Assembly: GCA_963849335.1 (NCBI GenBank)
Contig: CAWKGZ010000012.1
Coordinates: 336,542-400,541 of the forward strand
Direction of reading: 5' to 3'
From: an uncultured Chloroflexia bacterium
Lineage (GTDB): Bacteria > Chloroflexota > Anaerolineae > Anaerolineales > UBA4823
DNA length: 64,000 nucleotides
The notes below the pieces were generated by a model, which did not search any database, was not told where the DNA came from, and saw only the letters and a program-made list of their open reading frames with translations. Positions 1 to 64,000 of the stretch are shown one piece after another (position 1 is the first letter of the stretch; each line of letters starts with the position of its first letter). The translations under genes and the position numbers were made by a program.

Positions 1-1152
1 CTGGGAGCGCCCCAGGCGCCCCAGGAAGAGGTAAGTCGCCGGCGCTACCAGCATGTAGCGCGCCATGCTCTGGGCTGAGCCACTGAACACGGACAGCAGG
101 AGCACACCCAGGCTGAACAGTGCCACCCCCGGCGCCCGGCGCAGCAGCCATAACGCGGCAACCAGCGCCAGTAGGATGGTGAATACTTCAATGCCGAAAT
201 ACACCAATCCCTGTCCACCGATGCCCTGGTTGTGGGTATACTCATAGGCGCTCTTCCAGCTACCGAGCGAGTTTTCCAGGGTCATCAGGCCGCGGCCAAA
301 GTAAAAAGACTGCAGCTCAGCCCAGCCCTGGCCCAAGGTAGAGTAGCGCCAGAGCAGGTAAGCGCCCAATGGCAGAAAGGCGCACAGCAGCTGGGCCCAC
401 CATTTCCAATTCAACTGCTTGAACAGCGGCTTTTTCCAATCCAGCGCGGCCAGGCAAGCCACCATCAGGGGCAGGATCAGGGCGGCCCCATGAGCGCGGG
501 TCCAGGCAGCCAGAGCTGCCAGCAGGGAGGCCCACAGCCACTGCTTACGCCGGGTAAGCGCCAACGACCAGAATGCCAGCCCGATGAACAAACCTTCGGT
601 GTATACCTGCGCCAGGAAGAAACCGGTGGGAAAGATCAAGATGTAGAAGACGGCGCGCAGCCGGCCGGATTCATCAAGGGTTTCACGCCCCAAATCCCAC
701 AAGGCAATCAACCCGGCTAATGTGCCCAGCAGGGCGACCACCACGCCTGCCAATGAGCTTGTGGCGATGGGGTTCAATCCGAAGATCTGCAGCGGGAACA
801 TGAACGCCTTCATGACATAGGGGTAGAGCGGAAAGAAGGAGTAGTTCTTGATCACCGTCTGCCCGCTAGCCGGGTTTACCACCGTGCCAGCCTCGGGGTC
901 ATCGTAGCCACCGACGGCAATACCGACATAGTATTCCGAGTCCCAGGCCACCTGGCGATTTAGGAATGGCTCCAGCAGGTAAATCTTGCCGCGGTTGGCA
1001 ATGATGGTCGTCTCTTTTTCAGTCCAGCTTACCGCATAGTCCGGTCTTTTGAGGATAAGACGTTCGCTAACCAGGTATTGGAAGCCGTACAGTAACAGGA
1101 ACCATCCCAGCCAGATGAGGGTGATGATGATCAGGGGGCGTTTGTTAGACAT
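1..1152 (-). CDS. polytopic membrane protein, GT-C / PIG-V-like glycosyltransferase fold (3' end runs off the window)
   Basis: Absent from the ORF track because it is open at the left edge. The reverse-strand reading from ATG at 1152 (AGGAGAAG RBS at 1156-1163) gives MSNKRPLIIITLIWLGWFLLLYGF... with no stop down to base 1. It has many TM segments and a YSFFPLYPYVMK motif typical of bacterial PIG-V/DUF2029-type mannosyltransferases. Confidence 0.55.
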   Translation of the reverse strand, partial: MSNKRPLIIITLIWLGWFLLLYGFQYLVSERLILKRPDYAVSWTEKETTIIANRGKIYLLEPFLNRQVAWDSEYYVGIAVGGYDDPEAGTVVNPASGQTVIKNYSFFPLYPYVMKAFMFPLQIFGLNPIATSSLAGVVVALLGTLAGLIALWDLGRETLDESGRLRAVFYILIFPTGFFLAQVYTEGLFIGLAFWSLALTRRKQWLWASLLAALAAWTRAHGAALILPLMVACLAALDWKKPLFKQLNWKWWAQLLCAFLPLGAYLLWRYSTLGQGWAELQSFYFGRGLMTLENSLGSWKSAYEYTHNQGIGGQGLVYFGIEVFTILLALVAALWLLRRAPGVALFSLGVLLLSVFSGSAQSMARYMLVAPATYLFLGRLGRSQ

Positions 1153-1175
1153 ATTCTTCTCCTAACTAGAGGGAG

Positions 1176-2492
1176 TTATGGCAGAACCAGTAAGGTGATG
1201 GACTGCCCCGGCAGCGAAAGTGCCTCTGCCTGCAACGGTTGGGTGCCCAGATTTTCAGCATTGTGCTCTGCATCGAATCGCCAGACTTCGGCGCTGTCCG
1301 GCGCCTCACCGGCAATCTCCAGAGCGACGGTCTGCTCATCGTCTGCAAGGTTGATCACCATCAGGGTCAGCGCCCCGTCGGCGCGTTGCGCGGCGTAGAT
1401 GGATACATCCTCTACGCCCGAAGCGGCATATACCTGCTTTTCCCCGAACTGCTGGTAGATCATGAACACGTAATAGGATGGGCGTACTTCGCCGCGGCTG
1501 ATGATACCCCAGCCGCCCTGGGCGCCAGTGCTGACGATCAGCCAGTGGTTGATCATATACACCCGCTGGTTGATCATGCGACCGAGCACATCCGCCCACC
1601 AGATGGCGTTGTAAAACGAATCCGGGGTGGCCTCGCCCTGGATGGTTTTAGACCAATGCGTATTGATCTCGGTCACGGCAATGGGGATGTCGCGCCCGGT
1701 AATCTCCTGGATCAGCCCGCGCAGGTAGGGGATGATTTGATCCCATTCCGAGGTATTTTGGCGTAGCTCGTCAATGGTCACCGGCGTTCCGCTGGTGCCG
1801 CGCGGGAATGGGTAGCGATGAATGGAGACGATGTCCACCAGGTCGCCGTTGGCGCGCAGGAATTCGGTCATCCAATCCTTGCCTTGCGAATCTCTCGGAG
1901 TGGATGCCAGGTCAGCCGCATACTGGTGCAGCTCCGGCCCGATCAGTTGGATCTCCGGGTCAACCGCCAGCATGGCCTCGGCGATGGCGCGCCATTCCTG
2001 GTTGAAGCGCTCGGTGTCGTAAGGCTCCTGCAGGAAATCCGCGAACAGGGTGGGCTCATTGCCAATGCTCCAGAAGCGGATGCCGTAGCCCTTTTCCAGG
2101 TTGGCATAGCGCACCAGCTCGGCCGCTGCCTCCGGCGTACCCTCCATCAGACGCACGCTGATGCTGGGTTCGGCGCCGATCTGTTGGCAGAAGGTGACAA
2201 ACTGGTCAATTTGATACCCCTGCAGGTTGTTGCGGTCACCCCAAGAGCCGCCCGGCCAGCGCACCACGGTGATGCCGGCCTGTTCGGTGGCGGGCATCAT
2301 GTCAAAAGGTACTGCCACCCACGGCCCATAGTTGGAGCCATAGATAAACGGGCTGATCTCGCCCAGCTGGCGCTCAGGGTCAACGTATAAGCTGCCCGGT
2401 TGGGCGGTCGGGGCGGGTGCGCTGGAACTATCTCCGCAGGCAGAGGCCAGCAGGGCCAGGAAGATGAAGGCAAACAAGATGCGTTTAGACAT
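1176..2492 (-). CDS. secreted lipoprotein glycoside hydrolase (clan GH-A, (beta/alpha)8)
   Basis: 438-aa ORF with a lipobox signal (FLALLASACG). WSIGNEP acid/base motif and VTEINTHW nucleophile-type motif. GAGGTGA RBS. Confidence 0.7.
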   Translation of the reverse strand: MSKRILFAFIFLALLASACGDSSSAPAPTAQPGSLYVDPERQLGEISPFIYGSNYGPWVAVPFDMMPATEQAGITVVRWPGGSWGDRNNLQGYQIDQFVTFCQQIGAEPSISVRLMEGTPEAAAELVRYANLEKGYGIRFWSIGNEPTLFADFLQEPYDTERFNQEWRAIAEAMLAVDPEIQLIGPELHQYAADLASTPRDSQGKDWMTEFLRANGDLVDIVSIHRYPFPRGTSGTPVTIDELRQNTSEWDQIIPYLRGLIQEITGRDIPIAVTEINTHWSKTIQGEATPDSFYNAIWWADVLGRMINQRVYMINHWLIVSTGAQGGWGIISRGEVRPSYYVFMIYQQFGEKQVYAASGVEDVSIYAAQRADGALTLMVINLADDEQTVALEIAGEAPDSAEVWRFDAEHNAENLGTQPLQAEALSLPGQSITLLVLP

Positions 2493-2725
2493 GGTTCACC
2501 TCACTCATGAAACCGGTTACATTGACGCTACCCCCTGTTATACAACAAAAAGACGTTTTTGGGTACTGGTTCAGGCTGTTTTGCTGACCGCCATTCTTAT
2601 CTCCAGGGGAGAGGGGTGAGGGGTTAGGGGTGAGGGAATGCAAAGTCTTGGCGAGGCTGATATAATGGGTTTAATGTGCCCGGTTGATCAACCGCTGGTT
2701 GGCACATGGTCAGGAGGCAATCATT

Positions 2726-5428
2726 ATGAAGAACCCATTTTCCATCCTGCACTCCTTTTTTACCCCACCGGCGTGGGCTGTTGCTGCGCCGGAAACCATC
2801 CCGGCTCAAGAGTTGCGCATGCTCAGCACCAGCGGATCGGGGAAAAAACCGGTCGTGCGCGCCGAACGCAGGCGCCCGGCTGGTCCAGGTGGGGCTAAAC
2901 CGACCGGGCGCGCCGAAGCGCCGGTGCGCCGCCGGCCCGCCCAGCCGCAGCAGCCCACTTCCAGCGGCTATTCCCAACCGGCAGAGGACAGCAGCTATTC
3001 ACAGCCATCCTACGGGGACAGCTCCACCGGATCCTCGCTGCCCAGCTTTTCCTCCGGTTCCGGCGGCTTGGGCGGGCTGGGCTCGCTGCTGGGCCTGCTG
3101 GGTAAGTTACCGAAGACAGTGCTGATCATCGGCGGCATCTTCCTGTGCATTGCAGTGGCTTGCTTTGCCATCTTCATCTTGCCGCAGCTTTCGGGCGGGC
3201 TGAGCGACCTGGTAGGCAGCGGCAGCGTACCAGAAGACCAGACCGGGTATGAGCAGCCCGCCACCGGTGACCAGGGCGAACAACCAGTCTATGACCTACC
3301 CACGGCGGAGGCAGCTTACGAGCAGCCCAGCGCGGAACCAGTCACTCTGCCCCAGCCGGGCACTTATGCCAGCGATGACACCTGGCTGGTGATGCTCTAC
3401 CAGGATGCGGACGATAAGATCCTGGAGCAGGATATCTATGTGGATCTGAACGAGGCCGAAAAGGTTGGCTCGAGCGCCAACGTGCACATTGTGGCGCAGA
3501 TCGACCGCTACCAGGCCGGCTACCAGGGGGATGGCAACTGGACCTCTGCTCGCCGCTATTATGTCACGCAAGACAACGACCTGAACCAGGTTAGCTCGCA
3601 GATGGTGCAAGACCTGGGCGAGGTGAACATGGCCTCCGGGCAGACGCTGGTGGACTTCGTCGCCTGGGCCATGGGAGCCTACCCCGCTGACCACTATGTG
3701 CTCATCCTATCCGACCATGGCATGGGTTGGCCGGGCGGCTGGAGCGATCCGACCGCTTCGGGCCGCGGCGGGGCGACCCTGCCACTGGCTTCGGTATTGG
3801 GCGATGTACTTTACCTGAATGAGCTGGACCAGGCGTTGGGCACGATCCGCAGCCAGACCGGCCTGGATGCCTTTGAGCTGGTGGGCATGGATGCCTGCCT
3901 GATGGGGCATGTCGAGGTGCTGACCATGCTGGCCTCCCACGCCCGCTATGCAGTTGTCTCGCAGGAAACCGAGCCGGCGCTGGGCTGGGCGTATGCCGCC
4001 TTCCTGAGCGAGCTGGCTGCCAACCCAGGAGTCAGCGGGGCAGAATTGGGCCGCTTCATCGTGGAGAGCTACATCCAGGAAGACCAACGCATCTTGGATG
4101 ACGTCGCCCGCGCCGAGCTTGCCGGGGGCGGCTCACCGCTGTTGAGCCTGTTTGGCGGCACGGCAAGGACGCCATCCGCCGAGCAGGTCACTCGCCAGAT
4201 GATCCAGAACGTCACCCTGACCGCGGCCGATCTGAGCCAGGTACCGGCGCTGGTGAACCAGCTCAACGCACTGGCCTATTCACTGCAGAACATCGACCAG
4301 CGCGCCGTGGCCCAGGCGCGCAGCTACAGCCAGTCCTTCACCAGCATCTTTGGGAAGGAAGTGCCGCCATCGTACATCGACCTGGGTCACTTCGCCCAGC
4401 AGCTGGCGCAGGCGAACAGCAGCCTGAATCAATATGCTGACGGGCTGGTGACAGCGCTGGACAATGTGGTGATCGCCGAGATGCACGGACCCAAGGTGCC
4501 AGGCGCGAACGGCCTCTCCATTTACTTTCCCAACTCACAGCTTTACCGCTCCGCTAACGCCGGGCCGCAATCTTACAATGCGGCTGCCAACCGCTTTGCC
4601 GCGGCGTCGCTGTGGGACGACTTCCTGGCTTTCCACTACACCGGGCAGACCTTCACCCAGGCTACCGGCAGCATCGCCCTGCCGCCAGATGCCAGGGATG
4701 TGACAGCCCCGGCGGCTGGCAACCTGCAGGCCACTCCAATCCAGCTCTCGGATGATAGCGTCGCCCCAGGCGATGCTATCCTGCTCAGCAGCGACATCCA
4801 GGGCACCAATGTGGCCTATGTGCGGCTGCTGGTCGGCTACCTGGATACAGCCAACAACTCGATCCTGGTGATCGACGGCGATTACCTGCAGGCCGCCCAG
4901 ACGCTCGAACTGGACGGGGTGTATTACCCGGATTGGGGCAGTGACACCTTCACCCTGGAGTTCGAGTGGGAGCCGCTGGTATTTGCCATCAATGACGGCA
5001 CAAACTATGCCCTGGCATACCTGTACCCGGAGACTTACGGTGCCTCAGCGGAAGAAGCGGTCTACACCGTGGAGGGTATTTACACCTTTGCCGATGGCGG
5101 CGAGCAGCGCCAGGCCCGCCTGTACTTCAGCAACGGCATCCTCCAGCAGGTGTTCGGCTTCAGCGGCGATGGCAGCACCGGGGCGCCACGCGAGATCATC
5201 CCGCAGACCGGCGACAGCTTCACCATCCTGCAGCAATGGATGGACCTGGACGCGCAGGGCAACGTGGTGGAGACAGTGTGGCAGGAAGGCGATACGCTTA
5301 CCTTCGGCAGCCAGATGTTCTACTGGGAGCAGCTCTACGCCGCGCCCGGCGATTATATTGTTGGGTTTATGGTGGACGACCTGGACGGAAACTCGACCGC
5401 GGTCTACGCCTCGGTGACGGTGCGTTAG
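2726..5428 (+). CDS. membrane-anchored clostripain-like cysteine peptidase (family C11)
   Basis: LILSDHGMGW (catalytic His) and LVGMDACLMGH (catalytic Cys) motifs. Start moved to the ATG at 2726, which sits behind a CAGGAGG RBS. The N-terminus is Pro/Ser/Arg-rich low-complexity sequence followed by one TM helix (IIGGIFLCIAVACFAIFIL). Confidence 0.8.
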   Translation: MKNPFSILHSFFTPPAWAVAAPETIPAQELRMLSTSGSGKKPVVRAERRRPAGPGGAKPTGRAEAPVRRRPAQPQQPTSSGYSQPAEDSSYSQPSYGDSSTGSSLPSFSSGSGGLGGLGSLLGLLGKLPKTVLIIGGIFLCIAVACFAIFILPQLSGGLSDLVGSGSVPEDQTGYEQPATGDQGEQPVYDLPTAEAAYEQPSAEPVTLPQPGTYASDDTWLVMLYQDADDKILEQDIYVDLNEAEKVGSSANVHIVAQIDRYQAGYQGDGNWTSARRYYVTQDNDLNQVSSQMVQDLGEVNMASGQTLVDFVAWAMGAYPADHYVLILSDHGMGWPGGWSDPTASGRGGATLPLASVLGDVLYLNELDQALGTIRSQTGLDAFELVGMDACLMGHVEVLTMLASHARYAVVSQETEPALGWAYAAFLSELAANPGVSGAELGRFIVESYIQEDQRILDDVARAELAGGGSPLLSLFGGTARTPSAEQVTRQMIQNVTLTAADLSQVPALVNQLNALAYSLQNIDQRAVAQARSYSQSFTSIFGKEVPPSYIDLGHFAQQLAQANSSLNQYADGLVTALDNVVIAEMHGPKVPGANGLSIYFPNSQLYRSANAGPQSYNAAANRFAAASLWDDFLAFHYTGQTFTQATGSIALPPDARDVTAPAAGNLQATPIQLSDDSVAPGDAILLSSDIQGTNVAYVRLLVGYLDTANNSILVIDGDYLQAAQTLELDGVYYPDWGSDTFTLEFEWEPLVFAINDGTNYALAYLYPETYGASAEEAVYTVEGIYTFADGGEQRQARLYFSNGILQQVFGFSGDGSTGAPREIIPQTGDSFTILQQWMDLDAQGNVVETVWQEGDTLTFGSQMFYWEQLYAAPGDYIVGFMVDDLDGNSTAVYASVTVR

Positions 5429-6715
5429 CCTTCCTCCAGCCGGCGGGCGATCCCCTGCCCGGCCAGCCAGCCGGTGGTCCAGGCATTCTGGAAGTTGAAG
5501 CCACCGGTCAGACCATCGACATCCAGCGCCTCTCCGGCGAAATACAAGCCGGGGAGGCGCTTGCTTTGCATGGTTTTAAAATCTACCTCATCCAGACGCA
5601 CACCACCGCAAGTAACAAATTCATCCTTGAACAGCCCTTTGCCCTGGATCGTGTAGCCTCCCTGGGTCAGTTCCTCTGCCAGGCGGCGCAGGCTTATTTT
5701 AGAAACATCGGCCCAATTCTGCCCAGGGGAGATGCCGGCGGCCTTCACCAGGCGCTGCCACAGGCGCAGCGGCAGTTTACCAAACAGGGCGTGCAGGAAC
5801 GGCTTCTGGCGAGCGCGCACCGGGTTAGATTTATAGGCCTGAAGGTCACCCAGCACCATGTCCAAATCGCGTGGATACACCCAGTTGATGGCCAACCCGG
5901 CATGGTAACCGCGCTGATTAAGCCGAGCGCGCTCCCCAGGCTGACAGGCGCAGCACCACTGGCCCGCTCAGCCCGGTGTGGGTGATCAACAGCGCCCCGC
6001 TTTGCTGCCCGCCCGGCAGGCGGGGTGGCTCACCGCTCTCATCCAGCAAGGTCAGCCCGGCAGGCGCAACCGATACGCCCGCCAATTCGGAAAGCCGGGG
6101 GTCAGCGATGGTAAAGGTAAACAGGGACGGCACAGGTGGCTCGACAGTATGCCCCAGCTCGGCTGCCAGCCCCAGCGAGGTATAGTCGCCGCCGGAAGCC
6201 AGAAGCAAGCAGTGCGCCAGAACTGGCAGGGTTTCAGCCTGCCCCATGGGCCGGACATGCAGCGTGAAAATCGACTCGCTCGCCTCAACAGCAGAAACCG
6301 TATGCTGTGTCCACAGCACCACGCCCGCCTGTTGGGCAGCTTGCACCAAGCAGTCAGCCACAGACTGTGCAGAATCCGAGGCAGGGAATATGCGCCCATC
6401 CGCTTCGGTTTTCAGCGGTACGCCGTGCGCCTCAAACCAGGCGACAGTATGGCGCGGCTGGAAGCGGCTGAAGGCCGAGCGCAAGGCAGCCGCGCCGCGG
6501 GGATAAAATTCCACCAGGCGGGCGGGTTCATAGCAGGCATGGGTCAGGTTGCAGCGCCCGCCACCCGAGATGAGCACCTTGCCCAACGGGCGGCTGGATT
6601 TCTCGATGATGAGGATGCGCAGTGGACGGGAGGAATGCTCAGCGCAGGTGATGGCGGCGAAGAAACCCGCCGCCCCGCCGCCTACAATTACCAGGTCCCA
6701 TACGACAGTTGTCAT
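5425..6715 (-). pseudogene. HI0933-family FAD-dependent oxidoreductase (aminoacetone-oxidase-like), interrupted by one frameshift near 5918-5925
   Basis: The N-terminal fragment (5918..6715) carries VIVGGGAAGFFAA and GGGRCNLTH. The C-terminal fragment (5425..5895) carries GGFNFQNAWTTGW. The C-terminal reading frame continues upstream as LNQRGYHAGLAINW right after ...SAWGARS, so the two fragments are one gene split by an indel. Confidence 0.75.
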
Positions 6716-6719
6716 CTTA

Positions 6720-7094
6720 TCAAGAGTGGCTGAATTTATCCAAAGTTTCCTGCCCCCCGAATTCGGCTGTCACGATCTCAATAATCCTGGCATAGAGAAC
6801 AGGTACATCTTGCGTGGCCGTTTCCCAAACAATCTGCCACATAATTGCAAAATACTCATGAACAGCGATATTGCGAAAGCCAATAATATCCTGCCACTCA
6901 ATCTCTGGATGGCATTGCTTAAATTCATCTGGCAGGTGTGCAGCCGCCTCACCAATAACGGTAAGTTTTTGTAAAACACCGCTTTGCCGCAACTCGTCAT
7001 TCAGGAATCCATTTTGATCAACCGGCTCAATGAAGCGTTGAATTGCTTCTGATGCTTCAAGGATATCAAGCAGGTACAACTTTTCAGGCCGCAT
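6720..7094 (-). CDS. hepT: HepT-like (DUF86) RNase toxin
   Basis: RNIAVHEY matches the Rx4HxY HEPN motif. I prefer the ATG at 7094 (MRPEKLYLLDIL) over the GTG at 7109. The gene is paired with an upstream MntA-type nucleotidyltransferase. Visibly more AT-rich than its surroundings. Confidence 0.8.
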   Translation of the reverse strand: MRPEKLYLLDILEASEAIQRFIEPVDQNGFLNDELRQSGVLQKLTVIGEAAAHLPDEFKQCHPEIEWQDIIGFRNIAVHEYFAIMWQIVWETATQDVPVLYARIIEIVTAEFGGQETLDKFSHS

Positions 7095-7387
7095 AGATTT
7101 CTTGGGCACTTGCCATGAACCTCATCACGAATGGCTGGTTTCAATCCCTCCTGAGGAACCAGATCAACTGATCTTCGAAAGATCAGGGATAGTTCGCGTT
7201 TCATCCTGCCCAGGGTCATGAAGCTCACCCTGGCGGCAGGGTCAAAGCTGATTAAAACATCTACATCACTATCAGGTCTGAAGTCATCTCTCACCACAGA
7301 GCCAAATAATGCCAGCCGCCTCACCTGATAACGGCGGCAAAAACTTTCAAGGCTTTCTTTTGGATAACTTACCTTAGGTTCACTCAT
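7001..7387 (-). CDS. mntA: MntA-type minimal nucleotidyltransferase antitoxin (C-terminus apparently frameshifted near 7117)
   Basis: LALFGSVVRDDFRPDSDVDVLISF matches the GSxxR...DxD NTase motif. ATG at 7387 after a GGAG RBS. After ...AIRDEV the +1 frame reads MASAQEIYAA-stop (TGA 7084-7086), overlapping the hepT ATG. The current frame instead runs on to 7001. Confidence 0.75.
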   Translation of the reverse strand: MSEPKVSYPKESLESFCRRYQVRRLALFGSVVRDDFRPDSDVDVLISFDPAARVSFMTLGRMKRELSLIFRRSVDLVPQEGLKPAIRDEVHGKCPRNLCGLKSCTCLISLKHQKQFNASLSRLIKMDS

Positions 7388-7563
7388 TCTGTGCTCCAAG
7401 AAATAACTATCAGGCACATAGCAAACTAGTCCTTGATATCTTGAGTACATTTTACCAGAATTGTATTTACCAGGTGATAGGCAACGTTAGAACGTTTACG
7501 TTCCAACATGCAACGTTATGTGACTTATGTCACTTGCCAGGCAGGGGATTCGGGGGTATTATT

Positions 7564-7582
7564 GCTAATGATAATTATTCTC
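7564..7582. promoter_or_regulatory. Fur box upstream of fur-feoABC
   Basis: GCTAATGATAATTATTCTC matches the 19-bp consensus GATAATGATAATCATTATC at 16 of 19 positions. It lies 12 bp upstream of the fur start codon. Confidence 0.65.
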
Positions 7583-7593
7583 AATAGGCATCA

Positions 7594-8031
7594 ATGAACC
7601 ATCCTACCCCACTCCAATCTGTAATCCATTCCAGAGGGCTGCGCGCCACCCGCCAGCGGCAGTTGGTGCTGGATGTGCTGCAGCACAACCCCGGACACCT
7701 GGATGCCGAAGCCATCCACGACGAGGTGAAAGCCATTGACCCGCGCATCAGCCTGGCGACGGTTTACCGCACCCTGGCACTGTTAAAGAGCCTGGGGCTG
7801 GTGGCTGAGCACAGCCTGGGTGAAGACCACGGTCATTTTGAGGCTGCCCCTGCCGCCCCACATTACCACTTCACCTGCCTGCAATGCAAGCGGGTGATCG
7901 AATTCGAGGCCCCGGCAGTCATGCAAATCGTGCGCGGGCTGGCTGAAAAGGAAGGGCTGCAGGTCACCGAAACTCACCTGACGCTGAGCGGATACTGCCG
8001 GGATTGCCGCCCGGTCGAGGAGACAGGTTAA
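7594..8031 (+). CDS. fur: Fur-family metalloregulator
   Basis: RATRQRQLVLDVL winged-helix region, HHxxCxxC...CxxC zinc sites (HYHFTCLQCKRVIEF, CRDC). It is the first gene of an feo operon. Confidence 0.85.
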   Translation: MNHPTPLQSVIHSRGLRATRQRQLVLDVLQHNPGHLDAEAIHDEVKAIDPRISLATVYRTLALLKSLGLVAEHSLGEDHGHFEAAPAAPHYHFTCLQCKRVIEFEAPAVMQIVRGLAEKEGLQVTETHLTLSGYCRDCRPVEETG

Positions 8032-8322
8032 ATGCTGTTCAAACATCACCGCCATCACCATGCCCGGGTCGAGCACAGCAGTTTCAGTCAAGAACTGCCT
8101 CTCAGCCAACTACCAGCCGGAGTGGCAGCCCAGGTGGTACAAGTCAGCGGGGGGCATGGGCTGGTCAACCGCATCGCCTGCCTGGGATTCACCCCTGGAG
8201 CAGAGGTAACCCTGCTGCAGAATTATGGCCGTGGACCGCTGATCGCCTCGGTGCGCGGTTCGCGCCTGGCACTGGGCCGCGGTGAGGCCGAACAAATCCT
8301 GGTAAAGGTGCTCGAAGCATGA
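8032..8322 (+). CDS. feoA: FeoA-domain protein with His-rich N-terminus
   Basis: SH3-like FeoA signature (LGFTPGAEVTLLQNYGRGPLIASVRGSRLALGRGEA). N-terminus is MLFKHHRHHHARVEH. The ATG directly follows the fur stop codon. Confidence 0.85.
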   Translation: MLFKHHRHHHARVEHSSFSQELPLSQLPAGVAAQVVQVSGGHGLVNRIACLGFTPGAEVTLLQNYGRGPLIASVRGSRLALGRGEAEQILVKVLEA

Positions 8323-10353
8323 CCCAACTTGCCCAGGCTGCCCTCAGCCTGCGCGAGCAGCCAGAACCAGCGCTGGTCGTAGCGCTGGTAGGACAACCCA
8401 ACGTAGGCAAATCAAGTGTATTCAATGACCTGACCGGGCAGGCACAGTATGTCAGCAACTGGCCGGGAAAGACCAGCGAGCTGAAGCGCGGCACCTGTGA
8501 TGCCGAGGGCAGGCTGGTGCAGGTGGTCGATCTGCCCGGTGCTTACAGCCTGAGTGCCAACTCGACGTGAAGAACGGGTAGTGCGCGACTTTCTGATCCA
8601 CCAGCGGCCGGATGTGGTGGCGCTGATCGTCAATGCCACCGCGCTGGAGCGCAACCTGTACCTGCTGGCAGAGCTGCTGGCGCTGCCGGTGAAGATCGTG
8701 ATCGGGCTGAACATGGTGGATGTTGCCGCACAGCAGGGCATCATCGTCGAGCCGCATGTACTGGAGGCAGCCCTGGGCTTACCTGTGATACCGCTGAATG
8801 CTGCCCGTTCCCAGGGCGTGGAAGAACTGGTCCAAAGGGCGGTCTGCCTGGCGGCTCAACCCCAGGGCTATACGCCCAACCGGCCTGAGATCCGTGCCGA
8901 CCACCGCCATGTGCTGCAAGAGCTGCAGTACCTGATCACGCCATACGTACCGGAGCCGTACCCGGTGGATTGGGCGGCACTCAAGCTGCTGGAAGGCGAC
9001 CGGCAGATCACTGAGATGCTACAGGCACAACTGGATGGGCAGTGGCCGGCCGTGCACGCCATCCTGATGCAGCACGAGGATGCCATCCTGGCGATCGCTG
9101 GCGGGCGCTACGAGTGGATCGGGCGCATGATGCGCGCCGCCGTCACCCAGCCGCGCGCCGGGCAGCTGACCCTGACCGACCGCATCGACCGGGTGGCTAC
9201 CCACCCACTGTGGGGTATGTTGATCCTGCTGGGTATTTTGGGCGTGCTCTTCTGGCTGACCTACGCCCTGGGCACGCCGCTGCAAACGTGGCTGGATGTA
9301 CACCTGGTACAGGCAGGATCGGTATGGGCGCAGGCACAATTGCAGGAGGCACCACCCTGGCTGACCGGGCTGTTGGTCAACGGGATGATCGCCGGCGTGG
9401 GTACGGTGCTGACCTTGCTGCCGGTGCTGCTGATCTTCTTCAGCGTTCTGGGCATCCTGGAAGACCTGGGCTACATGGCGCGGGCGGCCTATGTGATGGA
9501 CCGCTTTATGCACCTGATGGGATTGCACGGAAAAAGTTTTCTGCCTTTATTCCTGGGTTTTGGCTGCAACGTGCCGGCAGTGATGGGGGCGCGCAGCATT
9601 GAATCGCCCAAAGCACGCCTGATCACCATCATGGTTACGCCGCTTGTGCCGTGCACCGCCCGGCTGGCCGTGCTGGCCACGCTGGCGCCGATCTTTTTCA
9701 AAGAGCAAGCGCTGTGGGTTACCTGGGGGCTGGTGACGCTCAATCTGGCTGTGCTCACCGGGGTGGGAATCGTCCTGCACGAGGGGTTCCTGGGCGGCGA
9801 GCACAAGGCCTTTATCATGGAATTGCCGCTCTACCAGCTCCCCAGCCTGCGCAGCATTGGCATGTCCCTGTGGCAGCGTCTGGTAGACTTCATGAAAATG
9901 GCCGGTACGATCATCCTGGTGGTCTCGGTGCTGCTGTGGGCGCTGTCCACATTCCCGGGTGGGACGATCCAGACCAGTTTTCTGGGGCTGGTGGGTCTAA
10001 AGCTGGAACCGCTGGGTCGGATCATGGGACTGGACTGGCAAATGCTGGTGGCACTGCTGGCCAGCTTTGTGCGCAAAGAGAATACCATCCCCACGCTGGC
10101 GATCCTATATGGAGTGGGGACGCAGGGTGCTGGATTAGCCGATGTGCTGGGCAGCCAGTTGACGCAGCCGGCGGCGCTGGCTTTCCTGGCAGTGCAAATG
10201 CTGTTCATCCCGTGCATGGCCACGCTGGCGACCATCCGCCAGGAGACCGGTTCGTGGCGTTGGACGGCGCTCAGCGTGGGGCTGCTGTTGGCGATCTCAC
10301 TGGCGATGGGGATTGCGATCTACCAGGGGGCAGCGCTGGTGGGATGGGAATGA
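8319..10353 (+). pseudogene. feoB: ferrous iron transporter FeoB, one apparent frameshift at about 8562-8570
   Basis: G-domain fragment (8319..8570) has GQPNVGKSS and DLPGAYSL. The next frame continues REERVVRDFL...IGLNMVD, followed by the polytopic permease. ATGA start/stop overlap with feoA. Confidence 0.9.
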
Positions 10354-10401
10354 TATTGCAACGACTGAAGTCGTTACTACGATCACATAAGACAGGTTGT
10401 T

Positions 10402-10647
10402 ATGCTTGAACAGCTCATGAAACAAATTCAACAAGGGGAAACAACCAGCGTGCCTGCCCTGGCGCGCCAACTCAGCGTGAGTGAGACGCTGGTGGAGCAA
10501 ATGCTGGCAGAGCTGACCAGGCTGGGCTACTTGCGCCAACTGGAGAGCTGCAGCCATGAGGCGTGCGCCGGCTGCCCACAACATACCAGCTGCGGTACCC
10601 GGCGCCCGGTACAAACCTGGGTGGTCGTCAAAGAGATCGCCAAATAG
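10402..10647 (+). CDS. feoC: FeoC-like winged-helix protein with Cys cluster
   Basis: 81 aa, positioned after feoB. HTH-like segment SVPALARQLSVSETLVEQMLAELTRLGYL, then CSHEACAGCPQHTSC. Confidence 0.6.
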   Translation: MLEQLMKQIQQGETTSVPALARQLSVSETLVEQMLAELTRLGYLRQLESCSHEACAGCPQHTSCGTRRPVQTWVVVKEIAK

Positions 10648-10701
10648 GGCGTCAGCCGCTGCAAAGCAGCGGCGAAAACCCTATTTCACCAGACAATCAA
10701 A

Positions 10702-11907
10702 CTACCACTGCGGTTCGGGGGTTGCAATTGAGAGCAAGGTCTGTAGTACCCAGCCTTCCAGGTCGTTGGAGACCACGATCACATGTACCCAGAAGTAGCC
10801 TTCCACTTCACGGCTGTCAGGCAGGATCTGCACCAGCGTGCCGTTGGTCAGGGTGGTCAGCGGTGTAGCGTCGAAGCCCGGCTCGGCGCGCAGGAATGCG
10901 CCGCCGCTTTCATCGCCGGCGTCAATCCGCGCATAGACCGGCAGCGGCGTGGGCGAAGCAGTGAACGTCGGCGAAGGGGTCAGACTGGGGGTCAGGGTTA
11001 CCGTCGGGGTAGCGGAAGGCGGCACAGGAGTAGGCGTTTCGGTCGGGGTTGGTGGAACCGGGGTAAGGGTTGGGGTGATCGTAGGAGTTTGGGTAGGCAC
11101 TGCCAGAGGAGGACCAAAAACGCCCATCACCGCCCCAAAGGCTCCGAAGCCCAGCAGCAGCACCACACCCAGCAAAACTACCGCCCCACCCAGGGTATAG
11201 CCAAACAGGGTCATCGGGCGGAAGCCCAGAATGGCCAGGGTCAGGGCACCCAGAGCCACTGCCCAGGCCAGGTAAATGGCAAATACCACCAGGCCATCCG
11301 GCCACAGGTGGGGAATCCCGCTGGTCAGGCCGTAGCCGGCGATGGTCAGCGGCAGGTATAAGGAATAAGCCAGGGCAACAGACGGTGCGCCGGGGCTGCG
11401 CCCGGTATGCGCCATGGTAGCCGCGGTAAAGACTGCCCCAACTGCCAGAATGATGAAATGGATCCAGGAGATGCGGGCATGCAGGTAAGCCTGCTCCAGC
11501 CCCAGCGCAGGCCACCAGTAGGCAAGCATACCGCCCGCCGCCCCCACCCCAAAGACTAGCAAACCACCGACCAGGAATCCCGCCAGGCTGCGCCCAAAGA
11601 ATTTATATGAGCCAATCACCGTGCCGAAGGCCAGACCCACCACCGGGGCCATCAAGGGGGCAAAGACCGCCCCAAGCAAGAGCAGGGGAGCAGAGTCAAA
11701 CCACAGCGCAACAAAGAACAGCGCTGCCGAGAGAGCAGAGAAGATAAAGAAGTCAAACGTCGGGGAGCTGCGCCGGGCCAGATGATCAATGGTAGCGGCG
11801 CGTTCATCGGCTTCCAGCGGCGCCAGCAGGCGGCGGGCGCGGCGACGACGGGCGGGGGGCATCAGGTCTGGGTCATCAGGGAAGGATTCAGTTTTCGGCA
11901 GGCTCAT
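10702..11907 (-). CDS. DUF389-family membrane protein with PT-rich linker and C-terminal SH3b-like domain
   Basis: GAVFAPLMAPVVGLAFG resembles the DUF389 core. Multiple TM helices. A long Pro/Thr linker (10950-11100), then YARID...FLRAEPGFDATPLTTLTNGTLVQIL...GWV. Confidence 0.6.
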   Translation of the reverse strand: MSLPKTESFPDDPDLMPPARRRRARRLLAPLEADERAATIDHLARRSSPTFDFFIFSALSAALFFVALWFDSAPLLLLGAVFAPLMAPVVGLAFGTVIGSYKFFGRSLAGFLVGGLLVFGVGAAGGMLAYWWPALGLEQAYLHARISWIHFIILAVGAVFTAATMAHTGRSPGAPSVALAYSLYLPLTIAGYGLTSGIPHLWPDGLVVFAIYLAWAVALGALTLAILGFRPMTLFGYTLGGAVVLLGVVLLLGFGAFGAVMGVFGPPLAVPTQTPTITPTLTPVPPTPTETPTPVPPSATPTVTLTPSLTPSPTFTASPTPLPVYARIDAGDESGGAFLRAEPGFDATPLTTLTNGTLVQILPDSREVEGYFWVHVIVVSNDLEGWVLQTLLSIATPEPQW

Positions 11908-12374
11908 TTGCGTAAAGTTGCCACCAATCGTAAAGGATTCTCTAAAAGGTCCAGTAAGGTATATATATCAGGCATTACCAGGTCAGCCGCCAGCAGCGTT
12001 TCTATGGCAGTGCCTTCCATTGAGAGCACAGCAACCCCAACCGCTGCCAGGCGAAGCATTTCGGCGTCGTTTGCACCCTGGCCGACGGCGATCACCGTCT
12101 CAGGGCCAAGCTGGCGGACATACTCAGCCTTCTGGGAGGCCTCTGCCCCCGACTGGATACGCACCGCCTGCAGGTTAAGCTGCTGGTCAATGATATGCTG
12201 CCTGCCGTGCGTGTCGGCGGTCAAAAGGTGCAGGGTCAGGCGGTCGCGCAGGACGGTCAGCGGGCGGGCAAGCCCTTCTAGCAGCTGTCCATCCACGGCC
12301 AGAGTACCGTTCACATCGCAGACCAGGTGGTGCAGCTGCAGCCGCCCACGGCCGGGAATGTTCAGCTCAATCAT
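11904..12374 (-). CDS. small HAD-superfamily hydrolase (soluble P-type-ATPase-like, COG4087 type)
   Basis: DVNGTLA (DxxGT motif I) and GQGANDAEML (motif III). 4-nt overlap with the downstream gene. Confidence 0.65.
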   Translation of the reverse strand: MIELNIPGRGRLQLHHLVCDVNGTLAVDGQLLEGLARPLTVLRDRLTLHLLTADTHGRQHIIDQQLNLQAVRIQSGAEASQKAEYVRQLGPETVIAVGQGANDAEMLRLAAVGVAVLSMEGTAIETLLAADLVMPDIYTLLDLLENPLRLVATLRK

Positions 12375-12464
12375 GATATTATTATACTACCTCGGCGGGA
12401 GCGACTCCCGCACAGCGACATTCCCTTTGGAGCGCTTGACTTGAACCACCATCTGATTCGTTGC

Positions 12465-13505
12465 ATGCTTTATGCCATCTTGATCACCGGGTTGCTGGCG
12501 GGCTGCGGCCTAACCCCGGCAGCCCCGACCGCCACGCCAGAGCCGGCGATCGTGCCCACCATCACGCCCGAGCCACTTCCTACTGTCACAGCCACCCACA
12601 CCCCGGCGCCGTTGTTAGCTGTGCTGCTGGCTGGCCCCGGTGCAGATACGGTACAGGCAGGCGTACTGCAAACGACACTCAATGAGATCATCACCGCGGC
12701 CGGGCTGCGCTGGCAGGTACGCCAGCAGCTCACCCCGGCAGACCTGACCCCGGCGGTGCACCTGGTCGTGGCGCTGCCGCCTGACCCCGGCCTGGCCGCG
12801 CTGGCAGCGGCAGCGCCAGGCACCCAATTCCTGGCAGTGGGCGTGCCAGGGCTGGAACCAGCCGCCAACCTGAGCATCGTCGGCGCCCAGGGGCCGCGGC
12901 CCGACCAGCAAGGCTTTATCGCCGGGTACATTGCGGCGATGCTCACCCCGGACTGGCGGGCTGGCGCGATCACCATTTCAGACAGCGTCGAGGGTCGGGC
13001 AGCGCGCAGCGGATTTCTTAACGGAGCAGTGTTCTTCTGCGGGTTGTGCAACCAATCCTACCCGCCATTCTACGATTACCCGCGCTATGTCGAGCTGCCC
13101 GCCAGCGCTACTGCGGCGGAATGGCAGGCGGCTGCCAACCATATGATTGATTATTACGTTGAGACGGTATACGTGGCGCCAGGGGCAGGCGATGTGGCGA
13201 TGCTGGCGACACTGTCAGCCGCTGGAGTCAACCTGATTGGCAGCGGCATCCCCGGCGAAGCCATCCAGGCTAACTGGGTGCTTTCGTTCAGCTCGGATCC
13301 ATTGGCGCAAGTACAGGCGGTGCTGCCGCAGATCCTGGCGGGGCGGGGTGGGCAAAACCTGCCGCTGCCGCTGGAGTTCAGCCAGATCAACCCGGAGCTG
13401 CTCAGCCCGGGCAAGCAAGCCCTGGCAGAGCAGGTGCTGGCAGATTTATTGGCAGGGTACATTGATACGGGCGTTGATCTTGCCACAGGTGAGAATCGAG
13501 ATTAA
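12465..13505 (+). CDS. lipoprotein with divergent BMP/PnrA-like periplasmic-binding fold
   Basis: Start moved to the ATG at 12465 (MLYAILITGLLAGCG lipobox). FIAGYIAAMLT...GFLNGA resembles BMP-family binding proteins but is divergent. Confidence 0.5.
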   Translation: MLYAILITGLLAGCGLTPAAPTATPEPAIVPTITPEPLPTVTATHTPAPLLAVLLAGPGADTVQAGVLQTTLNEIITAAGLRWQVRQQLTPADLTPAVHLVVALPPDPGLAALAAAAPGTQFLAVGVPGLEPAANLSIVGAQGPRPDQQGFIAGYIAAMLTPDWRAGAITISDSVEGRAARSGFLNGAVFFCGLCNQSYPPFYDYPRYVELPASATAAEWQAAANHMIDYYVETVYVAPGAGDVAMLATLSAAGVNLIGSGIPGEAIQANWVLSFSSDPLAQVQAVLPQILAGRGGQNLPLPLEFSQINPELLSPGKQALAEQVLADLLAGYIDTGVDLATGENRD

Positions 13506-13609
13506 AGTATCAAACTACACATTGCCAATCCTCACGCTTCTTGCTATACTTGTAGTGTCCAAAATGGGACAAAAAATCTATTCACCATTCTCTTTAGGAG
13601 GAGAACTGT

Positions 13610-14635
13610 ATGAATAAAAAGTGGTCACTGCTCTTGGCTGTCGTGATGATAGCCAGCTTGATCCTTTCCGCCTGCGGCGGAGAGGCAACCGAGGCCGATT
13701 GCGCTGAGGAAGATGTGCTGTGCGTAGGCCTGGTCACCGACGTGGGTGAAATTGACGACAAGTCGTTCAACCAGTCGGCCTGGGACGGTGTACAGCAGGC
13801 ACGTGATGATCTTGGCGCCATTGTCAACTATGTCGAAACCAAAGACGCCAAGGACTACGGCGCCAATATGCAGCTGTTCATCGACAAGGATTATGACGTC
13901 CTCGTGACCGTGGGCTATGCCATGGGCACGGCCACCGCAGAGGCTGCGGCAGCCAATCCCGACGTGCTGTTCATCGGTGTGGACCAGGGCCAGTGGGGAG
14001 ACATTCTGCCCAACCTGGTCGGTTTGATCTTCCATGAAGATCAATCTGGTTACCTGGCCGGCGTCCTGGCAGCCAAGATGACCCAAACCAATACGATTGC
14101 GGCTGTACTCGGCACCGACCTGATTCCCCCGGTGGTAGCCTTCAAGGAAGGTTATGAAGCTGGCGCCCGCTCGGTCAACCCGGACATCAACATCATCTCC
14201 ACCTACCACCCCGGCGGGCTGGATGTGGCTTTCACTGATCCCGAGTGGGGTGCCACCACGGCAGCCCAGGCGATTGCCAATGGCGCGGATGTGGTCTTCG
14301 GTGCAGGTGGCAAGACCGGCAACGGTGCGTTGATCGAGACCGCCGGCACGGCTGGCCTGTACTGCATCGGTGTGGACTCTGACCAGTGGGAGACCGTTCC
14401 CGAGGCACACGCCTGCTTGATCTCCAGCGCAATGAAGCTGATCACCCCGGCAGTCTTCGACCTGATCACGATGGCCAATGAGGGCACCTTCCCCTCCGGC
14501 AACTACTACGGCGCGGCTGGCCTGGCCCCATTCCATGACTTTGACAGCGTCATCCCGCAGGACGTGAAGGATCTGATCGACGAGACCAGCGCTGGCTTGT
14601 TGGACGGCTCCATTACCACCGGCTACGGCGGGTAA
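13610..14635 (+). CDS. BMP-family (PnrA/Med-like, nucleoside-type) ABC transporter substrate-binding lipoprotein
   Basis: LILSACGG lipobox, DKSFNQSAWDGVQQA, GYLAGVLAA motifs. AGGAGGAG RBS. Confidence 0.85.
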   Translation: MNKKWSLLLAVVMIASLILSACGGEATEADCAEEDVLCVGLVTDVGEIDDKSFNQSAWDGVQQARDDLGAIVNYVETKDAKDYGANMQLFIDKDYDVLVTVGYAMGTATAEAAAANPDVLFIGVDQGQWGDILPNLVGLIFHEDQSGYLAGVLAAKMTQTNTIAAVLGTDLIPPVVAFKEGYEAGARSVNPDINIISTYHPGGLDVAFTDPEWGATTAAQAIANGADVVFGAGGKTGNGALIETAGTAGLYCIGVDSDQWETVPEAHACLISSAMKLITPAVFDLITMANEGTFPSGNYYGAAGLAPFHDFDSVIPQDVKDLIDETSAGLLDGSITTGYGG

Positions 14636-14655
14636 TCGATAAACTTAATTGCAAC

Positions 14656-14692
14656 AAAAGCGACGCGCGGCTCCGCGCGTCGCTTTTGTTTT
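14656..14692 (+). terminator. intrinsic terminator or attenuator between the binding-protein gene and the permease genes
   Basis: AAAAGCGACGCGCGG / CCGCGCGTCGCTTTT complementary arms followed by a TTTTGTTTT tail. Confidence 0.65.
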
Positions 14693-14844
14693 CCCGGTGA
14701 CACTTGACTTTAAATTTGATCACCTTTTACGCTTTACGGCAAGTACAAACCCATGTAGAATCAAACAATTCACTTTGCACCGGCAGGCTGCTCGAAAGCG
14801 GATCAAGGGGCAGCCATCTCTCAATACGGGAAATGGAATGATCT

Positions 14845-15979
14845 ATGGACTCTGAACCTAAAGTTCCCTCCCAATCCAAAGCGCTGCGTACCTTCAAGGA
14901 TATTCTGCTAAACGAGAGCGCATGGCGCGCCATCGCGGTGCAGTTGGCAGCCGTGCTGCTGGCACTGCTCATTGGGGCAATCTTGCTGCTGGTCTCGGGT
15001 GCCAACCCGATTGAGGCCTACGGAGCGCTGCTGCGGGGCTCATTTGGCAGCATGACCGCTTTTGGGCGCACGTTGGAGAAAGCCACACCGATGATCTTTG
15101 CCGGTCTGGCAGTGGCATTCGCCTTCAAAGCCGGGCTGTTCAACATTGGCGCCCAGGGACAGCTGCTGTTTGGCGCTATTATGGCGGCTTTTCTGGGCTT
15201 TGCTATCCACGGCTTGCCAGCTTTCATTCACATGCCTCTGGCGCTGATCGGCGGGGCGCTGGCGGGCGGGCTGTACGGTATCATTCCCGGTGCATTGAAA
15301 GCCTACCGCGGCGCCCATGAGGTGATCACCACCATCATGCTCAACTATATCGCCATCAACATCACCGACCTGCTGGCGGATGGCCCGTGGAAGGACACCT
15401 CGCCGGGGAATGTGGTTGCCCGCACACCGCTGATCGATGATGCGGCGGTGATCGGAGAAATTGGCAAGATTCCCATTGGCTTCTTTATCGCCATCGTCGC
15501 CGCGGTCATCGTCTGGTGGCTGCTGTGGAAGACCACCACCGGTTTTGAGATCCGCATGGTGGGTCTCAACCCGAGCGCGGCGCGCTATGCAGGCATCAAG
15601 GTGGCGCGCACGGTAATCCTGACCATGGTGATCAGCGCCATCCTGGCGGGAATTGGCGGGGCAGTGGAAACGCTGGGGGTGGTCGGACGCTACCAGCCGG
15701 GCTTTAACACCGGGCTGGGTTTTGACGGTATCACCATCGCCATGCTGGCCAAGACTCACCCATTCGGCACCATCCCGGCTGCGTTGCTGGTGGGGGCAAT
15801 GAAGGCCGGCGCCAGCGAGATGCAGTTTACATCCGGTGTGGCAAAAGAGATCACCGATGTGATCCAGGCGCTGATCCTGTTCTTTGTGGCTGCGGATGTG
15901 ATCATCCGCAGCACTGCTGCGCATGCGCGAGATCGGCGGCGAAGAAGTGAAGCTCAGCACAGGCTGGGGCAAACAGTGA
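14845..15979 (+). pseudogene. BMP-type ABC transporter permease, apparent 1-nt frameshift near 15913 close to the 3' end
   Basis: Polytopic permease. After ...ADVIIRS the current frame gives an Arg-rich tail (TAAHARDRRRRSEAQ). The adjacent frame gives LLRMREIGGEEVKLSTGWGKQ-stop (TGA 15977-15979), 10 nt before the next gene's ATG. Confidence 0.8.
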
Positions 15980-15989
15980 GGTAGCCAGC

Positions 15990-17015
15990 ATGCAGAACTC
16001 AATCACCTACGATTCACCCTGGAAACGCTTCTTTAGCCGCTACCAGATCACTATGATCGGTGGGGCGGCAATTCTCATCGCCATTGTAGTACTGTATATC
16101 TTCTGGCCAACCTACACCGTGGCAGTGCTCAACGCCACCGTACGGCAGTCGACACCGCTGGTTTTAGGCGCCATCTGCGGCTTGATGGGCGAACGGGCCG
16201 GGGTGGTGAACATCGGCATCGAAGGCCAGATGCTGATGGCGGCGTTCATTGCCTTCCTGTTTAACGTATGGACAGGCAACCTGCTACTCTCGATCCTGGC
16301 TGGCATTCTGACCGGGGCCATTCTGGGCGCACTGCTGGGCTTCATGGCAGTCACGTTAAAAATTGACCAGATCATCGGCGGCACGGTGATCAACATCCTG
16401 GCAGTAGGGCTGACGGGCTACTTTTACACGGCAGGCCTGACAACCCACGGCAAACTGGGCCCGATCGTCATCCCAGTACTCTCAGACATCCCGCTGATCG
16501 GGCCAGTGCTGTTCAAGAACCCGCCGATCACCTATGCCACGATCGTGCTGGTCTTCGGCGTGCACTATTTGCTGTTCTACACCAAATGGGGGCTACGCAC
16601 CCGGGCAGTCGGCGAGCACCCACGGGCGGCGGATACGGTGGGCATCAACGTGTATATGATCCGCTACGTCAATGTGATCATCGGTGGCGCTTTTGCCGGG
16701 CTGGCGGGCGCATTCCTGACGCTGGAAGCGGTCGGCTCGTTCGAACGGTCGATGACCAACGGGCGCGGTTTTGTCGCCCTGGCCTGCATGATCTTTGGCC
16801 GCTGGACGCCCTTTGGCGCCTGGGGAGCAGCGCTGTTCTTCGCCCTGTTCACTGCCCTGGGTACCCAGATCTCCTTTATGTTTGGAGGGCAGATCAACAT
16901 TCCGCACCAATTTATCGGCATTATTCCCTACTTCTTCACCGTTCTCGTGCTGGCCATCTCTGGCAAACGCTCTCGCGCCCCGGCGGCGGATGGCGTTCCC
17001 TATACGAAGGAATAG
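15990..17015 (+). CDS. BMP-type ABC transporter permease (second subunit)
   Basis: 341-aa polytopic ORF with motifs GERAGVVNIGIEGQM and TLEAVGSF..MTNGRGF, in operon context. Confidence 0.85.
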   Translation: MQNSITYDSPWKRFFSRYQITMIGGAAILIAIVVLYIFWPTYTVAVLNATVRQSTPLVLGAICGLMGERAGVVNIGIEGQMLMAAFIAFLFNVWTGNLLLSILAGILTGAILGALLGFMAVTLKIDQIIGGTVINILAVGLTGYFYTAGLTTHGKLGPIVIPVLSDIPLIGPVLFKNPPITYATIVLVFGVHYLLFYTKWGLRTRAVGEHPRAADTVGINVYMIRYVNVIIGGAFAGLAGAFLTLEAVGSFERSMTNGRGFVALACMIFGRWTPFGAWGAALFFALFTALGTQISFMFGGQINIPHQFIGIIPYFFTVLVLAISGKRSRAPAADGVPYTKE

Positions 17016-17020
17016 CGCTT

Positions 17021-18553
17021 ATGAGCGACGCAATCGCACTGGAAGTCCGCAATATCACCAAACGCTTCCCGGGTGTACTGGCCAATGACCGGGTCAATTT
17101 CAACCTGCACAAAGGGGAGATCCACGCCCTGCTGGGAGAGAACGGCGCCGGCAAGAGCACGCTGATGAACATCATCTACGGGCTGTACTCGCCAGATGAG
17201 GGCGAGTTCTTCCTGGGCGATGACGATGGCGCCCTGCAACCGGTGCATATCCACAACCCGCACGATGCAATCAAGCTGGGGATTGGCATGGTGCACCAGC
17301 ACTTCATGCTGGTGCCGGTCTTCTCGGTGACTGAGAATGTCATCCTGGGCTCCGAGGTGACCAAAGGCCCCACGCTGGACCTGGGCGCCGCCCGCAGCCA
17401 GATCCACCAGCTCTCAGAGGATTACGGCATGGACGCCAATCCAGATGCGATCGTCGAGGAGCTGCCGGTCGGCGTACAGCAGCGGGTGGAGATCATAAAG
17501 GCGCTCTACCGCCACGCCAAAATCCTGGTACTAGATGAACCGACCGCAGTGCTGACCCCGCAGGAAGTGGAAGACCTGTTCCGCATCATGCGCCATTTGA
17601 CCGAACGCGGCGTTTCGATCATCTTCATCACCCACAAGCTGAAGGAAGTACTGGCGGTGGCAGACCGCATCACGGTGATGCGCCGCGGCCAGGTAGTTGG
17701 CACAGCCATTCCCTCCGAAATTGATGAGCACGGGCTGGCGGCCATGATGGTGGGGCGCGAGGTGCTGCTGCAGGTCGAAAAAGGAACAGCGACGCCAGGC
17801 GAGGTGGTATTGGATGTGCAGAACTTGACCGTGGTGGACGAGCGAAACATGGAAGTGATCCGCCAGGTTTCCTTCCAGGTGCAGGCGGGCGAGATCTTGG
17901 GCATTGCCGGTGTGCAGGGCAACGGGCAGACGGAACTGGTGGAGGCGCTGACCGGGCTGCGGGGCATCAAGTCCGGCAGCATGCGCCTGGGTGACCAGCT
18001 GCTGCCATCACTCAACCCGCGCGCCAATGTGAAAGCCGGGCAGGCGCACATCCCAGAAGACCGGCACAAGCACGGGCTGGTGCTGCCCTACTCCATCGCC
18101 GACAACTGCGTGCTGTGTACCTACTACCAGCCGCCGTTTGCCAAGGGCATTCAGCGCAACCTGGAAGCGGTACTGGAGAATGCCGAAACATTAATTGACC
18201 GCTTTGACGTGCGCACACCCAGCCCTCAGTTGCCGGCGGGCAACCTCTCGGGCGGCAACCAGCAGAAGGTGATCGTGGCGCGCGAGTTGAGCCGCCCTAT
18301 TCACCTGCTGGTGGCAAACCAACCCACGCGCGGCCTGGATGTGGGTTCGATCGAGTATATCCATAACCAGATCGTGGCGAACCGCGACCAGGGCGTGGCG
18401 GTGCTGCTGGTCTCGGCTGAGCTGGACGAGATCATGTCGCTGTCCGACCGCATTGCGGTGATGTACCACGGGCAGATCGTAGCCACGATGGACGCAGAAA
18501 AAGCCACCAAATCCGAGCTGGGTTTGTTGATGGCTGGGGCTTCGCCCAACTAA
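17021..18553 (+). CDS. ABC transporter ATP-binding protein with duplicated ATPase domains (sugar/nucleoside type)
   Basis: Start set at the ATG at 17021 (MSDAIALEVRNITKRF). GENGAGKST Walker A, LSGGNQQK signature, VLDEPT and LLVANQPTRGLD Walker B. The longer track ORF starting at 16586 overlaps the permease gene. Confidence 0.9.
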   Translation: MSDAIALEVRNITKRFPGVLANDRVNFNLHKGEIHALLGENGAGKSTLMNIIYGLYSPDEGEFFLGDDDGALQPVHIHNPHDAIKLGIGMVHQHFMLVPVFSVTENVILGSEVTKGPTLDLGAARSQIHQLSEDYGMDANPDAIVEELPVGVQQRVEIIKALYRHAKILVLDEPTAVLTPQEVEDLFRIMRHLTERGVSIIFITHKLKEVLAVADRITVMRRGQVVGTAIPSEIDEHGLAAMMVGREVLLQVEKGTATPGEVVLDVQNLTVVDERNMEVIRQVSFQVQAGEILGIAGVQGNGQTELVEALTGLRGIKSGSMRLGDQLLPSLNPRANVKAGQAHIPEDRHKHGLVLPYSIADNCVLCTYYQPPFAKGIQRNLEAVLENAETLIDRFDVRTPSPQLPAGNLSGGNQQKVIVARELSRPIHLLVANQPTRGLDVGSIEYIHNQIVANRDQGVAVLLVSAELDEIMSLSDRIAVMYHGQIVATMDAEKATKSELGLLMAGASPN

Positions 18554-18561
18554 ATGATTTC

Positions 18562-18609
18562 AAAAACGAGCGTGAGGCGGTGGCAAAACACCGCCTCACG
18601 CTCGTTTTT
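18562..18609. terminator. bidirectional intrinsic terminator between convergent genes
   Basis: Perfect 21-bp stem AAAAACGAGCGTGAGGCGGTG / CACCGCCTCACGCTCGTTTTT with a 6-nt loop. A/T runs on both sides. Confidence 0.75.
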
Positions 18610-18622
18610 GGATATTTTCTCT

Positions 18623-19039
18623 CTACTTACCCAAATCAGAGGGTCCAAAGGCGCCGGGCAGCAGATCTGCCACGGTCGTCTCTTGCAGCAGGTTGCCAGC
18701 AATGTCAGCGATCAGCACAATGGTATCCAAACCAAACTCGGCCAAAACCTGGCGGCACGAACCGCAGGGAGAGCCGCCGTTCTCGGTAACTACGGCGATG
18801 GCAGCAAATTGGCGCTGTCCCTCGGACACGGCCTTGTAGATGGCCACCCGTTCGGCGCACATACTGGTGGGATAAGCAGCATTTTCGACATTGGCGCCGC
18901 TAAAGATATCCCCGCGGCGGGTAAGCAGCGCCGCACCTACCTGGTAATTCGAATAGGGGGCATAGGCCAGCTGGCGGGCTTGCTGCGCCTGCCCGATCAA
19001 ACGCTGGCGGATTTCATCATTTATCATCTTGCTCACCAT
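18623..19039 (-). CDS. cdd: cytidine deaminase
   Basis: CAERVAI and PCGSCRQVLAEF zinc-binding motifs. 138 aa. Confidence 0.9.
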   Translation of the reverse strand: MVSKMINDEIRQRLIGQAQQARQLAYAPYSNYQVGAALLTRRGDIFSGANVENAAYPTSMCAERVAIYKAVSEGQRQFAAIAVVTENGGSPCGSCRQVLAEFGLDTIVLIADIAGNLLQETTVADLLPGAFGPSDLGK

Positions 19040-20294
19040 CCTGCCCGCTTTTTGCTGCCTGCGGCAGCTTCCTGGCGCGCACCTTGCGGATGCGGTGCTT
19101 GCTGACCTGCTCGACGATCAACTCCAGGTCATCTACCTGCACCGATTCCCCGCTGACCGGTACCCGGCCCATCTGTCCATAGATGAAACCGCCCAGCGTC
19201 TCGGCATCTTCCAGGGGCAGATGGCTGCCCATCAGCTCGTTGAAATCTCCCAGGTCAACCCGCCCCATAAAGATGTATTCGCCTTCAGCGACCTGGGTAT
19301 AGGGCAGCTCTTCGCCCTGGTCATATTCGTCGCGGATCTCGCCGACGATTTCTTCGACAATATCTTCCATCGTGACCAGGCCTGCCACCCCGCCGTACTC
19401 ATCGACCACCACCGCCATATGCACGCGCCGGGTCTGCATCTCAGCCAGCAGCTCGTCCACCACCTTGGCCTCGGGGACAAAATAGGCCGAGCGCAGCAGG
19501 CTATGCAGCGAATTGATTTTACTGCCCTCGCGCCACACCTTGAGCAAGTCTTTGGCAAACAAGAGACCGAGGATGTTATCCACCGAGTCCTCATATACCG
19601 GCACGCGCGAGTGGCCTGACTGTAAAAAGACATCCAGCGCCTGCTCCAGCGGTGTGTGCACCTCCAGCGCAGTAATATAGATGCGCGGCAGCATGATCTC
19701 ACGCACCAGGGTGTCGCCCATTTCGAAGATCGAATAGATCATCTGGCGTTCATCCCGTTCCAACACACCGCCCTCATGCCCGGCGTCGACCATGCTCTTC
19801 AATTCTGCCTCGGTCACCGTGCCAACGGGTTCCTGGATTCGCCGCCGGTCGAATAGCAATGGGAGCGCCAACAGCGGCAGTAAAATTATCCCCGCGGCCC
19901 GGGCTGCTGGCGCCAGGCGCATCGCCCAGGACTCTGGGCTGCGGCGAATGATCATATACAGCACCCATTCCAGCCAGAAGACCAGCACCGCTACCCCGAA
20001 GAGGATACCCGCATCCAGGGCAAGGGAAGCAGTGTCCCATTCAGCCGGGGCAATTAGAACCAGGAGCAAGGCGGCGCCTAAAAAGCGCGTCAACCAGAAG
20101 GTGAGGTTGCTGCTGGCCTGCCAGGTTTGCGGCTTCTGCAATAAACTGACGGTGCGGTTCACCTGAGCCTCTCGCTCTTCGCGCAAAGACAGCAGGCGGG
20201 CCAGGCTGGCATTCAACAACGCTGCCCGGTATACGGTGGTGAACAGCTCCAGCAGGAGCAAGATGATAAGTATGAAAATCAACCACCCATCCAT
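19017..20294 (-). CDS. CNNM/CorC-family protein (DUF21 - CBS pair - CorC_HlyC)
   Basis: N-terminal TM domain, CBS-pair region (IMLPRIYITALEV...GHSRVPVYEDSVDNILGLL), C-terminal CorC/HlyC segment (GESVQVDDLELIVEQV). Confidence 0.85.
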   Translation of the reverse strand: MDGWLIFILIILLLLELFTTVYRAALLNASLARLLSLREEREAQVNRTVSLLQKPQTWQASSNLTFWLTRFLGAALLLVLIAPAEWDTASLALDAGILFGVAVLVFWLEWVLYMIIRRSPESWAMRLAPAARAAGIILLPLLALPLLFDRRRIQEPVGTVTEAELKSMVDAGHEGGVLERDERQMIYSIFEMGDTLVREIMLPRIYITALEVHTPLEQALDVFLQSGHSRVPVYEDSVDNILGLLFAKDLLKVWREGSKINSLHSLLRSAYFVPEAKVVDELLAEMQTRRVHMAVVVDEYGGVAGLVTMEDIVEEIVGEIRDEYDQGEELPYTQVAEGEYIFMGRVDLGDFNELMGSHLPLEDAETLGGFIYGQMGRVPVSGESVQVDDLELIVEQVSKHRIRKVRARKLPQAAKSGQDGEQDDK

Positions 20295-20327
20295 GAACAG
20301 GGTAATCCTTTTCGCCCAGCCAGCCGC

Positions 20328-21683
20328 CTACTCAGGAGGCTCCAGCTTGCGGATTGTGCGGGCAGGCACACCGACTGCCAGCGAGAATGGCGGCACATCA
20401 CGGGTTACCACTGCCCCGGCGCCGGTGCGGGCGCCGGCGCCGATCTTGACCGGGGCCACCAGCATGGTGTCACTACCAATAAACGCTCCTTCACCGATCT
20501 CGGTGGGGTGCTTGTGCGTCCCATCGAAGTTGCAGGTGATCGTTCCCGCGCCAATGTTCACCTCAGCACCAATGGTGGCATCACCGAGATAGGAGAAATG
20601 GCCCATCTTCGTTCCCGGGCCCAGGGTTGAGTTTTTGACCTCGCCAAAATTACCCATGTGCACCCCCGTAGCCAGGTGGGCGCCCTTGCGCAGGCGGGCA
20701 AACGGACCAACTTCGACATGGTCTTCCAACGTTGCCCCCTCCAGCACCGAGGCGAGGATGGTGCACGCATCGCCAACCTGGCTGTCGTGGATGATGGTGT
20801 TAGGGCCCAGCTCACAACCCGAGCCGATGGTGGTGCTGCCGCGCAGGTAGGTACCGGGCCAGAGCAGGGTATCGGGGCCGATGGATACCCCGGGCTCAAT
20901 GTAGGTCGCTTCGGGGTTGATCATGGTGACGCCTTGCAGCATCCACTGCTGATTGATGCGGCGGCGAAGCAGCGCCTCGGCTTCGGCCAGGTGGACACGG
21001 GTGTTGACTCCGATCATCTCTGCCGGGTCATCAGCCACCAGCGCCTGCACCGGGAGGCGGTCTGCCACCGCCAGCCCCACCAGGTCGGTCAGGTAGTATT
21101 CACCTTTGGGCGAAAGCGGGATGCGGTGAAGCGCCGGCCAAAGCCAGCCGGCCGAGAAGCAGTACACGCTGGCGTTCAACTCGCCAATGGCAAGCTGTTC
21201 CGGGGTGGCCTGGGCTTCTTCCACGATTGCCTGCACCTGCCCAGAGGCATCGCGCAGGATGCGGCCAAAACCACGCGGGTCAGCGGCAATCACCGTAACC
21301 ATGGTGATCACGGCGGGATCCATTTGGTGGACCGCCACAAGCTGGCGCAGCGTATCGGGGCTCACCAGCGGCATATCGGCATAGGTGACCAGCACCAGGT
21401 CAGACACATCCCGCAGCAACGGTTCAGCCTGCATGACGGCATGACCGGTACCGAGCTGAGGCTCTTGAACCACGTAGCTGGCAGCCTGCGGCCCCAATGC
21501 CTGACGGACGGCTCCGGCGCCATGCCCAATGACCATCACGGGCTGGGAGCCGGTCACCTGGCGGGCAGTTTCCAGAGCATGCCAGGCCATTGGCTGCCCA
21601 AGCAGTGGGTGCAGTACTTTGGGCAGTTTGGAGCGCATGCGCGTTCCCTGTCCGGCTGCCAGAATAACAGCAGAAATTTTCAT
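20328..21683 (-). CDS. glmU: bifunctional UDP-GlcNAc pyrophosphorylase / GlcN-1-P acetyltransferase
   Basis: ILAAGQGTRMRS nucleotidyltransferase motif and C-terminal left-handed beta-helix hexapeptide repeats. I prefer the ATG at 21683 (MKISAV) over the GTG at 21698. Confidence 0.9.
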   Translation of the reverse strand: MKISAVILAAGQGTRMRSKLPKVLHPLLGQPMAWHALETARQVTGSQPVMVIGHGAGAVRQALGPQAASYVVQEPQLGTGHAVMQAEPLLRDVSDLVLVTYADMPLVSPDTLRQLVAVHQMDPAVITMVTVIAADPRGFGRILRDASGQVQAIVEEAQATPEQLAIGELNASVYCFSAGWLWPALHRIPLSPKGEYYLTDLVGLAVADRLPVQALVADDPAEMIGVNTRVHLAEAEALLRRRINQQWMLQGVTMINPEATYIEPGVSIGPDTLLWPGTYLRGSTTIGSGCELGPNTIIHDSQVGDACTILASVLEGATLEDHVEVGPFARLRKGAHLATGVHMGNFGEVKNSTLGPGTKMGHFSYLGDATIGAEVNIGAGTITCNFDGTHKHPTEIGEGAFIGSDTMLVAPVKIGAGARTGAGAVVTRDVPPFSLAVGVPARTIRKLEPPE

Positions 21684-21825
21684 ACCTTCAAGCTCCACCT
21701 TCTACATTAAAAAACAACGAGCGCCACGCTGCCACCAACCCAGCGCGGGGCCCGTTGTCCCCGAAATGACAACTTTTTAGATGAGGATCCTCTTCAGCAC
21801 AAAACACGTTCAACGTTGTAACCAG

Positions 21826-21896
21826 CTGGGGCATCCGGATTCGAACCAGAATAGACAGCTCCAAAGGCTGCTGTGCTGCCGTTGCACCATGCCCCA
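21826..21896 (-). tRNA. tRNA-Gln (anticodon UUG)
   Basis: Folded by hand as a cloverleaf. Acceptor TGGGGCA/TGCCCCA, D arm GTGC..GCAC, anticodon stem GCAGC/GCTGT with loop CTTTGGA, T arm TCTGG-TTCGAAT-CCGGA. No encoded CCA. Confidence 0.85.
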
Positions 21897-21938
21897 ATCA
21901 GGCGGTAATTTTATCACAAGGCAATCAAACCGTACAAG

Positions 21939-23072
21939 CTACCGCTGGCTTTGCTCACCGTTTTCCGGAGTCAGGCCGAGCTTGCGGGCCTGTTCGTAGG
22001 AGAGGGCATCCGCGTCGCTGGAGCCATCCGACTCGCTTTTCTCACCAGATGGATCCCAGAAAGCATCCGCGTCACTGGTGTTGATCTTCTTTTTCACTGC
22101 CTGTTTAAACAAGGCGTCCACGCTGGCCTGCGTGGCGGCGTCGACCGTCACATCCTGGGGCAGTTCAACCGACTGAGGCGGGACCTGTTGGCGAGGCTCC
22201 AGTTCCACGCCCATATTTTCCAGGATTTGCAACAGATCGCCGGCTGCCGGGGAAACCGCCTGGCCAATCTCACTCAGCCTGCCAGGGGTGAAGTTGTCCA
22301 GTGAGACGATCAGCAAGGCATACACTCGCCCTACCAGCGCCAGGCAAAGGTGAAAGCGCACACCGCTGAAGCACATCAGGTTATCCGGCGTCTTTTCTCG
22401 GCCCAGCCCATGGGCGACCTTGAGGCTGGCGCTAAACACGCCCATCAGAGCAGGAATCAAGGATGCGCTGGCGCTGATCTCCGGCATGATGCCGGCCTCT
22501 GCTACTACCCGTCCGCTATCATCCAACAAGGTCACCGAGACAGCATTCAGCTGGCGGCGGAGCATGACCAGCCGGTCGGGCAGGGATACAGGCTGCGGTG
22601 CAGCCTGAACAGCCCCTGACCCGCTGGACAGCGGGGTAGTCTTATGCCCTTTGACGGCAACCGGTTCTTCGGCAACCGGAGGGAGGGGAAAAGCCTCACC
22701 GGCCAACCCAAGACAGCGCTCGACGGCATCTAAAAAGTCGGCCATTTCTACCGGTTTATAGAAGAAAGCATCCGCACCAGCTTCCGCCACCTGGCGGCGC
22801 AGGCGCGGCTCATCCACACCGGTCACCAGGATGATGCGAGTCTGCGGGGTACGTTTCTGCAGCCGGGTGACCAACTCCAAACCGCTCATCCCAGGCAGGC
22901 GGACATCGGCCACCACCAGGTCTAGCGGCAGTTGAGAACTGATCAGCAGGGCTTCTTCCCCGGAGGGTACTTCCAGCACATCAAAGTGCTTGCCGAGCGT
23001 GCGGAGGCTGGCTGCCAGCATGCGCCGCACCTCATGCTGGTCATCAACAATGAGCACACGAAATTGAGGCAT
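21939..23072 (-). CDS. response regulator: REC domain plus uncharacterised C-terminal domain (orphan, no adjacent kinase)
   Basis: VLIVDDQHEV, LVVADVRLPGMSG and FFYKP receiver motifs. About 250 aa of unassigned C-terminal sequence. Start set at MPQF (23072). Confidence 0.75.
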   Translation of the reverse strand: MPQFRVLIVDDQHEVRRMLAASLRTLGKHFDVLEVPSGEEALLISSQLPLDLVVADVRLPGMSGLELVTRLQKRTPQTRIILVTGVDEPRLRRQVAEAGADAFFYKPVEMADFLDAVERCLGLAGEAFPLPPVAEEPVAVKGHKTTPLSSGSGAVQAAPQPVSLPDRLVMLRRQLNAVSVTLLDDSGRVVAEAGIMPEISASASLIPALMGVFSASLKVAHGLGREKTPDNLMCFSGVRFHLCLALVGRVYALLIVSLDNFTPGRLSEIGQAVSPAAGDLLQILENMGVELEPRQQVPPQSVELPQDVTVDAATQASVDALFKQAVKKKINTSDADAFWDPSGEKSESDGSSDADALSYEQARKLGLTPENGEQSQR

Positions 23073-23165
23073 AAGCATGCATTCTATCACAAATAGAAAA
23101 AGCAGAAAACAGGTTTCGGACTGGCTGTGCCGGCCCAAAACCTGTTTTCTGGGAAGCTGTGCGGA

Positions 23166-24161
23166 TTACTCGACGCGCCAGCAGGCCACAAAGTGATCCG
23201 GGCTGACCTCGCGGAAGGCTGGCTCTTCGATGCCGCAGACATCCAGAGCCACCGGGCAGCGCGGGTGGAAGCGGCAGCCGCCGGGCGGGTTAAGCGGGCT
23301 GGGAACGTCACCTTCCAGGATGATGCGATCGCGAATTAAAGTCGGGTCGGGCACGGGGATGGCAGACATCAAGGCCTGGGTGTAAGGATGGAGCGGGTTG
23401 CGGAACAGCTCGTAGCGATCTGCCATTTCAACCAGCTTGCCCAGGTACATCACCGCCACGCGGTCAGAGATGTGCTCAACCACGCTCAGGTTGTGGGCAA
23501 TGAACAGGTAGGTCAGGCCGAAATCGCGCTGCAAATCCTTGAGAATGTTGAGCACCTGGGACTGGATGGATACGTCCAGCGCCGAAACCGGCTCATCAGC
23601 AACAATGAATTTGGGGCGCAGGGCAAGGGCGCGGGCAATGCCGATACGCTGGCGCTGTCCGCCGGAGAACTCGTGCGGGTAGCGGCGGGCATGGTAATCT
23701 TCCATGCCAACTTTGCGCAGCATCTCAATCACGATCTCAAAGCGCTCGCGGGGGGTGCCCACGTGGTGGATCCTCAGTCCCTCGCCAATCGACTCGCCGA
23801 TGGGCATGCGCGGGTCCAGCGAGGCATAGGGGTCCTGGAAGATGATCTGCATGTTGCGGCGCATATCTTTCAGCTCTTTGCCGTCCAGCTTGAGAATGTC
23901 CGTATCATTGAACATGATCGAGCCGCTGGTCGGTTCGACCAGGCGCAACATGGTGCGGCCAACGGTCGTCTTGCCGCAGCCCGATTCACCCACCAGCCCC
24001 AATGTCTCGCCTTCGCGGATGAAAAAGCTGATATCGTCCACTGCTTGCACCCAGGCAACCACGCGCTGCAGCAAGCCGCCGCGCACGGGGAAGTATTTCA
24101 CCAGCTCCTTGATCTCGATCAGATTCTTCTTTCCGTTTGATTTTACAACTTGATCAGTCAT
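23166..24161 (-). CDS. oligopeptide/dipeptide ABC transporter ATP-binding protein (OppF/DppF-like)
   Basis: GESGCGKTT Walker A, FSGGQRQR signature, [11 protein letters not shown] Walker B, C-terminal [11 protein letters not shown] oligopeptide-type extension. Confidence 0.88.
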
Positions 24162-24201
24162 CTCTTACCTCTCTCGGATCGTATTCTCTAATCAGTATGG
24201 A

Positions 24202-25229
24202 TCAGGAGCCCTTGAGCGGGGCCTGGTGATTCTCGTAGTCCTGGTATAACCAGCAGCGGACGATGTGCTCCGGCTCAACGGCCACCAGGTCTGGCTCAAC
24301 CTGGGTGCAAATCTGGAGCTGGTGCTGGATGCGGGAACGGCAGCGGGGGGCAAACTGGCAGCCAGGCGGCAGGTTGACCAGGTTGGGGACCGAGCCGGGG
24401 ATGACATCTAAACCTCCTTGACCGTCCCCAACACAGGGATTGAATCCATCAGGCCCTGGGTGTAGGGATGCACCGGATGCTCGAACAAGGTGCGTACATC
24501 GGTTTGCTCCACGATGCGGCCGGCGTACATCACCGCCACCCGGTCAGCCAACTCAGCAATCACACCCAGATCGTGGGTGATCAGGATGACGGCGGTGTCC
24601 ATGCGGCTGCGCAGGTCGCGCATCAGGTCAAGGATCTGCGCCTGGATGGTCACATCCAGGGCGGTGGTGGGTTCATCGGCGATGAGCAGCTGCGGGTTGA
24701 GCGCCAGGGCCATGGCGATCATCACTCGCTGGGCCTGCCCGCCCGACATTTCGTGGGGGAAGGCATGCGCCTTGGTCTCCGGGTCGGGAATGCCTACCAG
24801 GCGGAACAGCTCAACTGCTTTGTTCCAGGATTCCTCCTTCCCCATATTCTGGTGGATCTGCAGCACTTCTGCAACCTGGTCCGCGACCTTGAAGACGGGG
24901 TTGAGGCTGGATTGGGGCTGCTGGAAGATCATGGACATGCGGTTGCCGCGCATGTGCACCATCTCACCTTCTGAGAGCTGCAGCAGGTTGCGACCTTCAA
25001 AGAAAATCTCACCTTCCACCACCTTACCGGGGATCCCGATCAGGCGCATGATGGATAGCGAGGTGACGCTCTTGCCGCAGCCTGACTCACCCACCAGGCC
25101 CAGCACCTCGCCGCGCCCGACGGTAAAGTCAACCCCGTCAACGGCTTTGACCACACCGTCTTCGGTGAAGAAATAGGTTTTCAGGTTGCGCACCTCAAGC
25201 AATGGTTCTTTTTTGTCAATCATGGGCAT
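24202..25229 (-). pseudogene. oligopeptide/dipeptide ABC transporter ATP-binding protein (OppD/DppD-like), apparent frameshift near 24405-24416
   Basis: The 273-aa fragment has [17 protein letters not shown] and [11 protein letters not shown] and stops at ...GTVKEV. The adjacent frame continues [26 protein letters not shown]...HQAPLKGS-stop (TGA 24202-24204), which is the canonical C-terminal extension. Confidence 0.85.
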
Positions 25230-25267
25230 CCTCTTGTTATTCAGTCATCGGCGCTTCGAGCAGCGGG

Positions 25268-25807
25268 TCAGGGCAGGGGACAGAGCCCCTGCGCCTGCAA
25301 GGCTTCTTCGATCGGCGCCATAGTTTTAAAGTGGAAAGAGCCGGCAGCGATGTAATCTCCCATGCGACCAAAGAGGGTATTGTACTGAGCGTGCCGCCCT
25401 ACCAGGGGGATGACGATCGTGTCAATTCTCTTCATAAACTTGTAAGATGAATGGATCCGCGCTGGCGGATCATAGGCCAGCACCAACACCACTACCTGGT
25501 CGCTGTTCTGGTATTCTTCCCAGGTCACGTCCGACAGGCTTAAGTCGTCCCAGCGTTTGCTGCTCGAGATGACATCATTGACCGCGCTGGTCACCCCTTC
25601 AAAGGCTGGATCGCCGGGGTGAATTTCCGTGGTTTCTCCATAACAATGCAAGGTTATCCCAACAGGGATCTCGTCAAATACCGGGAAGAACCACAGGATA
25701 TCGCCGGTGTTGAAAGCAATGATCAACACATACATAATCGCGATCATCGGCAGGGTAATGCCAAGCATCTGGAGCAGCGACGGTGAATGCGGTTTTGGCT
25801 CAGCCAT
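25268..25807 (-). CDS. hypothetical single-pass membrane protein embedded in the peptide ABC operon
   Basis: 179-aa ORF, co-directional and tightly packed between the permease and ATPase genes. One N-terminal TM helix (ITLPMIAIMYVLIIAF). I recognise no family motif. Confidence 0.5.
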   Translation of the reverse strand: MAEPKPHSPSLLQMLGITLPMIAIMYVLIIAFNTGDILWFFPVFDEIPVGITLHCYGETTEIHPGDPAFEGVTSAVNDVISSSKRWDDLSLSDVTWEEYQNSDQVVVLVLAYDPPARIHSSYKFMKRIDTIVIPLVGRHAQYNTLFGRMGDYIAAGSFHFKTMAPIEEALQAQGLCPLP

Positions 25808-25815
25808 AGGTGCGG

Positions 25816-26751
25816 TTATCTTTTCAGGCGAGGATCCAGGGCATCGCGCAGGGCGTCACCCATATAGTTGAAGGCCAGGTTGACCACAAAGATGGACAGG
25901 CCAGGATAAAAAACCTTGGCCGGCTGCGTCCACATGTCACTCTGGTATTCTGCCAGCATGTTGCCCCAGGTGGGGATGGGCGGCTGGATGCCGAAACCCA
26001 GGAAGGATAGAGCCGACTCGAGGATGATCACCCCGCCCAGGCTGAGCGTGGCAGAGACAATAATGGGGGCCAGGGCGTTGGGGATCATGTGGCGGATGAT
26101 GATGCCCAGGTTGCCCAGGCCCATGGCACGCGCTGCCTCGGTGAATTCCTGGTTGCGCAGCGAGAGCACCATACCGCGCATCAGGCGGGAGGAACCCATC
26201 CAGCCAAAGATGATCAGGATGGAGGCAATGATAACTGCCGAGCTCCACTCTTGGGGCAGCCCAGAGACGGTGATGCCGCGCAGCAAGGCTGAAAAGGCGA
26301 GCAACAGCGGCAGCAAAGGCAGCGTGAGCAGGAACTCTACGGCGCGCTGGATGACCTCATCCACCCATCCGCCATAGAAGCCGGAGATAGCACCGATCAA
26401 GGCGCCCATCGTCTCGGCAAGGATGGTGACGACAAACGCCACCAGCAGCGAGATGCGCCCAGCATGGAGCAAACGGCTGAAGACATCGCGGCCGATATTA
26501 TCCGTGCCCATCAGGAATTGCCCGGAGGGTGTCGCGTTCTTGATGATCGCCCCGTTCTCATCTTTATTGATCGAAATCGGGTTGTAAGGGGCGATGATCG
26601 GGGCCAGGGCACAGGCCAGGACGATGATGATCAATACAACCATGCCGCCTACCGCCAGCTTGTGGCGGCGGAAGCGGTTCCACACAACACGGGTAAAACT
26701 TGCTTCCTTGACAGCCGATAGAGCTTCCCGATCCAGTTCTGCTACAGCCAT
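25816..26751 (-). CDS. peptide ABC transporter permease (OppC/DppC-like)
   Basis: N-terminal OppC-type segment, EAA-like loop (FTEAARAMGLGNLGIIIRHMIPN), polytopic. Confidence 0.88.
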   Translation of the reverse strand: MAVAELDREALSAVKEASFTRVVWNRFRRHKLAVGGMVVLIIIVLACALAPIIAPYNPISINKDENGAIIKNATPSGQFLMGTDNIGRDVFSRLLHAGRISLLVAFVVTILAETMGALIGAISGFYGGWVDEVIQRAVEFLLTLPLLPLLLAFSALLRGITVSGLPQEWSSAVIIASILIIFGWMGSSRLMRGMVLSLRNQEFTEAARAMGLGNLGIIIRHMIPNALAPIIVSATLSLGGVIILESALSFLGFGIQPPIPTWGNMLAEYQSDMWTQPAKVFYPGLSIFVVNLAFNYMGDALRDALDPRLKR

Positions 26752-26810
26752 AAAGTACTCTCCTGATCAAAATCAGAGATGGCCTGGTGAGAGGTCATCT
26801 CTGGGATGTG

Positions 26811-28346
26811 TTATTTGAAGCGGATGCGCGGGTCGACCAGCGTGTACAGGATGTCACCCAGCAGGGTGGCAAAGACCACCAGGACAGCGGTGATGAACAG
26901 AATGGACATCACCACCGGCCAGTCACTGGCATTCAGGGCATCAAAGTACAAACGGCCAATGCCGGGATAGGCGAAGACCGTCTCGGTCAGGGTAGCGCCA
27001 CCAAAGATCCCCGGGATGGTGAAAACGACAATGGTAATGATGGGGATGAGGGCGTTGCGCAGGGCATGCTTGATGATCACCACGCGCTCGATCAGGCCTT
27101 TGGCCCGGGCGGTGCGCACATAATCCTGGCGCAGCACCTCCAGCATGGAGGAGCGCATATAGCGGCTCCATCCCGCCAGGTACGCCAGGCTGAGCATGGT
27201 TGCAGGGAGTATGATGTGGACAACACGATCCACCAGACTGCCGGGCGTAGCGTTCATGAGCGCCAGCAGACTGCCATCTGGAGGTGTACGCATCAATTGT
27301 GTTCCCCCGGAAGGAAAGAAGGGCAGGTTCATATTCTTGAAACCATACGAGAAAACCAGAATGAGCATCAGGCCAAACCAGAAGACGGGCATGGCGGAGC
27401 CAAAGAAGGCAAAGGTCGTTACAGCGTAGTCCGTCTTGCTGTACTGGTGTACGCCGGAATAGATGCCGATGGGGATGGCGATCAGCAGTGAAAAGACGGC
27501 GACCGTGGTCATCAGGATGACCGTGTTCCCCAGGCGGGTTTTGATCAGACCGGTCACCGGCTGGCGCGGCGCAAGCCGCCAGGAGGTGCCGAAATCCAGG
27601 CGCAGGATACCGGAATTCTCGGCATGGAAGGCGGCGTACTTGGAGAGCAGGCCATCGCCGGCGGTCAGCCCGGCGATATTGATCCAGGTGCCATCCTCAG
27701 GACGGGGCAGGCCTTCATTGGCAGAGAAGATCCAGGCGGTCTCGCGTGTGGTGACAATGGTATAAAATTTTTCATTGGGGTCGCGCAGGGTGATGTTCAT
27801 GCCGACCACCTCGGTGCTGATGCCTTCCTTGAGCACATCCGCGCCGGGGCGAGTCGTCGGCGCCGGTTTGACCTGCACCTGGGTAGCCGCAATGACACCC
27901 GGTTCAATCTCCTCGCCCCACACCCACAGCCGATAGCCCGGGTTGACCAGGGTAGCACTAGGCTCTACCCAAAAGCGAGCCTCATCAAACAAATAATTTT
28001 TTTCGTTGGTATCGGTATCAATGGTGAACATCTGCTCGCCATTGTTGCCGATGATGGGGCGCTGGTACTTACCAAATCCCACATACATCCAGTCGGCTCC
28101 CAGCCAGTCATCGCCGAGCAGCCAGGTCAGATAGCGCAGGAAGAGCGGTTTATCCAGCCCCAGGTACGACTCCAGGCGGGCAATATCGTCTTCGGTGACG
28201 CGCGATTTGATATCCGCCCCCAGGCGCAGGCCGGAAAGCGGCCCACCCGGCGCCACATTGAGCAGGATGTAGATGGCCATGGTCGAGAGCAGGATCACCA
28301 GGATCATCTGGAAAAAACGACGGATCAGGTAGTTGGTCATTGACAC
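26811..28346 (-). CDS. peptide ABC transporter permease (OppB/DppB-like) with an unusually large first extracytoplasmic loop
   Basis: MTNYLIRRFFQMILVILL N-terminus and YVRTARAKGL EAA loop. 511 aa, whereas the family is typically about 310-340 aa. The extra sequence lies between TM1 and TM2 (about 27521-28256). Confidence 0.85.
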   Translation of the reverse strand: MSMTNYLIRRFFQMILVILLSTMAIYILLNVAPGGPLSGLRLGADIKSRVTEDDIARLESYLGLDKPLFLRYLTWLLGDDWLGADWMYVGFGKYQRPIIGNNGEQMFTIDTDTNEKNYLFDEARFWVEPSATLVNPGYRLWVWGEEIEPGVIAATQVQVKPAPTTRPGADVLKEGISTEVVGMNITLRDPNEKFYTIVTTRETAWIFSANEGLPRPEDGTWINIAGLTAGDGLLSKYAAFHAENSGILRLDFGTSWRLAPRQPVTGLIKTRLGNTVILMTTVAVFSLLIAIPIGIYSGVHQYSKTDYAVTTFAFFGSAMPVFWFGLMLILVFSYGFKNMNLPFFPSGGTQLMRTPPDGSLLALMNATPGSLVDRVVHIILPATMLSLAYLAGWSRYMRSSMLEVLRQDYVRTARAKGLIERVVIIKHALRNALIPIITIVVFTIPGIFGGATLTETVFAYPGIGRLYFDALNASDWPVVMSILFITAVLVVFATLLGDILYTLVDPRIRFK

Positions 28347-28525
28347 ACCTCCAACAAGATTACCAGCCAGCAGCGGCTTGTGAAGAAAAGCTCAAAAAAT
28401 CATAATAACTACTATCGACAACGGTTTTGGTTCAAAAAAGGTTGGTTTAGAGAGGATGGTGGCAGTCTTGCGACTGCCACCATCGGCTTTGCTACACAGT
28501 TACACTACAGGTGAAGAAGCGGAGA

Positions 28526-30566
28526 TTACTCGCCGCAGCTCGCGCCGTAGTCAAACTCTTCGATGTTCCACATTTCGCTGTTGGCGGTCGGGTCCATGAA
28601 GAAGTTGCACATGTCGGGCCGGGTCGCAGCCAGTTTCAGGCGCAGGTACAGCGGGACGATGGGCAGTTCTTCACTGAAGATCTGCTGAGCCAACAGGTGG
28701 TTGGCATCGTAGGATTCCTGACCAGGCAGGGACTGAATAGCGCCCAAGCAGGCAGCATCATACTCTGGGTTGGAGTAACCCGAGTTGTTCTGCCCACCCC
28801 AACCAGACGGGTAGGTAGCAGTTCCGTCTTCATTCGTCAGGGTCGGGTCGCCGGGGATCTGGGAGGTGATGAACAGATCGCAGGCAGGCTGAACGCCGGT
28901 CAACCAGGCGAACTGGCCGAGGTCGTACTTGCGGCCGAAGAGCTTGCCATCGGGGCCGTCAGCAAACCACTCGGAAGCCGGGTAGTAGCCCAGGTCCATC
29001 TGGATACCGCAGGCCAGGGCCGAATTCGGCCATGATCTGGGTCGCCTGCATACGCTGGGTAGCGGAGGTGGTCTCATAGTAGAACTGCAGCGGGGTGCCA
29101 TCGGGCACGCCTTCCACACCGGTGGAAACACGCGGGGTGGCAGGATCGCCATCCGCATCCAGCCAGCCGATCTCGTCTAACAGAGTGCCAGCCGCGGCAG
29201 GATCATACGGCCAGCTCACGTTCTCTGGGTTGAAGAGCGGGTGTTCGGGCGGGATGTAGGTATCGATGGTGATGGACTGGCCATAGAACACGGTGTCAAC
29301 CACAGCCTGGCGGTCCATGCACATGGCGACAGCCTGGCGTAAGCGGATATCACCGAAGGGGCCAACGCCGTTGCCATCGGTATCCAGACCAGCGAAGCCA
29401 TCATAGCCGGTTTCGACGGGGCGGATGTTGAAGTCAGCGTGCTCGTAGGTGGTGCCGGTGATGAAGGTGGCGTTGATCTGGCCGGCTGCCTGAAGCTCAA
29501 GCAGCAGTTCGGACTGGTCTTCCAGACCGGTGGTCTGGTCAACGATGTCGCACTCGCCAGCCAGGATGCCGGCGATGGCAGAGTTGGAGTTCTCATTTCC
29601 GAAGCGATAGACCAGGGTTTCGAATTTCGGCAGGCCTTCGCTGGCGCGGAAGTAGTTCGGGTTCTTGGTCATGGTGATGTGATCACCCTTGACCCACTCG
29701 GTCATCACATACGGACCCCAACCAAGCCACAGGCTCTGGGCATCAACTTCGGTGACCAGGTCGGCCGGGCTGTACTGACCCCACAGGTGCTCGGGGTAGG
29801 GAGTCCAGGTGTTGAGGAAGTAGGTTGCATCCTTGTAGCCGGGGAGGCCGGTCCATACGGTGGTCAGCTCATCCGGGGCTTCGTAGGCCGCGGTGTGCTC
29901 GACCAGGTACTTCCCGATGGGGGTATCAGGATCGGCATTCAGGACGAAGGAATACAACTGGTCCGCAGAGGTGAGCGGGGTGCCATCCGACCAGGTCAGG
30001 CCGGGCAGCAGCTGGAAGGTAACAGCCATCTGATCCATCTGCAGGGCAGCGGTGCCGTCCCAGGTGATGGCGCAATCAGGGGCATTGCAGCCGGCGGGGC
30101 GGACAACCATGTCGGCTGCCAGGGCGCCCACGTTGCCGGCGTCATCGACGACCAAGTCGCCAGCGACCACGTCGACAACATTGATGACGGCATCGCCATC
30201 AGCCAGGCTGGGGAGCTTCGCCAGGATGATGGGTTGGTACGCGAAGGTGCGAGCGTCAACTGGTCCATCATAGAGCGCTTCGAGGACATGGCTCATAGCC
30301 AGCATCGAGCCGCCGTAAGGATACAGTGTGTCGGGCTGCTGACCCTGGCAGATCACCAGAGTGCGGGGCTCAACCACTACCGGTTCGGGGGTGGCGGTTA
30401 CAACAACTTCTTCGATGATGGTCTCGCCCTCGGTAATGACTTCCTGGGTGACGACGACAGTCTTGATAATTTCCACGGTCTCGCCATTGCAGGCGGCCAG
30501 CGCCAGAGCTGCCACGAGCACGAAGAGGGCCAACAAAATTGATTTACGGGACATTTTCTCCTCCAA
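28526..30566 (-). pseudogene. family-5 (Opp/Dpp-type) peptide-binding lipoprotein, apparent frameshift near 29020
   Basis: Lipobox LALAAC. The fragment 28959..30566 ends ...ATQIMAEF. The other frame continues ALACGIQMDLGYYPASEW..., colinear with the paralog's WLAACGIQANL segment (30893..32836). Confidence 0.85.
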
Positions 30567-30768
30567 AGAGAATTTTATGTTTTGGATTTGGTATTGCTTG
30601 GTTTTGATCTAATCTAGCGTTCATAGGCTTGTCTAATTATCCGGCAATCACCACCTTTCAAAGTTTCTTTCTTAGCAGTCTATTATTATATCGGGACTCT
30701 CAGAATTTGTTAACCTCTAAACTATACTAAGAATCCCTTCTTTGGTCAACCCCTACCCGATTTCCGAT

Positions 30769-30866
30769 GTCATTGCGAGACCGGCGTTCGTTGCCGGTTG
30801 AAGCAATCTTCGTACAAGGCAGGCGGGGGATTGCTTCGCTCGCAGAAAACGCTCGCTCGCAATGAC
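30769..30866. repeat. nested palindromic (REP-like) element between the two binding-protein genes
   Basis: Outer arms GTCATTGCGAG (30769-30779) / CTCGCAATGAC (30856-30866). Inner arms GAAGCAATC (30800-30808) / GATTGCTTC (30829-30837). There is also a local hairpin CCGGCgttcgttGCCGG. Confidence 0.5.
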
Positions 30867-30892
30867 CACCATCATAATGTGGGGCGGTTTTC

Positions 30893-32836
30893 CTAGCCGC
30901 CCAAACAGCCTTCACCAACATCCACCTGCTCCAGATCGGCCAACAAACCGTCGGCCAGGGGAGCAGGACGCATGCCACACAAATCCGGCCGGGTGACGAG
31001 CAGGCGAAAATGCCAGTAGAGCGGAAGCGCGGGCAGGTCTTCAGCAAAAAGAGCCTGCGCCTGGGCATGCGCCTGGGCGTGCAAGGGCTGATCCGCCAGC
31101 GAGTACAATGCATCGGTGCAGGCCTGGTCATAGGCTGCACTGCTGTACCCGGCGGCGTTCATCCCGCCCCAACCGAGGGGAAAGTCCGGGTAAAGTCCCG
31201 GGATTTCATTTGTAATGTACAAATCACACGGCGGTTCGACCGCCGCAGCCCAGCCAAACTGGGCCAGGTCAAACTGGCGACCGAAGACCGGGCCTTCGGG
31301 ACCGGCAGCCAGGGTGATCTGCGGGTCCTGCGGCACCAGGTTCGCCTGGATGCCGCACGCCGCCAACCAGCCCTGGACACGCTGCGCCGCGGATTGGGAC
31401 TGCGCATCCGGGGAGACCAGGTAATCCACCACAAAGGCGGTTCCATCGGGCACACCCGCCACACCCTGAGAGGTGCGCGGGGTAGCCGGATTGCCATCCA
31501 GGTCAAGCCAGCCGGCGGCCTGCAGGCGGTCGGCCGCGGCCTGCGGGTCATACGGGTACTGCGCTGCCTCCGGGTTGTACAGTGGATGGTCCGGCGGCAC
31601 ATAGCTCTCCGCCACCACCATCTGCCCACCCGAAAGCGACTGAGCCAGCGCTGGGCGATCAATGCACTGGGCAACCGCCCGGCGCACTTCCGACAGCCCA
31701 AAGTAATCAGGGCGGTCTGATTCCAGCGAAGTAATGCCAAAAGCCAGCACATCCCAGGCTGCTGCGGTCTGGGTAACCAGCGCCAGACGGCCTTGTGACT
31801 GCAGCTCGGTCAATAGATCCACCTGGCTCTCCAGCATAGCGGACTGGTCGATCAGGTCACACTCACCGGCTAACAGCGCCGTAAGCGCCTCTTCGCCGCT
31901 GTCCACAATGCGGTAGACCAGGGTATCAAAATGCGGCAGCCCTTCAGCAGCCCGGAAATAGAACGGGTTGCGCTGCAGGGTGATATGATCGCCCGCTACC
32001 CACTCCTGAATGCTGTAGGCACCCCACCCCAACGGCTGGCGGGAGGCCAGCTCGGCGGCTGGCAGCTCCTGGGGGCTCAACCCACCCCAGGCATGCTGGG
32101 GCAGCGGCAGGTAGAAGCGTGCCTGGTACAGTCCGTCCTGGTCACCGGGCACGCCGGTCCACTCCACGGTGCGCTCATCCACAGCCCGGTAGGACTGCGT
32201 GCGCAGCACCCGCTCGGGCCAGGCAGCCGGATACAGGCTGCGGGCGACCTCATATGAGTAGACCGAGTCCGCCGCAGTCAGCGGGGCACCGTCGGACCAC
32301 TGCAGACCTGCTAACAGGCGAAAACGCAGCACCAACTGGTCCACCTGCACCGGCTGGTCGCCGGTGTAAGCCTGGGCACAGACCTGTTCCACGCAGCCGC
32401 TGGGGCGGTAAAAGACACCCTCTGCCAGGGCGCCCAGCTGCCCGTCCGCATCGACCAAGTAATCACCCGGGGCAACCGGCACCGGCTGGAGCAGGGCGTC
32501 CCCATCTGCCAGGGCGGGCATTTTTTCCAAAATGACCGCTTGGACGGTGAAAGTGCGCGTCTTAAAAGGGCCGTCATAGATAGCCGCCAGCACGCTCCGC
32601 TCTGCGGTGGAGACAGCATCATAATAGAAGAGCGAACACGGTTCCTGCGCCAGGCAGATCGTAAGCAGGCGTGGTGCTTCAGGCAGCGGGGTGGCAGTCG
32701 ATTCCGGGGGCAGTACGGTGGCGAGCGGGGTGGCAGCGGGGCTTTGACCGGTCGGTTCTGGGGACACGTCCGCGCCCTGCCCGCAGGCAGCCAGTGTTGC
32801 CAGCAGCAGAAGCACAGCTAATTTATTAAGGTGCAT
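30893..32836 (-). CDS. family-5 (Opp/Dpp-type) peptide-binding lipoprotein, paralog
   Basis: Lipobox LLATLAACG. 647 aa, colinear with the downstream paralog (WSDG, NPFYFRA, DGNPATPR, LPALPLY segments). Confidence 0.85.
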   Translation of the reverse strand: MHLNKLAVLLLLATLAACGQGADVSPEPTGQSPAATPLATVLPPESTATPLPEAPRLLTICLAQEPCSLFYYDAVSTAERSVLAAIYDGPFKTRTFTVQAVILEKMPALADGDALLQPVPVAPGDYLVDADGQLGALAEGVFYRPSGCVEQVCAQAYTGDQPVQVDQLVLRFRLLAGLQWSDGAPLTAADSVYSYEVARSLYPAAWPERVLRTQSYRAVDERTVEWTGVPGDQDGLYQARFYLPLPQHAWGGLSPQELPAAELASRQPLGWGAYSIQEWVAGDHITLQRNPFYFRAAEGLPHFDTLVYRIVDSGEEALTALLAGECDLIDQSAMLESQVDLLTELQSQGRLALVTQTAAAWDVLAFGITSLESDRPDYFGLSEVRRAVAQCIDRPALAQSLSGGQMVVAESYVPPDHPLYNPEAAQYPYDPQAAADRLQAAGWLDLDGNPATPRTSQGVAGVPDGTAFVVDYLVSPDAQSQSAAQRVQGWLAACGIQANLVPQDPQITLAAGPEGPVFGRQFDLAQFGWAAAVEPPCDLYITNEIPGLYPDFPLGWGGMNAAGYSSAAYDQACTDALYSLADQPLHAQAHAQAQALFAEDLPALPLYWHFRLLVTRPDLCGMRPAPLADGLLADLEQVDVGEGCLGG

Positions 32837-32837
32837 A

Positions 32838-33098
32838 TCAGATCAAACGCGTCTGCAACCCTGACTGAAAAGAATGCTCGCTGATCCAGAGAAACAGGGT
32901 TTGCGACCAATCATCAGAACTGGAAACCTGATGATGATTGAATTGAGGGTGGGGGAAAAGGGGAAGTTTCTGAGAGGTTCCTGGTGCTTGATGAGCCGCA
33001 TCCCAAAGCAGGCGCGCCCGAGCGTTGGCCGGCGGGCGGTACTGTCCCAGCCAGCTCTTCAGTATTTGACCAATCAAAAAATCGGATGATCTGTTCAT
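32838..33098 (-). CDS. hypothetical protein (position suggests a possible sigma-factor partner)
   Basis: 86-aa ORF between the ECF sigma gene and the first binding-protein gene, whose start lies 2 nt downstream. No recognisable motif and no TM helix. Confidence 0.3.
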   Translation of the reverse strand: MNRSSDFLIGQILKSWLGQYRPPANARARLLWDAAHQAPGTSQKLPLFPHPQFNHHQVSSSDDWSQTLFLWISEHSFQSGLQTRLI

Positions 33099-33154
33099 AA
33101 TATCACCGCTCTCTACCCCGGCTGGAACGATCCCAGCCTATCCCTGCCGATAAG

Positions 33155-33760
33155 CTACGTAAATTCGTACTGCAGCTCAGGCAGTAGCTCACCTTCCAGG
33201 AAGCCCAGGGATTTCTTCAGCGCCTGCCGCCCATAATGCAGGCGGGATTTGACGGTGCCCACGGGGATTTCCAGGATTTCCGAGATCTCCTGTAAGGAAA
33301 GGTCATTAACATAATAGAGAACCACCACGCCCCGGTGTGAGAGGGGCAGTGACAGGACAGCTTGCTGGACATACTGCCAGGATTTATCGGTTTCAGCCTG
33401 GTAGGCTGGCAGGTCTTTCCTGGCTCCACTCAGCCATTCAGCCATGTCCTCCAGCGGGCGCAGCCAGCGCCGGCGCCGTTTGATCCAGGTGTAAGCCTGG
33501 TTGGTGGTCATGCGATACAACCAGGGTTCCAGCGGGCGCTGGGAGTCGATGTGGGCAGCAAAGCGGTGCAGCCGCAGGAAAACATCGTGCAGCAAGTCTG
33601 CCGCGGCCTCAACGTCACCGGTGATAGCCAGCGCGGTGCGGTACACCAAGTTGCGATGGCGGTCATACAGCACCCCCAATGCTTCCAGGCTGCCAGATTG
33701 CAAGCGGCAAACCAACTCAGCATCGGTGCAGGAGTCTACAGGGCTTACACTTGTTATCAT
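33155..33760 (-). CDS. ECF-type RNA polymerase sigma-70 family factor
   Basis: Region 2 (LYDRHRNLVYRTALAITGDVEAAADLLHDVFLRL) and region 4 (LSLQEISEILEIPVGTVKSRLHYGRQALK). Start set at the ATG at 33760. Confidence 0.85.
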   Translation of the reverse strand: MITSVSPVDSCTDAELVCRLQSGSLEALGVLYDRHRNLVYRTALAITGDVEAAADLLHDVFLRLHRFAAHIDSQRPLEPWLYRMTTNQAYTWIKRRRRWLRPLEDMAEWLSGARKDLPAYQAETDKSWQYVQQAVLSLPLSHRGVVVLYYVNDLSLQEISEILEIPVGTVKSRLHYGRQALKKSLGFLEGELLPELQYEFT

Positions 33761-33967
33761 ACCAGCTTCCCTATCTCTATTACGCACAGTGCTCTCGAAA
33801 GGTTCAAAGATAGAAAGCAGTTAAACCAACACTCAGGTCAGCAGCCTTTTACTGACCTGTGTTCTGATCTACCTGTCTCTTGCAGACATGATTATTCTAT
33901 TCACCAAATGAATTATACCCGTCCCACCCATTCCGAACAATGCCAATTGTAATATTGCAATGATAAT

Positions 33968-34873
33968 TCAATCATCTTCCATTTGCCCCAGGCGCATGCG
34001 GGCGTACGAGGCGTAGCGTTCCGGGTGCACCCATCCCTGCTCAACCGCCGCCAGCACAGCGCAGCCGGGCTCGTGCAGGTGGGTGCAGTCACTGAACTGG
34101 CACTCTGCTACCAGCGACCTCAACTCGGGGAAATAGCCATCCAGCTCCTCGGGCTGGATGTCCCACAGCGCCAGAGCTTTCAAGCCAGGGGTGTCGGCAA
34201 CATAGCCGCCGTCCTGGAGAGCGAAAAGCTGGCGCACCACGGTGGTATGCTTGCCTTTCTCGGTCATCTGGCTGACCTCCCGCACGGTAATGCCCAGACC
34301 GGGCTGAATAGCATTGAGCAGGCTGGACTTGCCCACCCCGGAAGGGCCGGCAAACACCGAAAGCTTGCCTGCCAGACGCTGGCGCAACTCTTCCACGCCC
34401 TCCCCGCGGCGGGCAGAGGCATACACCAGCGGGTATCCCAGGGCAGCATAGCGTTCGAACAGCGCCTGGGCCTGAACCGCGGTCAAGAGATCAGTTTTAT
34501 TGGCCACGATCAAGACGGGGATACCCTGCTTTTCAGCAATGACCAGGAAGCGATCGAGCATACCCAGATGCGGCTGCGGGCGGGCGCAGGAAAATACCAG
34601 CACCGCCTGGTCAGGGTTGGCAATGATGATCTGCTGGTATACGCCGTGCGGGGTGGGCGCCAGGCGAATAAGCATGCGCTGGCGCTCCTCGATTGCCTCG
34701 ATCGACCCCTGACCATCGGGCAGCGGGCTGACCTGCACCCAATCACCCACCGCCACCAGGTCACCCAGGCGGGGGCCTCTTTTCAGCCGCCCCCGCAGCT
34801 GGCAGACCAGGGTGTCGGTATCCGTTTGCACGGTGTAGAAGCCGGATTGGGTGCGGATTATTAAGCCGCGCAT
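33968..34873 (-). CDS. rsgA: ribosome small-subunit-dependent GTPase A
   Basis: OB-fold N-terminus (GLIIRTQSGFYTV), circularly permuted GTPase motifs (ANKTDLL ... GPSGVGKSSLLN), zinc knuckle (FSDCTHLHEPGCAV). Confidence 0.9.
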   Translation of the reverse strand: MRGLIIRTQSGFYTVQTDTDTLVCQLRGRLKRGPRLGDLVAVGDWVQVSPLPDGQGSIEAIEERQRMLIRLAPTPHGVYQQIIIANPDQAVLVFSCARPQPHLGMLDRFLVIAEKQGIPVLIVANKTDLLTAVQAQALFERYAALGYPLVYASARRGEGVEELRQRLAGKLSVFAGPSGVGKSSLLNAIQPGLGITVREVSQMTEKGKHTTVVRQLFALQDGGYVADTPGLKALALWDIQPEELDGYFPELRSLVAECQFSDCTHLHEPGCAVLAAVEQGWVHPERYASYARMRLGQMEDD

Positions 34874-34903
34874 TTATCCACCTTCGGGCCAATTGTAGAT
34901 TCC

Positions 34904-34970
34904 GTAGGTTGGGTTGAGGGCGTTACCGCCACGGGCATCTGCCATCATATCTCCAAGCCCGAAACCCAAC
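34904..34970. repeat. left REP-like inverted-repeat pair flanking the RAYT gene
   Basis: GTAGGTTGGGTTGAGGGC (34904-34921) is the exact reverse complement of the sequence reconstituted at 35588-35597 plus 37057-37064. AGCCCGAAACCCAAC (34956-34970) is the exact reverse complement of 35541-35555. Confidence 0.7.
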
Positions 34971-34974
34971 GTTT

Positions 34975-35514
34975 TTACTCCATCCATTGCTCACCTGCCC
35001 AAGTTTTTCCATCACTTCCCCAATCCTCTGGATATGCCCCTTCTCGAACATATTTTGTAAAGCTAGAATATTTCCATTCCGCGGCTGATCTCGCCAGCCC
35101 ATGTTTTACCGGATTGTAATGAATGTATTCAATATGCCTGGTAAGATCAGCCTCGTCGCGAATCAGATGCTCCCAATATCGTCGCTGCCAGATATCCGCT
35201 TCGCCTTTTTCTCGGCGCGATGCATTTACACTGAGCGTTCCTTTGGTTTGCCAATGCCGGGTGAAGTGGCTTTTGATCAATCGCCACCGGGTTGAATAAT
35301 CGCTGTCATCCTGAGGCAAAGCCCAGATGGAATGGATATGTTCCGGTAAAATGACAATGGCAACGATCGTGAAGGGCATCCTACTCAACATATATTGAAA
35401 AGCATTCCTAAGGGTATCAACCGCGTCTGGTGAAGAAAATATCGGGCGGCGTTGAAAGGTTACAAGCGTGAAGAAATATGTTCCTCCAGGGATATATGTA
35501 CGACGATATTCCAT
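34975..35514 (-). CDS. REP-associated tyrosine transposase (RAYT, IS200/IS605-like Y1 HUH enzyme)
   Basis: YIPGGTYFFT, LPEHIHSIW (HUH) and YIHYNPVKHGL (catalytic Tyr) motifs. Start set at MEYRR (35514). Flanked by inverted REP-like sequences. Confidence 0.8.
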   Translation of the reverse strand: MEYRRTYIPGGTYFFTLVTFQRRPIFSSPDAVDTLRNAFQYMLSRMPFTIVAIVILPEHIHSIWALPQDDSDYSTRWRLIKSHFTRHWQTKGTLSVNASRREKGEADIWQRRYWEHLIRDEADLTRHIEYIHYNPVKHGLARSAAEWKYSSFTKYVREGAYPEDWGSDGKTWAGEQWME

Positions 35515-35597
35515 AAGAGGATTATAGCACCACTGTGAATGTTGGGTTTCGGGCTGGGTTTTATGAGGCACATACTCAATAAGCACCGCCCTCAACC

Positions 35598-37047
35598 CTC
35601 ATCTTTTATCGCAACTTTGTTCTAGATAGGCTAAACTTGAGCAGGAAGGAGAGAAGGAAATGGAACAAAGTGCGGAAGGGTTTGCAGAGCAGGCATGGGG
35701 TAAAGTAGAATTAGGTGACCGGAGGTTGACGAGGCGAGCGGTGAAGCTGGGGGCATGCATGGCGCGTAACCCTGAAGCATCGTTGCCCAGGCAAGTAAAG
35801 GATGCCAGCGCTTTGGAAGGGGCGTACCGTTTGTTGAATAACACTTGGGTAACACTCGAGAAACTACTAGCTCCCAGCTATGCGCAGACGCGTGCAGCAG
35901 CGGAAAAGATGGAAGTGGTTTTGTGGGTGAATGACCTGACCGAGTTGGATTACACTTTTCACAAGCGTGTGGAAGGGTTGGGGCCTATCGGAGATGGCAG
36001 GGGGCGCGGGCTGCTGATGCATACGACGATCGCAGTGGGGCCTGGGGAACGCGATGTTCTTGGGTTAGGGCAAGTGAAGGTATTTTTACGCGAACCCACG
36101 CCTGTACCCAAGCCAAAATGGACCCGTTCGATGGAGGGGCGGGTGTGGGAGATGGCAGCCGAGGAGATTGGGAGTGCGCCGGAGGGGGTTACGTGGGTGG
36201 AAGTATCGGATGCGGGCAGCAACTTTTTCCCCTATTGGGCCACCTGCCGGGCGCACAACAAGCATTTTTTGATTCGGGTTGCGCAAAACCGCTGGGTGCG
36301 AGAGCAAGAAGAAGATGTCGCCCACAAACTGATCGATTATGCCCGTTGGCTGCCCGCAGTAGCAGGCAGTGAACATACCATCTCGATCCCGGCCAGGAAA
36401 AACCAGGCTGCGCGCCTGGCGGAGGTTCAGATGGCCTGGGCCGGGGTGCAGGTCGCCTCTTCTTCGCAAGCGTCACCCGCGGAACGTGCACTGCCAGCCT
36501 TTTCCGCCTGGGTTCTGCGAGTTTGGGAACCCAATCCTCCCAAGGGCGTGGAGGGCCTTGAGTGGATCTTGCTCTCCTCACTGCCAGTGACCAATCTGGC
36601 AGAAGCATATGAACGCACGCAATGGTACTCATGTCGCTGGATATGTGAGGACTTTCATCAGTGTCTCAAGACTGGCTGCCAGATCGAACGTTCGCAGCTA
36701 GATGAGCGCACGGACTTGGAGGCACTGCTTGGCTTTGCGGCGCCAATTGCCCTCCGCTTGCTGCAAATGCGTCAGGCAGCCCGAGAGCATTCCGATGTGC
36801 CGGCAAGCACCGTTGTCGATCCCCTGATGGTCGAAGTGTTGGCTCAACGGTTGCAAGTGAGTGAGAAAACGATGACCATGCATGAATTTTGGCGTTTGGT
36901 CGCTCGCCTGGGTGGTTTTTTAGGTCGCAAAGGCGATCTAGATCCTGGATGGCGCACTGTTTGGTGGGGTTGGCGCTACCTGTCGGACTTGACAGATGGC
37001 GCCCGCTTGATCTTGAACAATAGAACATAGTTGCGATAAAAGATGAG
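35598..37047 (+). mobile_element. IS4-family (IS50/Tn5-transposase-like) insertion sequence, 1450 bp, apparently intact
   Basis: Perfect 18-bp terminal inverted repeats CTCATCTTTTATCGCAAC (35598-35615) / GTTGCGATAAAAGATGAG (37030-37047). 9-bp direct target duplication CCCTCAACC (35589-35597 and 37048-37056). A single transposase ORF fills the element. Confidence 0.9.
35660..37030 (+). CDS. IS4-family DDE transposase (Tn5 Tnp-like)
   Basis: N-terminus ELGDRRLTRRAVKLG...EGAYRLLNN and C-terminal YSCRWICEDFHQCLKTGCQIE are colinear with the Tn5 transposase segments LGDPRRTARLV...EGAYRF and YTHRWRIEEFHKAWKTGAGAE. Confidence 0.9.
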   Translation: MEQSAEGFAEQAWGKVELGDRRLTRRAVKLGACMARNPEASLPRQVKDASALEGAYRLLNNTWVTLEKLLAPSYAQTRAAAEKMEVVLWVNDLTELDYTFHKRVEGLGPIGDGRGRGLLMHTTIAVGPGERDVLGLGQVKVFLREPTPVPKPKWTRSMEGRVWEMAAEEIGSAPEGVTWVEVSDAGSNFFPYWATCRAHNKHFLIRVAQNRWVREQEEDVAHKLIDYARWLPAVAGSEHTISIPARKNQAARLAEVQMAWAGVQVASSSQASPAERALPAFSAWVLRVWEPNPPKGVEGLEWILLSSLPVTNLAEAYERTQWYSCRWICEDFHQCLKTGCQIERSQLDERTDLEALLGFAAPIALRLLQMRQAAREHSDVPASTVVDPLMVEVLAQRLQVSEKTMTMHEFWRLVARLGGFLGRKGDLDPGWRTVWWGWRYLSDLTDGARLILNNRT

Positions 37048-37075
37048 CCCTCAACCCAACCTACCCCTACTATAG

Positions 37076-39352
37076 TTACGGAGCTACAGTCGCGGTTGCA
37101 GTCTCGGCCCCTTCCGGCGTGTCGGTCACCAGCGGAGTGGGGGTGGCGACGACACCAACCAGGGCTTCCCAGGGATAACGCACCTGGGGTGCGCCCTGGA
37201 AGTAAATCTCCATCACCCGGCGGAAGATGGGTGCGGCGATATCAGAGCCTTCACCGCCGTTTTCCACCAGCACCACCACCGCGATGTCGGGGCGGTTCTC
37301 CCGGTTGGCGTCGGAGTAGCCGGCAAACCAGGCATGCGAGTCACCGTAGCCCAATTCAGCCGTGCCCGTCTTGCCATAGATGGGAATGCCGGTGTTGCTG
37401 ACAAAGCTGTTCAACCCGAATGCGCTGGTGCGATAAGCCGTGCCGCGCGGGTTCATCACCACGCTGTACATTGCCTGCTGGACGATCGCCAGGTTTTCCG
37501 GCGAGACGGGCAACGTGCCGCGCACGGTGGGGGTGAATACATAGGTGGGGTCGCCGCTTACCGGGAGGATGCGGTCGATCACCTGCGGCTGGTAGAGCGT
37601 GCCGCCGTTGCCCACCGCAGCAACAAAATTGACCACCTGCAGCGGTGTGACCAGCGAATCACCCTGCCCGATGGCCAGGTTGATGGCATCTATGCTATTA
37701 TATGGCTCGGGCACCGCACCAGCCTGCTCACCAATCTCAATCCCGGTAGGGCTGCCCAGCCCAAAGGCACGCGACATGTCGGCGATGGCGGTGTACATAC
37801 CGCGGTTATAGAAATCCAATCCGATGTGCCAGAACCAGGGGTTGCAGGAGCGCATCAAGCCCTGCGGTAGGGTCAGCAGGCCGCTGGGCTGCGTGCGCCC
37901 GTCCTCCAGGTAGTGATCATAGGTCCAGTCGTGCGGGGTGTGACCGGGGATCTCCTCAAAGAAATAGCCGCACTGGTACTCGCTGTCTTCGGTATACAGG
38001 CCGCTCTGCAAGGCAGTCGACATGGTGATGATCTTGAACACCGAACCCAAGGGGTATTGCCCCTGGGTGGCACGGTTGAGCAGCGGTATGGTCGGGGCAT
38101 ATAGATCGTTGATCAGGTAGCTGAAGTTGTAGTTTTGTGGCTCGAACAGGTTGGGGTTGAAGCTGGGCGAGGAAAGCATCGCCAGGATGCGGCCGGTATC
38201 TACTTCCATTACCACAATGGCACCCAGCATGCCGTCGCTGAGGGCATTGTTGCGCTGCAGACTGAGCTGCAGGTCATAATCGATGGTGGTGTAGATCGCC
38301 TGAGCGGGCTGTGGAGCGCGCTCAGCCAGGGTGGTGAGGATGCTGTCATCCGGCGATACCACATACAATGTCCCCCCGCGCTCGCCAGCCAGGTACTGCT
38401 CACCCCAATATTCCAGGCCATCGCGCCCGACGCGCTCATCAACGCGGTAACCCAGGCGGCGGTAGGTATCCACCTCCTCCGGCTGGATCAGGCTCATGTA
38501 GCCAATCAAGTGTGGGGAAATGCCCTCATTGAAGTAATAGCGAGTATAAAAAGAGGAAAGGATAACGCCGGAATACCCCGCCAGGCTGGCCTCGTACCGA
38601 TCCAGCGCGTCAACAGAGATATCCGCCACCGGCAGGTAATAGCCATACGGCCGCCAGGCGTCGATGCGCGCCCCCAGCGAGTCAGCGTTCACACCGGTAA
38701 TTGTGTGCAGCAGGTTCAGCAGCGATTCCTGATATTCGGAATCCACTGCCCCGGTATCCAGTCCAATCGCCACCGCGTCGGCCTGTGCCACCAGGGCACT
38801 GCCGTCGCTGGCGTAGATGTTGGCCCGCGAGGGAATGCTGTAATCCATGAGCAGGTGGTTGCCGCCGCGCAGCTCCGGCAAGATGAGGGTATCATCCCAC
38901 TGGACGCGCCAGCCGCCGTCTTCCAGGCTGAGGTTCATCGCTGTATCCGCCTGGATATCTCCCACCAGCACGCTGTGCAGCACCACGCGGTAGCCCACCT
39001 GGGCGCTGTGCGGATTGACCAGCGAGGACAACACCGTGTACTCCCAACTGCTCAGCGCGGCCTCATTGATAACACTCTGGTAGCGGGCGGTAAAGTCTTC
39101 CAGCGTGATGGCGTCCCGGCTGACCTGGGTTAGCAAGGCATACATGGCGCTGTAATCTTCCGCCAGCCAGCTATCCAGGTAGTTCTTCGCTGCCCCCTGG
39201 GCATCGGGCACGCTGGTGGTTTGCACCTGGGCATCCCCCAGCGTGGGGGTTGGCTGCGGCGAGGAGGTCAGCCTGGCGGTCGGTTCAGCCGGCCCTGAAC
39301 AGCCGGCAAGGATCAGCAAGACAAAAAGGGTCATCCACAAACGTTTAAACAT
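37076..39352 (-). CDS. class B penicillin-binding protein (transpeptidase) with NTF2-like N-terminal domain
   Basis: Lipobox LILAGCS. SVFK (SxxK), SCN and KTGTA motifs. 758 aa. Confidence 0.85.
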   Translation of the reverse strand: MFKRLWMTLFVLLILAGCSGPAEPTARLTSSPQPTPTLGDAQVQTTSVPDAQGAAKNYLDSWLAEDYSAMYALLTQVSRDAITLEDFTARYQSVINEAALSSWEYTVLSSLVNPHSAQVGYRVVLHSVLVGDIQADTAMNLSLEDGGWRVQWDDTLILPELRGGNHLLMDYSIPSRANIYASDGSALVAQADAVAIGLDTGAVDSEYQESLLNLLHTITGVNADSLGARIDAWRPYGYYLPVADISVDALDRYEASLAGYSGVILSSFYTRYYFNEGISPHLIGYMSLIQPEEVDTYRRLGYRVDERVGRDGLEYWGEQYLAGERGGTLYVVSPDDSILTTLAERAPQPAQAIYTTIDYDLQLSLQRNNALSDGMLGAIVVMEVDTGRILAMLSSPSFNPNLFEPQNYNFSYLINDLYAPTIPLLNRATQGQYPLGSVFKIITMSTALQSGLYTEDSEYQCGYFFEEIPGHTPHDWTYDHYLEDGRTQPSGLLTLPQGLMRSCNPWFWHIGLDFYNRGMYTAIADMSRAFGLGSPTGIEIGEQAGAVPEPYNSIDAINLAIGQGDSLVTPLQVVNFVAAVGNGGTLYQPQVIDRILPVSGDPTYVFTPTVRGTLPVSPENLAIVQQAMYSVVMNPRGTAYRTSAFGLNSFVSNTGIPIYGKTGTAELGYGDSHAWFAGYSDANRENRPDIAVVVLVENGGEGSDIAAPIFRRVMEIYFQGAPQVRYPWEALVGVVATPTPLVTDTPEGAETATATVAP

Positions 39353-39361
39353 AGGCTTCTT

Positions 39362-40018
39362 TCATCGCAGATCAAAAATCTGCTGATAAACCGGGCAGGG
39401 ATATCCCAGGGCGGACTGGCAGACATGCGGCAGGTCGGCCCGAACGGGCAGCCCCAGCTTGAACAGCTTGTTAGCCAGATGGCAGAGCGGCAGCCCGACT
39501 ACATTGGCATAGCAGCCTGTCAGCAATTCGACGGGGTGAAACCCATCATGCTGGATGGCATAGGCGCCGGCTTTATCCAGCGGGTCACCGCTGGCGATGT
39601 AAGCATCAATTTCAGCATCGGAGTAGGCGCGCATGGGCACGTCCGTGACGCACAGGTCAGTCAACAAGCGCTCGCCGGAGGCAGGCAGCAGCGCCAGCGC
39701 GGTGAAAACCTGGTGGGTGCGGCCGCGCAAGCGGAGCAGCATCTCCCGGGCTTCGGCAGCATGGCGTGGCTTGCCCAGGATGCTGCCTGCATCTACGACG
39801 GTGGTATCGGCTGCAAGCACCAGCTCTGCAGTCCAAGACCCGGCAGCCGCCCGCGCTTTGCTTTCGGCCAGGCGCAGCACGTAGGCGGCGGGCAGTTCAC
39901 CGGGGAGGGGGGTCTCATCTACATCAGCCGGTTGGATACGGTAAGGCCACCCACCCAGCGCCAGCAACTCTCTGCGCCGCGGCGAGTTGGAGGCCAACAA
40001 GATCATTTCATTAACCAT
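39362..40018 (-). CDS. maf: Maf-family nucleoside triphosphate pyrophosphatase
   Basis: LASNSPRRRELL, ADTTV and KAGAYAIQ motifs. Confidence 0.85.
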   Translation of the reverse strand: MVNEMILLASNSPRRRELLALGGWPYRIQPADVDETPLPGELPAAYVLRLAESKARAAAGSWTAELVLAADTTVVDAGSILGKPRHAAEAREMLLRLRGRTHQVFTALALLPASGERLLTDLCVTDVPMRAYSDAEIDAYIASGDPLDKAGAYAIQHDGFHPVELLTGCYANVVGLPLCHLANKLFKLGLPVRADLPHVCQSALGYPCPVYQQIFDLR

Positions 40019-40163
40019 TATCCGGCGATTCTAACACACTCTTTTGCCCCTGGTTGTTTGGCACAAGGCGTTGTAAAATTGTACAGACATCCGCCCTTTG
40101 TAGCCTGTACAATTGAATAATCCAAACCGAGGGCCGGCTACCCTGCTATCTAAGGAGAAACGC

Positions 40164-40742
40164 ATGGAAGAATTGAAACAACGTATCTTGCGCGACGGTA
40201 AGTACCTGGGGAATGGTATTCTCAAGGTGGATGGCTTCATCAACCACCAGGTGGACCCGGCTCTGATGGACGCCTGCGGCAAAGAGCTGGCGCGGCGCTT
40301 CAAAGATATCGGTGCGACCAAGGTGCTCACGGCCGAGATTTCCGGCATCGCCCCGGCGCTGACCACGGCGCTGCACCTGGGGTTGCCGGTGGTGTATGCC
40401 CGCAAGACCAAGCCGATCACCATGCCCGACCAGGTCTTTCTGACCCTGAGCCCATCCCACACCAAGGGGCGGATGGTCGAGCTGATCGTCTCGCCTGAAT
40501 ATCTCGCCAAGGGTGAGCGCGTGCTGATCATTGACGATTTCCTGGCAAGCGGCGCTACAATCCTGGGGCTGGCGCGCCTGGCGCAAACTGCTGGCTCGGC
40601 ACTGGTAGGGATCGGCGCCCTGGTGGAAAAATCCTTTGAGGGCGGGCGGGAGGCACTGGCCGCGCTGCATGTCCCCATCGAAAGCCTGGCCTGCATCATG
40701 TCAATGGAAGGCGATCAGATCATCTTCTGCCCAGATGATTGA
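40164..40742 (+). CDS. xpt: xanthine phosphoribosyltransferase
   Basis: [32 protein letters not shown]-terminus and [17 protein letters not shown] motif. Start at the ATG at 40164 behind a TAAGGAG RBS. Confidence 0.85.
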
Positions 40743-42291
40743 TACTATCGCCGTTCTCGACTTCGGTTCGCAGTACGCCCAGCTGATCGCCCGGCGGGTG
40801 CGGGAGGCTCAGGTGTACTGCGAGCTGTTCCCTTGGAACGCCCCCGCTGAAACGGTGCTGGCGCGGCAGCCGCGCGGCTTCATTCTATCCGGCGGGCCGG
40901 CTTCGGTGTATGAACCGGGCGCACCTACCATTCCCGCCTATGTACTGGAAAGCGGGCTGCCTGTGCTTGGCATCTGCTACGGCATGCAAGCTATCACCCA
41001 CGCCCTGGGAGGCCAGGTAGCCGCAGCCGCGGCGCGGGAATATGGCCGCGCCGAGATCGAGACCCTCCTGCCCAACCCACTGCTGCCGCCTGGGCGCCAG
41101 CCGGTATGGATGTCCCACGGCGACCGCCTGGAGCAGCTCCCCGCCGGCTTTATCAGCCTGGCACGAAGTGACAATGCGCCCATCGCCGCGATGGGCAGCG
41201 CCGAGCGCAGGATTTACGGCGTGCAGTTCCACCCGGAGGTACGCCACACGCCGGGCGGGGTAGACCTGCTGCGGCGCTTTGTTGTCGATATCTGTGCAGC
41301 CCGCCCTGATTGGACCCCCGACTCGATCATTAGCGAGAGCATACAGCGCATCCGCAGCCAGGTAGGCACAGAACGGGTGCTGTCGGCGATCAGCGGCGGC
41401 GTGGATTCCAGCGTTGCCACTGCCCTGGTGCACCGCGCCATCGGCGACCAGCTGGTCGCAGTGTTTGTGGATAACGGCCTGCTGCGCCAGGGTGAGGCCG
41501 CGCAGGTGATGCAGAGCTTCCAGCATACATTAGGCGCCGAGCTGGTGGCAGTGGATGCAGTGGCTGATTTCATGTCCGCCCTGCGTGGGATCAGCGAGCC
41601 AGAGCAGAAACGGCGCATCATCGGCGAGCGCTTCATCCGCATCTTCGAAGCCCAGGCGCACCAGCTTGGCTTACCGCGTTTCCTGGTGCAGGGCACCATC
41701 TACCCAGACGTGGTTGAATCGAGCGCCCCAGACCGGGCGCAGGCAGCGCGCATCAAAACCCACCACAACGTGGGCGGGCTGCCGGAAGATATGCACTTCG
41801 AGCTGGTCGAGCCGCTGCGTTACCTGTTCAAAGACGAGGTGCGGGCAGTAGGCGAGGCGCTGGGGCTGCCGCACGAGCTGGTCTGGCGCCAACCCTTCCC
41901 AGGCCCTGGCCTGGCGGTGCGCTGCCTGGGTGAGATCACCCGCGAACGGCTGGAGCGCCTGCGCCAGGCGGACGCTATCTTCACCAGCGAGCTGGCGGAG
42001 GCAGGTCTGCTGCGCATGGATGCAGAAAACAATGATACCGGCACTGCCCAGGCGTTTGCCGTGCTGCTGCCGGTGCGCTCGGTGGGCGTGATGGGCGACA
42101 GCCGCACCTACCAGGAGACCGTAGCACTGCGCGCGGTGACCACCGAGGATTTTATGACCGCCAACTGGGCACGACTTCCCTATGAGCTGCTGGCTCGCGT
42201 CGCCAACCGCATCGTCAACCAGGTAGCGGGTGTCAACCGGGTGGTATACGATATCACCAGCAAACCGCCAGCCACGATCGAATGGGAATAA
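40735..42291 (+). CDS. guaA: GMP synthase (glutamine-hydrolysing)
   Basis: [25 protein letters not shown] and the ...PPATIEWE C-terminus. The ATG at 40735 overlaps the xpt stop (ATGATTGA). Confidence 0.95.
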
Positions 42292-42472
42292 CGGTTAATC
42301 ATTCAATAAATTCCTAATCTGAGTGTATAATTAGGCAAGTATTCTTGAAAGACAAACTACCGGATCCAATTGCCGCACGATTAGCAACACGATTTAGGTG
42401 CATGGGCAATCTGGGCACCCTGCTGAGCGGCAAGAATATCACATTCATATCTTTTTAATCGAGGAGGCAATA

Positions 42473-42877
42473 ATGACAACTTTAATCGCTGTAGAAGGAA
42501 TTGGCCCGAAGTATGCAGCCAAGCTCAAAGAAGTCGGTATCAGCACAGCGGAAGCATTGCTGGAGCAAGGCACCAACCCTAAAGGCCGCAAAGCCATCGC
42601 CGAGAAAAGCGGCATTGGTGACGGTCTGATCCTGCAGTGGGTCAACCATGTCGACCTGTTCCGCATCAAAGGTGTTGGCCCTGAGTATGCCGATCTGCTG
42701 GAAGCTGCCGGCGTCGATACCATCCCCGAGCTGGCACAGCGCCGGGCCGACCACCTGTTTGAGAAGATGGTCGCGATCAACCTGGACAAGAAATTGGTGC
42801 GCAAGATGCCCATCCAATCCCAGGTGGCTAACTGGATCGAGCAAGCTAAGACCCTGCCGCGACTGATCAATTACTAA
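42473..42877 (+). CDS. DUF4332-like helix-hairpin-helix protein
   Basis: Two repeats, IEGIGPKYAAKLKEVGI and IKGVGPEYADLLEAAGV. Start at 42473 behind a GAGGAGG RBS. Confidence 0.6.
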   Translation: MTTLIAVEGIGPKYAAKLKEVGISTAEALLEQGTNPKGRKAIAEKSGIGDGLILQWVNHVDLFRIKGVGPEYADLLEAAGVDTIPELAQRRADHLFEKMVAINLDKKLVRKMPIQSQVANWIEQAKTLPRLINY

Positions 42878-42891
42878 GCAGGCTGGTAATC

Positions 42892-42928
42892 AAAAACCGC
42901 TTCCTCATCCCGCGAGGAAGCGGTTTTT
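42892..42928 (+). terminator. intrinsic terminator
   Basis: AAAAACCGCTTCCTC - atcccgc - GAGGAAGCGGTTTTT, 15 nt after the stop codon. Confidence 0.8.
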
Positions 42929-42943
42929 GATTCCAAAACATAA

Positions 42944-43013
42944 CCACCGCAGAGATCGCTAAGAACGCGGAGAGCTTTAATAAACTCTGCGAACTCTGCG
43001 TTCTCCGCGGTGG
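42944..43013. repeat. hairpin-forming repeat built from CGCAGAG / CGCGGAGA units (copy 1)
   Basis: CCACCGCAGAG...GAACGCGGAGAG - loop - CTCTGCGAACTCTGCGTTCTCCGCGGTGG. A related element with the same architecture lies at 45902-45975. Confidence 0.5.
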
Positions 43014-43021
43014 AGATCTAT

Positions 43022-44785
43022 TTAACTTATCGCCTCGAGCTGCTCGACGATGCGCTTGATCACATCAAAGCCGCCCTGCCAGAAGGCCGCGCTGCGCATA
43101 TCGATGCCCGCTTCGGTCAGGACGCGCTCGGGAGCCTTGGAACCGCCTGCTGCCAGGATCTTCAGGTAGCGCGGCTTGAAGGCTTCGCCCTCCAGCTTGA
43201 ACTGCTGGTAGAGTGAGAGCACCAGCAGCTGCCCAAAGGCATAGGCGTAAACATAGAAGGGGGTTCCATAAATATGGGGGATGGAAACCCATTCCCAGCG
43301 GAACTCGTCCGCCACTTCCACCGCCTCGCCGAACTGGCTACGCAGGTTCTGCATGTAAGCCTCTGCCAGCTCATCGACCGCTGCGCCGTTCAGCACCAGC
43401 TCATGTGCCTTGCGCTCGAAGATGGCAAACTGGGATTGGCGCATGATGGTGGCATACGCATCGTCCACCTGTTGGAAGAGCATGGCGCGGCGCACAGACT
43501 GGTCAGGCTCGTTTTCCAGCAGGCGATCCAACAGCAGCATCTCGCTGAAGGTTGAGGCAGTTTCAGCCAAGGGCAGACAGGCGTGCTGGGTGAACAGGCT
43601 GTGCTCTGAGGCAAGCATGGAGTGAATGGCATGGCCCAGCTCGTGCGCCAGGGTTCCCACGTCATCCGGGCGGCCCTGGTAGTTGACCAGCACCCACGGG
43701 GTGATGTCGGGGGCGACCGTGGCACAGAAGGCGCCGCTCATCTTGCCCTTGCGCACCTGGCTGTCGAGATGATCCTGATCGAAAACCCGCTGCGCCATTT
43801 CAGCCACCGGGGGATAGAAGCCTCTGAATGTATCCAGCACCATCTCGGTGCCTTCATCAAATTTATAACGCTTTTCGGTGTCGGCTACCGGGGCATAGAT
43901 ATCATAGCGGCGCAGCTTCGGCAGGCCCAACTGCTTTGCCTTCAACTGGAAGAAGCGCTGGAACAGGCCGGTATTCTGCTCGGCCACGTCCAGCAGCGTG
44001 TTCACAACCTCATCAGGGATATCGTTGACCAGGTTGCGCACCGAGATCGGGGATGCGAAGTGGCGCAGGTCAATGTTCTCATTGTGCCAGTCGCGCACCA
44101 GTGCCTGGTACATCTGCCCGAGCAGGTTTCCATCCTCACCATACACCCGGTACAGCTCACGATAGGCAGCCGCGCGCAGGTCGGGATTGGATTCCCTTAC
44201 GTAAACCATCAGCTCGCCGCGGGTCAGCTCCTTCACCTCACCATCTACTTCCACCTTGAACACATATCGGTTGGTGATGGTGTTGTACAGGTTTTGGATT
44301 GCCTTGACGCCGGTGACATCCTTGATGTTGATGATCTTCTCTTCTGGCTCGCTGAGCGTGTGCGGGCGGAACTGGCGCATCGTTTCCAGCCAGTAGCGGT
44401 AATCGCCAGTACTGGCGATCAGGCGCTCGACGGTCGCCTCATCCAGCGCCTTCCACCACAGGCTGAAGAACAGGGTGCGGTTTTGCAGCCCGGCCATGCG
44501 GTCTTCGACGGTGCCCAGGAAGGTCTGCACCGCCTGGTCCTGGGTGTTGGCAGAAAAAGCCAGCTGAGCATAACTCTCAATGCGCAAGGCCAGGTGATTG
44601 ATCGCTTCCAGCTTGCGGATAACATCCAAAAATGCCTCAGCGGGTATCTCGGCTGTCAGGGTCGGGCGCAAGGCCTCGAAGGTGCTCACCAGGGCGTCCA
44701 GCTCACTGAAGGCGGATTTCATCTCCGGGCCGTCATGGGAGGGGAACAGGTCGTTCAGGCTCCAGGGGGATTGCGGGTAAGACAT
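43022..44785 (-). CDS. pepF: oligoendopeptidase F family (M3B) metallopeptidase
   Basis: HELGHAIH zinc motif. 587 aa, colinear with PepF-type enzymes. Confidence 0.85.
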   Translation of the reverse strand: MSYPQSPWSLNDLFPSHDGPEMKSAFSELDALVSTFEALRPTLTAEIPAEAFLDVIRKLEAINHLALRIESYAQLAFSANTQDQAVQTFLGTVEDRMAGLQNRTLFFSLWWKALDEATVERLIASTGDYRYWLETMRQFRPHTLSEPEEKIINIKDVTGVKAIQNLYNTITNRYVFKVEVDGEVKELTRGELMVYVRESNPDLRAAAYRELYRVYGEDGNLLGQMYQALVRDWHNENIDLRHFASPISVRNLVNDIPDEVVNTLLDVAEQNTGLFQRFFQLKAKQLGLPKLRRYDIYAPVADTEKRYKFDEGTEMVLDTFRGFYPPVAEMAQRVFDQDHLDSQVRKGKMSGAFCATVAPDITPWVLVNYQGRPDDVGTLAHELGHAIHSMLASEHSLFTQHACLPLAETASTFSEMLLLDRLLENEPDQSVRRAMLFQQVDDAYATIMRQSQFAIFERKAHELVLNGAAVDELAEAYMQNLRSQFGEAVEVADEFRWEWVSIPHIYGTPFYVYAYAFGQLLVLSLYQQFKLEGEAFKPRYLKILAAGGSKAPERVLTEAGIDMRSAAFWQGGFDVIKRIVEQLEAIS

Positions 44786-44814
44786 GGGTACGTGCTCCTT
44801 TGATTTGAAGAGGG

Positions 44815-45880
44815 TTAGATGTTAAAGCGGATATGCACGATCTCACCATCGTGCACAATGTATTCTTTACCTTCCAGGCGCAGGCGGCCCTTGGCTTTGG
44901 CCTCGTTCAGCCCGCCCAGCGCAATCAGCTCATCGTAAGCCACCACCTCGGCGCGGATGAAGCCCTTCTGCAGGTCAGAATGGATCTCACCGGCGGCTTC
45001 GAAGGCGCTGGCGCCGCGGCGCACTGTCCAGGCGCGCACCTCGTCCGGACCGACGGTGAAGAAGGACTGCAAACCAAGCAGCTCGTAGGAGCTGCGGATG
45101 ACCCGGCTGAGGCCCAGCTCGTGGATGCCGTACTCTTCCATGAACACCTGGGCGTCCTCCGGAGCAAGCTGCGCCAGCTCCATCTCCAGCTTGCCCTGCA
45201 GCGGCACCAGCGCAGTGTGCGGGCGGGGATCCTCGACCGGCGGCAGGGTCTGCCCCTCGCCCAGGTTGAGCAGCGTCAGTAGCGGCTTGCGGGTGAGAAA
45301 GCCAAACCCAGAGAGCGATTTTTCATCCTCGGCGCTGATCTCGACCTCGCGCAGCGGCTGCTCGCGGCCCAATACTTCCTTGAAGCGCTCAAATAGAACG
45401 ATCTCGCGGTCGATGACCGCTTTCTCGCTGTCCTCCGCCCTTCTTGCGCTCATCCGCCAGGCGCTCCAGCTTGCGCTCTACGGCGATCATATCGTTGATC
45501 AGCAGCTCGGCGTCCATGGTGGCGATATCACGCACTGGGTTGACGCTGCCGCCGGGATGAGGCACGCTGGCGTCCTCAAAACAGCGCACGACGTGCAAAA
45601 AGCCTTCCATCTGGGTGAGCACGTTGAGCAGCTGACCCGAGATAGCCGCCTGCCCGCCCTCCAGCCCGGCGATGTCGGCGTAGGTCACCTTGGCGTAGAT
45701 GGTCTTCTTGGGCTTGAACATCCCCGACAGGCGGTCGATGCGACTGTCCGGAACATCCACCACACCGGTATGCACGTCAAAACGCCCGCCGCTGGTGGTC
45801 AGCGGCTGGTCGCCGCGGGTCAGGGCATTGAAGATGGTGGTCTTACCACTTTGGGGCAGTCCAATAATTCCAAGTCTCAT
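44815..45880 (-). pseudogene. ychF: ribosome-binding ATPase YchF, apparent 1-nt frameshift near 45432-45442
   Basis: The N-terminal fragment has GIIGLPQSGKTTIFNALT. The C-terminal fragment has GFIRAEVVAYDEL...GKEYIVHDGEIVHIRFNI. The junction reads LADERKKG(G) / AEDSEKAVIDRE in adjacent frames. Confidence 0.9.
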
Positions 45881-45901
45881 AGCGTCACTCGCAGATAAAT
45901 A

Positions 45902-45975
45902 CCACCACAGAGAACACAGAGTTCACGGAGAGATCACTAATCACTATCTCTGTGCTCTCCGTGTACTCTGTGGTG
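45902..45975. repeat. hairpin-forming repeat built from CACAGAG / CACGGAGAG units (copy 2), followed by T-runs
   Basis: CCACCACAGAGAACACAGAGTTCACGGAGAGA - loop - TCTCTGTGCTCTCCGTGTACTCTGTGGTG, then CGTTTTTTGGGTTTTTT. Confidence 0.5.
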
Positions 45976-46074
45976 CGTTTTTTGGGTTTTTTCAGGTATC
46001 TGTGATTATACCCGTTCTTTTCCTCCCCTCTAAACTTTCAGCCCGGTTTCGGGTATAATTTGTGCCACCAGCCA

Positions 46075-46156
46075 GCCGGAGTGGCGGAATTGGCAGACGC
46101 GCACGACTCAAAATCGTGTTCCGAAAGGAATGTGGGTTCGATTCCCACCTTCGGCA
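46075..46156 (+). tRNA. tRNA-Leu (anticodon CAA), type II with long variable arm
   Basis: Acceptor GCCGGAG/CTTCGGC, anticodon loop CTCAAAA, variable arm GTTCCGAAAGGAATG, T loop GGTTCGATTCC. TATAAT at 46054-46059. Confidence 0.85.
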
Positions 46157-46237
46157 CCTATCAATACGAAGAGGGTGAGGCAGGGCTGCAGCCCTGCCTC
46201 ACCCTCTTTTTCGGAAATCCAGCTCTGGAGGCCAGCT

Positions 46238-47497
46238 ATGCCAGCTATGCACGATATCCTCGGCCTGATCATGGGCGGCGGGCGGGGGTCGCGGCTTTAC
46301 CCGCTCACCCGCGACCGCTCCAAACCCGCCGTGCCCATCGCCGGAAAGTACCGCCTGATCGACATCCCCATCAGCAACTGCATCAACTCCGGCATCCACC
46401 GCGTCGCCATCCTGACCCAGTTCAACTCGGTCTCGCTGCACCGCCACATCTCGCGCACTTATGTATTCGACTCGTTCCACCGCGGCTGGGTGCAGATCCT
46501 GGCGGCTGAGCAGACCCTCACCAGCGAGAAGTGGTACCAGGGCACCGCCGATGCGGTGCGCAAGCAGCTGCTGGAGATCCAAACTACCGGTGCGGATTAC
46601 GTACTGATCCTGGCTGGCGATCACCTGTACCGCATGGATTACGCCCCCATGGCGGAGTTCCATTGGGAGAACGATGCCGATATCACCGTCGCCGTCCAGC
46701 CGGTGCCGGCGGATCAGGCTTACCGCTTCGGCATTCTCAAGCGCACCGCCGATGGGCGCATCACTGACTTCGCCGAAAAACCGAAAGAGCCGGCGCTGCT
46801 GGCGCAACTGGTCAGCCGCGACGACCCACACCGCCCCTACCTGGGCTCGATGGGGCTGTATTTGTTCAAAACCAAAGTGCTGGTGGACTTGCTGGCAAGC
46901 TCCAGCGATGACGATTTCGGCGGCGAGGTGATCCCCAAAGCCATCCAGACCCACAACGTGTTCGGCTTTGATTTCAGCGGGTATTGGGAAGATATCGGCA
47001 CCATCCGCTCATTTTATGACACCAATCTCAGCCTGACGCTGCCCGACTCGCCCTTTGATTTTCATGATCCGCAGCGCCCGATCTATACCCGCGCCCGCTT
47101 CCTGCCCGGCTCGATCGTGGACGGGGCTACGCTGCACAATGTGCTGATGAGCGAGGGTTGCCGCATCTACCGGGCTGAAATCCGCCACTCCATTGTGGGG
47201 CTGCGCGGCTACATCTGCAACGGGGTGCGCATGAGCGACACCATTATGATGGGAGCGGACTACTACGATCCACCAGACACACCTCCACCCGGTGGTCTGC
47301 CGCTGGGTATTGGACCGGACTGCCAGATCCAGGGCGCCATCCTGGACAAGAACGTGCGCATCGGCGCGGGGGTGGTCATTCGCCCCTTCCCGCTCGGCGC
47401 AGAGTTGGACAGCGAAGATTGGGTGGTGCGCGATGGGATCGTGGTCATCCCCAAGAATACGCTGCTGCCACCAGGGACGGTCATCGCCCCGGAGTAA
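46238..47497 (+). CDS. glgC: glucose-1-phosphate adenylyltransferase
   Basis: GGGRGSRLYPLT, KPAVPIAGKYRLIDIPISNCINSG, and a C-terminal beta-helix. Start at the ATG at 46238 behind a GGAGG RBS. Confidence 0.9.
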   Translation: MPAMHDILGLIMGGGRGSRLYPLTRDRSKPAVPIAGKYRLIDIPISNCINSGIHRVAILTQFNSVSLHRHISRTYVFDSFHRGWVQILAAEQTLTSEKWYQGTADAVRKQLLEIQTTGADYVLILAGDHLYRMDYAPMAEFHWENDADITVAVQPVPADQAYRFGILKRTADGRITDFAEKPKEPALLAQLVSRDDPHRPYLGSMGLYLFKTKVLVDLLASSSDDDFGGEVIPKAIQTHNVFGFDFSGYWEDIGTIRSFYDTNLSLTLPDSPFDFHDPQRPIYTRARFLPGSIVDGATLHNVLMSEGCRIYRAEIRHSIVGLRGYICNGVRMSDTIMMGADYYDPPDTPPPGGLPLGIGPDCQIQGAILDKNVRIGAGVVIRPFPLGAELDSEDWVVRDGIVVIPKNTLLPPGTVIAPE

Positions 47498-47510
47498 ACC
47501 CCCGTTTTAC

Positions 47511-47562
47511 CCTGAAACGAGTGTGAGGCGATGCTTTGGCATCGCCTCACACTCGTTTCAGG
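47511..47562. terminator. long perfect hairpin between convergent genes (probable bidirectional terminator)
   Basis: 24-bp perfect stem CCTGAAACGAGTGTGAGGCGATGC / GCATCGCCTCACACTCGTTTCAGG with a 4-nt loop. No strong U tract. Confidence 0.55.
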
Positions 47563-47573
47563 AATTAAACCAG

Positions 47574-47969
47574 TTATGCTGCCTGGGTATAGACATTAAA
47601 ACTGGGCGGGTTCTCCAGGTGTTTCTTCACCGCGCACAGCTCGGCTGAACGGATCAGCGAGGGCAGATATTTCTCGGGGAAACCAGGCGGAGTCTGGATC
47701 TCCAGGTCTATCTTCTCGATCATGCCGGTCATTGGGTTGCCGTGCATACGCTGGATGATGCGCAGGCCTTCGGTCGGCAGGCCGCGCTGGCGGCAGAAGC
47801 CCAGCACGTAAATGCCGGCACAGGTGCCAATCGAGGCGAGGAAAACCGTGAACGGTGCGGGCGCCGCGCCCTCTCCACCGCCAGAAGGCGGCTGGTCGGT
47901 CGGGATCGTATAAGGGCCAAAATGCGCATCGACCTGCGCACCCCCGGGGAAGTCAATTACCATGTCCAT
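47574..47969 (-). CDS. OsmC-family protein
   Basis: 131 aa. FLASIGTCAGIYV and SAELCAVKKHL Cys-containing segments typical of OsmC/Ohr-like proteins. Confidence 0.75.
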   Translation of the reverse strand: MDMVIDFPGGAQVDAHFGPYTIPTDQPPSGGGEGAAPAPFTVFLASIGTCAGIYVLGFCRQRGLPTEGLRIIQRMHGNPMTGMIEKIDLEIQTPPGFPEKYLPSLIRSAELCAVKKHLENPPSFNVYTQAA

Positions 47970-48146
47970 GAAAATACTCCTTATCTCATATGATCTATCG
48001 TTTGCTTAGATGCGCAGATGCGGAAAAGGTTGCCTGAAAGACAGATCAGGTTTCTAAAAACCTGACCGGTCTGGAATAACTTAAATTTGAAGGGGCGGCG
48101 ACTTGATTTGTGCGCCGCCCCTTCTGGCCTAGAGGATGAATGCAAT

Positions 48147-49430
48147 TTAATCGCCGGCAACCAACGCCGATGCCGTTTCTGCTACAGGAGACTTACGCCA
48201 GAAAAATGCCCAGTACAGCGCCACTGAGATGGTATATAAAATGATCGTTCCCAGGAAGGGCGGCCCAAAGCCATAACGCACCTGCAGCCAGCCGCTGATG
48301 GTGGGGCTGAAAGCCCAGCCAAAGTTCCACGACATGCTCACCAGGCTGGCGACCGTCGCCCGTGCCGAGGGTTCCACCCGTTCCATCACAAAGGTCTGGT
48401 ACACCGGGCCGCTCATGTTCATCAATGCCACGCGCACATAATACGCCGCCGCACTCACCCAGAACCAGGGGGCGAAGCCCAACAGGATCAGGAAGGGGAT
48501 GGACAGCCCCTGGGTGATCACCACCAGCTTGATCTTACCCATGCGATCAGCCAGTGGGGGGGCGGCCAACAGGCCAAGCCCCATCGCCAGTGATCCCCAA
48601 GCAAACAGGGTACCGATCACCGGATCGGGCTGGTGATGGACGGTGCGGAAGAAGACGTTCTGAAAGGGCATGATCAGCCCGGCGCCGATGGAGGTCACCA
48701 GCATGGGAAGGATCAGCTTGCTTAACAGCCGGGGGTGCCGGTAAGCGTACGATATGGGCGCAAAAACGGTGCGTTCCGAGCGACTCAGCCGGGGTGTATG
48801 CAGCAGCATCAACGGCAGCAGCGCTAACCCGGCCGCGGCAGAAACTGCCAAAAGCGAGCCGCCGTATGCCTGGCTGCTGACTGCATCCACACCGCGCAGA
48901 TTGCCCACCCAGGACGGCAGGTAACCGCCGATCCAGTTGCCCACCGAAGCCGAGACCATCTGCAAGCCCTGGCCGAAGCTGAACAGGTAGGTGCGCTCGT
49001 GTTCACCGCTGTTCTCCATCAGGAAGGGGCTCATGGTCACACCGGCCAGGCTTTGGGCGATGCCAAAGACCACGTTCATCGCCAGCAGCATGCCCTGCGT
49101 AGGGAAGAGAACCATGACGGCAATCGCCAGGCCGGTGAAAGCTGCCGAAATCAACAAGGCGGCCTTGCGCCCCAGCATATCCGCCAGGTAGCCCATGGGC
49201 AATGCCACCACCAACGCAGTGACGCTGCTGGTGGTCACCAGGTTACCCAGCAGCGCCTCGTCAAAGCCCAGGCTGAGGGCAAAAAAGTTGAACAGCAGGC
49301 GGAAAACGCCCATGGCTGAGCCAGCCAGGATGACATGCAGCAGGTACAGGCGCGCGTTGGGACGGAAAGCCACCAGATGGTTCCCATAATCCACCAAAGT
49401 CCTGCCCAACCCGCGAACTATTCTCTGCAT
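48147..49430 (-). CDS. MFS transporter
   Basis: 12-TM pattern. GYLADMLGRK matches the MFS loop 2-3 motif. Confidence 0.85.
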   Translation of the reverse strand: MQRIVRGLGRTLVDYGNHLVAFRPNARLYLLHVILAGSAMGVFRLLFNFFALSLGFDEALLGNLVTTSSVTALVVALPMGYLADMLGRKAALLISAAFTGLAIAVMVLFPTQGMLLAMNVVFGIAQSLAGVTMSPFLMENSGEHERTYLFSFGQGLQMVSASVGNWIGGYLPSWVGNLRGVDAVSSQAYGGSLLAVSAAAGLALLPLMLLHTPRLSRSERTVFAPISYAYRHPRLLSKLILPMLVTSIGAGLIMPFQNVFFRTVHHQPDPVIGTLFAWGSLAMGLGLLAAPPLADRMGKIKLVVITQGLSIPFLILLGFAPWFWVSAAAYYVRVALMNMSGPVYQTFVMERVEPSARATVASLVSMSWNFGWAFSPTISGWLQVRYGFGPPFLGTIILYTISVALYWAFFWRKSPVAETASALVAGD

Positions 49431-49478
49431 CGTAACAGTTCCCTAAAGTACCCCAGCGGATTCCCCGCTCGAGCGAAT

Positions 49479-50534
49479 TTACTTACCGTTAACTTCCAAA
49501 AAGTGCTTCAAGGCAGCAAAGGTGCCTTCGATCGCCTCTGCCCGCACGGTATACAGCCGCTCGCCCTGTTCATCCACCTGTAAATGCACCAGCCCCGCCA
49601 ACCGCAGGGCATTCATATGGTGGGTCATGGTGGGTGTGCGCAGGCGTAAGCGGCGGGAAAGCTGGGAGGAGGTCTGCGGCTGGTCTGCCAGGTAGCGCAG
49701 GATGCGCAGCCGGGTGGGGTCGGAGAGCGCCTTCAACGCCCGCAGCATGGCATCCGGGACCATCTCGCCCGGCACCAGAGGCATGTCTGCCGGTCGACCG
49801 CCAAATAACATCAGCATCGTATCCGGGCTGACCTGCCCGTAAATGACCAGCGGTGTGATCCAGTAGGAGGGCGCCAGCACCACTCGGGGGGCCTCGCTCA
49901 GCGCGGCGATCTGCACACCCTGCGAAAGAAATTCCACCAGCTGGGGAAAGGCAAGTTTTTCGGCCTGGCGCCGGGCATCATCCTGGGCAGCGGCAAGCAC
50001 CGGGGCAATGCGCCGTTCTTCTTCGTTGAAAAATACCGCCTGATAGGATTGCATCGCTGCCAGGTAGCGCTCGCCAAACTCGTCCGGTCGCGACCACCAT
50101 TCCAGGATGTTTACCAGGGTGCGCGGGCGGACCGGGCGGCTGCGATGCTGGTAGGCAACTCGCAAGCTGTCCAGGGCAGCATCATCCCAGGCGCGCTGCG
50201 CGTAAACGCCGCGCAGGATTTGTGCCGCTTCAGGCGTCGCATCCGGCGCCAGCGCCAGTGCCGGCAGCCTTTGCGCAGCAGGAAGCTGCGCCAGGACCTG
50301 CAAGGCGGTGGCGGCGTCCTTGGGCGCCGGCAGCCCGTACAGCCAGGCAAGCGGGACGGCAAACAGATCATGCGCATCTTCCAACACCTGGCGGTGCGGC
50401 GCCGGCAGGCGCGAGCGCACGCCCGCCGCCCAGGAGGCGCGCAGCCCAAAACGATCAGGTTGGTGCAGGACGGTCAGGCTGGCGAAGAGGTCGTACGCCG
50501 TGCCCAGGTCCCAGAGGATGGATGGAGTGTCCAT
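49479..50534 (-). CDS. ArsR-family HTH regulator with a long N-terminal domain of unknown function
   Basis: C-terminal LKALSDPTRLRILRYLADQPQTSSQLSRRLRLRTPTMTHHMNALRLAGLV. About 250 aa of N-terminal sequence is unassigned. Confidence 0.7.
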   Translation of the reverse strand: MDTPSILWDLGTAYDLFASLTVLHQPDRFGLRASWAAGVRSRLPAPHRQVLEDAHDLFAVPLAWLYGLPAPKDAATALQVLAQLPAAQRLPALALAPDATPEAAQILRGVYAQRAWDDAALDSLRVAYQHRSRPVRPRTLVNILEWWSRPDEFGERYLAAMQSYQAVFFNEEERRIAPVLAAAQDDARRQAEKLAFPQLVEFLSQGVQIAALSEAPRVVLAPSYWITPLVIYGQVSPDTMLMLFGGRPADMPLVPGEMVPDAMLRALKALSDPTRLRILRYLADQPQTSSQLSRRLRLRTPTMTHHMNALRLAGLVHLQVDEQGERLYTVRAEAIEGTFAALKHFLEVNGK

Positions 50535-50616
50535 TCGATTCCCGGTGTTAGATGAATATCTAATTAGATAATAATCTTATTTGGTTGGTCTGTCAAGCTC
50601 GGATCAAGTTGCAACC

Positions 50617-50649
50617 AGGTGCAACGCACTTTAATAGTGCGTTGCACCT
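50617..50649. promoter_or_regulatory. perfect 14-5-14 palindrome in a divergent promoter region (candidate operator)
   Basis: AGGTGCAACGCACT-ttaat-AGTGCGTTGCACCT, nested inside an outer pair GTCAAGCT (50592-50599) / AGCTTGAC (50664-50671). Confidence 0.4.
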
Positions 50650-50666
50650 AACCAAAGACAACCAGC

Positions 50667-50695
50667 TTGACGCTGCAGGAAGCGGGTGATACAAT
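50667..50695 (+). promoter_or_regulatory. sigma-70-type promoter (TTGACG - 17 nt - TACAAT)
   Basis: -35 at 50667-50672, -10 at 50690-50695, exact 17-nt spacer. It would drive the sORF and possibly the RIO kinase gene. Confidence 0.45.
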
Positions 50696-50730
50696 CCTGC
50701 CATTATTTCATAAAAGGAGGCGTGTTACAA

Positions 50731-50796
50731 ATGCATAACGTCGTTGCAGTCAAAATGTATCTTTTGAGCGCGCCCCCTGTGTGGAGCAAGCGGTAA
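50731..50796 (+). CDS. 21-codon sORF (MHNVVAVKMYLLSAPPVWSKR) with strong RBS; leader peptide or small protein
   Basis: AAAGGAGG sits 8 nt upstream of the ATG, a promoter lies upstream and an intrinsic terminator downstream. Not in the ORF track because it is too short. Confidence 0.3.
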   Translation: MHNVVAVKMYLLSAPPVWSKR

Positions 50797-50836
50797 CCCC
50801 GGCGGATTCATCCGACCGTTGACCGTATCCTTCTCA

Positions 50837-50863
50837 CCGCAGGCGCCTCAGCCTGCGGTTTTT
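50837..50863 (+). terminator. intrinsic terminator or attenuator upstream of the RIO kinase gene
   Basis: CCGCAGGC-gcctca-GCCTGCGG followed by TTTTTATTTT. Confidence 0.6.
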
Positions 50864-50918
50864 ATTTTCCTGATCGCAGGTCATTGCAGCAGGAATTGTT
50901 TTTCTGGATAGAAGGATT

Positions 50919-51896
50919 ATGAAGCTAGATATTGCTCTTGAAATGATGGAAAATCTCGATGACGATCAACCGGTCGTGAAGTTCGAGAAGATCAAAAAAA
51001 CAGCTCGCTCTGGCGCAGAAAGGCAGCCAGCCAGCGCCGCCCAGTTTGTCCAAACTCAGGATGACTCGCGCAAATCCTTTGAGTTCTCCTACCGCGCTTC
51101 CCGGCACGAACAGGGTTGGCTGCTGAACTCGCTGGGCGGCTTTTACGAGCGGGGCTGGATTGCGGATATTTTACGCATGGTCAAGGGCGGCAAGGAAGCG
51201 TCCGTCTACCAATGCGCTTCGGGGCAGGCTGTCCAGGCGCCATCCCTGGCAGCCAAGGTTTTCCGCCCGCGCCAATTTCGCAACCTGAAGAAGGATAATC
51301 TCTACCGCCTCGACCGGGAGGTGCTGGATGAGAACGGCAACCGCATCGTCGACCTGGGCATGCTCAAGGCGCAGCGCAAGCGCAGCGTGTACGGGGAGCA
51401 GATCCGCCACCAGTCCTGGCTGGCGCACGAGTTCCAGGCACTGAAAACCCTGCACGCCGCCGGCGCGGACGTTCCACAGCCGTATGAGATGGGCGAAAAC
51501 GCTATCTTGATCGGCTTCATTGGGGACGAGCTGACCGCGGCGCCGACACTCAATACGGTGCGGCTGAAGCGGGGGGAGGCCAAACCGCTCTTTGAGCGCG
51601 TGCTGCACAATGTCGACCTGATGCTGGACAATGACATCGTCCACGCCGACCTTTCGGCCTACAACATCCTCTACTGGCAGGGGGAGATCACGCTGATCGA
51701 TTTCCCCCAGGTCATCTCACCGCGCCGGCACCGCAGCGGCTACCAGATCTTCCGCCGCGATATCACCCGCGTCTGCGAGTACTTCGCCCACCAGGGACTG
51801 CGCACCGATCCCACCCGCCTGGCGGCTGATCTGTGGCAGGCGCATGGGTATCGCACCGTTCAGGAGAGCCAGCCGGAACTGCTGGAGAGCGATTAA
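50919..51896 (+). CDS. RIO-type atypical serine protein kinase
   Basis: KGGKEASVYQC (compare RIO STGKEANVY), HADLSAYNILY (catalytic loop HGDLSEYN) and LIDFPQ (metal-binding) motifs. Confidence 0.8.
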   Translation: MKLDIALEMMENLDDDQPVVKFEKIKKTARSGAERQPASAAQFVQTQDDSRKSFEFSYRASRHEQGWLLNSLGGFYERGWIADILRMVKGGKEASVYQCASGQAVQAPSLAAKVFRPRQFRNLKKDNLYRLDREVLDENGNRIVDLGMLKAQRKRSVYGEQIRHQSWLAHEFQALKTLHAAGADVPQPYEMGENAILIGFIGDELTAAPTLNTVRLKRGEAKPLFERVLHNVDLMLDNDIVHADLSAYNILYWQGEITLIDFPQVISPRRHRSGYQIFRRDITRVCEYFAHQGLRTDPTRLAADLWQAHGYRTVQESQPELLESD

Positions 51897-53920
51897 ACGG
51901 TTTTCTTCTTGCCATGGGCGCATATACCGGTGTGGAAGACACAGGCGGTGCGCTGGCACTGCCATGCCTGGCGCAATGGCTCGATATCCGGCTGCTTTTC
52001 GGGCCATTGCGCGATGCCCGTCCACCGGCGAACCAATCCCAGCGCCACCCGGTCGCGGTCATCCAGATCGGCTTCTTTTTGTGCTTCCAGGTGTGCCTGC
52101 AGAGCCCATAAGGCGTTGTAGCAGCCCATGGTCAGCATCTTGAGCGCATTCTCCTGGCGGTAGCCCAGGCGCTCGGTGAACTGCAGCGTGCCCAGGGGCA
52201 TCTCCTGCGGGTAGATTTTGACCTCCTCGACATGCAGCGGCAAGCCATTTGCTACCTGGTCATCCGCCCAGCGGCTCATCCGTTCGAGGATACCCTCGGC
52301 ATCTCTGCCCAGGTAGCCTTTCAATCCCAGCTGGCGGGCTTTGTCGCGCAGATGGCTTTCGATCTGCCCGCGCTGTGCCTCGCTCAGGTCCATCAGGTTC
52401 TCCTGGAAGGACTCCAGGACCAATTTCAACGCCTGCCCCAGCTCTTCGCCGCGCTGCCCGAAGGTGTTGATCGTGCTGACCGTATTGGTATCGCTGGTCT
52501 GCTTGGCAATACCCTGGATCTCCAGCGTGCGCTGTACCACCTGGAAGAAATTGGGATCTTTGACTTCATCCGGCGCGACCTTCGGTTCTGCCCCGAGGAA
52601 GATGACAAACAGTTCCAGCGCCACCTCCCGCCTGGAGTGCCTGCTTTGCTCAGCCCATTCACGCACAAAGTCCACCGCGCTGTTGGAGGGGGTGTTGTCG
52701 ATAGCGCCGCCGTCCACGTAGGTGTCGCTCTCCTTGGGGAAGAAATCGCACATCTCGGCAGAATCGCGCCAGCTGGCAATGAGGCGCTCCCAACTGTCCT
52801 TCCCCTCTGCAGTCTCTCCCTTGATGGACTGATATGCCTGAGCCAGAGCCGCCTCGACCTGGGGGTCGCCCAGCCAACCGTTGAGCAAGCGATACAAGAG
52901 GGCATTTTCGGGATCGCTGGCAGGGTAAATTTCGGTGAGCGGGAAGGGGGTGAACACGCCAGGGAAGCGCCCTGAGCAGATGGCAGCGTCGATGGCCGCC
53001 GGATTTCCGGGAACCTGCAGGCGGAAGCTGCCCAGCGGGATGGCATCCGGATCATATCTCTGCAGCCGCCAGGCTTGCTTGTGCATAAAGCGCACAAAAT
53101 TCTCCGGCGGCATATAGGCGGAGATCTCCAGGCGCCCGGTGCGGTAGTTGGCGCGTGTCAGGCGCACCTCGATGCCCAGACGGGCATAATCGCGCAGTGT
53201 GCGCCTCGGGTCGACCAGGATAAATTTCTTGACCCCGGGTTCATCGGCGGTCATCGCCCCCGCCATGTGCTCCGGGCGGAGCGGGGAGACGGGCTGGGTA
53301 AAGATATCCCTGATCTTGCGATCTTCGCCGGGGGGAATGAGCGAACGATCCATGCCAAAACGCCTCAGGTAGGTGCGGATGGCCTCCTGCAGCAGCGCTG
53401 TGCGCTGCTCCTTGAAGATGCGCAGCACCTGCCCTGCTCCTCCCAGGCGCTCACCCAGTTCGCGCGCCAACGCGAGCACCGCGGCCCACACCCCGGGCTC
53501 GGGTAGCGCCCCGCGCTGGGGATCGGTCCACCACCAGCCGAGGCGGACCAGCTGCGGCAGGCTCAGGTTGAAGCGCAGCAGATCATCCTTCAGCTTGCCC
53601 AGCGGGCCCTCCGGGCTGTCGTCGATGACGCGTTTATCCGGCATCAGCAGCCAGGCATGGTGGTAGGCCTTGACCAGCGGGTCCAGCGCCTCTACCGCCT
53701 GCAGCGGGTCGGCGAGCACTTCGCCCGGCAGCCCGCGCTTCTGGTACAGGTACTCGGCAAAGAAAGCGCTGTTCATCGCCCCGATCGACGAGCCGGTGAT
53801 GACATCGAACTCCATCCCGGTAATATGAAAAGCATGGATGACGCCGGCCTCGTACAGGCCCTTGGCGCCGCCGCCGGTCATGACAAAGCCACGTTTTTTG
53901 AGTTTACCAATAACGCTCAT
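51893..53920 (-). CDS. patatin-like phospholipase with a roughly 400-aa C-terminal extension
   Basis: GGGAKG oxyanion motif, GSSIG nucleophile elbow (53771-53797), VDGGAIDN Asp motif. Start preferred at MSVIGK (53920, GGAGAAG RBS). Confidence 0.8.
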   Translation of the reverse strand: MSVIGKLKKRGFVMTGGGAKGLYEAGVIHAFHITGMEFDVITGSSIGAMNSAFFAEYLYQKRGLPGEVLADPLQAVEALDPLVKAYHHAWLLMPDKRVIDDSPEGPLGKLKDDLLRFNLSLPQLVRLGWWWTDPQRGALPEPGVWAAVLALARELGERLGGAGQVLRIFKEQRTALLQEAIRTYLRRFGMDRSLIPPGEDRKIRDIFTQPVSPLRPEHMAGAMTADEPGVKKFILVDPRRTLRDYARLGIEVRLTRANYRTGRLEISAYMPPENFVRFMHKQAWRLQRYDPDAIPLGSFRLQVPGNPAAIDAAICSGRFPGVFTPFPLTEIYPASDPENALLYRLLNGWLGDPQVEAALAQAYQSIKGETAEGKDSWERLIASWRDSAEMCDFFPKESDTYVDGGAIDNTPSNSAVDFVREWAEQSRHSRREVALELFVIFLGAEPKVAPDEVKDPNFFQVVQRTLEIQGIAKQTSDTNTVSTINTFGQRGEELGQALKLVLESFQENLMDLSEAQRGQIESHLRDKARQLGLKGYLGRDAEGILERMSRWADDQVANGLPLHVEEVKIYPQEMPLGTLQFTERLGYRQENALKMLTMGCYNALWALQAHLEAQKEADLDDRDRVALGLVRRWTGIAQWPEKQPDIEPLRQAWQCQRTACVFHTGICAHGKKKTV

Positions 53921-54011
53921 AGTTCTCTTCTCCATCTTTACGTGCTGGTTTAATTCGTCGCTACGCTCCGGCTCACACGAGGAGTGCTCACACATGAAGC
54001 CTATTCAACGC

Positions 54012-55817
54012 TTATCTCTTCATCAACCTCATGATCATTTCCCTATCTTGGAGTGCGGCTTCATAGTTGGGTTCGATCTCCAGGGCCATGTCAATATAAA
54101 CCAAAGCCTTTTGATATTCTCCGCGCAACATGGCTACGCTGCCAAGACCATTCCAGGCGCCAGCGTCACTTGGATCTTGATCACGCACAGCTTTGAACAT
54201 CCTCTCGGCTTCTGATAACGCCCGGTAAAACTCTTCGCTATGCTGGCTATCGCGCATTACCATGGCATAGTTCTTGAAGGTATAGGCACGTGCATTCTGC
54301 AGCCAATAATCCTCGGGGTAAAGCGGTAAGATTTGATCCAATATCTCCAGTGTCTTATCGATCGCTAGAGCAGCATTGATGAGGTCACGAGGATAGTATC
54401 TAAAGAATTCTAACTGTAACTGGTATAAGGCTTGTTTGCGTTCGTTGAGATTTATTTCACCGGCTTTTTTCGGTGGCAGCCGCTTAACCCCCCGAGTATT
54501 TCGATCTTCGTCGATCGCTTGCTGGTAATATTTATCTTTCTGGATACAATTTATTCGAACTCTGCGGAAGTCTTCTTTATCCCCAATATTTGCTTTAGCG
54601 GTAACATCATAAACCCCCTCGCCAGCAAATTTTGCGCTCTCGTAATACCATTTCCCCTGGTAATGGGAAATCTTACATTTACCTATTTGTTCAACGGGAA
54701 TCCCCTCAGGATGCGTCCGGACTTCAATATCTACGTTAGCTGTCTCAGCGAATGGGGTGGAGGCTAAGATGGGAAAAGAGCCTTCAAGGATTCGCCCCTG
54801 GTTTTCACCCAGAGGTATCTCTTCATTTTCAACCGGTGAATCGACTGAAAAACATGCCAGGTATGGAAATTGGATCATGACCGGCTGGTCGATTTGCTCT
54901 TTCGCCACCGTCGTTTGCGAAGGTATATCCCGGTACGTCGCGTGCAGGACCCAGGATGGTTGATCATCAACAACAAATCTAAAAAAGCCATCCGCAAGCG
55001 TGATTACCTGATCAATATCCAGTCCTATTACATCCACACTTGCATTCTCTACCGGTCGCCCATCTTCAAATACCACACTGCCAAGGATGGTGTAATTTTC
55101 TTTTGCTGCAGGCGCGGGGAAAATCTCAATCCCATACGAGCTCTTCAAGCGAGCGCTGAGCAGTGAGCGGTCCATTTCAAGCTTGTTGCGCGCATTCTCA
55201 CCGCACAGGTCACGCAAGGCACTGAATAGGATCTGTTCGCCCTTGTTGTTAGGCGGCATCCAGTTTGGCACCATGCTTTCCAGGATGTCCAACGGCTTCT
55301 GCTCTACTTCGACGACTGAAAGCAGCTTCAGGCTGTCTGCAGAGTTCTGATGCCCGGGTGACAGCAGCTGTCTGACGCTTTTTTCGATTTTTCCCAGCGC
55401 CTGGTTGCTTAAAATCTCATCCCACTCAGCTAAATCCTTCGCCCCCCGCGCTCGCTCGCAAAGCGAATTCAATTTAGAGAACCAGTTGTCCAGCTTACCC
55501 AGGCATATCACCAGCCGGTCCTCGTTCTTGAAGTCAGCATCCCAGCGCTGATTTTCGAAATCTTCCCACAGCTTTTGCCATTTCTTGTTGCCCGGTACCG
55601 GTTCAATGTTTTCTTTTACCTGGATGAAGCGGTAATGACTGTCCGCATACTGCACCACGATATCATCCACAAACGCACGCGCTTCAGATCGAACGGTAGT
55701 GATCTGCTGAGTCAGGTCACTGATCCTTGGATCCAGCATACGCCCCAGATACAAGGCTGCGACGGTATTCTGGTAATAAATTCCCGACTGGGTGGTCGAT
55801 CCGCCTCTTATGGACAT
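54012..55817 (-). CDS. three-part protein: N-terminal PD-(D/E)xK-like (Cap4/DUF4297-like) nuclease head, carboxypeptidase-regulatory-like beta-sandwich, C-terminal TPR repeats
   Basis: N-terminus SGIYYQNTVAALYLGRML ... VDDIVVQY...RFIQVKEN (D...QxK). Middle GSVVFEDGRPVENASVDVIGLD...ADGFFRF. C-terminus AGAWNGLGSVAMLRGEYQKALVYIDMALEIEPNYEAAL. Clearly more AT-rich than neighbouring genes. No P-loop seen. Confidence 0.55.
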   Translation of the reverse strand: MSIRGGSTTQSGIYYQNTVAALYLGRMLDPRISDLTQQITTVRSEARAFVDDIVVQYADSHYRFIQVKENIEPVPGNKKWQKLWEDFENQRWDADFKNEDRLVICLGKLDNWFSKLNSLCERARGAKDLAEWDEILSNQALGKIEKSVRQLLSPGHQNSADSLKLLSVVEVEQKPLDILESMVPNWMPPNNKGEQILFSALRDLCGENARNKLEMDRSLLSARLKSSYGIEIFPAPAAKENYTILGSVVFEDGRPVENASVDVIGLDIDQVITLADGFFRFVVDDQPSWVLHATYRDIPSQTTVAKEQIDQPVMIQFPYLACFSVDSPVENEEIPLGENQGRILEGSFPILASTPFAETANVDIEVRTHPEGIPVEQIGKCKISHYQGKWYYESAKFAGEGVYDVTAKANIGDKEDFRRVRINCIQKDKYYQQAIDEDRNTRGVKRLPPKKAGEINLNERKQALYQLQLEFFRYYPRDLINAALAIDKTLEILDQILPLYPEDYWLQNARAYTFKNYAMVMRDSQHSEEFYRALSEAERMFKAVRDQDPSDAGAWNGLGSVAMLRGEYQKALVYIDMALEIEPNYEAALQDREMIMRLMKR

Positions 55818-55891
55818 AGCTTACCCATTCCTTGCATCTCTAGCATTCCTACCGGGGAGGGGCGATTCTCTCTGCTCCTCCCCAGTGTTTT

Positions 55892-57223
55892 TCACTCCAC
55901 TGGATCAAAACTAATATCGATATACGGCAACGGCGCTCCGCTCACCTGTTCTTCCAGGTCGGTGCGCTGCGGTTGGGGCACGTGGGGTTTGACCGACTGC
56001 GGCTTTTTCGCTTCAACGTACGCCGTGCGGCTGTTCACCACCCGCCTCCCAATCGTCTCTATCAGCTCGGCATTGGGGATCGAAGGCCAGCGCGTCGTCC
56101 GCTCTGTCGAAGCCACGGCGTAAGCGCGAGGGGTTTCCCCCGGCTGGGGAAGGGGCAACAGCGCGTCCAGGATCTGGTTGATGGCCGGAATTTTCCCTTT
56201 TTTATCCGCCGGCGCCCACGGCGTGGCATTCTCGCTGCCGTGGTGGCCAATTTTGAGAAAGTCCAGCGGCTGGGCAAGGTCGGCATGCCGCTCCTGCCAC
56301 ATCACATTCCAGCTGCTGTTGCTCTTTCCTGGCTTCACCGCAATGTTATTTTTACCGCTCCACTCGGCGTCGCCGGGGAAGAGCAGGCGGCGCCCGTGCC
56401 ATTCGAGCAGCAGCACCACGCTCAGGTTGTTCTCCGTTTTGCCGGCCAGCTCCGCTGCCGCCAGCGCGTTGGCCTGGATGCGGCCGCGCAGCAGCTCAAA
56501 ATCCTGGGCACTGATGTTGCGCGGTGTGCGCACCACTTTCTGCTCTTCGCCGGGAAACAGCGCCTGGTACCCCTCCGCCATCCCCTGCGGTGCAGCGCCG
56601 CTCGGCGCATTCATCAGGCCGGTACCACCCAGGTAGTAAGCATCGATTTCTGCCATCGGGCCGAGAACCTTGAGCTCGACCGCCGGGTCTTCAAAGATCT
56701 TCAGCTCGCCAGGGGGCGTGTCGGCGGTCACATACACGGGCAAAATGCCTTTGTCCATGCCCTTGCACAGCAAATCGACCGCTTCTTCCTTGGACAGGCT
56801 GAGCAGCTCTTCGACCTGCGCTTTCATCTCCCCGGCAGCAAAGGCCGAGAGGCCCCTCAGGGCGCGCTGGGCAGCCGCCTTTAATGCCTGAAAGCCTTGG
56901 GCTTTGGGATTGAGCCGGTCGAATGCCGGGCTGAGCCAGATGTGGCCGATTTCGATATTTTTGAAGAACTCTTCTTCAAAGCCTTTGTGATGGTCTTCGT
57001 GGGGGTGGCTGACTACAAGCAGGTCAAGGCGTTTTTTGCCCGGTGAACCCGCCGGAAGCTCGTCCTCCAGGTGCTTGATACACTCGCCCAGCCGGTCCAG
57101 GGTATTGAATTTGTTGCCACAGTCGATCAGGATATGGACTTCCCGGTGCAGGTCGGGCACGCGCAGGTAGATGCAGTCGCCCAGGCCAACGTTGTACAGG
57201 CGCACTAATAATTGACCGTCCAT
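55892..57223 (-). CDS. metallo-beta-lactamase-fold hydrolase
   Basis: VGLGDCIYL...ILIDCG and VVSHPHEDHHKG (HxHxDH, 56987-57007), later KIGHHGS. GAGGAGG RBS. The start overlaps the upstream gene's stop by 19 nt. Confidence 0.8.
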   Translation of the reverse strand: MDGQLLVRLYNVGLGDCIYLRVPDLHREVHILIDCGNKFNTLDRLGECIKHLEDELPAGSPGKKRLDLLVVSHPHEDHHKGFEEEFFKNIEIGHIWLSPAFDRLNPKAQGFQALKAAAQRALRGLSAFAAGEMKAQVEELLSLSKEEAVDLLCKGMDKGILPVYVTADTPPGELKIFEDPAVELKVLGPMAEIDAYYLGGTGLMNAPSGAAPQGMAEGYQALFPGEEQKVVRTPRNISAQDFELLRGRIQANALAAAELAGKTENNLSVVLLLEWHGRRLLFPGDAEWSGKNNIAVKPGKSNSSWNVMWQERHADLAQPLDFLKIGHHGSENATPWAPADKKGKIPAINQILDALLPLPQPGETPRAYAVASTERTTRWPSIPNAELIETIGRRVVNSRTAYVEAKKPQSVKPHVPQPQRTDLEEQVSGAPLPYIDISFDPVE

Positions 57224-59280
57224 CCGTCCTCCTCTTTGTCATACTCGCCGGCGCGCAGGTGCGGGGTCACCTCGAAACGCACGACACCTGCCTGCTCGAA
57301 AGCCGTGACCGGCCTGGATGCTTCACTGAAACGGCTCTCCGCCTGGGTGGGGCCAACCAGCCCATTGCGGATGACCGCCGACAGGTAGCCCAACAGGGCT
57401 TGCTTGCGCTGCCGTCCAACCTCTAAATCCTTGAGCAGCCCCAACTCCAATTTGGTGGGGATATCGTTACGCTTGAGCGCCGTGGGGGCGGCTTGATAAA
57501 TTGCCAGGCGCCGGCGGATATCTTGTTCTTCAGTTTCAGCGAGGTGCTCGGTGCCGGGTTTTCGGAACCAGGAGAGCAGGTTGCCGCGCTCGTCAAAGAC
57601 CAGCGTCCCGCCGCAGTCCAGGTTGTAGGTCTTGCCATTCCAGGTCTTGAAATCCAGGTCAGCCTCTCGGTCTTTCTTTAGCTCGACAACCTCCTGCCAG
57701 GCGTATTGCAGCACGATTTCGCGCGGCAGGCGCTCAGCCGCCGCTCCGATTTTAATGGTATCGTACAAGTCCACCACGCGCACATCCTGGTGGGGAGGGA
57801 TGTGCAGCAGACGGCGATTGTCGCTCAGGAAATAGTAGGCCGCAGTGCGCGAGCGGGAGAGACGCCCAATGTCGGGATAAACGAAATCCATCCGCTCTTG
57901 GGACAGCACTTCTCTGAAGGCACAATCTTCGAGCAAATCCTTCCCCGGTTTATACTGGCAGGTGCACAGGCCGCGTGCATGAAAGACATCCAGCATCGCC
58001 GGGCGGTAGCCCTGCTCATCCACCGGATTGGTGAGGATATCATTGCGGATCACCGCCCTGGCGTAATCAATGAATTGGATGTCGCAGGGCGGACACAGGT
58101 CAATTGGCTGTAAAGCCACCCGGCGGAAGCGATCCGCCGCCCAATACAAGGCCTGGGCGGGGGTCACTTTTTTCCCTAACAGGTTCTTCTGCAGGTGCTT
58201 GGTGGCAATGGTGACCAGGATCTCCCACATGGCACCGGTCAGCACCTGCGAAACAGTGTGCGGCACCAGGCTGCCAGCAACATCTTTCATTTTTAGCTTA
58301 TTAAAAGCGGTACGCAGGTAATCTCGCCCCGCAACTTCCTGCCCAAACTCCTTAGCCAGGTCAGCCACAACATTGGCTCCTGCCAGGCCTGCGGATGTCT
58401 GGCTGACAAAACGGCGGATATCATGATTGAACAGCGCCATCAGGATGGCGGTCAGGTCGCCAATGAACTCGTGAAAAGCGGCGGTTTGCAGCGACGAGAG
58501 CTGGTTGTACATTGGCCGGATGCCATCCAGGATGGCATGCCCGGTCTCGTGGGCGATGATGTCATGCGAGAGGCAGGTGTAGCGCGGGCTCTGCTGGTCG
58601 CCGTAATAGTAAAACTGCAGCGATTTGGAATGCTGGTCGTAATACGCATTATCTCCATAGCCGGCATGCGGGACGATGATCAGGCGGTTGCCGTCAAAAC
58701 CCCAGGGCACCGGGCGTCCCAAAGCCCAGGGTTCTTCATAAAATTCCAACACGCGCTGGACAACCGCCCAGGCATTCAGCTGGTGAAAATAGGGGTTCTT
58801 GACTGTTTTATCGATGAATTGCTGATACTGCTGCTTATATTTTTCCGGGTTCTTTATCTGCTTGGGATCATCAATATCTTCAGGGACCTTGGGTGCACCC
58901 GGCAGCCAGTCTGTCTCAGAAATGGGGGTGTGAAACCAACCTTCTACTTCATCCCAAACCACCGGATCCAGCAGCGTTTGGGTATCCGCGTTAAAATCGA
59001 CCACTGCAATGCGCGCACTGGTTGGGCCGGCGCTTATATTCTTCTCTAACCGCACATAAATTTCCTGCACCCCCAAGGTGGGATTTTCCAGCGCCACCAG
59101 GGGGTCTTTGATGAACACCGGAAGCTTCATCATCAAGCCCACATCCTGGCGGGTTTCCTTAGCGATCTGGTAGTATACCGGGTACAGGTCGTCCGTCACC
59201 GATTTATTCAGCTTGATCATGGCGCCGCGCCGCCATGGCTTTTGCGGGCCATTTTTATTATTCGTTTTCTGATCAGTCAT
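57205..59280 (-). CDS. thermolysin-like (gluzincin) zinc metalloprotease, no signal peptide
   Basis: IAHETGHAILDG (HExxH, 58537-58551), followed about 20 aa later by AAFHEFIGDL (ExxxD third ligand). Start set at MTDQK (59280, GGAGGA RBS) rather than the longer track ORF. Confidence 0.7.
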   Translation of the reverse strand: MTDQKTNNKNGPQKPWRRGAMIKLNKSVTDDLYPVYYQIAKETRQDVGLMMKLPVFIKDPLVALENPTLGVQEIYVRLEKNISAGPTSARIAVVDFNADTQTLLDPVVWDEVEGWFHTPISETDWLPGAPKVPEDIDDPKQIKNPEKYKQQYQQFIDKTVKNPYFHQLNAWAVVQRVLEFYEEPWALGRPVPWGFDGNRLIIVPHAGYGDNAYYDQHSKSLQFYYYGDQQSPRYTCLSHDIIAHETGHAILDGIRPMYNQLSSLQTAAFHEFIGDLTAILMALFNHDIRRFVSQTSAGLAGANVVADLAKEFGQEVAGRDYLRTAFNKLKMKDVAGSLVPHTVSQVLTGAMWEILVTIATKHLQKNLLGKKVTPAQALYWAADRFRRVALQPIDLCPPCDIQFIDYARAVIRNDILTNPVDEQGYRPAMLDVFHARGLCTCQYKPGKDLLEDCAFREVLSQERMDFVYPDIGRLSRSRTAAYYFLSDNRRLLHIPPHQDVRVVDLYDTIKIGAAAERLPREIVLQYAWQEVVELKKDREADLDFKTWNGKTYNLDCGGTLVFDERGNLLSWFRKPGTEHLAETEEQDIRRRLAIYQAAPTALKRNDIPTKLELGLLKDLEVGRQRKQALLGYLSAVIRNGLVGPTQAESRFSEASRPVTAFEQAGVVRFEVTPHLRAGEYDKEEDGWTVNY

Positions 59281-59320
59281 CTCTGCATCCTCCAGAACTG
59301 CCCCATCTCTTGGGCATCTC

Positions 59321-61288
59321 CTACTTATAACTTGCCACCAGCTTACCCGCCTTACCACCCGTGACACGCACCCAGATCGGGTTGGTGAAGCAGCAGAAAA
59401 GCTCACCGTCCGGGCCGGCGGTTTGGGCGAACAAACGGCAGTAGCCCTGTAACCCGTTCAATTGGATCGTCACGGTATCCCCTTTCTGCAGGATCGTTTT
59501 CACCGGCTTTCGACGATGGCGGAAGCAGGTGACCAGCTCGACCTGCTCCGCCGGGCCAAATTCGGGCGTGGTGAACGCCTGGATCTTCAGATCAATATCC
59601 TGACTGCCCGAGACAGTAATCACCTCCCCCAGATGGGCGGTTTTACCCTGCTGCTCTACGGAGAAGGTGACGATCGGGCCGTCTGTGACCACGCAGGAGC
59701 CTTTGCGCATCGCCGCCAGGATCTCTGCCTCCGGCGGGATGGCATCCGTGTAGGCATCCGGCAGGTATACGACCGTGCGTACCTTGCCAAGCGCATCGTC
59801 ATCGACAATCAGCCGCCGGCGGTAATCCCAGCTCATGCCGACGCTGTAATTGAAGCTACCATGCGCATCTGAGCCTGCCAGGAAGACCGGGCGCAAGCCG
59901 GGAAGCCGGTCAGCTGCAGACCAGTTTGCCAGGCCCTGGCGCAGTGCCAGCTCCCATTCGCCATCCGCCCAGGCTTTAACTTTCTTGATTCGTTTTTGAT
60001 CCTGCTTGATCAGCTCGGCGGGGTCTGACCACTTTTTACTATCGAATGGGTTGAGCGTCAGGTGTGCGCTGCGCCGGATGCGCGCATTCCAGAACTCGAA
60101 GCCCGTCAGGCGGGGGTGGGATAAATGTTCATTCACCCATTTTCCGGGAGGCGGCGGCTGAGCTAACTGGAAGGGGTGGGCGGCGAAGAGCAGCGTCTGT
60201 GGTGGGAGCAGGGTGAGGACTTTTTCAAAGGGGTGGACCTTGCCAAACATGCGCCGGGCTTCATCCTTTGAATAGCCACCGTTCTTGGCTGCCTGGTGCA
60301 GCAATGCCTGGATGGTCTCCTGGAACACCTCGGTCATGAAACCGCCCTCATCGGGCAGGAAGGCGCCCTCGACCATCTTGTCCATTCCCCCAAAAGCCAG
60401 CATGTGGACCAGGGTGTCCCCCTTGCCAAGCAGGGTGATCTCTTCACCCAGGATGCAGCGGAACTGGTCGTTGGAGACGTTTGGGTTCGCCGTGTCGGCT
60501 TTCAAGCGCTCCCAACGGGTTTGCGGGCTGACGTCCGGGTCAACGTCATCAAGGTCGCAGGAATGATCGGTGATCACCAGCCAATCCAGGCCAAGAGCAT
60601 GTGCCGCCGTACACGACTCGGGCACCGGGTTGCCAAGCTCCTTGATGTCGTTGGTATACACCGAGTGGTAGTGGGTGTCGCCATAGAACCAGCGCCGGGG
60701 CTGGTGTGTATTTGCCGCCCGGCTTAACGGCAGGGCATGCCCGGCGAGGAATGTTTCCAGATGGATGTAGATATGGGATGGCTTATCATAGGGGTAATAG
60801 CTGCCATGAAAACCCACCCGCAGGCGCAAAGGTTTGCCGCGCACAGCCCCCTTGAATTTTGCCAGGGGGATCTTCAGGCTGTGCCACCAGGTTCTGAGTT
60901 GGAACATGCCATTGCCGTTCACCCTGGGCAGGTCGGCGGGCAGCAGCGCCAGCACGTCCTCCCAGACCACGCCAGGCATCCACTGCTGAATTTTCAGCAT
61001 ATCCAGCCGCCAGGGACCCTTGGCGGGCTTCACGATATTGGTATCTCTGACCAGGAAGAGCAGCGGAATTTTATTTTGATCTGGCTCAAGCCTCCAGGGA
61101 GCGTCAGCCCAAAATTCGGGTTGGTTTTTCCCGACCGGAGTCTCGGCACTGAGGGGCAGCGGTGCGACGGTAGGCAAGCCAGGCGTAGGAGCGCTTACCT
61201 TGGGCGGTTTTACGCCAAAGACGCCTTTGAGGAACTTGAGGGCCTGATCTTGCTGCTGCTGGTAATCTTTATCATGATTGCTCATCAT
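59321..61288 (-). CDS. PHP-domain metal-dependent phosphoesterase with large N- and C-terminal extensions
   Basis: FYGDTHYHS (60663-60682), LVITDHS and AGSDAHG motifs typical of the PHP fold. 655 aa. GGAGGTGA RBS. Confidence 0.7.
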   Translation of the reverse strand: MMSNHDKDYQQQQDQALKFLKGVFGVKPPKVSAPTPGLPTVAPLPLSAETPVGKNQPEFWADAPWRLEPDQNKIPLLFLVRDTNIVKPAKGPWRLDMLKIQQWMPGVVWEDVLALLPADLPRVNGNGMFQLRTWWHSLKIPLAKFKGAVRGKPLRLRVGFHGSYYPYDKPSHIYIHLETFLAGHALPLSRAANTHQPRRWFYGDTHYHSVYTNDIKELGNPVPESCTAAHALGLDWLVITDHSCDLDDVDPDVSPQTRWERLKADTANPNVSNDQFRCILGEEITLLGKGDTLVHMLAFGGMDKMVEGAFLPDEGGFMTEVFQETIQALLHQAAKNGGYSKDEARRMFGKVHPFEKVLTLLPPQTLLFAAHPFQLAQPPPPGKWVNEHLSHPRLTGFEFWNARIRRSAHLTLNPFDSKKWSDPAELIKQDQKRIKKVKAWADGEWELALRQGLANWSAADRLPGLRPVFLAGSDAHGSFNYSVGMSWDYRRRLIVDDDALGKVRTVVYLPDAYTDAIPPEAEILAAMRKGSCVVTDGPIVTFSVEQQGKTAHLGEVITVSGSQDIDLKIQAFTTPEFGPAEQVELVTCFRHRRKPVKTILQKGDTVTIQLNGLQGYCRLFAQTAGPDGELFCCFTNPIWVRVTGGKAGKLVASYK

Positions 61289-61394
61289 TCACCTCCATAC
61301 TTCTAATGCCCGCATTTCACCTCATTTGGTATTAACCAAGAGATGCACAGGCAAGGGTTAGGATTTGGATAAGTTGAAAATGGCCGGGATAGCC

Positions 61395-62129
61395 TCATTC
61401 AAGCTTACCGGTGAACCGCTTCGCTGTATTCAGGATGAAATTCCACAGAGGCCAGGGGCTGGTGCCGATGATGAACGCAAACGCCACCATGATTGTCGGC
61501 ACGGACAGGTCGATGGTGATCGCATTGCTGTTCGCCAGGGTGAATTCCAGCTTTACCAGCGAGAGCAGCAGGACGGTGATCAACACCAGAATCGGTGTGG
61601 CGACAATGTGGGCAAGATGCATCAGCACGCCCTCCCGGTAAAAACGATGGCTGCGCAAGTACCAGCCGGTGGTGAAGATTTTGCTCACCAGGATACCTGC
61701 CAGCCCCCAAAGTAATATTTCAAGGTAGCGCAGGGGGTCTTCTGACCAGATACTGAAACCATCGCCTGAATCGACGAGAAATAGATGCGCTACCATGTAC
61801 AGGATGATCACCGCCCAAAAGAGACCAAACACGATCCAAAAAAATACGCGACCCGCTTTGTCATCGACGGTTTCTGCGATGCGTTCCAAATAAATCTTGA
61901 TATCCGTCCGGTCTTGATCCATGTCAAGCTGCTGCGGTTCGCTGGCGAAACTTCCCGTTTCCAGGGCAACAAAGGTCCACATGCCTGGCGTTGGAATGTC
62001 CAGGGTAAATTCGCCACCATCGTCGGTCGTTGCGTATTTGGTTTGACCGGCTTTGTAGGCTTTTATGGTGGCATAAGAAACGCGCTCTTTTCCCCCTGAT
62101 CGATAAATCGTACCTGAAGCTGTAGACAT
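61395..62129 (-). CDS. membrane protein: N-terminal carboxypeptidase-regulatory-like beta-sandwich plus about 4 TM helices
   Basis: GTIYRSGG..ATIKAY...TTDDGGEFTLDIPTPGMWTF, then hydrophobic helices (VFFWIVFGLFWAVIILYMVAHLF, and others). AAGGAGG RBS. First gene of the co-directional cluster. Confidence 0.5.
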   Translation of the reverse strand: MSTASGTIYRSGGKERVSYATIKAYKAGQTKYATTDDGGEFTLDIPTPGMWTFVALETGSFASEPQQLDMDQDRTDIKIYLERIAETVDDKAGRVFFWIVFGLFWAVIILYMVAHLFLVDSGDGFSIWSEDPLRYLEILLWGLAGILVSKIFTTGWYLRSHRFYREGVLMHLAHIVATPILVLITVLLLSLVKLEFTLANSNAITIDLSVPTIMVAFAFIIGTSPWPLWNFILNTAKRFTGKLE

Positions 62130-62452
62130 AATTCCTCCTTGCGATGATTGGGTTGGGGATTAGACGAATAAATAAAATAGAAGCCGTCATGTCAAGTGAC
62201 GACTTCTTGAAGGTAGCAGAACAATGGCAACGATGGCAACAAGACCCTTCTGTCACCTAACCGGGCAGTGCTTAAATTCATTTCACAATAGTATTATATA
62301 TCCCTATTGTCATAAGTCAACACTTTGAGCGAGCAATGTGATCTCCTAGCGCCTAGACAAATCCAGAGAATGATGAACACCATGTGTTCAAAAAAGGCGG
62401 CTATATATTGGGGCTATCTACGCCGCAACGAAGAACTAAAAATCGGCTACCC

Positions 62453-62749
62453 TGTGGATAACTCGCGAAAAACTGTGGATAAAGTGCTTTAACTGGGGAG
62501 AAACCGGGAATTCTATCTGATTTTGTTTTTCTGCTTACCCCTATATGTGGGGGGTGCTTTTGGGCACCCCCCATGGAGCACAACTGCCTGTGGGATGGGG
62601 AAAACAGGCTCTTTTTCTCCAATGTTATCCCGGTTCGCCCTGTGGAGAGAAAACACGGTTTTACCACCCAGGGATGGATGGCTGACCAGGTCGCCCCCCA
62701 TATCCCCGGCAGCCCAATCCCGCACAGGTGTTTTCTCCACTTATCCACA
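62453..62749. promoter_or_regulatory. DnaA-box cluster (three perfect TTATCCACA boxes) in a 664-bp AT-rich non-coding region
   Basis: TGTGGATAA at 62453-62461 and at 62474-62482 (same orientation, 21 bp apart). TTATCCACA at 62741-62749 (opposite orientation). Degenerate boxes at 62641-62649 and 62733-62741. AT-rich tracts at 62288-62320 and 62764-62799. Confidence 0.55.
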
Positions 62750-62793
62750 ACCCCTACTACGACGACTATATATATACTGATAACAATAAAAGG

Positions 62794-64000
62794 TTAATCT
62801 TCTCCCTTCAAATTCAGCGGCAAGTAGATCACCCAGGACTCAGGCAGCAGGGGCAGCTCAAAATCCTGAGTAACCAGCGTATCAGCCACAACGGTAACTT
62901 CGCTCACCGTGACTGGTGGATAACCGTCGGCGCTGACCGTGGCGGTGTAAACACCGGCGGGAAGTAAGGAAGTGTAATAACCGTTGGAGTCGGTCAGGGT
63001 GTTGAAAGTGTACCCCAGCGGGTTGGTGAAGACCAGGGTGGCGCCCGGAATGGGATCAGCACTGCTGGCGGCGCTCACCGTGCCGTCCAGCGAGCCGGTA
63101 GGGAGCCGGCAGTTGCTCATGTGGGCGAAGGTGGCAAGGGATGCTTTGACGAAGTCGGTGTAGTAGGGCATGTTGAGATATTGCAGCTGGTCATTGGTGG
63201 TGTGATAGTAGTCGTTAAAATCAGAGTCGTCTTCGATTGCCAGGATGGAGACGTAATTGAAGTCCCAAAAGGAAGCATGGTCGCTGGCGCCCATACCGGT
63301 ATCAAAAATATCTGCATCCAGGTTTATCGCATAGGCGGTAATGACATCGCTAAACAGTTGCGCCAGTTCCAGCGTGGCAGGCATCTCGTCCCAGGCGTGC
63401 AGGTCGATCCCCGGGCGGTTATCAGAGTTCCATGCGATCATATCCAGATTGATGTACCCCAGGATGGTCTCCTTCTGCAGCCTGGACCGCTCGGCATATT
63501 CATAACTGCCGAGCAGGCCCTGTTCCTCACCGGTCCAGAAGGCAAAGCGCAGCGTGCAGCCCGAGTAGTATTGGGAGAATATCTTCGCCGCCAACATGGT
63601 CGCCACCGAGCCGCTGGCATTGTCATCCGCGCCAGGGGCGATCGAGCCGGTGGGCATGTCGTCCAGGTGACCGCCGATAATGTAAATATTGCGCGGGGTG
63701 ACCAACCCGGGCATCTTGCCGATCACATTGGGAGGCGTGCCGGTTTCCCAGGTGTGGTATTCCACCGTCAGCCCCAGGTCGCTCAGGTACTCGCCGACGT
63801 ATTGGGTGGCTTTCTGGATTGGTTCACCGCTGTAGGTGTAGCGGGTATTGATGTCATAAGGTTCCCCTCCAACAGTGACCAATGTCTCGCCGCTCAGGCC
63901 GCTGGTCAGGTCATACACCTCGCTCTCCGTGACCTGGTCGATGATTTGTTGGACGAGCGGGTCAGGGACGACCACGGCGGGGAAGATGTCGGCTTCTGCA
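62794..64000 (-). CDS. M28-family aminopeptidase with C-terminal carboxypeptidase-regulatory-like domain (5' end runs off the window)
   Basis: GGHLDD, PGADDNASGSVATML and TGEEQGLLGS zinc-ligand motifs. The frame stays open to base 64000. The C-terminus reads GATLVFTNPLGYTFNTLTDSNGYY...GVYTATVSADGY. Confidence 0.8.
   Translation of the reverse strand, partial: AEADIFPAVVVPDPLVQQIIDQVTESEVYDLTSGLSGETLVTVGGEPYDINTRYTYSGEPIQKATQYVGEYLSDLGLTVEYHTWETGTPPNVIGKMPGLVTPRNIYIIGGHLDDMPTGSIAPGADDNASGSVATMLAAKIFSQYYSGCTLRFAFWTGEEQGLLGSYEYAERSRLQKETILGYINLDMIAWNSDNRPGIDLHAWDEMPATLELAQLFSDVITAYAINLDADIFDTGMGASDHASFWDFNYVSILAIEDDSDFNDYYHTTNDQLQYLNMPYYTDFVKASLATFAHMSNCRLPTGSLDGTVSAASSADPIPGATLVFTNPLGYTFNTLTDSNGYYTSLLPAGVYTATVSADGYPPVTVSEVTVVADTLVTQDFELPLLPESWVIYLPLNLKGED

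Follow-up and report, generated by a model that had tools for sequence, protein, structure and literature searches.

The whole stretch of DNA analysed (the window, 64,000 nt) contains six co-directional, tightly packed minus-strand genes, G1 to G6, at 51893-62129 (Table 1). An ORF check found every gene where the original prediction had placed it, with the same spacing, including the 19-nt overlap between the G3 stop and the G4 start. A GGAGG sequence lies within the final codons of G3, and the overlap is a translational coupling of the two genes. The gaps between G1 and G2, G2 and G3, and G4 and G5 are 106, 40 and 74 nt, respectively. Public gene calls match G1, G3 (P0121, 691 aa), G4 and G5, and place the G2 start one codon downstream (P0001, 654 aa). 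An alternative, longer GTG reading frame of G3 extends to 59406. The 700-aa form of G6 is absent from the protein collection that was searched, and the G6 ortholog in another locus, L085, begins MTPKLKKRGF. Thus, the probable G6 start is an ATG at 53935 or at 53920, with a resulting G5-G6 gap of ~76-91 nt. Within the window, the cluster is flanked by housekeeping genes (M28 peptidase, RIO kinase, ArsR and MFS).

Table 1. Genes, domains and putative signals of the cluster
Feature	Position	Strand	Details
G1, membrane protein	61395-62129	-	244 aa
G2, PHP/CehA-McbA-like metallo-phosphoesterase	59321-61288	-	655 aa
G3, thermolysin/fungalysin-fold zinc metalloprotease	57205-59280	-	691 aa from ATG
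G3-G4 overlap	57205..57223	-	19 nt
G4, ComEC-type MBL-fold hydrolase	55892-57223	-	443 aa
G5, Cap4/HamA-type nuclease + Ig/TPR protein	54012-55817	-	601 aa
G5 residues 1-235, Cap4/HamA-type PD-(D/E)xK nuclease domain	55113..55817	-	E45, D51/D52, Q66-x-K68 (invariant columns)
G5 residues 243-601, two Ig-like beta-sandwich domains then TPR solenoid	54015..55091	-	model secondary structure, Foldseek Ig/TPR matches
G6, long patatin-like phospholipase	51893-53995	-	675-700 aa
Promoter-like TTGACT-16-TATAAT	62293..62320	-	11/12 consensus matches, ~165 nt upstream of G1 start
GC-rich hairpin in G4-G5 spacer	55854..55883	.	11 pairs; terminator-like on + strand only

The promoter-like site is the probable start of the transcription unit, judging from its match to the consensus, and a Shine-Dalgarno sequence (AAGGAGG) lies 5' of the G1 ATG. 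The GC content upstream of G1 is 0.46, compared with 0.589 across the whole window, and G5 is also AT-rich (GC 0.486, GC3 0.54). GC3 is 0.69-0.78 in G2, G3, G4 and G6 and intermediate in G1 (0.62). This AT-richness had been taken as a sign of horizontal acquisition. The low GC is real, but the composition of a single gene says little about whether the entire cluster was horizontally transferred.

All of the catalytic motifs that had been read as intact are present, and homologs show no variation in these columns. The family assignments were upheld by Pfam for the patatin (G6) and TPR (G5) proteins, by profile and fold searches for M4 and MBL, and by NCBIfam for PHP. As predicted, a hydropathy scan found no signal peptide in the five soluble proteins, G2 to G6 (no hydrophobic N-terminal stretch; 12-residue maximum at most 1.13). 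The window contains no known sensor NTPase, and no STAND NTPase, cyclase, vWA-MoxR, EAD, TCAD, helicase or SMC sensor; the lack of a STAND NTPase and a cyclase had also been foreseen.

The translationally coupled G3-G4 pair

G3 has the thermolysin fold and is a cytoplasmic zinc protease. Its Pfam M4 score (19.2 bits) is just under the cut-off of 22.4, and the assignment was confirmed by a fold search. With an AlphaFold model of G3 (pLDDT 82.7, pTM 0.88), Foldseek returned M4/M36 proteases with a probability of 1.0 and TM(target) of 0.50-0.62. The zinc motif HETGH (residues 244-248), E271 and D275 make up an HExxH...E...D pattern that is invariant across homologs. A C-terminal alpha+beta domain (~residues 480-691) has weak, non-significant matches to the NTF2-like fold. 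G3 is recognised by neither PADLOC nor Pfam, and PADLOC gave no match for any of 24 members of the family.

G4 is a ComEC-type MBL hydrolase. The Pfam MBL score is just below the cut-off, and the family is supported by a profile search of the PDB, in which the best matches are ComEC MBL domains (7e-12 and 2e-8). The columns of HPHEDH (residues 73-78; H73-x-H75-x-D77-H78), D285 and H327-H328 are invariant across homologs. Among 28 members of the G4 family, the PADLOC models for LmuA-MBL and for RT-associated MBL each match all 28, PDC-M48B matches 27 and Avs1a matches 20. By sequence, G4 belongs with the MBL effector group of Lamassu, DRT, AVAST and Hachiman and not with a metabolic MBL family; its scores to Avs1a (28.8 versus 420) and 6A-MBL (42.9 versus 220) are far below the cut-offs for membership. 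The MBL proteins of this group are pro-nucleases that are unlocked when a partner trypsin, caspase or subtilase removes gating insertions (Tuck et al., Science 2025, PMC12799240). In G4, 187 aa separate motif 2 from the NNxS strand, versus 68 aa in ComEC, i.e., ~110-120 residues are inserted, and a poorly conserved Gly/Ala/Pro-rich stretch (residues 196-235) lies within this region. By analogy, we predict that G4 is a DNase and a pro-nuclease, and the length of the inserts suggests that they could gate it.

The fixed unit is two genes, G3 and G4, and not six. In nearly all of the 78 metagenome loci that have downstream sequence, the MBL gene follows the protease gene, and 45 of 77 metagenome junctions have the identical 19-nt overlap with its internal GGAGG. 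The pair and the overlap are also found on Rhizobiales plasmids (39% identity), and plasmids of Planctomycetota and Bacteroidota bear more distant pairs, whose junctions differ. Pairwise identities of the protease and the MBL protein are correlated (r = 0.94, reached in none of 999 permutations); simple co-inheritance would be enough to produce this correlation. G3 and G4 are translationally coupled and inherited together. The original prediction had proposed the six genes as a single system. The full order is found only in one relative (82% identical), and the six genes are not a fixed system; in the comparison of gene neighbourhoods across phyla, the protease-MBL pair recurs but the other genes accompany it only in the nearest clade.

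Accessory genes and their arrangement

G1, G2, G5 and G6 are accessory genes whose order varies among the loci of this clade. G1 has an N-terminal Ig-like domain (CarboxypepD_reg-like; Pfam E = 4e-5, below the cut-off) and no signal peptide, followed by 3-4 TM-like segments. Its homologs lie immediately upstream of the protease gene in 12 of 26 near-clade loci. The long patatin type represented by G6 adjoins the pair, upstream or downstream, in seven of the 26. The Pfam Patatin match of G6 (8e-13) extends over residues 38-436 against a model of 191 positions, with ~200 extra residues inside the domain, and is followed by a C-terminal extension of 260 aa. The motifs GGGAKG, GSSIG and DGG are in invariant columns. 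Like CapV-type patatins of CBASS, G6 has an intact Ser-Asp (GxSxG/DGG) dyad and lacks a signal peptide. In contrast to CapV, it is twice as long, with the insertion and the extension, it has no accompanying cyclase, and it scores 20.3 with NCBIfam CBASS_lipase (cut-off 200).

G2 has sub-cut-off NCBIfam matches to CehA_McbA_metalo (2e-19; curated cut-off 80 bits) and PHP PRK07945 (8e-6) and no sequence match in PADLOC or the PDB. Its metal ligands are all conserved, and GDTHYHS (203-209), DH, GEE, AAHP and SDAH (D474-A-H476) are invariant across homologs. A G2-type gene is next to the pair in four near-clade loci. In other Anaerolineae, homologs 47-66% identical to G2 neighbour nSTAND1-WD40, TCAD2, EAD8-trypsin, SIR2_2, CHAT and AAA_16 genes, as in the STAND/EAD/TCAD conflict systems (Kaur et al., eLife 2020 and 2021). 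The window differs from those systems in having no STAND, vWA-MoxR, EAD or TCAD genes, and neither of the two papers mentions PHP, MBL or patatin components.

The nuclease head of G5 is of a type found in several defence systems. Pfam Cap4_nuclease matches five of 12 members of the head family (best 6e-12), and a profile of the head matches AbpA/HamA (8zue, E = 0.0017) and Cap4 (6vm5, E = 0.007) in the PDB. The head shares its fold family and the E...D...QxK motif with Cap4 (CBASS), HamA/AbpA (Hachiman) and Avs/bNACHT heads, and in P0410 and P0413-P0419 it is fused to NACHT/NB-ARC NTPases. However, G5 has no SAVED domain, helicase partner or NTPase, and its head is on an Ig-Ig-TPR body (Pfam TPR_1 5e-8, CarboxypepD_reg 9e-4). 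In P0408, a body of this type bears a trypsin head instead of the nuclease. L087, L103/L104 and L111 also have Cap4-like sensor proteins as neighbours of the pair. The body is a candidate sensor or oligomerisation part, and G5 is the best sensor candidate; the original prediction had named the TPR protein and the membrane protein as the obvious ones.

It is possible, although we consider it rather unlikely, that the locus is a defence island whose units are independent of one another and have gathered at a common chromosomal hotspot. Each unit (the pair, the Cap4-Ig-TPR protein, the patatin, the PHP protein) would act by itself or with products of genes located elsewhere, such as STAND NTPases. 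Accessory order and content do differ among close relatives: the PHP gene is convergent in L086, the patatin gene is upstream of the protease gene in L097, L103, L107 and L131 and downstream in L098, extra genes are inserted in L085 and L091, and an AAA_15/21 ATPase pair is found at differing insertion points in L091, L134 and L147. The distinct GC content of G5 and the PHP homologs that lie beside STAND/EAD genes without the pair are also consistent with an island. However, in distant phyla the pair is accompanied by hydrolases that are functionally analogous but not orthologous, often encoded co-directionally and with 4-nt overlaps, which is beyond what a hotspot would lead one to expect. 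These include a patatin, a metallophosphoesterase and a matrixin in a Rhizobium (L172), a DUF2235 lipase (L177/L178), and an S1/P1 nuclease, a serine protease and an Endonuclease NS (L179). Similarly, L114 has tandem pairs with an astacin-like protease, YLATT and a patatin between them.

Defence context and proposed function

On plasmids, the pair is close to known anti-phage systems. In L174, bona fide Hachiman HamA and HamB genes are directly upstream of the pair (E = 1e-138 and 1e-220). A Septu PtuA gene is downstream of it in the Rhizobium locus L172 (E = 1e-151), in L177 it has CBASS and a MoxR/SAV_2336 system as flanking neighbours, and an LmuB-like ATPase gene is directly upstream in L176, where integrases and a Tn3 transposase adjoin. 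The conflict role originally proposed for the locus is supported by context (the MBL group, the G5 head, the PHP neighbours and the plasmid defence systems).

The classical thermolysin-type protease is secreted and digestive, which counts against a defence function, as do the housekeeping genes around the cluster. Digestive or secreted enzymes are frequent among M4 proteases, S1/P1 nucleases and patatins, peptidase genes of the M28 and M19 families adjoin the cluster or PHP homologs, the pair is also found amid housekeeping or metabolic genes (L088-L090 and L170), and distant PHP relatives are widespread and have no conserved partners. It is nevertheless very unlikely that the genes encode housekeeping or scavenging enzymes, perhaps exported by a non-classical route, that break down protein, nucleic acid and lipid to feed the cell or for turnover and play no part in conflict. 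The soluble proteins have no signal peptides, the MBL protein groups with defence effectors, the G5 head is common to NACHT NTPases, the pair adjoins defence systems on mobile elements, and strict protease-nuclease translational coupling would not be expected for bulk digestion. Lastly, it is most improbable that the genes form a cassette for programmed death or autolysis in filamentous bacteria, or a set of interbacterial toxins, serving development or kin conflict and not defence against phages. In favour of this reading, the near clade is restricted to filamentous Anaerolineae MAGs, PHP relatives occur within systems tied by Kaur et al. to multicellular bacteria, and secreted toxins are also known among DUF2235/Tle1-like lipases and patatins. 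Against it, we saw no genes for immunity or for a secretion system and no toxin-delivery domains, and the pair is common on plasmids of unicellular Rhizobiales beside anti-phage systems.

The original prediction could not map the genes onto any named system. The core does match the principle of protease-activated MBL pro-nucleases; the use of a metalloprotease is what differs, and Tuck et al. report no such partner (PMC12799240). As in HamM (nuclease-protease Hachiman), Avs1a (AVAST type 1) and the Lamassu and DRT variants, G4 is a ComEC-like MBL protein of ~400-450 aa in which additional sequence separates the catalytic motifs. Its gene lies beside that of a protease and is co-inherited with it, the protein matches the PADLOC/NCBIfam models of these systems, and its relatives lie in defence islands. 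In contrast to the trypsin domains fused to HamA, Avs1b or LmuA, G3 is free-standing, its gene precedes that of the putative nuclease, and the window has no helicase, STAND or SMC sensor. Canu (caspase-nuclease, CanABC) loci also have the nuclease gene downstream of the protease gene, and Ig-like and TPR proteins are among their products (PMC12799240). These loci, variable and including genes of unknown function, are near the G1/G3-G4/G5 layout. The Canu protease has a caspase/CHAT fold, whereas G3 is a zinc metalloprotease; CanB has no counterpart that could be detected, and patatin and PHP genes are not reported in Canu loci.

We favour, at about even confidence, an anti-invader cluster of the abortive-infection type built around a two-gene module with a protease-activated pro-nuclease. 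By analogy with HamM, Avs1a and CanC, we infer that G4 is activated by proteolysis. G4 would be synthesised as an inactive pro-nuclease in which inserts between the metal-binding motifs occlude the active site. Infection or another trigger would activate G3, which would cut the inserts, and the freed DNase would degrade DNA indiscriminately, halting the invader at the cell's cost. Many far-clade loci have a bare pair with unrelated neighbours, and in these the protease itself would have to sense the trigger.

We suspect that G1, G2, G5 and G6 are modules added by this Anaerolineae lineage. G5 might be a stand-alone sensor-effector and is the best candidate for a sensing or oligomerising component that controls the protease. 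G1 might be a membrane partner with its Ig-like domain in the cytoplasm, and G2 and G6 could be additional effectors, either under the control of G3 or acting alone. With its metalloprotease, the core looks like a new form of the protease-activated nucleases that serve in bacterial antiviral immunity.

Cluster layout and the encoded hydrolases

An ORF check of the window found all six minus-strand ORFs of the cluster, and the intergenic spacing and catalytic motifs quoted in the original prediction are correct; the motifs are invariant columns in alignments of 11-28 homologs per protein. The longest ORF of G3, the protease gene, begins at a GTG within G2, the PHP phosphoesterase gene; translation from the ATG at 59280 yields the 691-aa form, in agreement with public annotation (P0121). 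The public call for G2 (P0001) is shorter by one codon. The ortholog of G6, the patatin, starts later and the 700-aa form is absent from public protein records, so 53935 or 53920 is the likelier G6 start. A hydrophobic N-terminus is absent from all five soluble proteins. The membrane protein G1 has an N-terminal Ig-like domain followed by 3-4 membrane segments, and a near-consensus promoter-like site lies ~165 nt upstream of its gene.

The AT-richness reported for the nuclease/TPR gene, G5, is borne out (GC 0.486 and GC3 0.54, vs GC3 of 0.69-0.78 in G2, G3, G4 and G6 and 0.62 in G1). The hairpin that precedes this low-GC gene (see table) might mark a junction from its insertion. The flanking genes are ordinary: an M28 peptidase upstream, and a convergent RIO kinase, an ArsR-type regulator and an MFS transporter downstream. 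The ends of the kinase and patatin genes overlap by 4 nt (51893-51896). The M28 peptidase gene occupies the same position in L085, a homologous locus on another contig, and has an Ig-like domain of a type common to G1 and G5. In L085, a 952-aa gene after the patatin gene was considered as a STAND candidate and rejected; it is AddB. The remaining large ORFs of the window encode transporters, PBP2, GuaA, an M3 peptidase and a clostripain-like protein that is, as far as seen, unrelated to the cluster. No STAND or AAA+ sensor was found among the large window ORFs, consistent with the missing sensor noted originally.

Coordinates of the cluster genes and of other features in the window and at homologous loci (L numbers)
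Locus	Coordinates	Strand	Feature	Context
Window	61395-62129	-	G1, membrane protein	
Window	59321-61288	-	G2, PHP phosphoesterase	
Window	57205-59280	-	G3, predicted thermolysin-fold protease	
Window	55892-57223	-	G4, MBL hydrolase, 443 aa	
Window	54012-55817	-	G5, predicted nuclease/Ig/TPR protein, 601 aa	
Window	51893-53995	-	G6, patatin	
Window	62794-63975	-	M28 peptidase, C-terminal CarboxypepD_reg domain	upstream of cluster
Window	50919-51896	+	RIO-type kinase gene	converges on G6
Window	2684-5428	+	clostripain (Peptidase_C11) protein, 914 aa	E = 2e-39
Window	55854-55883		GC-rich hairpin, 11 pairs	in 74-nt spacer between MBL gene and G5
L003	4393-4809		138-aa ORF	between AAA_16 NTPase gene and patatin gene
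L091, L134, L147	12011-15037 (L091)		AAA_15/AAA_21 ATPase (~720-800 aa) and 220-320-aa partner	
L114	3479-16315		three tandem protease-MBL pairs	
L136	13567-17574		1336-aa raw stop-to-stop ORF, two distant M4-like modules in tandem	MBL gene after
L170	7908-9740		G3 homolog named 'serine protease'	Rhizobiales plasmid
L172	6971-8926		G3 homolog named 'serine protease'	Rhizobiales plasmid
L174	9094-10875		G3 homolog named 'serine protease'	Rhizobiales plasmid
L171	4258-7818		S8 subtilase fused before M4-like domain (HETTH at residue 759)	MBL gene 7811-9151, 8-nt overlap
L174	8180-8989		S1/P1 nuclease gene	directly beside pair
L179	11870-12736		S1/P1 nuclease gene	directly beside pair
L177	9166-13135		three-gene operon with DUF2235 lipase	
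L178	8989-13135		three-gene operon with DUF2235 lipase	

G3 has the features expected of an M4/M36 (thermolysin/fungalysin) peptidase, with an HExxH motif, a downstream Glu and, in the structure model (pLDDT 82.7, pTM 0.88), a two-lobed thermolysin fold. The model matches fungalysin, aureolysin and thermolysin (4k90, 1bqb, thermolysin; Foldseek probability 1.0), and the zinc-site residues H244, E245, H248 and E271 are invariant among homologs. Because its Pfam M4 score (19.2 bits) falls just short of the cut-off (22.4), we assign G3 to a divergent, unclassified branch of M4/M36; NCBIfam gave no match for G3, and PADLOC none for its family. Residues ~480-691 form an additional alpha+beta domain whose resemblance to NTF2-like folds is weak and falls short of significance (E about 1). 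Some homologs are named 'serine protease' in RefSeq/GenBank. This label is probably a propagated misannotation, since the homologs carry HExxH and G3 folds as thermolysin.

G4 is a ComEC-type MBL by its motifs and profile matches. Its metal-site residues (H73xH75xD77H78, D285 and H327/H328) are all invariant, and the best PDB matches of the family profile are the MBL nuclease domains of ComEC. The PADLOC models LmuA-MBL and RTasMBL, which describe MBL effectors of Lamassu and DRT, match every one of the 28 family members sampled; 27 of the 28 also match PDC-M48B and 20 match Avs1a. The stretch from motif 2 to the NNxS strand is 187 aa long, vs 68 aa in ComEC, and residues 196-235 are Gly/Ala/Pro-rich and poorly conserved.

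Residues 1-235 of G5 form a Cap4/HamA-type PD-(D/E)xK nuclease domain in profile searches. Five of the 12 family members hit Pfam Cap4_nuclease (best 6e-12), and AbpA/HamA and Cap4 structures are found with the head profile. Beyond the head lie two Ig-like sandwiches and then a TPR solenoid. Elsewhere the head is joined to a NACHT or NB-ARC NTPase and the Ig-TPR body bears a trypsin head, a typical case of effector swapping. G2 is a PHP/CehA-like metallohydrolase whose family has no PADLOC match and no PDB match with either the single protein or a PHP profile; single-protein PDB sequence searches with G3 and G4 likewise found nothing. An EAD-like adaptor was sought at the PHP N-terminus, and the sole shared small ORF (in L003) instead corresponds to a stand-alone PHP C-terminal beta domain (E = 1e-20 to residues 525-645 of G2). 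G6 is a patatin with an intact catalytic dyad; its domain contains an insertion of ~200 residues, and the protein has a long extension at the C-terminus. Among the checks proposed with the original prediction, PADLOC matched the G4 family but not the protease or PHP families, and Foldseek recovered the thermolysin fold of G3 but only TPR/Ig folds, and no nuclease head, for full-length G5. The nuclease head of G5 is thus assigned by profiles.

A fixed pair with variable partners

The pairing of the protease and MBL genes is obligate and translationally coupled. The MBL gene lies downstream of the protease gene in nearly all of 78 metagenome loci with downstream sequence. At 45 of 77 junctions the genes overlap by 19 nt, with GGAGG inside the last protease codons; other branches show overlaps of 8 nt or gaps of 10 nt. 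Pairwise identities among the proteases and among their MBL partners, compared as distance matrices, are strongly correlated (r = 0.94, reached by 0 of 999 permutations), and there are contigs with two or three pairs in tandem. At one locus (L136), the first of two M4-like modules is degenerate (HELTK) and the second intact (HEVTH); judging from these motifs, the first may be a pseudo-protease that regulates the active one. The very long 'protease' ORFs of L135 and L169 were set aside as stop-free high-GC leaders.

Gene neighbourhoods show that the pair recurs across phyla but that the six-gene set does not hold together. The full gene order was found on one contig only, with a PHP 82% identical to G2 and an extra gene between G5 and patatin. 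At 70% PHP identity, the PHP gene and the pair converge. At 66%, the gene after the pair encodes a Cap4-like head joined to an FGE-sulfatase domain, and genes for SIR2 and an nSTAND1-WD40 protein come next. At 47-56% the pair is absent, and the neighbours are patatin, EAD8-trypsin, TCAD2, AAA_16, nSTAND1, CHAT and a C25-trypsin-endonuclease protein. Searches with the six proteins (tblastn, phmmer) found no co-occurrence in 80 genome loci centred on distant PHP homologs (~25% identity, many phyla), so these relatives are uninformative for synteny. Among the 26 non-redundant loci of the near clade (≥55% identity), many of them truncated, G1 occurs in 12, a long patatin in seven, a G5-like gene in six and PHP in four, at varying positions. 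A supposed G5 member in L164 was a TPR-only match and was dropped. In far clades these partners are gone, and the neighbours are heterogeneous and often on the opposite strand.

A serious alternative for the accessory genes G1, G2, G5 and G6 is that the locus is a hotspot of independent units and not one system. For example, the AAA_15/AAA_21 ATPase and its partner look like an independent small defence system at the same hotspot. Both genes fall in one similarity cluster (c11), and they lie at differing positions around the pair in three loci. This alternative leaves the core pair untouched. The company of other hydrolases around the pair is unusual, and it recurs.

Distribution and defence contexts

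We found ~2,070 protease homologs at E ≤ 0.001 in a word-indexed search. At the same threshold, MBL-fold proteins form ~2,080 clusters at 50% identity, the majority outside the G4 family. The pair is present in Chloroflexota metagenomes, and tblastn placed protease homologs on 165 plasmid records, mostly from Rhizobium/Rhizobiales; one plasmid each from Planctomycetota and Bacteroidota was inspected. The Phyllobacterium/Rhizobium pair, annotated as 'serine protease' then 'metallohydrolase', is 39% identical to G3 and G4, with HEFGH and HEHKDH motifs and the same 19-nt overlap as in the window.

On plasmids the pair sits in defence islands. In L174 the genes directly upstream of it encode Hachiman HamA/HamB (E = 1e-138 and 1e-220) and an S1/P1 nuclease. 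Septu PtuA is downstream of the L172 pair, and CBASS and a SAV_2336/MoxR system surround the pair in L177. On a Hymenobacter plasmid (L176), an LmuB-like ATPase is immediately upstream of a distant pair, with an integrase and Tn3 adjoining, and a 40-kb Isosphaeraceae plasmid with the pair carries a caspase gene and an integrase. A Cap4-NACHT-TPR protein is encoded two genes upstream of the pair in L111.

Further hydrolases, mostly co-directional, lie beside the pair in unrelated hosts. These include a matrixin protease, a metallophosphoesterase and a patatin in L172, and an S1/P1 nuclease, a serine protease and Endonuclease NS in L179. In L177 and L178, a distant protease homolog, an MBL-like protein (HRHKDH) and a DUF2235 lipase (Tle1-like) form an operon with 4-nt overlaps. 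L113-L115 have three tandem pairs on a single contig; in L114 the first and second are separated by genes for an astacin/matrixin-like protease, a YLATT three-TM protein and a 400-aa patatin. In S1/P1 nucleases, a Trp must become the N-terminus to bind zinc. The L174 enzyme has only a 10-residue leader before this Trp, and would therefore require processing for activity.

A proposed metalloprotease-gated nuclease and its relation to known systems

In the systems of Tuck et al. 2025 (PMC12799240), two insertions block the active site of an MBL pro-nuclease, and a trypsin-like partner, activated by sensor oligomerisation, cuts them and releases an indiscriminate DNase. In canu (caspase-nuclease) loci from the same study, the nuclease is downstream of the protease and accompanied by Ig-like and TPR proteins. 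G3-G4 resembles these pairs in that G4 belongs to the ComEC-like MBL nuclease group, with an intact metal motif, and has an adjacent, co-inherited protease gene. In contrast, G3 is M4-like and outside the reported protease families, which are trypsin, caspase/CHAT and subtilase, with no metalloprotease (supplement to PMC12799240). A domain-based context survey could have overlooked a G3-type protease because Pfam misses it. Our literature searches for a defence system combining a metalloprotease with an MBL or a pro-nuclease found none. The subtilase/M4-like fusion of L171 may correspond to the 'subtilase-associated' nucleases of the literature, and may thus overlap the 'subtilase' class of Tuck et al.

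The cluster differs from each named system that we compared. Canu needs a caspase/CHAT protease, whereas G3 has the predicted thermolysin/fungalysin fold with HExxH, and the six-gene cluster has no caspase or CHAT match. AVAST type 1 needs a STAND NTPase with fused trypsin, which neither the cluster proteins nor the large window ORFs include; the Avs1a model scores 28.8 bits in the cluster vs a cut-off of 420. Lamassu requires the SMC-like ATPase LmuB with its LmuA effector, and an LmuB-like match is absent from the cluster. Hachiman requires HamA (DUF1837) and the HamB helicase; the cluster has no helicase, and HamA models match the G5 head weakly (1e-6, residues 4-81). For CBASS, the cluster has no CD-NTase cyclase or SAVED domain, and CBASS_lipase scores 20.3 vs a cut-off of 200. 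The STAND or vWA-MoxR core and EAD-tagged effectors of the EAD/STAND ternary systems (Kaur et al.) are absent from the window. Components of these systems adjoin PHP homologs on other contigs only, and PHP, MBL and patatin components go unmentioned in the papers of Kaur et al.

The cluster proposed as an undescribed system is real but not categorically new, with a core that looks like a variant of the protease-gated nuclease principle. The natural reading, by analogy, is that G3-G4 would be a fourth, metalloprotease-partnered branch of that principle. We give roughly even chances to a core mechanism in which G4 is a pro-nuclease gated by G3. G4 would be inactive until G3 cuts its insertions, G3 itself would be restrained until a trigger acts, G5 (and G1) would provide sensing or oligomerisation, and the outcome would be abortive infection. 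G2 and G6 could be either independent effectors or likewise unlocked by G3. The rival views that the genes are scavenging hydrolases, or a developmental or interbacterial death cassette, have to be set against the genomic context, which supports the conflict reading of the original prediction through the MBL group of G4, the defence islands around its relatives and the head swapping of G5.

The pair recurs with lipases, phosphoesterases and further nucleases, and one protease may therefore license several different effectors. In its fullest form, this idea makes the thermolysin-like protease the master switch of an executioner cascade, in which it would unlock several zymogen effectors and Ig/TPR proteins would be the trigger. 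The candidates would be the PHP phosphoesterase, the insertion-bearing long patatin, perhaps the Cap4-like nuclease and, in other phyla, S1/P1 nucleases, DUF2235 lipases and metallophosphoesterases. We consider this scheme, taken together with its candidates, improbable; if true, it would be a bacterial executioner cascade that hits DNA, lipid and phosphoester targets together. The activation hypothesis is directly testable because the Rhizobium and Agrobacterium copies sit in culturable hosts. Only trypsin, caspase and subtilase partners were reported when protease-activated pro-nucleases were described in 2025, and this locus points to a fourth, metalloprotease class, which is widespread.

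Follow-up and report, generated by a model that had tools for sequence, protein, structure and literature searches.

A candidate chromosomal replication origin located away from dnaA in an Anaerolineales-type Chloroflexota bacterium

The basal unwinding system of Bacillus subtilis oriC was reportedly described by Richardson and co-workers in 2016 and 2019. What marks out the datA and DARS loci of Escherichia coli is a specific clustered arrangement of DnaA boxes together with IHF or Fis sites and an effect on the nucleotide state of DnaA. These loci are not known to have a trio array or an adjacent AT-rich tract, are defined in enterobacteria only, and have no sequence definition beyond that group.

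Rules for the basal unwinding system were drawn up in a survey of bacterial origins, according to which a DnaA box with at most two mismatches, often one of a tandem pair, lies 0–16 bp from the trios, and three or more trios are of 3'-NAN-5' type, GAT being the commonest beside the box (Pelliciari et al., 2021; PMC8287927). The second gap region of the system, earlier named the GC-rich region, has a mean length of 4 bp (Pelliciari et al., 2021; PMC8287927). A more general oriC criterion calls for three or more DnaA boxes with an average spacing below 100 bp (Mackiewicz, 2004, as quoted in PMC7561715). Among taxa that have a database origin, the nearest is Anaerolinea thermophila UNI-1, for which the DoriC/Ori-Finder entry ORI94030346 is listed at position ~420–460 with a box AAAAGGGGT carrying 2 mismatches, a 16-nt spacer and the trios TAG CAG CAT TAG CAT (Pelliciari et al., 2021, Table S2; PMC8287927). 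A literature search for a described origin in Anaerolineae or Chloroflexi found nothing specific.

The DNA analysed here, called the window, is a stretch of 64 kb. Positions 62395–62800 are very probably the DnaA-dependent chromosomal oriC of an Anaerolineales-type Chloroflexota bacterium. The element is unlinked to dnaA and is flanked by the 3' end of an M28 peptidase gene and, in this lineage, by an inserted gene cluster of ~10 kb. The ground for this reading is that in about two dozen related genomes this peptidase gene is followed by the same module. The element is of a familiar kind; its location is previously undescribed.

Boxes, trios and AT-rich tract

The interval 62130–62793 contains three perfect matches to the DnaA box consensus TTATCCACA, at 62453 and 62474 on the - strand and at 62741 on the + strand, against a chance expectation of 0.006 in 664 bp calculated from the region's own composition. 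The first two read TGTGGATAA in + strand letters (62453–62461 and 62474–62482), and their starts are 21 bp apart. Four more boxes have 2 mismatches and start at 62494, 62596, 62641 and 62733. The scan therefore bears out an earlier note on this DNA, made from the sequence alone, in the positions and 21-bp spacing of the perfect boxes, in the 2-mismatch boxes at 62641 and 62733, to which those at 62494 and 62596 are now added, and in the judgement that such a number is beyond chance. In the whole window, four perfect boxes are present where 0.25 would be expected, three of them within this interval and the fourth at 41466 inside guaA; matches with at most 1 mismatch number 20, compared with 8.4 +/- 3.0 in shuffled sequences. 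The interval is the highest-scoring box cluster of the 64 kb, and its G+C content is 46%, against ~59% across the window. Three perfect and four 2-mismatch boxes within ~300 bp agree with the general oriC criterion quoted above.

Relatives were retrieved via the M28 peptidase, which gave at least 24 metagenome or metagenome-assembled genome (MAG) loci (numbered with the prefix L) in which this protein is 50–89% identical; the MAGs are labelled Chloroflexia, Anaerolineales or Anaerolineae. A collinear module of ~400 bp follows the M28 stop codon in at least 24 of the related loci. In 19 metagenome loci, the M28 orthologue is followed by the perfect TTATCCACA pair, exactly 21 bp apart, and the identical pair was found by exact protein look-up in L086–L089 and L093, including the NCBI MAGs GCA_974947085.1 and GCA_049287485.1 ('Anaerolineales bacterium'). 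The module is missing from the M28 paralogue loci of Promineifilaceae and of another Chloroflexota MAG (L092, L094).

In the direction of M28 transcription, which is the - strand of the window, the order is M28 stop codon, AT-rich tract of ~30–45 bp, five trios, exactly 4 nt, and two overlapping boxes of the form TGTGGA(T/A)A(T/A)GTGGA(G/A)AA. A box in the opposite orientation comes after a further ~95 bp, followed by one in the first orientation and then by three in the second orientation, (T/A)TTTCCACA - TTATCCACA - TTATCCACA, with starts 20 and 21 bp apart. These sequence elements, their order, spacing, orientation and conservation, and their independence from the downstream gene are direct observations. 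Mean column identity in an alignment of 20 sequences is 58% overall, and the invariant columns cluster in the trio array and the boxes. The coordinates in the window are collected in Table 1.

Table 1. Sequence features of the candidate origin and of the adjoining leader DNA in the window
Feature	Position	Strand	Remarks
Conserved candidate origin module, ~406 bp	62395..62800	.	bounded by the third ATATAT palindrome-like site and by the AT-rich tract over the M28 stop codon
AT-rich tract, predicted DNA unwinding element	62766..62799	.	79% A+T; overlaps the M28 stop codon 62794-62796
DnaA-trio array	62754..62768	+	+ strand reads 5'-CTA CTA CGA CGA CTA-3'; - strand is 3'-GAT GAT GCT GCT GAT-5'
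Spacer ACCC, 4 nt, G+C-rich	62750..62753	+	between box a and the first trio; exactly 4 nt in every locus
Box a, TTATCCACA, perfect	62741..62749	+	trio-proximal; oriented toward trios and AT-rich tract
Box b, TTCTCCACT, 2 mismatches	62733..62741	+	tandem with box a, same orientation, 1-nt overlap
Second-motif site A, GGGGATATGGGGGG	62694..62707	-	ATATATGGG-type; offset kept at -221 or ~-190 relative to the box pair
Box c (middle), CTCTCCACA, 2 mismatches	62641..62649	-	from box scan and alignment
GTTTTCCCCATCCCACA	62589..62605	-	holds the 2-mismatch box TTTTCCCCA (62596-62604) and the conserved 'ATCCCACA' element
G+C hairpin GGGGGGTGC-ttttgg-GCACCCCCC	62549..62572	.	dG -14.8 kcal/mol, z = -3.2
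Second-motif site B, CCCCCCACATATAGGGG	62538..62554	-	shares bases with the left arm of the G+C hairpin; conserved offset of ~-64 relative to the box pair
Box e, TTCTCCCCA, 2 mismatches	62494..62502	-	first of three phased same-orientation boxes; start 20 bp from that of box f
Box f, TTATCCACA, perfect	62474..62482	-	second phased box; invariant in 20/20 aligned origins
Box g, TTATCCACA, perfect	62453..62461	-	third phased box, start 21 bp from that of box f; invariant in 20/20 aligned origins
Second-motif site C, GCCCCAATATATAGCCG	62398..62414	-	left edge of the conserved module
Predicted sigma-70-like promoter, TTGACT-16-TATAAT, 11/12 matches	62293..62320	-	would serve the inserted cluster; outside the candidate origin; conserved in L006 and L088 only
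Predicted leader hairpin, terminator-like, 11 pairs then ATTTTATTTA	62179..62207	-	5' leader of the 62129 gene; outside the candidate origin; conserved in L006 and L088 only

The boxes differ in how strictly their letters are kept. At the position of box a, relatives have TGTGGA(T/A)A(T/A) in the orientation of the locus (TGTTGAAAT in L034), and at that of box b most have a GTGGA(G/A)AA-type sequence. The position aligned with box c is TTATCCACA, TTATCCCCA or TTATACACA in most relatives. The 'ATCCCACA' element, which resembles a box with one additional base, appears as ATCCCAC(A) in 11 of 20 non-redundant origins. Box e reads TTCTCCCCA in the window, L006, L086 and L088, CTTTCCCCA in L007, and TTTTCCACA or TTATCCACA in more distant relatives.

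On the + strand, the overlapping boxes TTCTCCACT and TTATCCACA are followed by ACCC, five triplets and AT-rich DNA, so that the complementary strand carries the trios in the 3' to 5' sense given in Table 1. The box at 62733 belongs to this unwinding module. Across the 1.0 Mb of window and loci, both strands included, the pattern (T[A/C]G)x5 was counted 21 times, and all 21 copies are at the module, each followed by exactly 4 nt and TGTGGA. Read in the M28 direction, the array in relatives is mostly 5'-TAG TAG TCG TAG TAG-3', with the variants (TAG)x5 and TAGTAGTATTAGTAG; that of the window is TAGTCGTCGTAGTAG. Five GAT units, the canonical (TAG)x5, are present in L021, L031 and L032, and at least four GAT in a row in L036, L039 and L040. 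The other relatives mostly have GAT GAT GCT GAT GAT, and the third trio is GCT in most lineages.

With a perfect box at 62741–62749, a 4-nt spacer and a 2-mismatch box directly upstream, the window agrees with the box rule of Pelliciari et al. (2021). Its array has two consecutive NAN units after the box, followed by GCT GCT. The strict form of the trio rule, which asks for an unbroken run of three or more NAN trios no farther than 16 bp from the box, thus describes some of the relatives and not the window, because trios 3 and 4 are GCT in the latter.

An AT-rich tract lies between the M28 stop codon and the trio array in 20 of 20 aligned relatives. In the window, the 30-mer 62767–62796 is the joint second least stable of the 64 kb, tied with 62272–62301 (dG -28.8; window mean -44.1, sd 3.75; ~4 sd away). 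Both tracts proposed in the earlier note as unwinding elements exist. The one at 62764–62799 is the likely unwinding element, and the one at 62288–62320 is better read as the promoter of the inserted cluster. A trio array was also sought on the other side, beyond the 62453 box; the DNA there has T-rich NAN-type triplets only, with neither a conserved array nor an AT-rich tract in relatives, and this was rejected as the unwinding side.

A second, palindrome-like motif, CCCC(A)ATATATGGGG, recurs at three conserved offsets (sites A to C), with a density of 4.1 per kb inside the candidate origins and 0.02 per kb outside (~200-fold). Site B of L041 is the perfect palindrome CCCCATATATGGGG, and site C reads CCCATATATGGGGG or CCAATATATGGGGG at the same offset (+64) in L086 and L007. 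The G+C hairpin noticed earlier at about 62549–62572 was recovered on folding. It is found in the window, L006, L086 and L088 only, is absent from more distant origins and is thus lineage-specific.

No reading frame is conserved among relatives across the module, and Rfam gave no relevant match at gathering or permissive thresholds. Gene calls of 55–78 aa inside the candidate origins of L086 and L088 were dismissed as genes because no frame is conserved across relatives and 1-nt indels are present in L007.

Genomic neighbourhood

Both flanking genes are on the - strand, and the interval extends from the 3' end of the M28 gene (stop codon 62794–62796) to the 5' end of the gene starting at 62129. 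The latter encodes a 244-aa protein; the M28 gene continues past the end of the window, its full product having 554 aa. Synteny upstream is kept as (saccharopine dehydrogenase)-MutS2-(MFS_3 or GFO)-M28. The gene on the far side varies. It belongs to the hydrolase cluster with the 244-aa protein in the window, L006 and L088, encodes RIO1 in L086, and ArsR or MFS elsewhere. Most relatives have downstream an ArsR/DUF5937 regulator and/or an MFS transporter, followed by OsmC, YchF and PepF. Since the downstream neighbour is variable and the upstream MutS2-(GFO)-M28 order is kept, the element is autonomous and not the promoter of one gene; since the far-side gene differs between genomes, the boxes are no part of the hydrolase-cluster promoter.

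In L086, where M28 is 83% identical, RIO1 stands next to the module and is followed by the ArsR/MFS-OsmC-YchF-PepF set. The window has RIO1, ArsR, MFS, OsmC, GlgC, YchF, PepF and DUF4332 at 42.4–51.9 kb, with 90–97% identity to L086. From this match, the genes between 51893 and 62129, that is the hydrolase cluster, are an insertion of ~10.2 kb between the module and RIO1, and it is common to the window, L006, L088 and L089. The cluster is thus an island inserted beside the candidate origin, not a DnaA regulon. The neighbours are housekeeping genes (mutS2, ychF, pepF, guaA, maf, rsgA and a glmU-like gene).

Conservation with cluster-less relatives (L086, L007 and more distant loci) stops just past the box pair and site C, and to the left of ~62395 the window aligns with the cluster-bearing L006 and L088 only. 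The DNA from 62130 to 62395 is accordingly read from its sequence as the promoter and leader of the inserted cluster. The earlier proposal of the whole of 62130–62793 as a candidate oriC thus stands for the conserved element at ~62395–62800 and falls for the cluster promoter and leader at 62130–62395. Because the latter part aligns only with cluster-bearing relatives and holds the promoter and the leader hairpin, the first supposed unwinding tract is assigned to the promoter, and the idea of a DnaA-controlled promoter fails.

Some neighbouring reading frames were first suspected to be replication genes. The 424-aa and 356-aa frames past the boxes in relatives, taken for dnaA or dnaN, are an MFS transporter and an ArsR-family regulator, and the upstream 816-aa frame, taken for gyrA, is MutS2. 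The lack of boxes in relatives retrieved with the 62129 gene could be taken as a sign against conservation; what it shows is that the boxes are independent of that gene.

The DnaA signature motifs RDHTTV and GxxGxGKTHL were found in no frame of the window or of 85 loci (L001–L085), and a Pfam survey of the window turned up housekeeping and transport genes of ordinary kinds and none of dnaN, gyrB, recF or parAB. The absence of dnaA and dnaN from the window, as stated in the earlier note, was thereby upheld. There is no dnaA within 62 kb on one side of the module in the window, nor within ~10 kb on either side in relatives; ychF is ~17 kb away. Nearness to dnaA, dnaN or other indicator genes is frequent among bacterial origins, though it does not define them.

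Raw GC skew is near zero, and when skew at third codon positions was split into a replication and a transcription term, the replication term was -0.002 on the 62-kb arm of the window. The two sides give -0.02 and +0.02 in relatives, values of the right sign that are tiny and come from non-independent homologous genes. Of the genes on the 62-kb left arm, about 65–70% lie on the - strand, in the direction of a fork that moves leftward from the site. Transcription of M28, GFO and MutS2 runs toward the site, as does that of MetG and RpoD in L093, which is head-on to a fork leaving that way. No flip of gene orientation is seen at the site in the DNA compared, of which the window contributes 1.2 kb to the right of the site.

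Origin reading and its alternatives

DnaA binding, unwinding at 62766–62799 and use as the sole origin are what we infer from this layout. DnaA would occupy the three same-orientation boxes two helical turns apart (62453, 62474 and 62494), the middle boxes and the tandem 62733/62741. The tandem boxes would direct DnaA to the 4-nt spacer and the five-unit trio array at 62754–62768 on the - strand. A filament of ATP-DnaA could then grow out of the boxes and over the trios of one strand, aided by DnaA on the middle and phased boxes, and by stretching that strand it would open the 79% A+T tract, giving a site for helicase loading.

The lack of a nearby dnaA, the near-zero skew and the gene orientation on the M28 side leave room for a DnaA-binding locus other than an origin, or for a second box cluster beside dnaA; such a cluster, possibly a stronger one, may be present beside dnaA of the window's genome. 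The module would then be regulatory, serving DnaA titration or recycling in the manner of datA or DARS, or it would be half of a split origin with the unwinding half elsewhere, for example by dnaA. This is improbable. It would agree with the lack of dnaA and dnaN nearby, with the lack of a demonstrable skew or gene-orientation switch at the site, and with the DoriC placement of the A. thermophila origin at genome position ~420–460 as given by Pelliciari et al. (2021; PMC8287927), but that prediction is itself a poor match to an unwinding module (2-mismatch box, 16-nt spacer, low score), and the locus is best conserved in its trio array, its spacer of exactly 4 nt and its AT-rich tract. A datA- or DARS-like site leaves the array and the tract unexplained.

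Control of the cluster starting at 62129 by DnaA, the promoter function suggested in the earlier note, is very improbable. The boxes are, as this reading demands, on the upstream side of the 62129 gene, and a strong sigma-70-like promoter is predicted at 62320..62293, but this promoter is at least 130 bp outside the conserved module, in DNA common to cluster-bearing genomes only, and the cluster is an insertion relative to L086. Relatives found via the 62129 gene keep the downstream synteny, lack the upstream M28 gene and have no perfect box within +/-10 kb, and those retrieved with M28, cluster-less ones among them, keep the boxes with quite different downstream genes. An origin belonging to an integrated plasmid or other mobile element, and not to the chromosome, would fit the insertions right beside the module (the 10-kb cluster in the window and a tyrosine-recombinase-like gene in L039) and the Tn5-type transposase gene in the window. 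It is hardly credible against housekeeping synteny on both sides (mutS2-M28 and RIO1-arsR-MFS-osmC-ychF-pepF), which is kept even where M28 is 50–60% identical, and the genes surveyed in the window include no rep, par or mob genes. The comparative data, with the module kept after M28 in at least 24 loci, support instead the other suggestion of the earlier note, an oriC away from dnaA, and make it the strongly favoured reading.

A broader proposal, put forward tentatively and with some doubt, is that the module is the true origin of an entire Anaerolineales clade, unlinked to dnaA. The CCCC(A)ATATATGGGG motif might then be the site of an origin-specific factor or a structural element controlling initiation, and the conserved GCT of the third trio might be a lineage-specific variant of the single-strand code of DnaA. 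If this is true, database origins placed beside dnaA for the class, such as that of A. thermophila in DoriC, would be misplaced.

The module provides a comparatively supported candidate origin for Anaerolineales, a large and mostly uncultured group of Chloroflexota in which GC skew is too weak for the usual predictors. It could serve as an anchor for peak-to-trough estimates of growth rate from metagenomes and for the orientation of MAGs. The box-plus-trio type of unwinding module would be extended to Anaerolineales in a conserved variant whose tandem boxes overlap, whose gap is 4 nt and whose middle trio is GCT. The module also has a second origin-specific motif, of which CCCCATATATGGGG is the palindromic form.

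Comparison with known systems

The order and orientation of boxes, spacer, trios and AT-rich DNA match, at the level of sequence, the Bacillus-type basal unwinding system. Tandem boxes in the same orientation, a G+C-rich gap of 4 nt, trios with 3'-GAT-5' next to the box and an AT-rich tract after them are common to both. The Deinococcus entry of the survey, AATAGGTGT-CAAAGGTGT-CGGG-AATGATAAT..., is a close resemblance (Pelliciari et al., 2021; PMC8287927), and the layout also closely resembles that around the trio sequence 5'-CACCTACTACTATTACTACTATGA-3' of C. difficile. Unlike the Bacillus-type system, the module has two boxes that share 1 nt and start 8 bp from each other, and its third trio is GCT in most lineages, as is the fourth in the window, so that the central adenine is missing. 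The better box of the window is the trio-proximal one, whereas in the survey it is usually the upstream box that is nearer to the consensus (Pelliciari et al., 2021; PMC8287927). The module also differs from the Bacillus-type system in standing beside neither dnaA nor dnaN and in having the extra palindrome-like motif. The A. thermophila prediction is likewise based on DnaA boxes; it is a weak match to an unwinding module and shows no likeness to the module described here.

As in E. coli oriC, the candidate origin lies away from dnaA, a high-affinity box (R1 in E. coli) points at the unwinding element, and further boxes, spread over a few hundred bp, would serve as an oligomerisation region. 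It differs from E. coli oriC in having no 13-mer repeats or GATC clusters and no recognised IHF or Fis sites. Its far group is made of three boxes with 20/21-bp phasing, whereas that of E. coli consists of closely packed low-affinity sites, and the flanks are M28 peptidase here and mnmG/mioC in E. coli. With datA, DARS1 and DARS2 of E. coli, the module has in common a cluster of DnaA boxes in non-coding DNA away from dnaA. Those loci are without a trio array or unwinding tract, whereas the unwinding-type elements are the best conserved part of the module described here.

Hydrolase cluster between the origin and RIO1

Six genes on the minus strand, spanning window positions 51893-62129, constitute a hydrolase cluster. 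Compared with the related locus L086, where RIO1 adjoins the origin, the cluster represents an insertion of about 10.2 kb in the origin/RIO1 interval. Its matches to components of anti-phage defence are weak, all of them below threshold; going by these, the cluster may be a defence island adjoining oriC. The usual neighbour gene of the origin is an ArsR/DUF5937 regulator.

The cluster gene nearest to the origin, which starts at 62129, is preceded by a near-consensus promoter. A terminator-like hairpin is located about 80 nt 3' of this promoter, before the ribosome-binding site of the gene, and the same layout is kept in the cluster-bearing relatives L006 and L088. Promoter and hairpin of the inserted cluster could form a leader/attenuator, or a small RNA.

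Features of the window, with coordinates and strands
Feature	Position	Strand
Patatin-like phospholipase, 700 aa	within 51893-62129	-
Cap4/HamA/LmuA-like N-terminus + TPR protein, 601 aa	within 51893-62129	-
MBL-fold protein, 443 aa	within 51893-62129	-
733-aa protein	within 51893-62129	-
PHP/CehA-like protein, 655 aa	within 51893-62129	-
CarboxypepD_reg-like protein, 244 aa	within 51893-62129	-
Promoter (TTGACT-16-TATAAT) and terminator-like hairpin	62179-62320	-
CCCC(A)ATATATGGGG sites (equal offsets in L006-L093)	62694-62707, 62538-62554, 62398-62414	
DnaA-box-like element	62589-62605	
Fourth perfect DnaA box	41466-41474	-
Tn5-type transposase gene	35660-37030	+
FeoB ORF	8554-10353	+

Other insertions and gene calls

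In the related locus L039, a tyrosine-recombinase-like gene (9600-11039) replaces DNA about 2.2 kb beyond the origin and carries two perfect boxes. No match to this segment was found in the sister contig L040, and the segment is another insertion beside the origin. Public gene calls inside the origin, of 78 aa in L086 (6421-6657) and 55 aa in L088 (3029-3196), were rejected as conserved genes and are open frames in non-coding DNA.

Elsewhere in the window, the transposase gene (Tnp_DNA_bind and Dimer_Tnp_Tn5 domains) has housekeeping genes on either side. The FeoB_N model match of the FeoB ORF begins only at model position 63, and no long ORF was found in the 1.8 kb upstream (6716-8553); the start of this gene may be disrupted or miscalled.

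Additional sequence elements of the origin

The palindrome-like CCCC(A)ATATATGGGG is a second origin-specific motif, with three position-conserved sites and a density of 4.1 per kb in origins vs 0.02 per kb in flanks (approximately 1 Mb). It is not known as a site of any origin-binding factor. Of the four perfect DnaA boxes in the window, the fourth is solitary and lies within guaA (GMP synthase gene). The sequence TTATCCCACA or CCATCCCACA is kept at aligned positions in 11 of the 20 origins from the window and its relatives, and is similar to a DnaA box carrying a single additional base.
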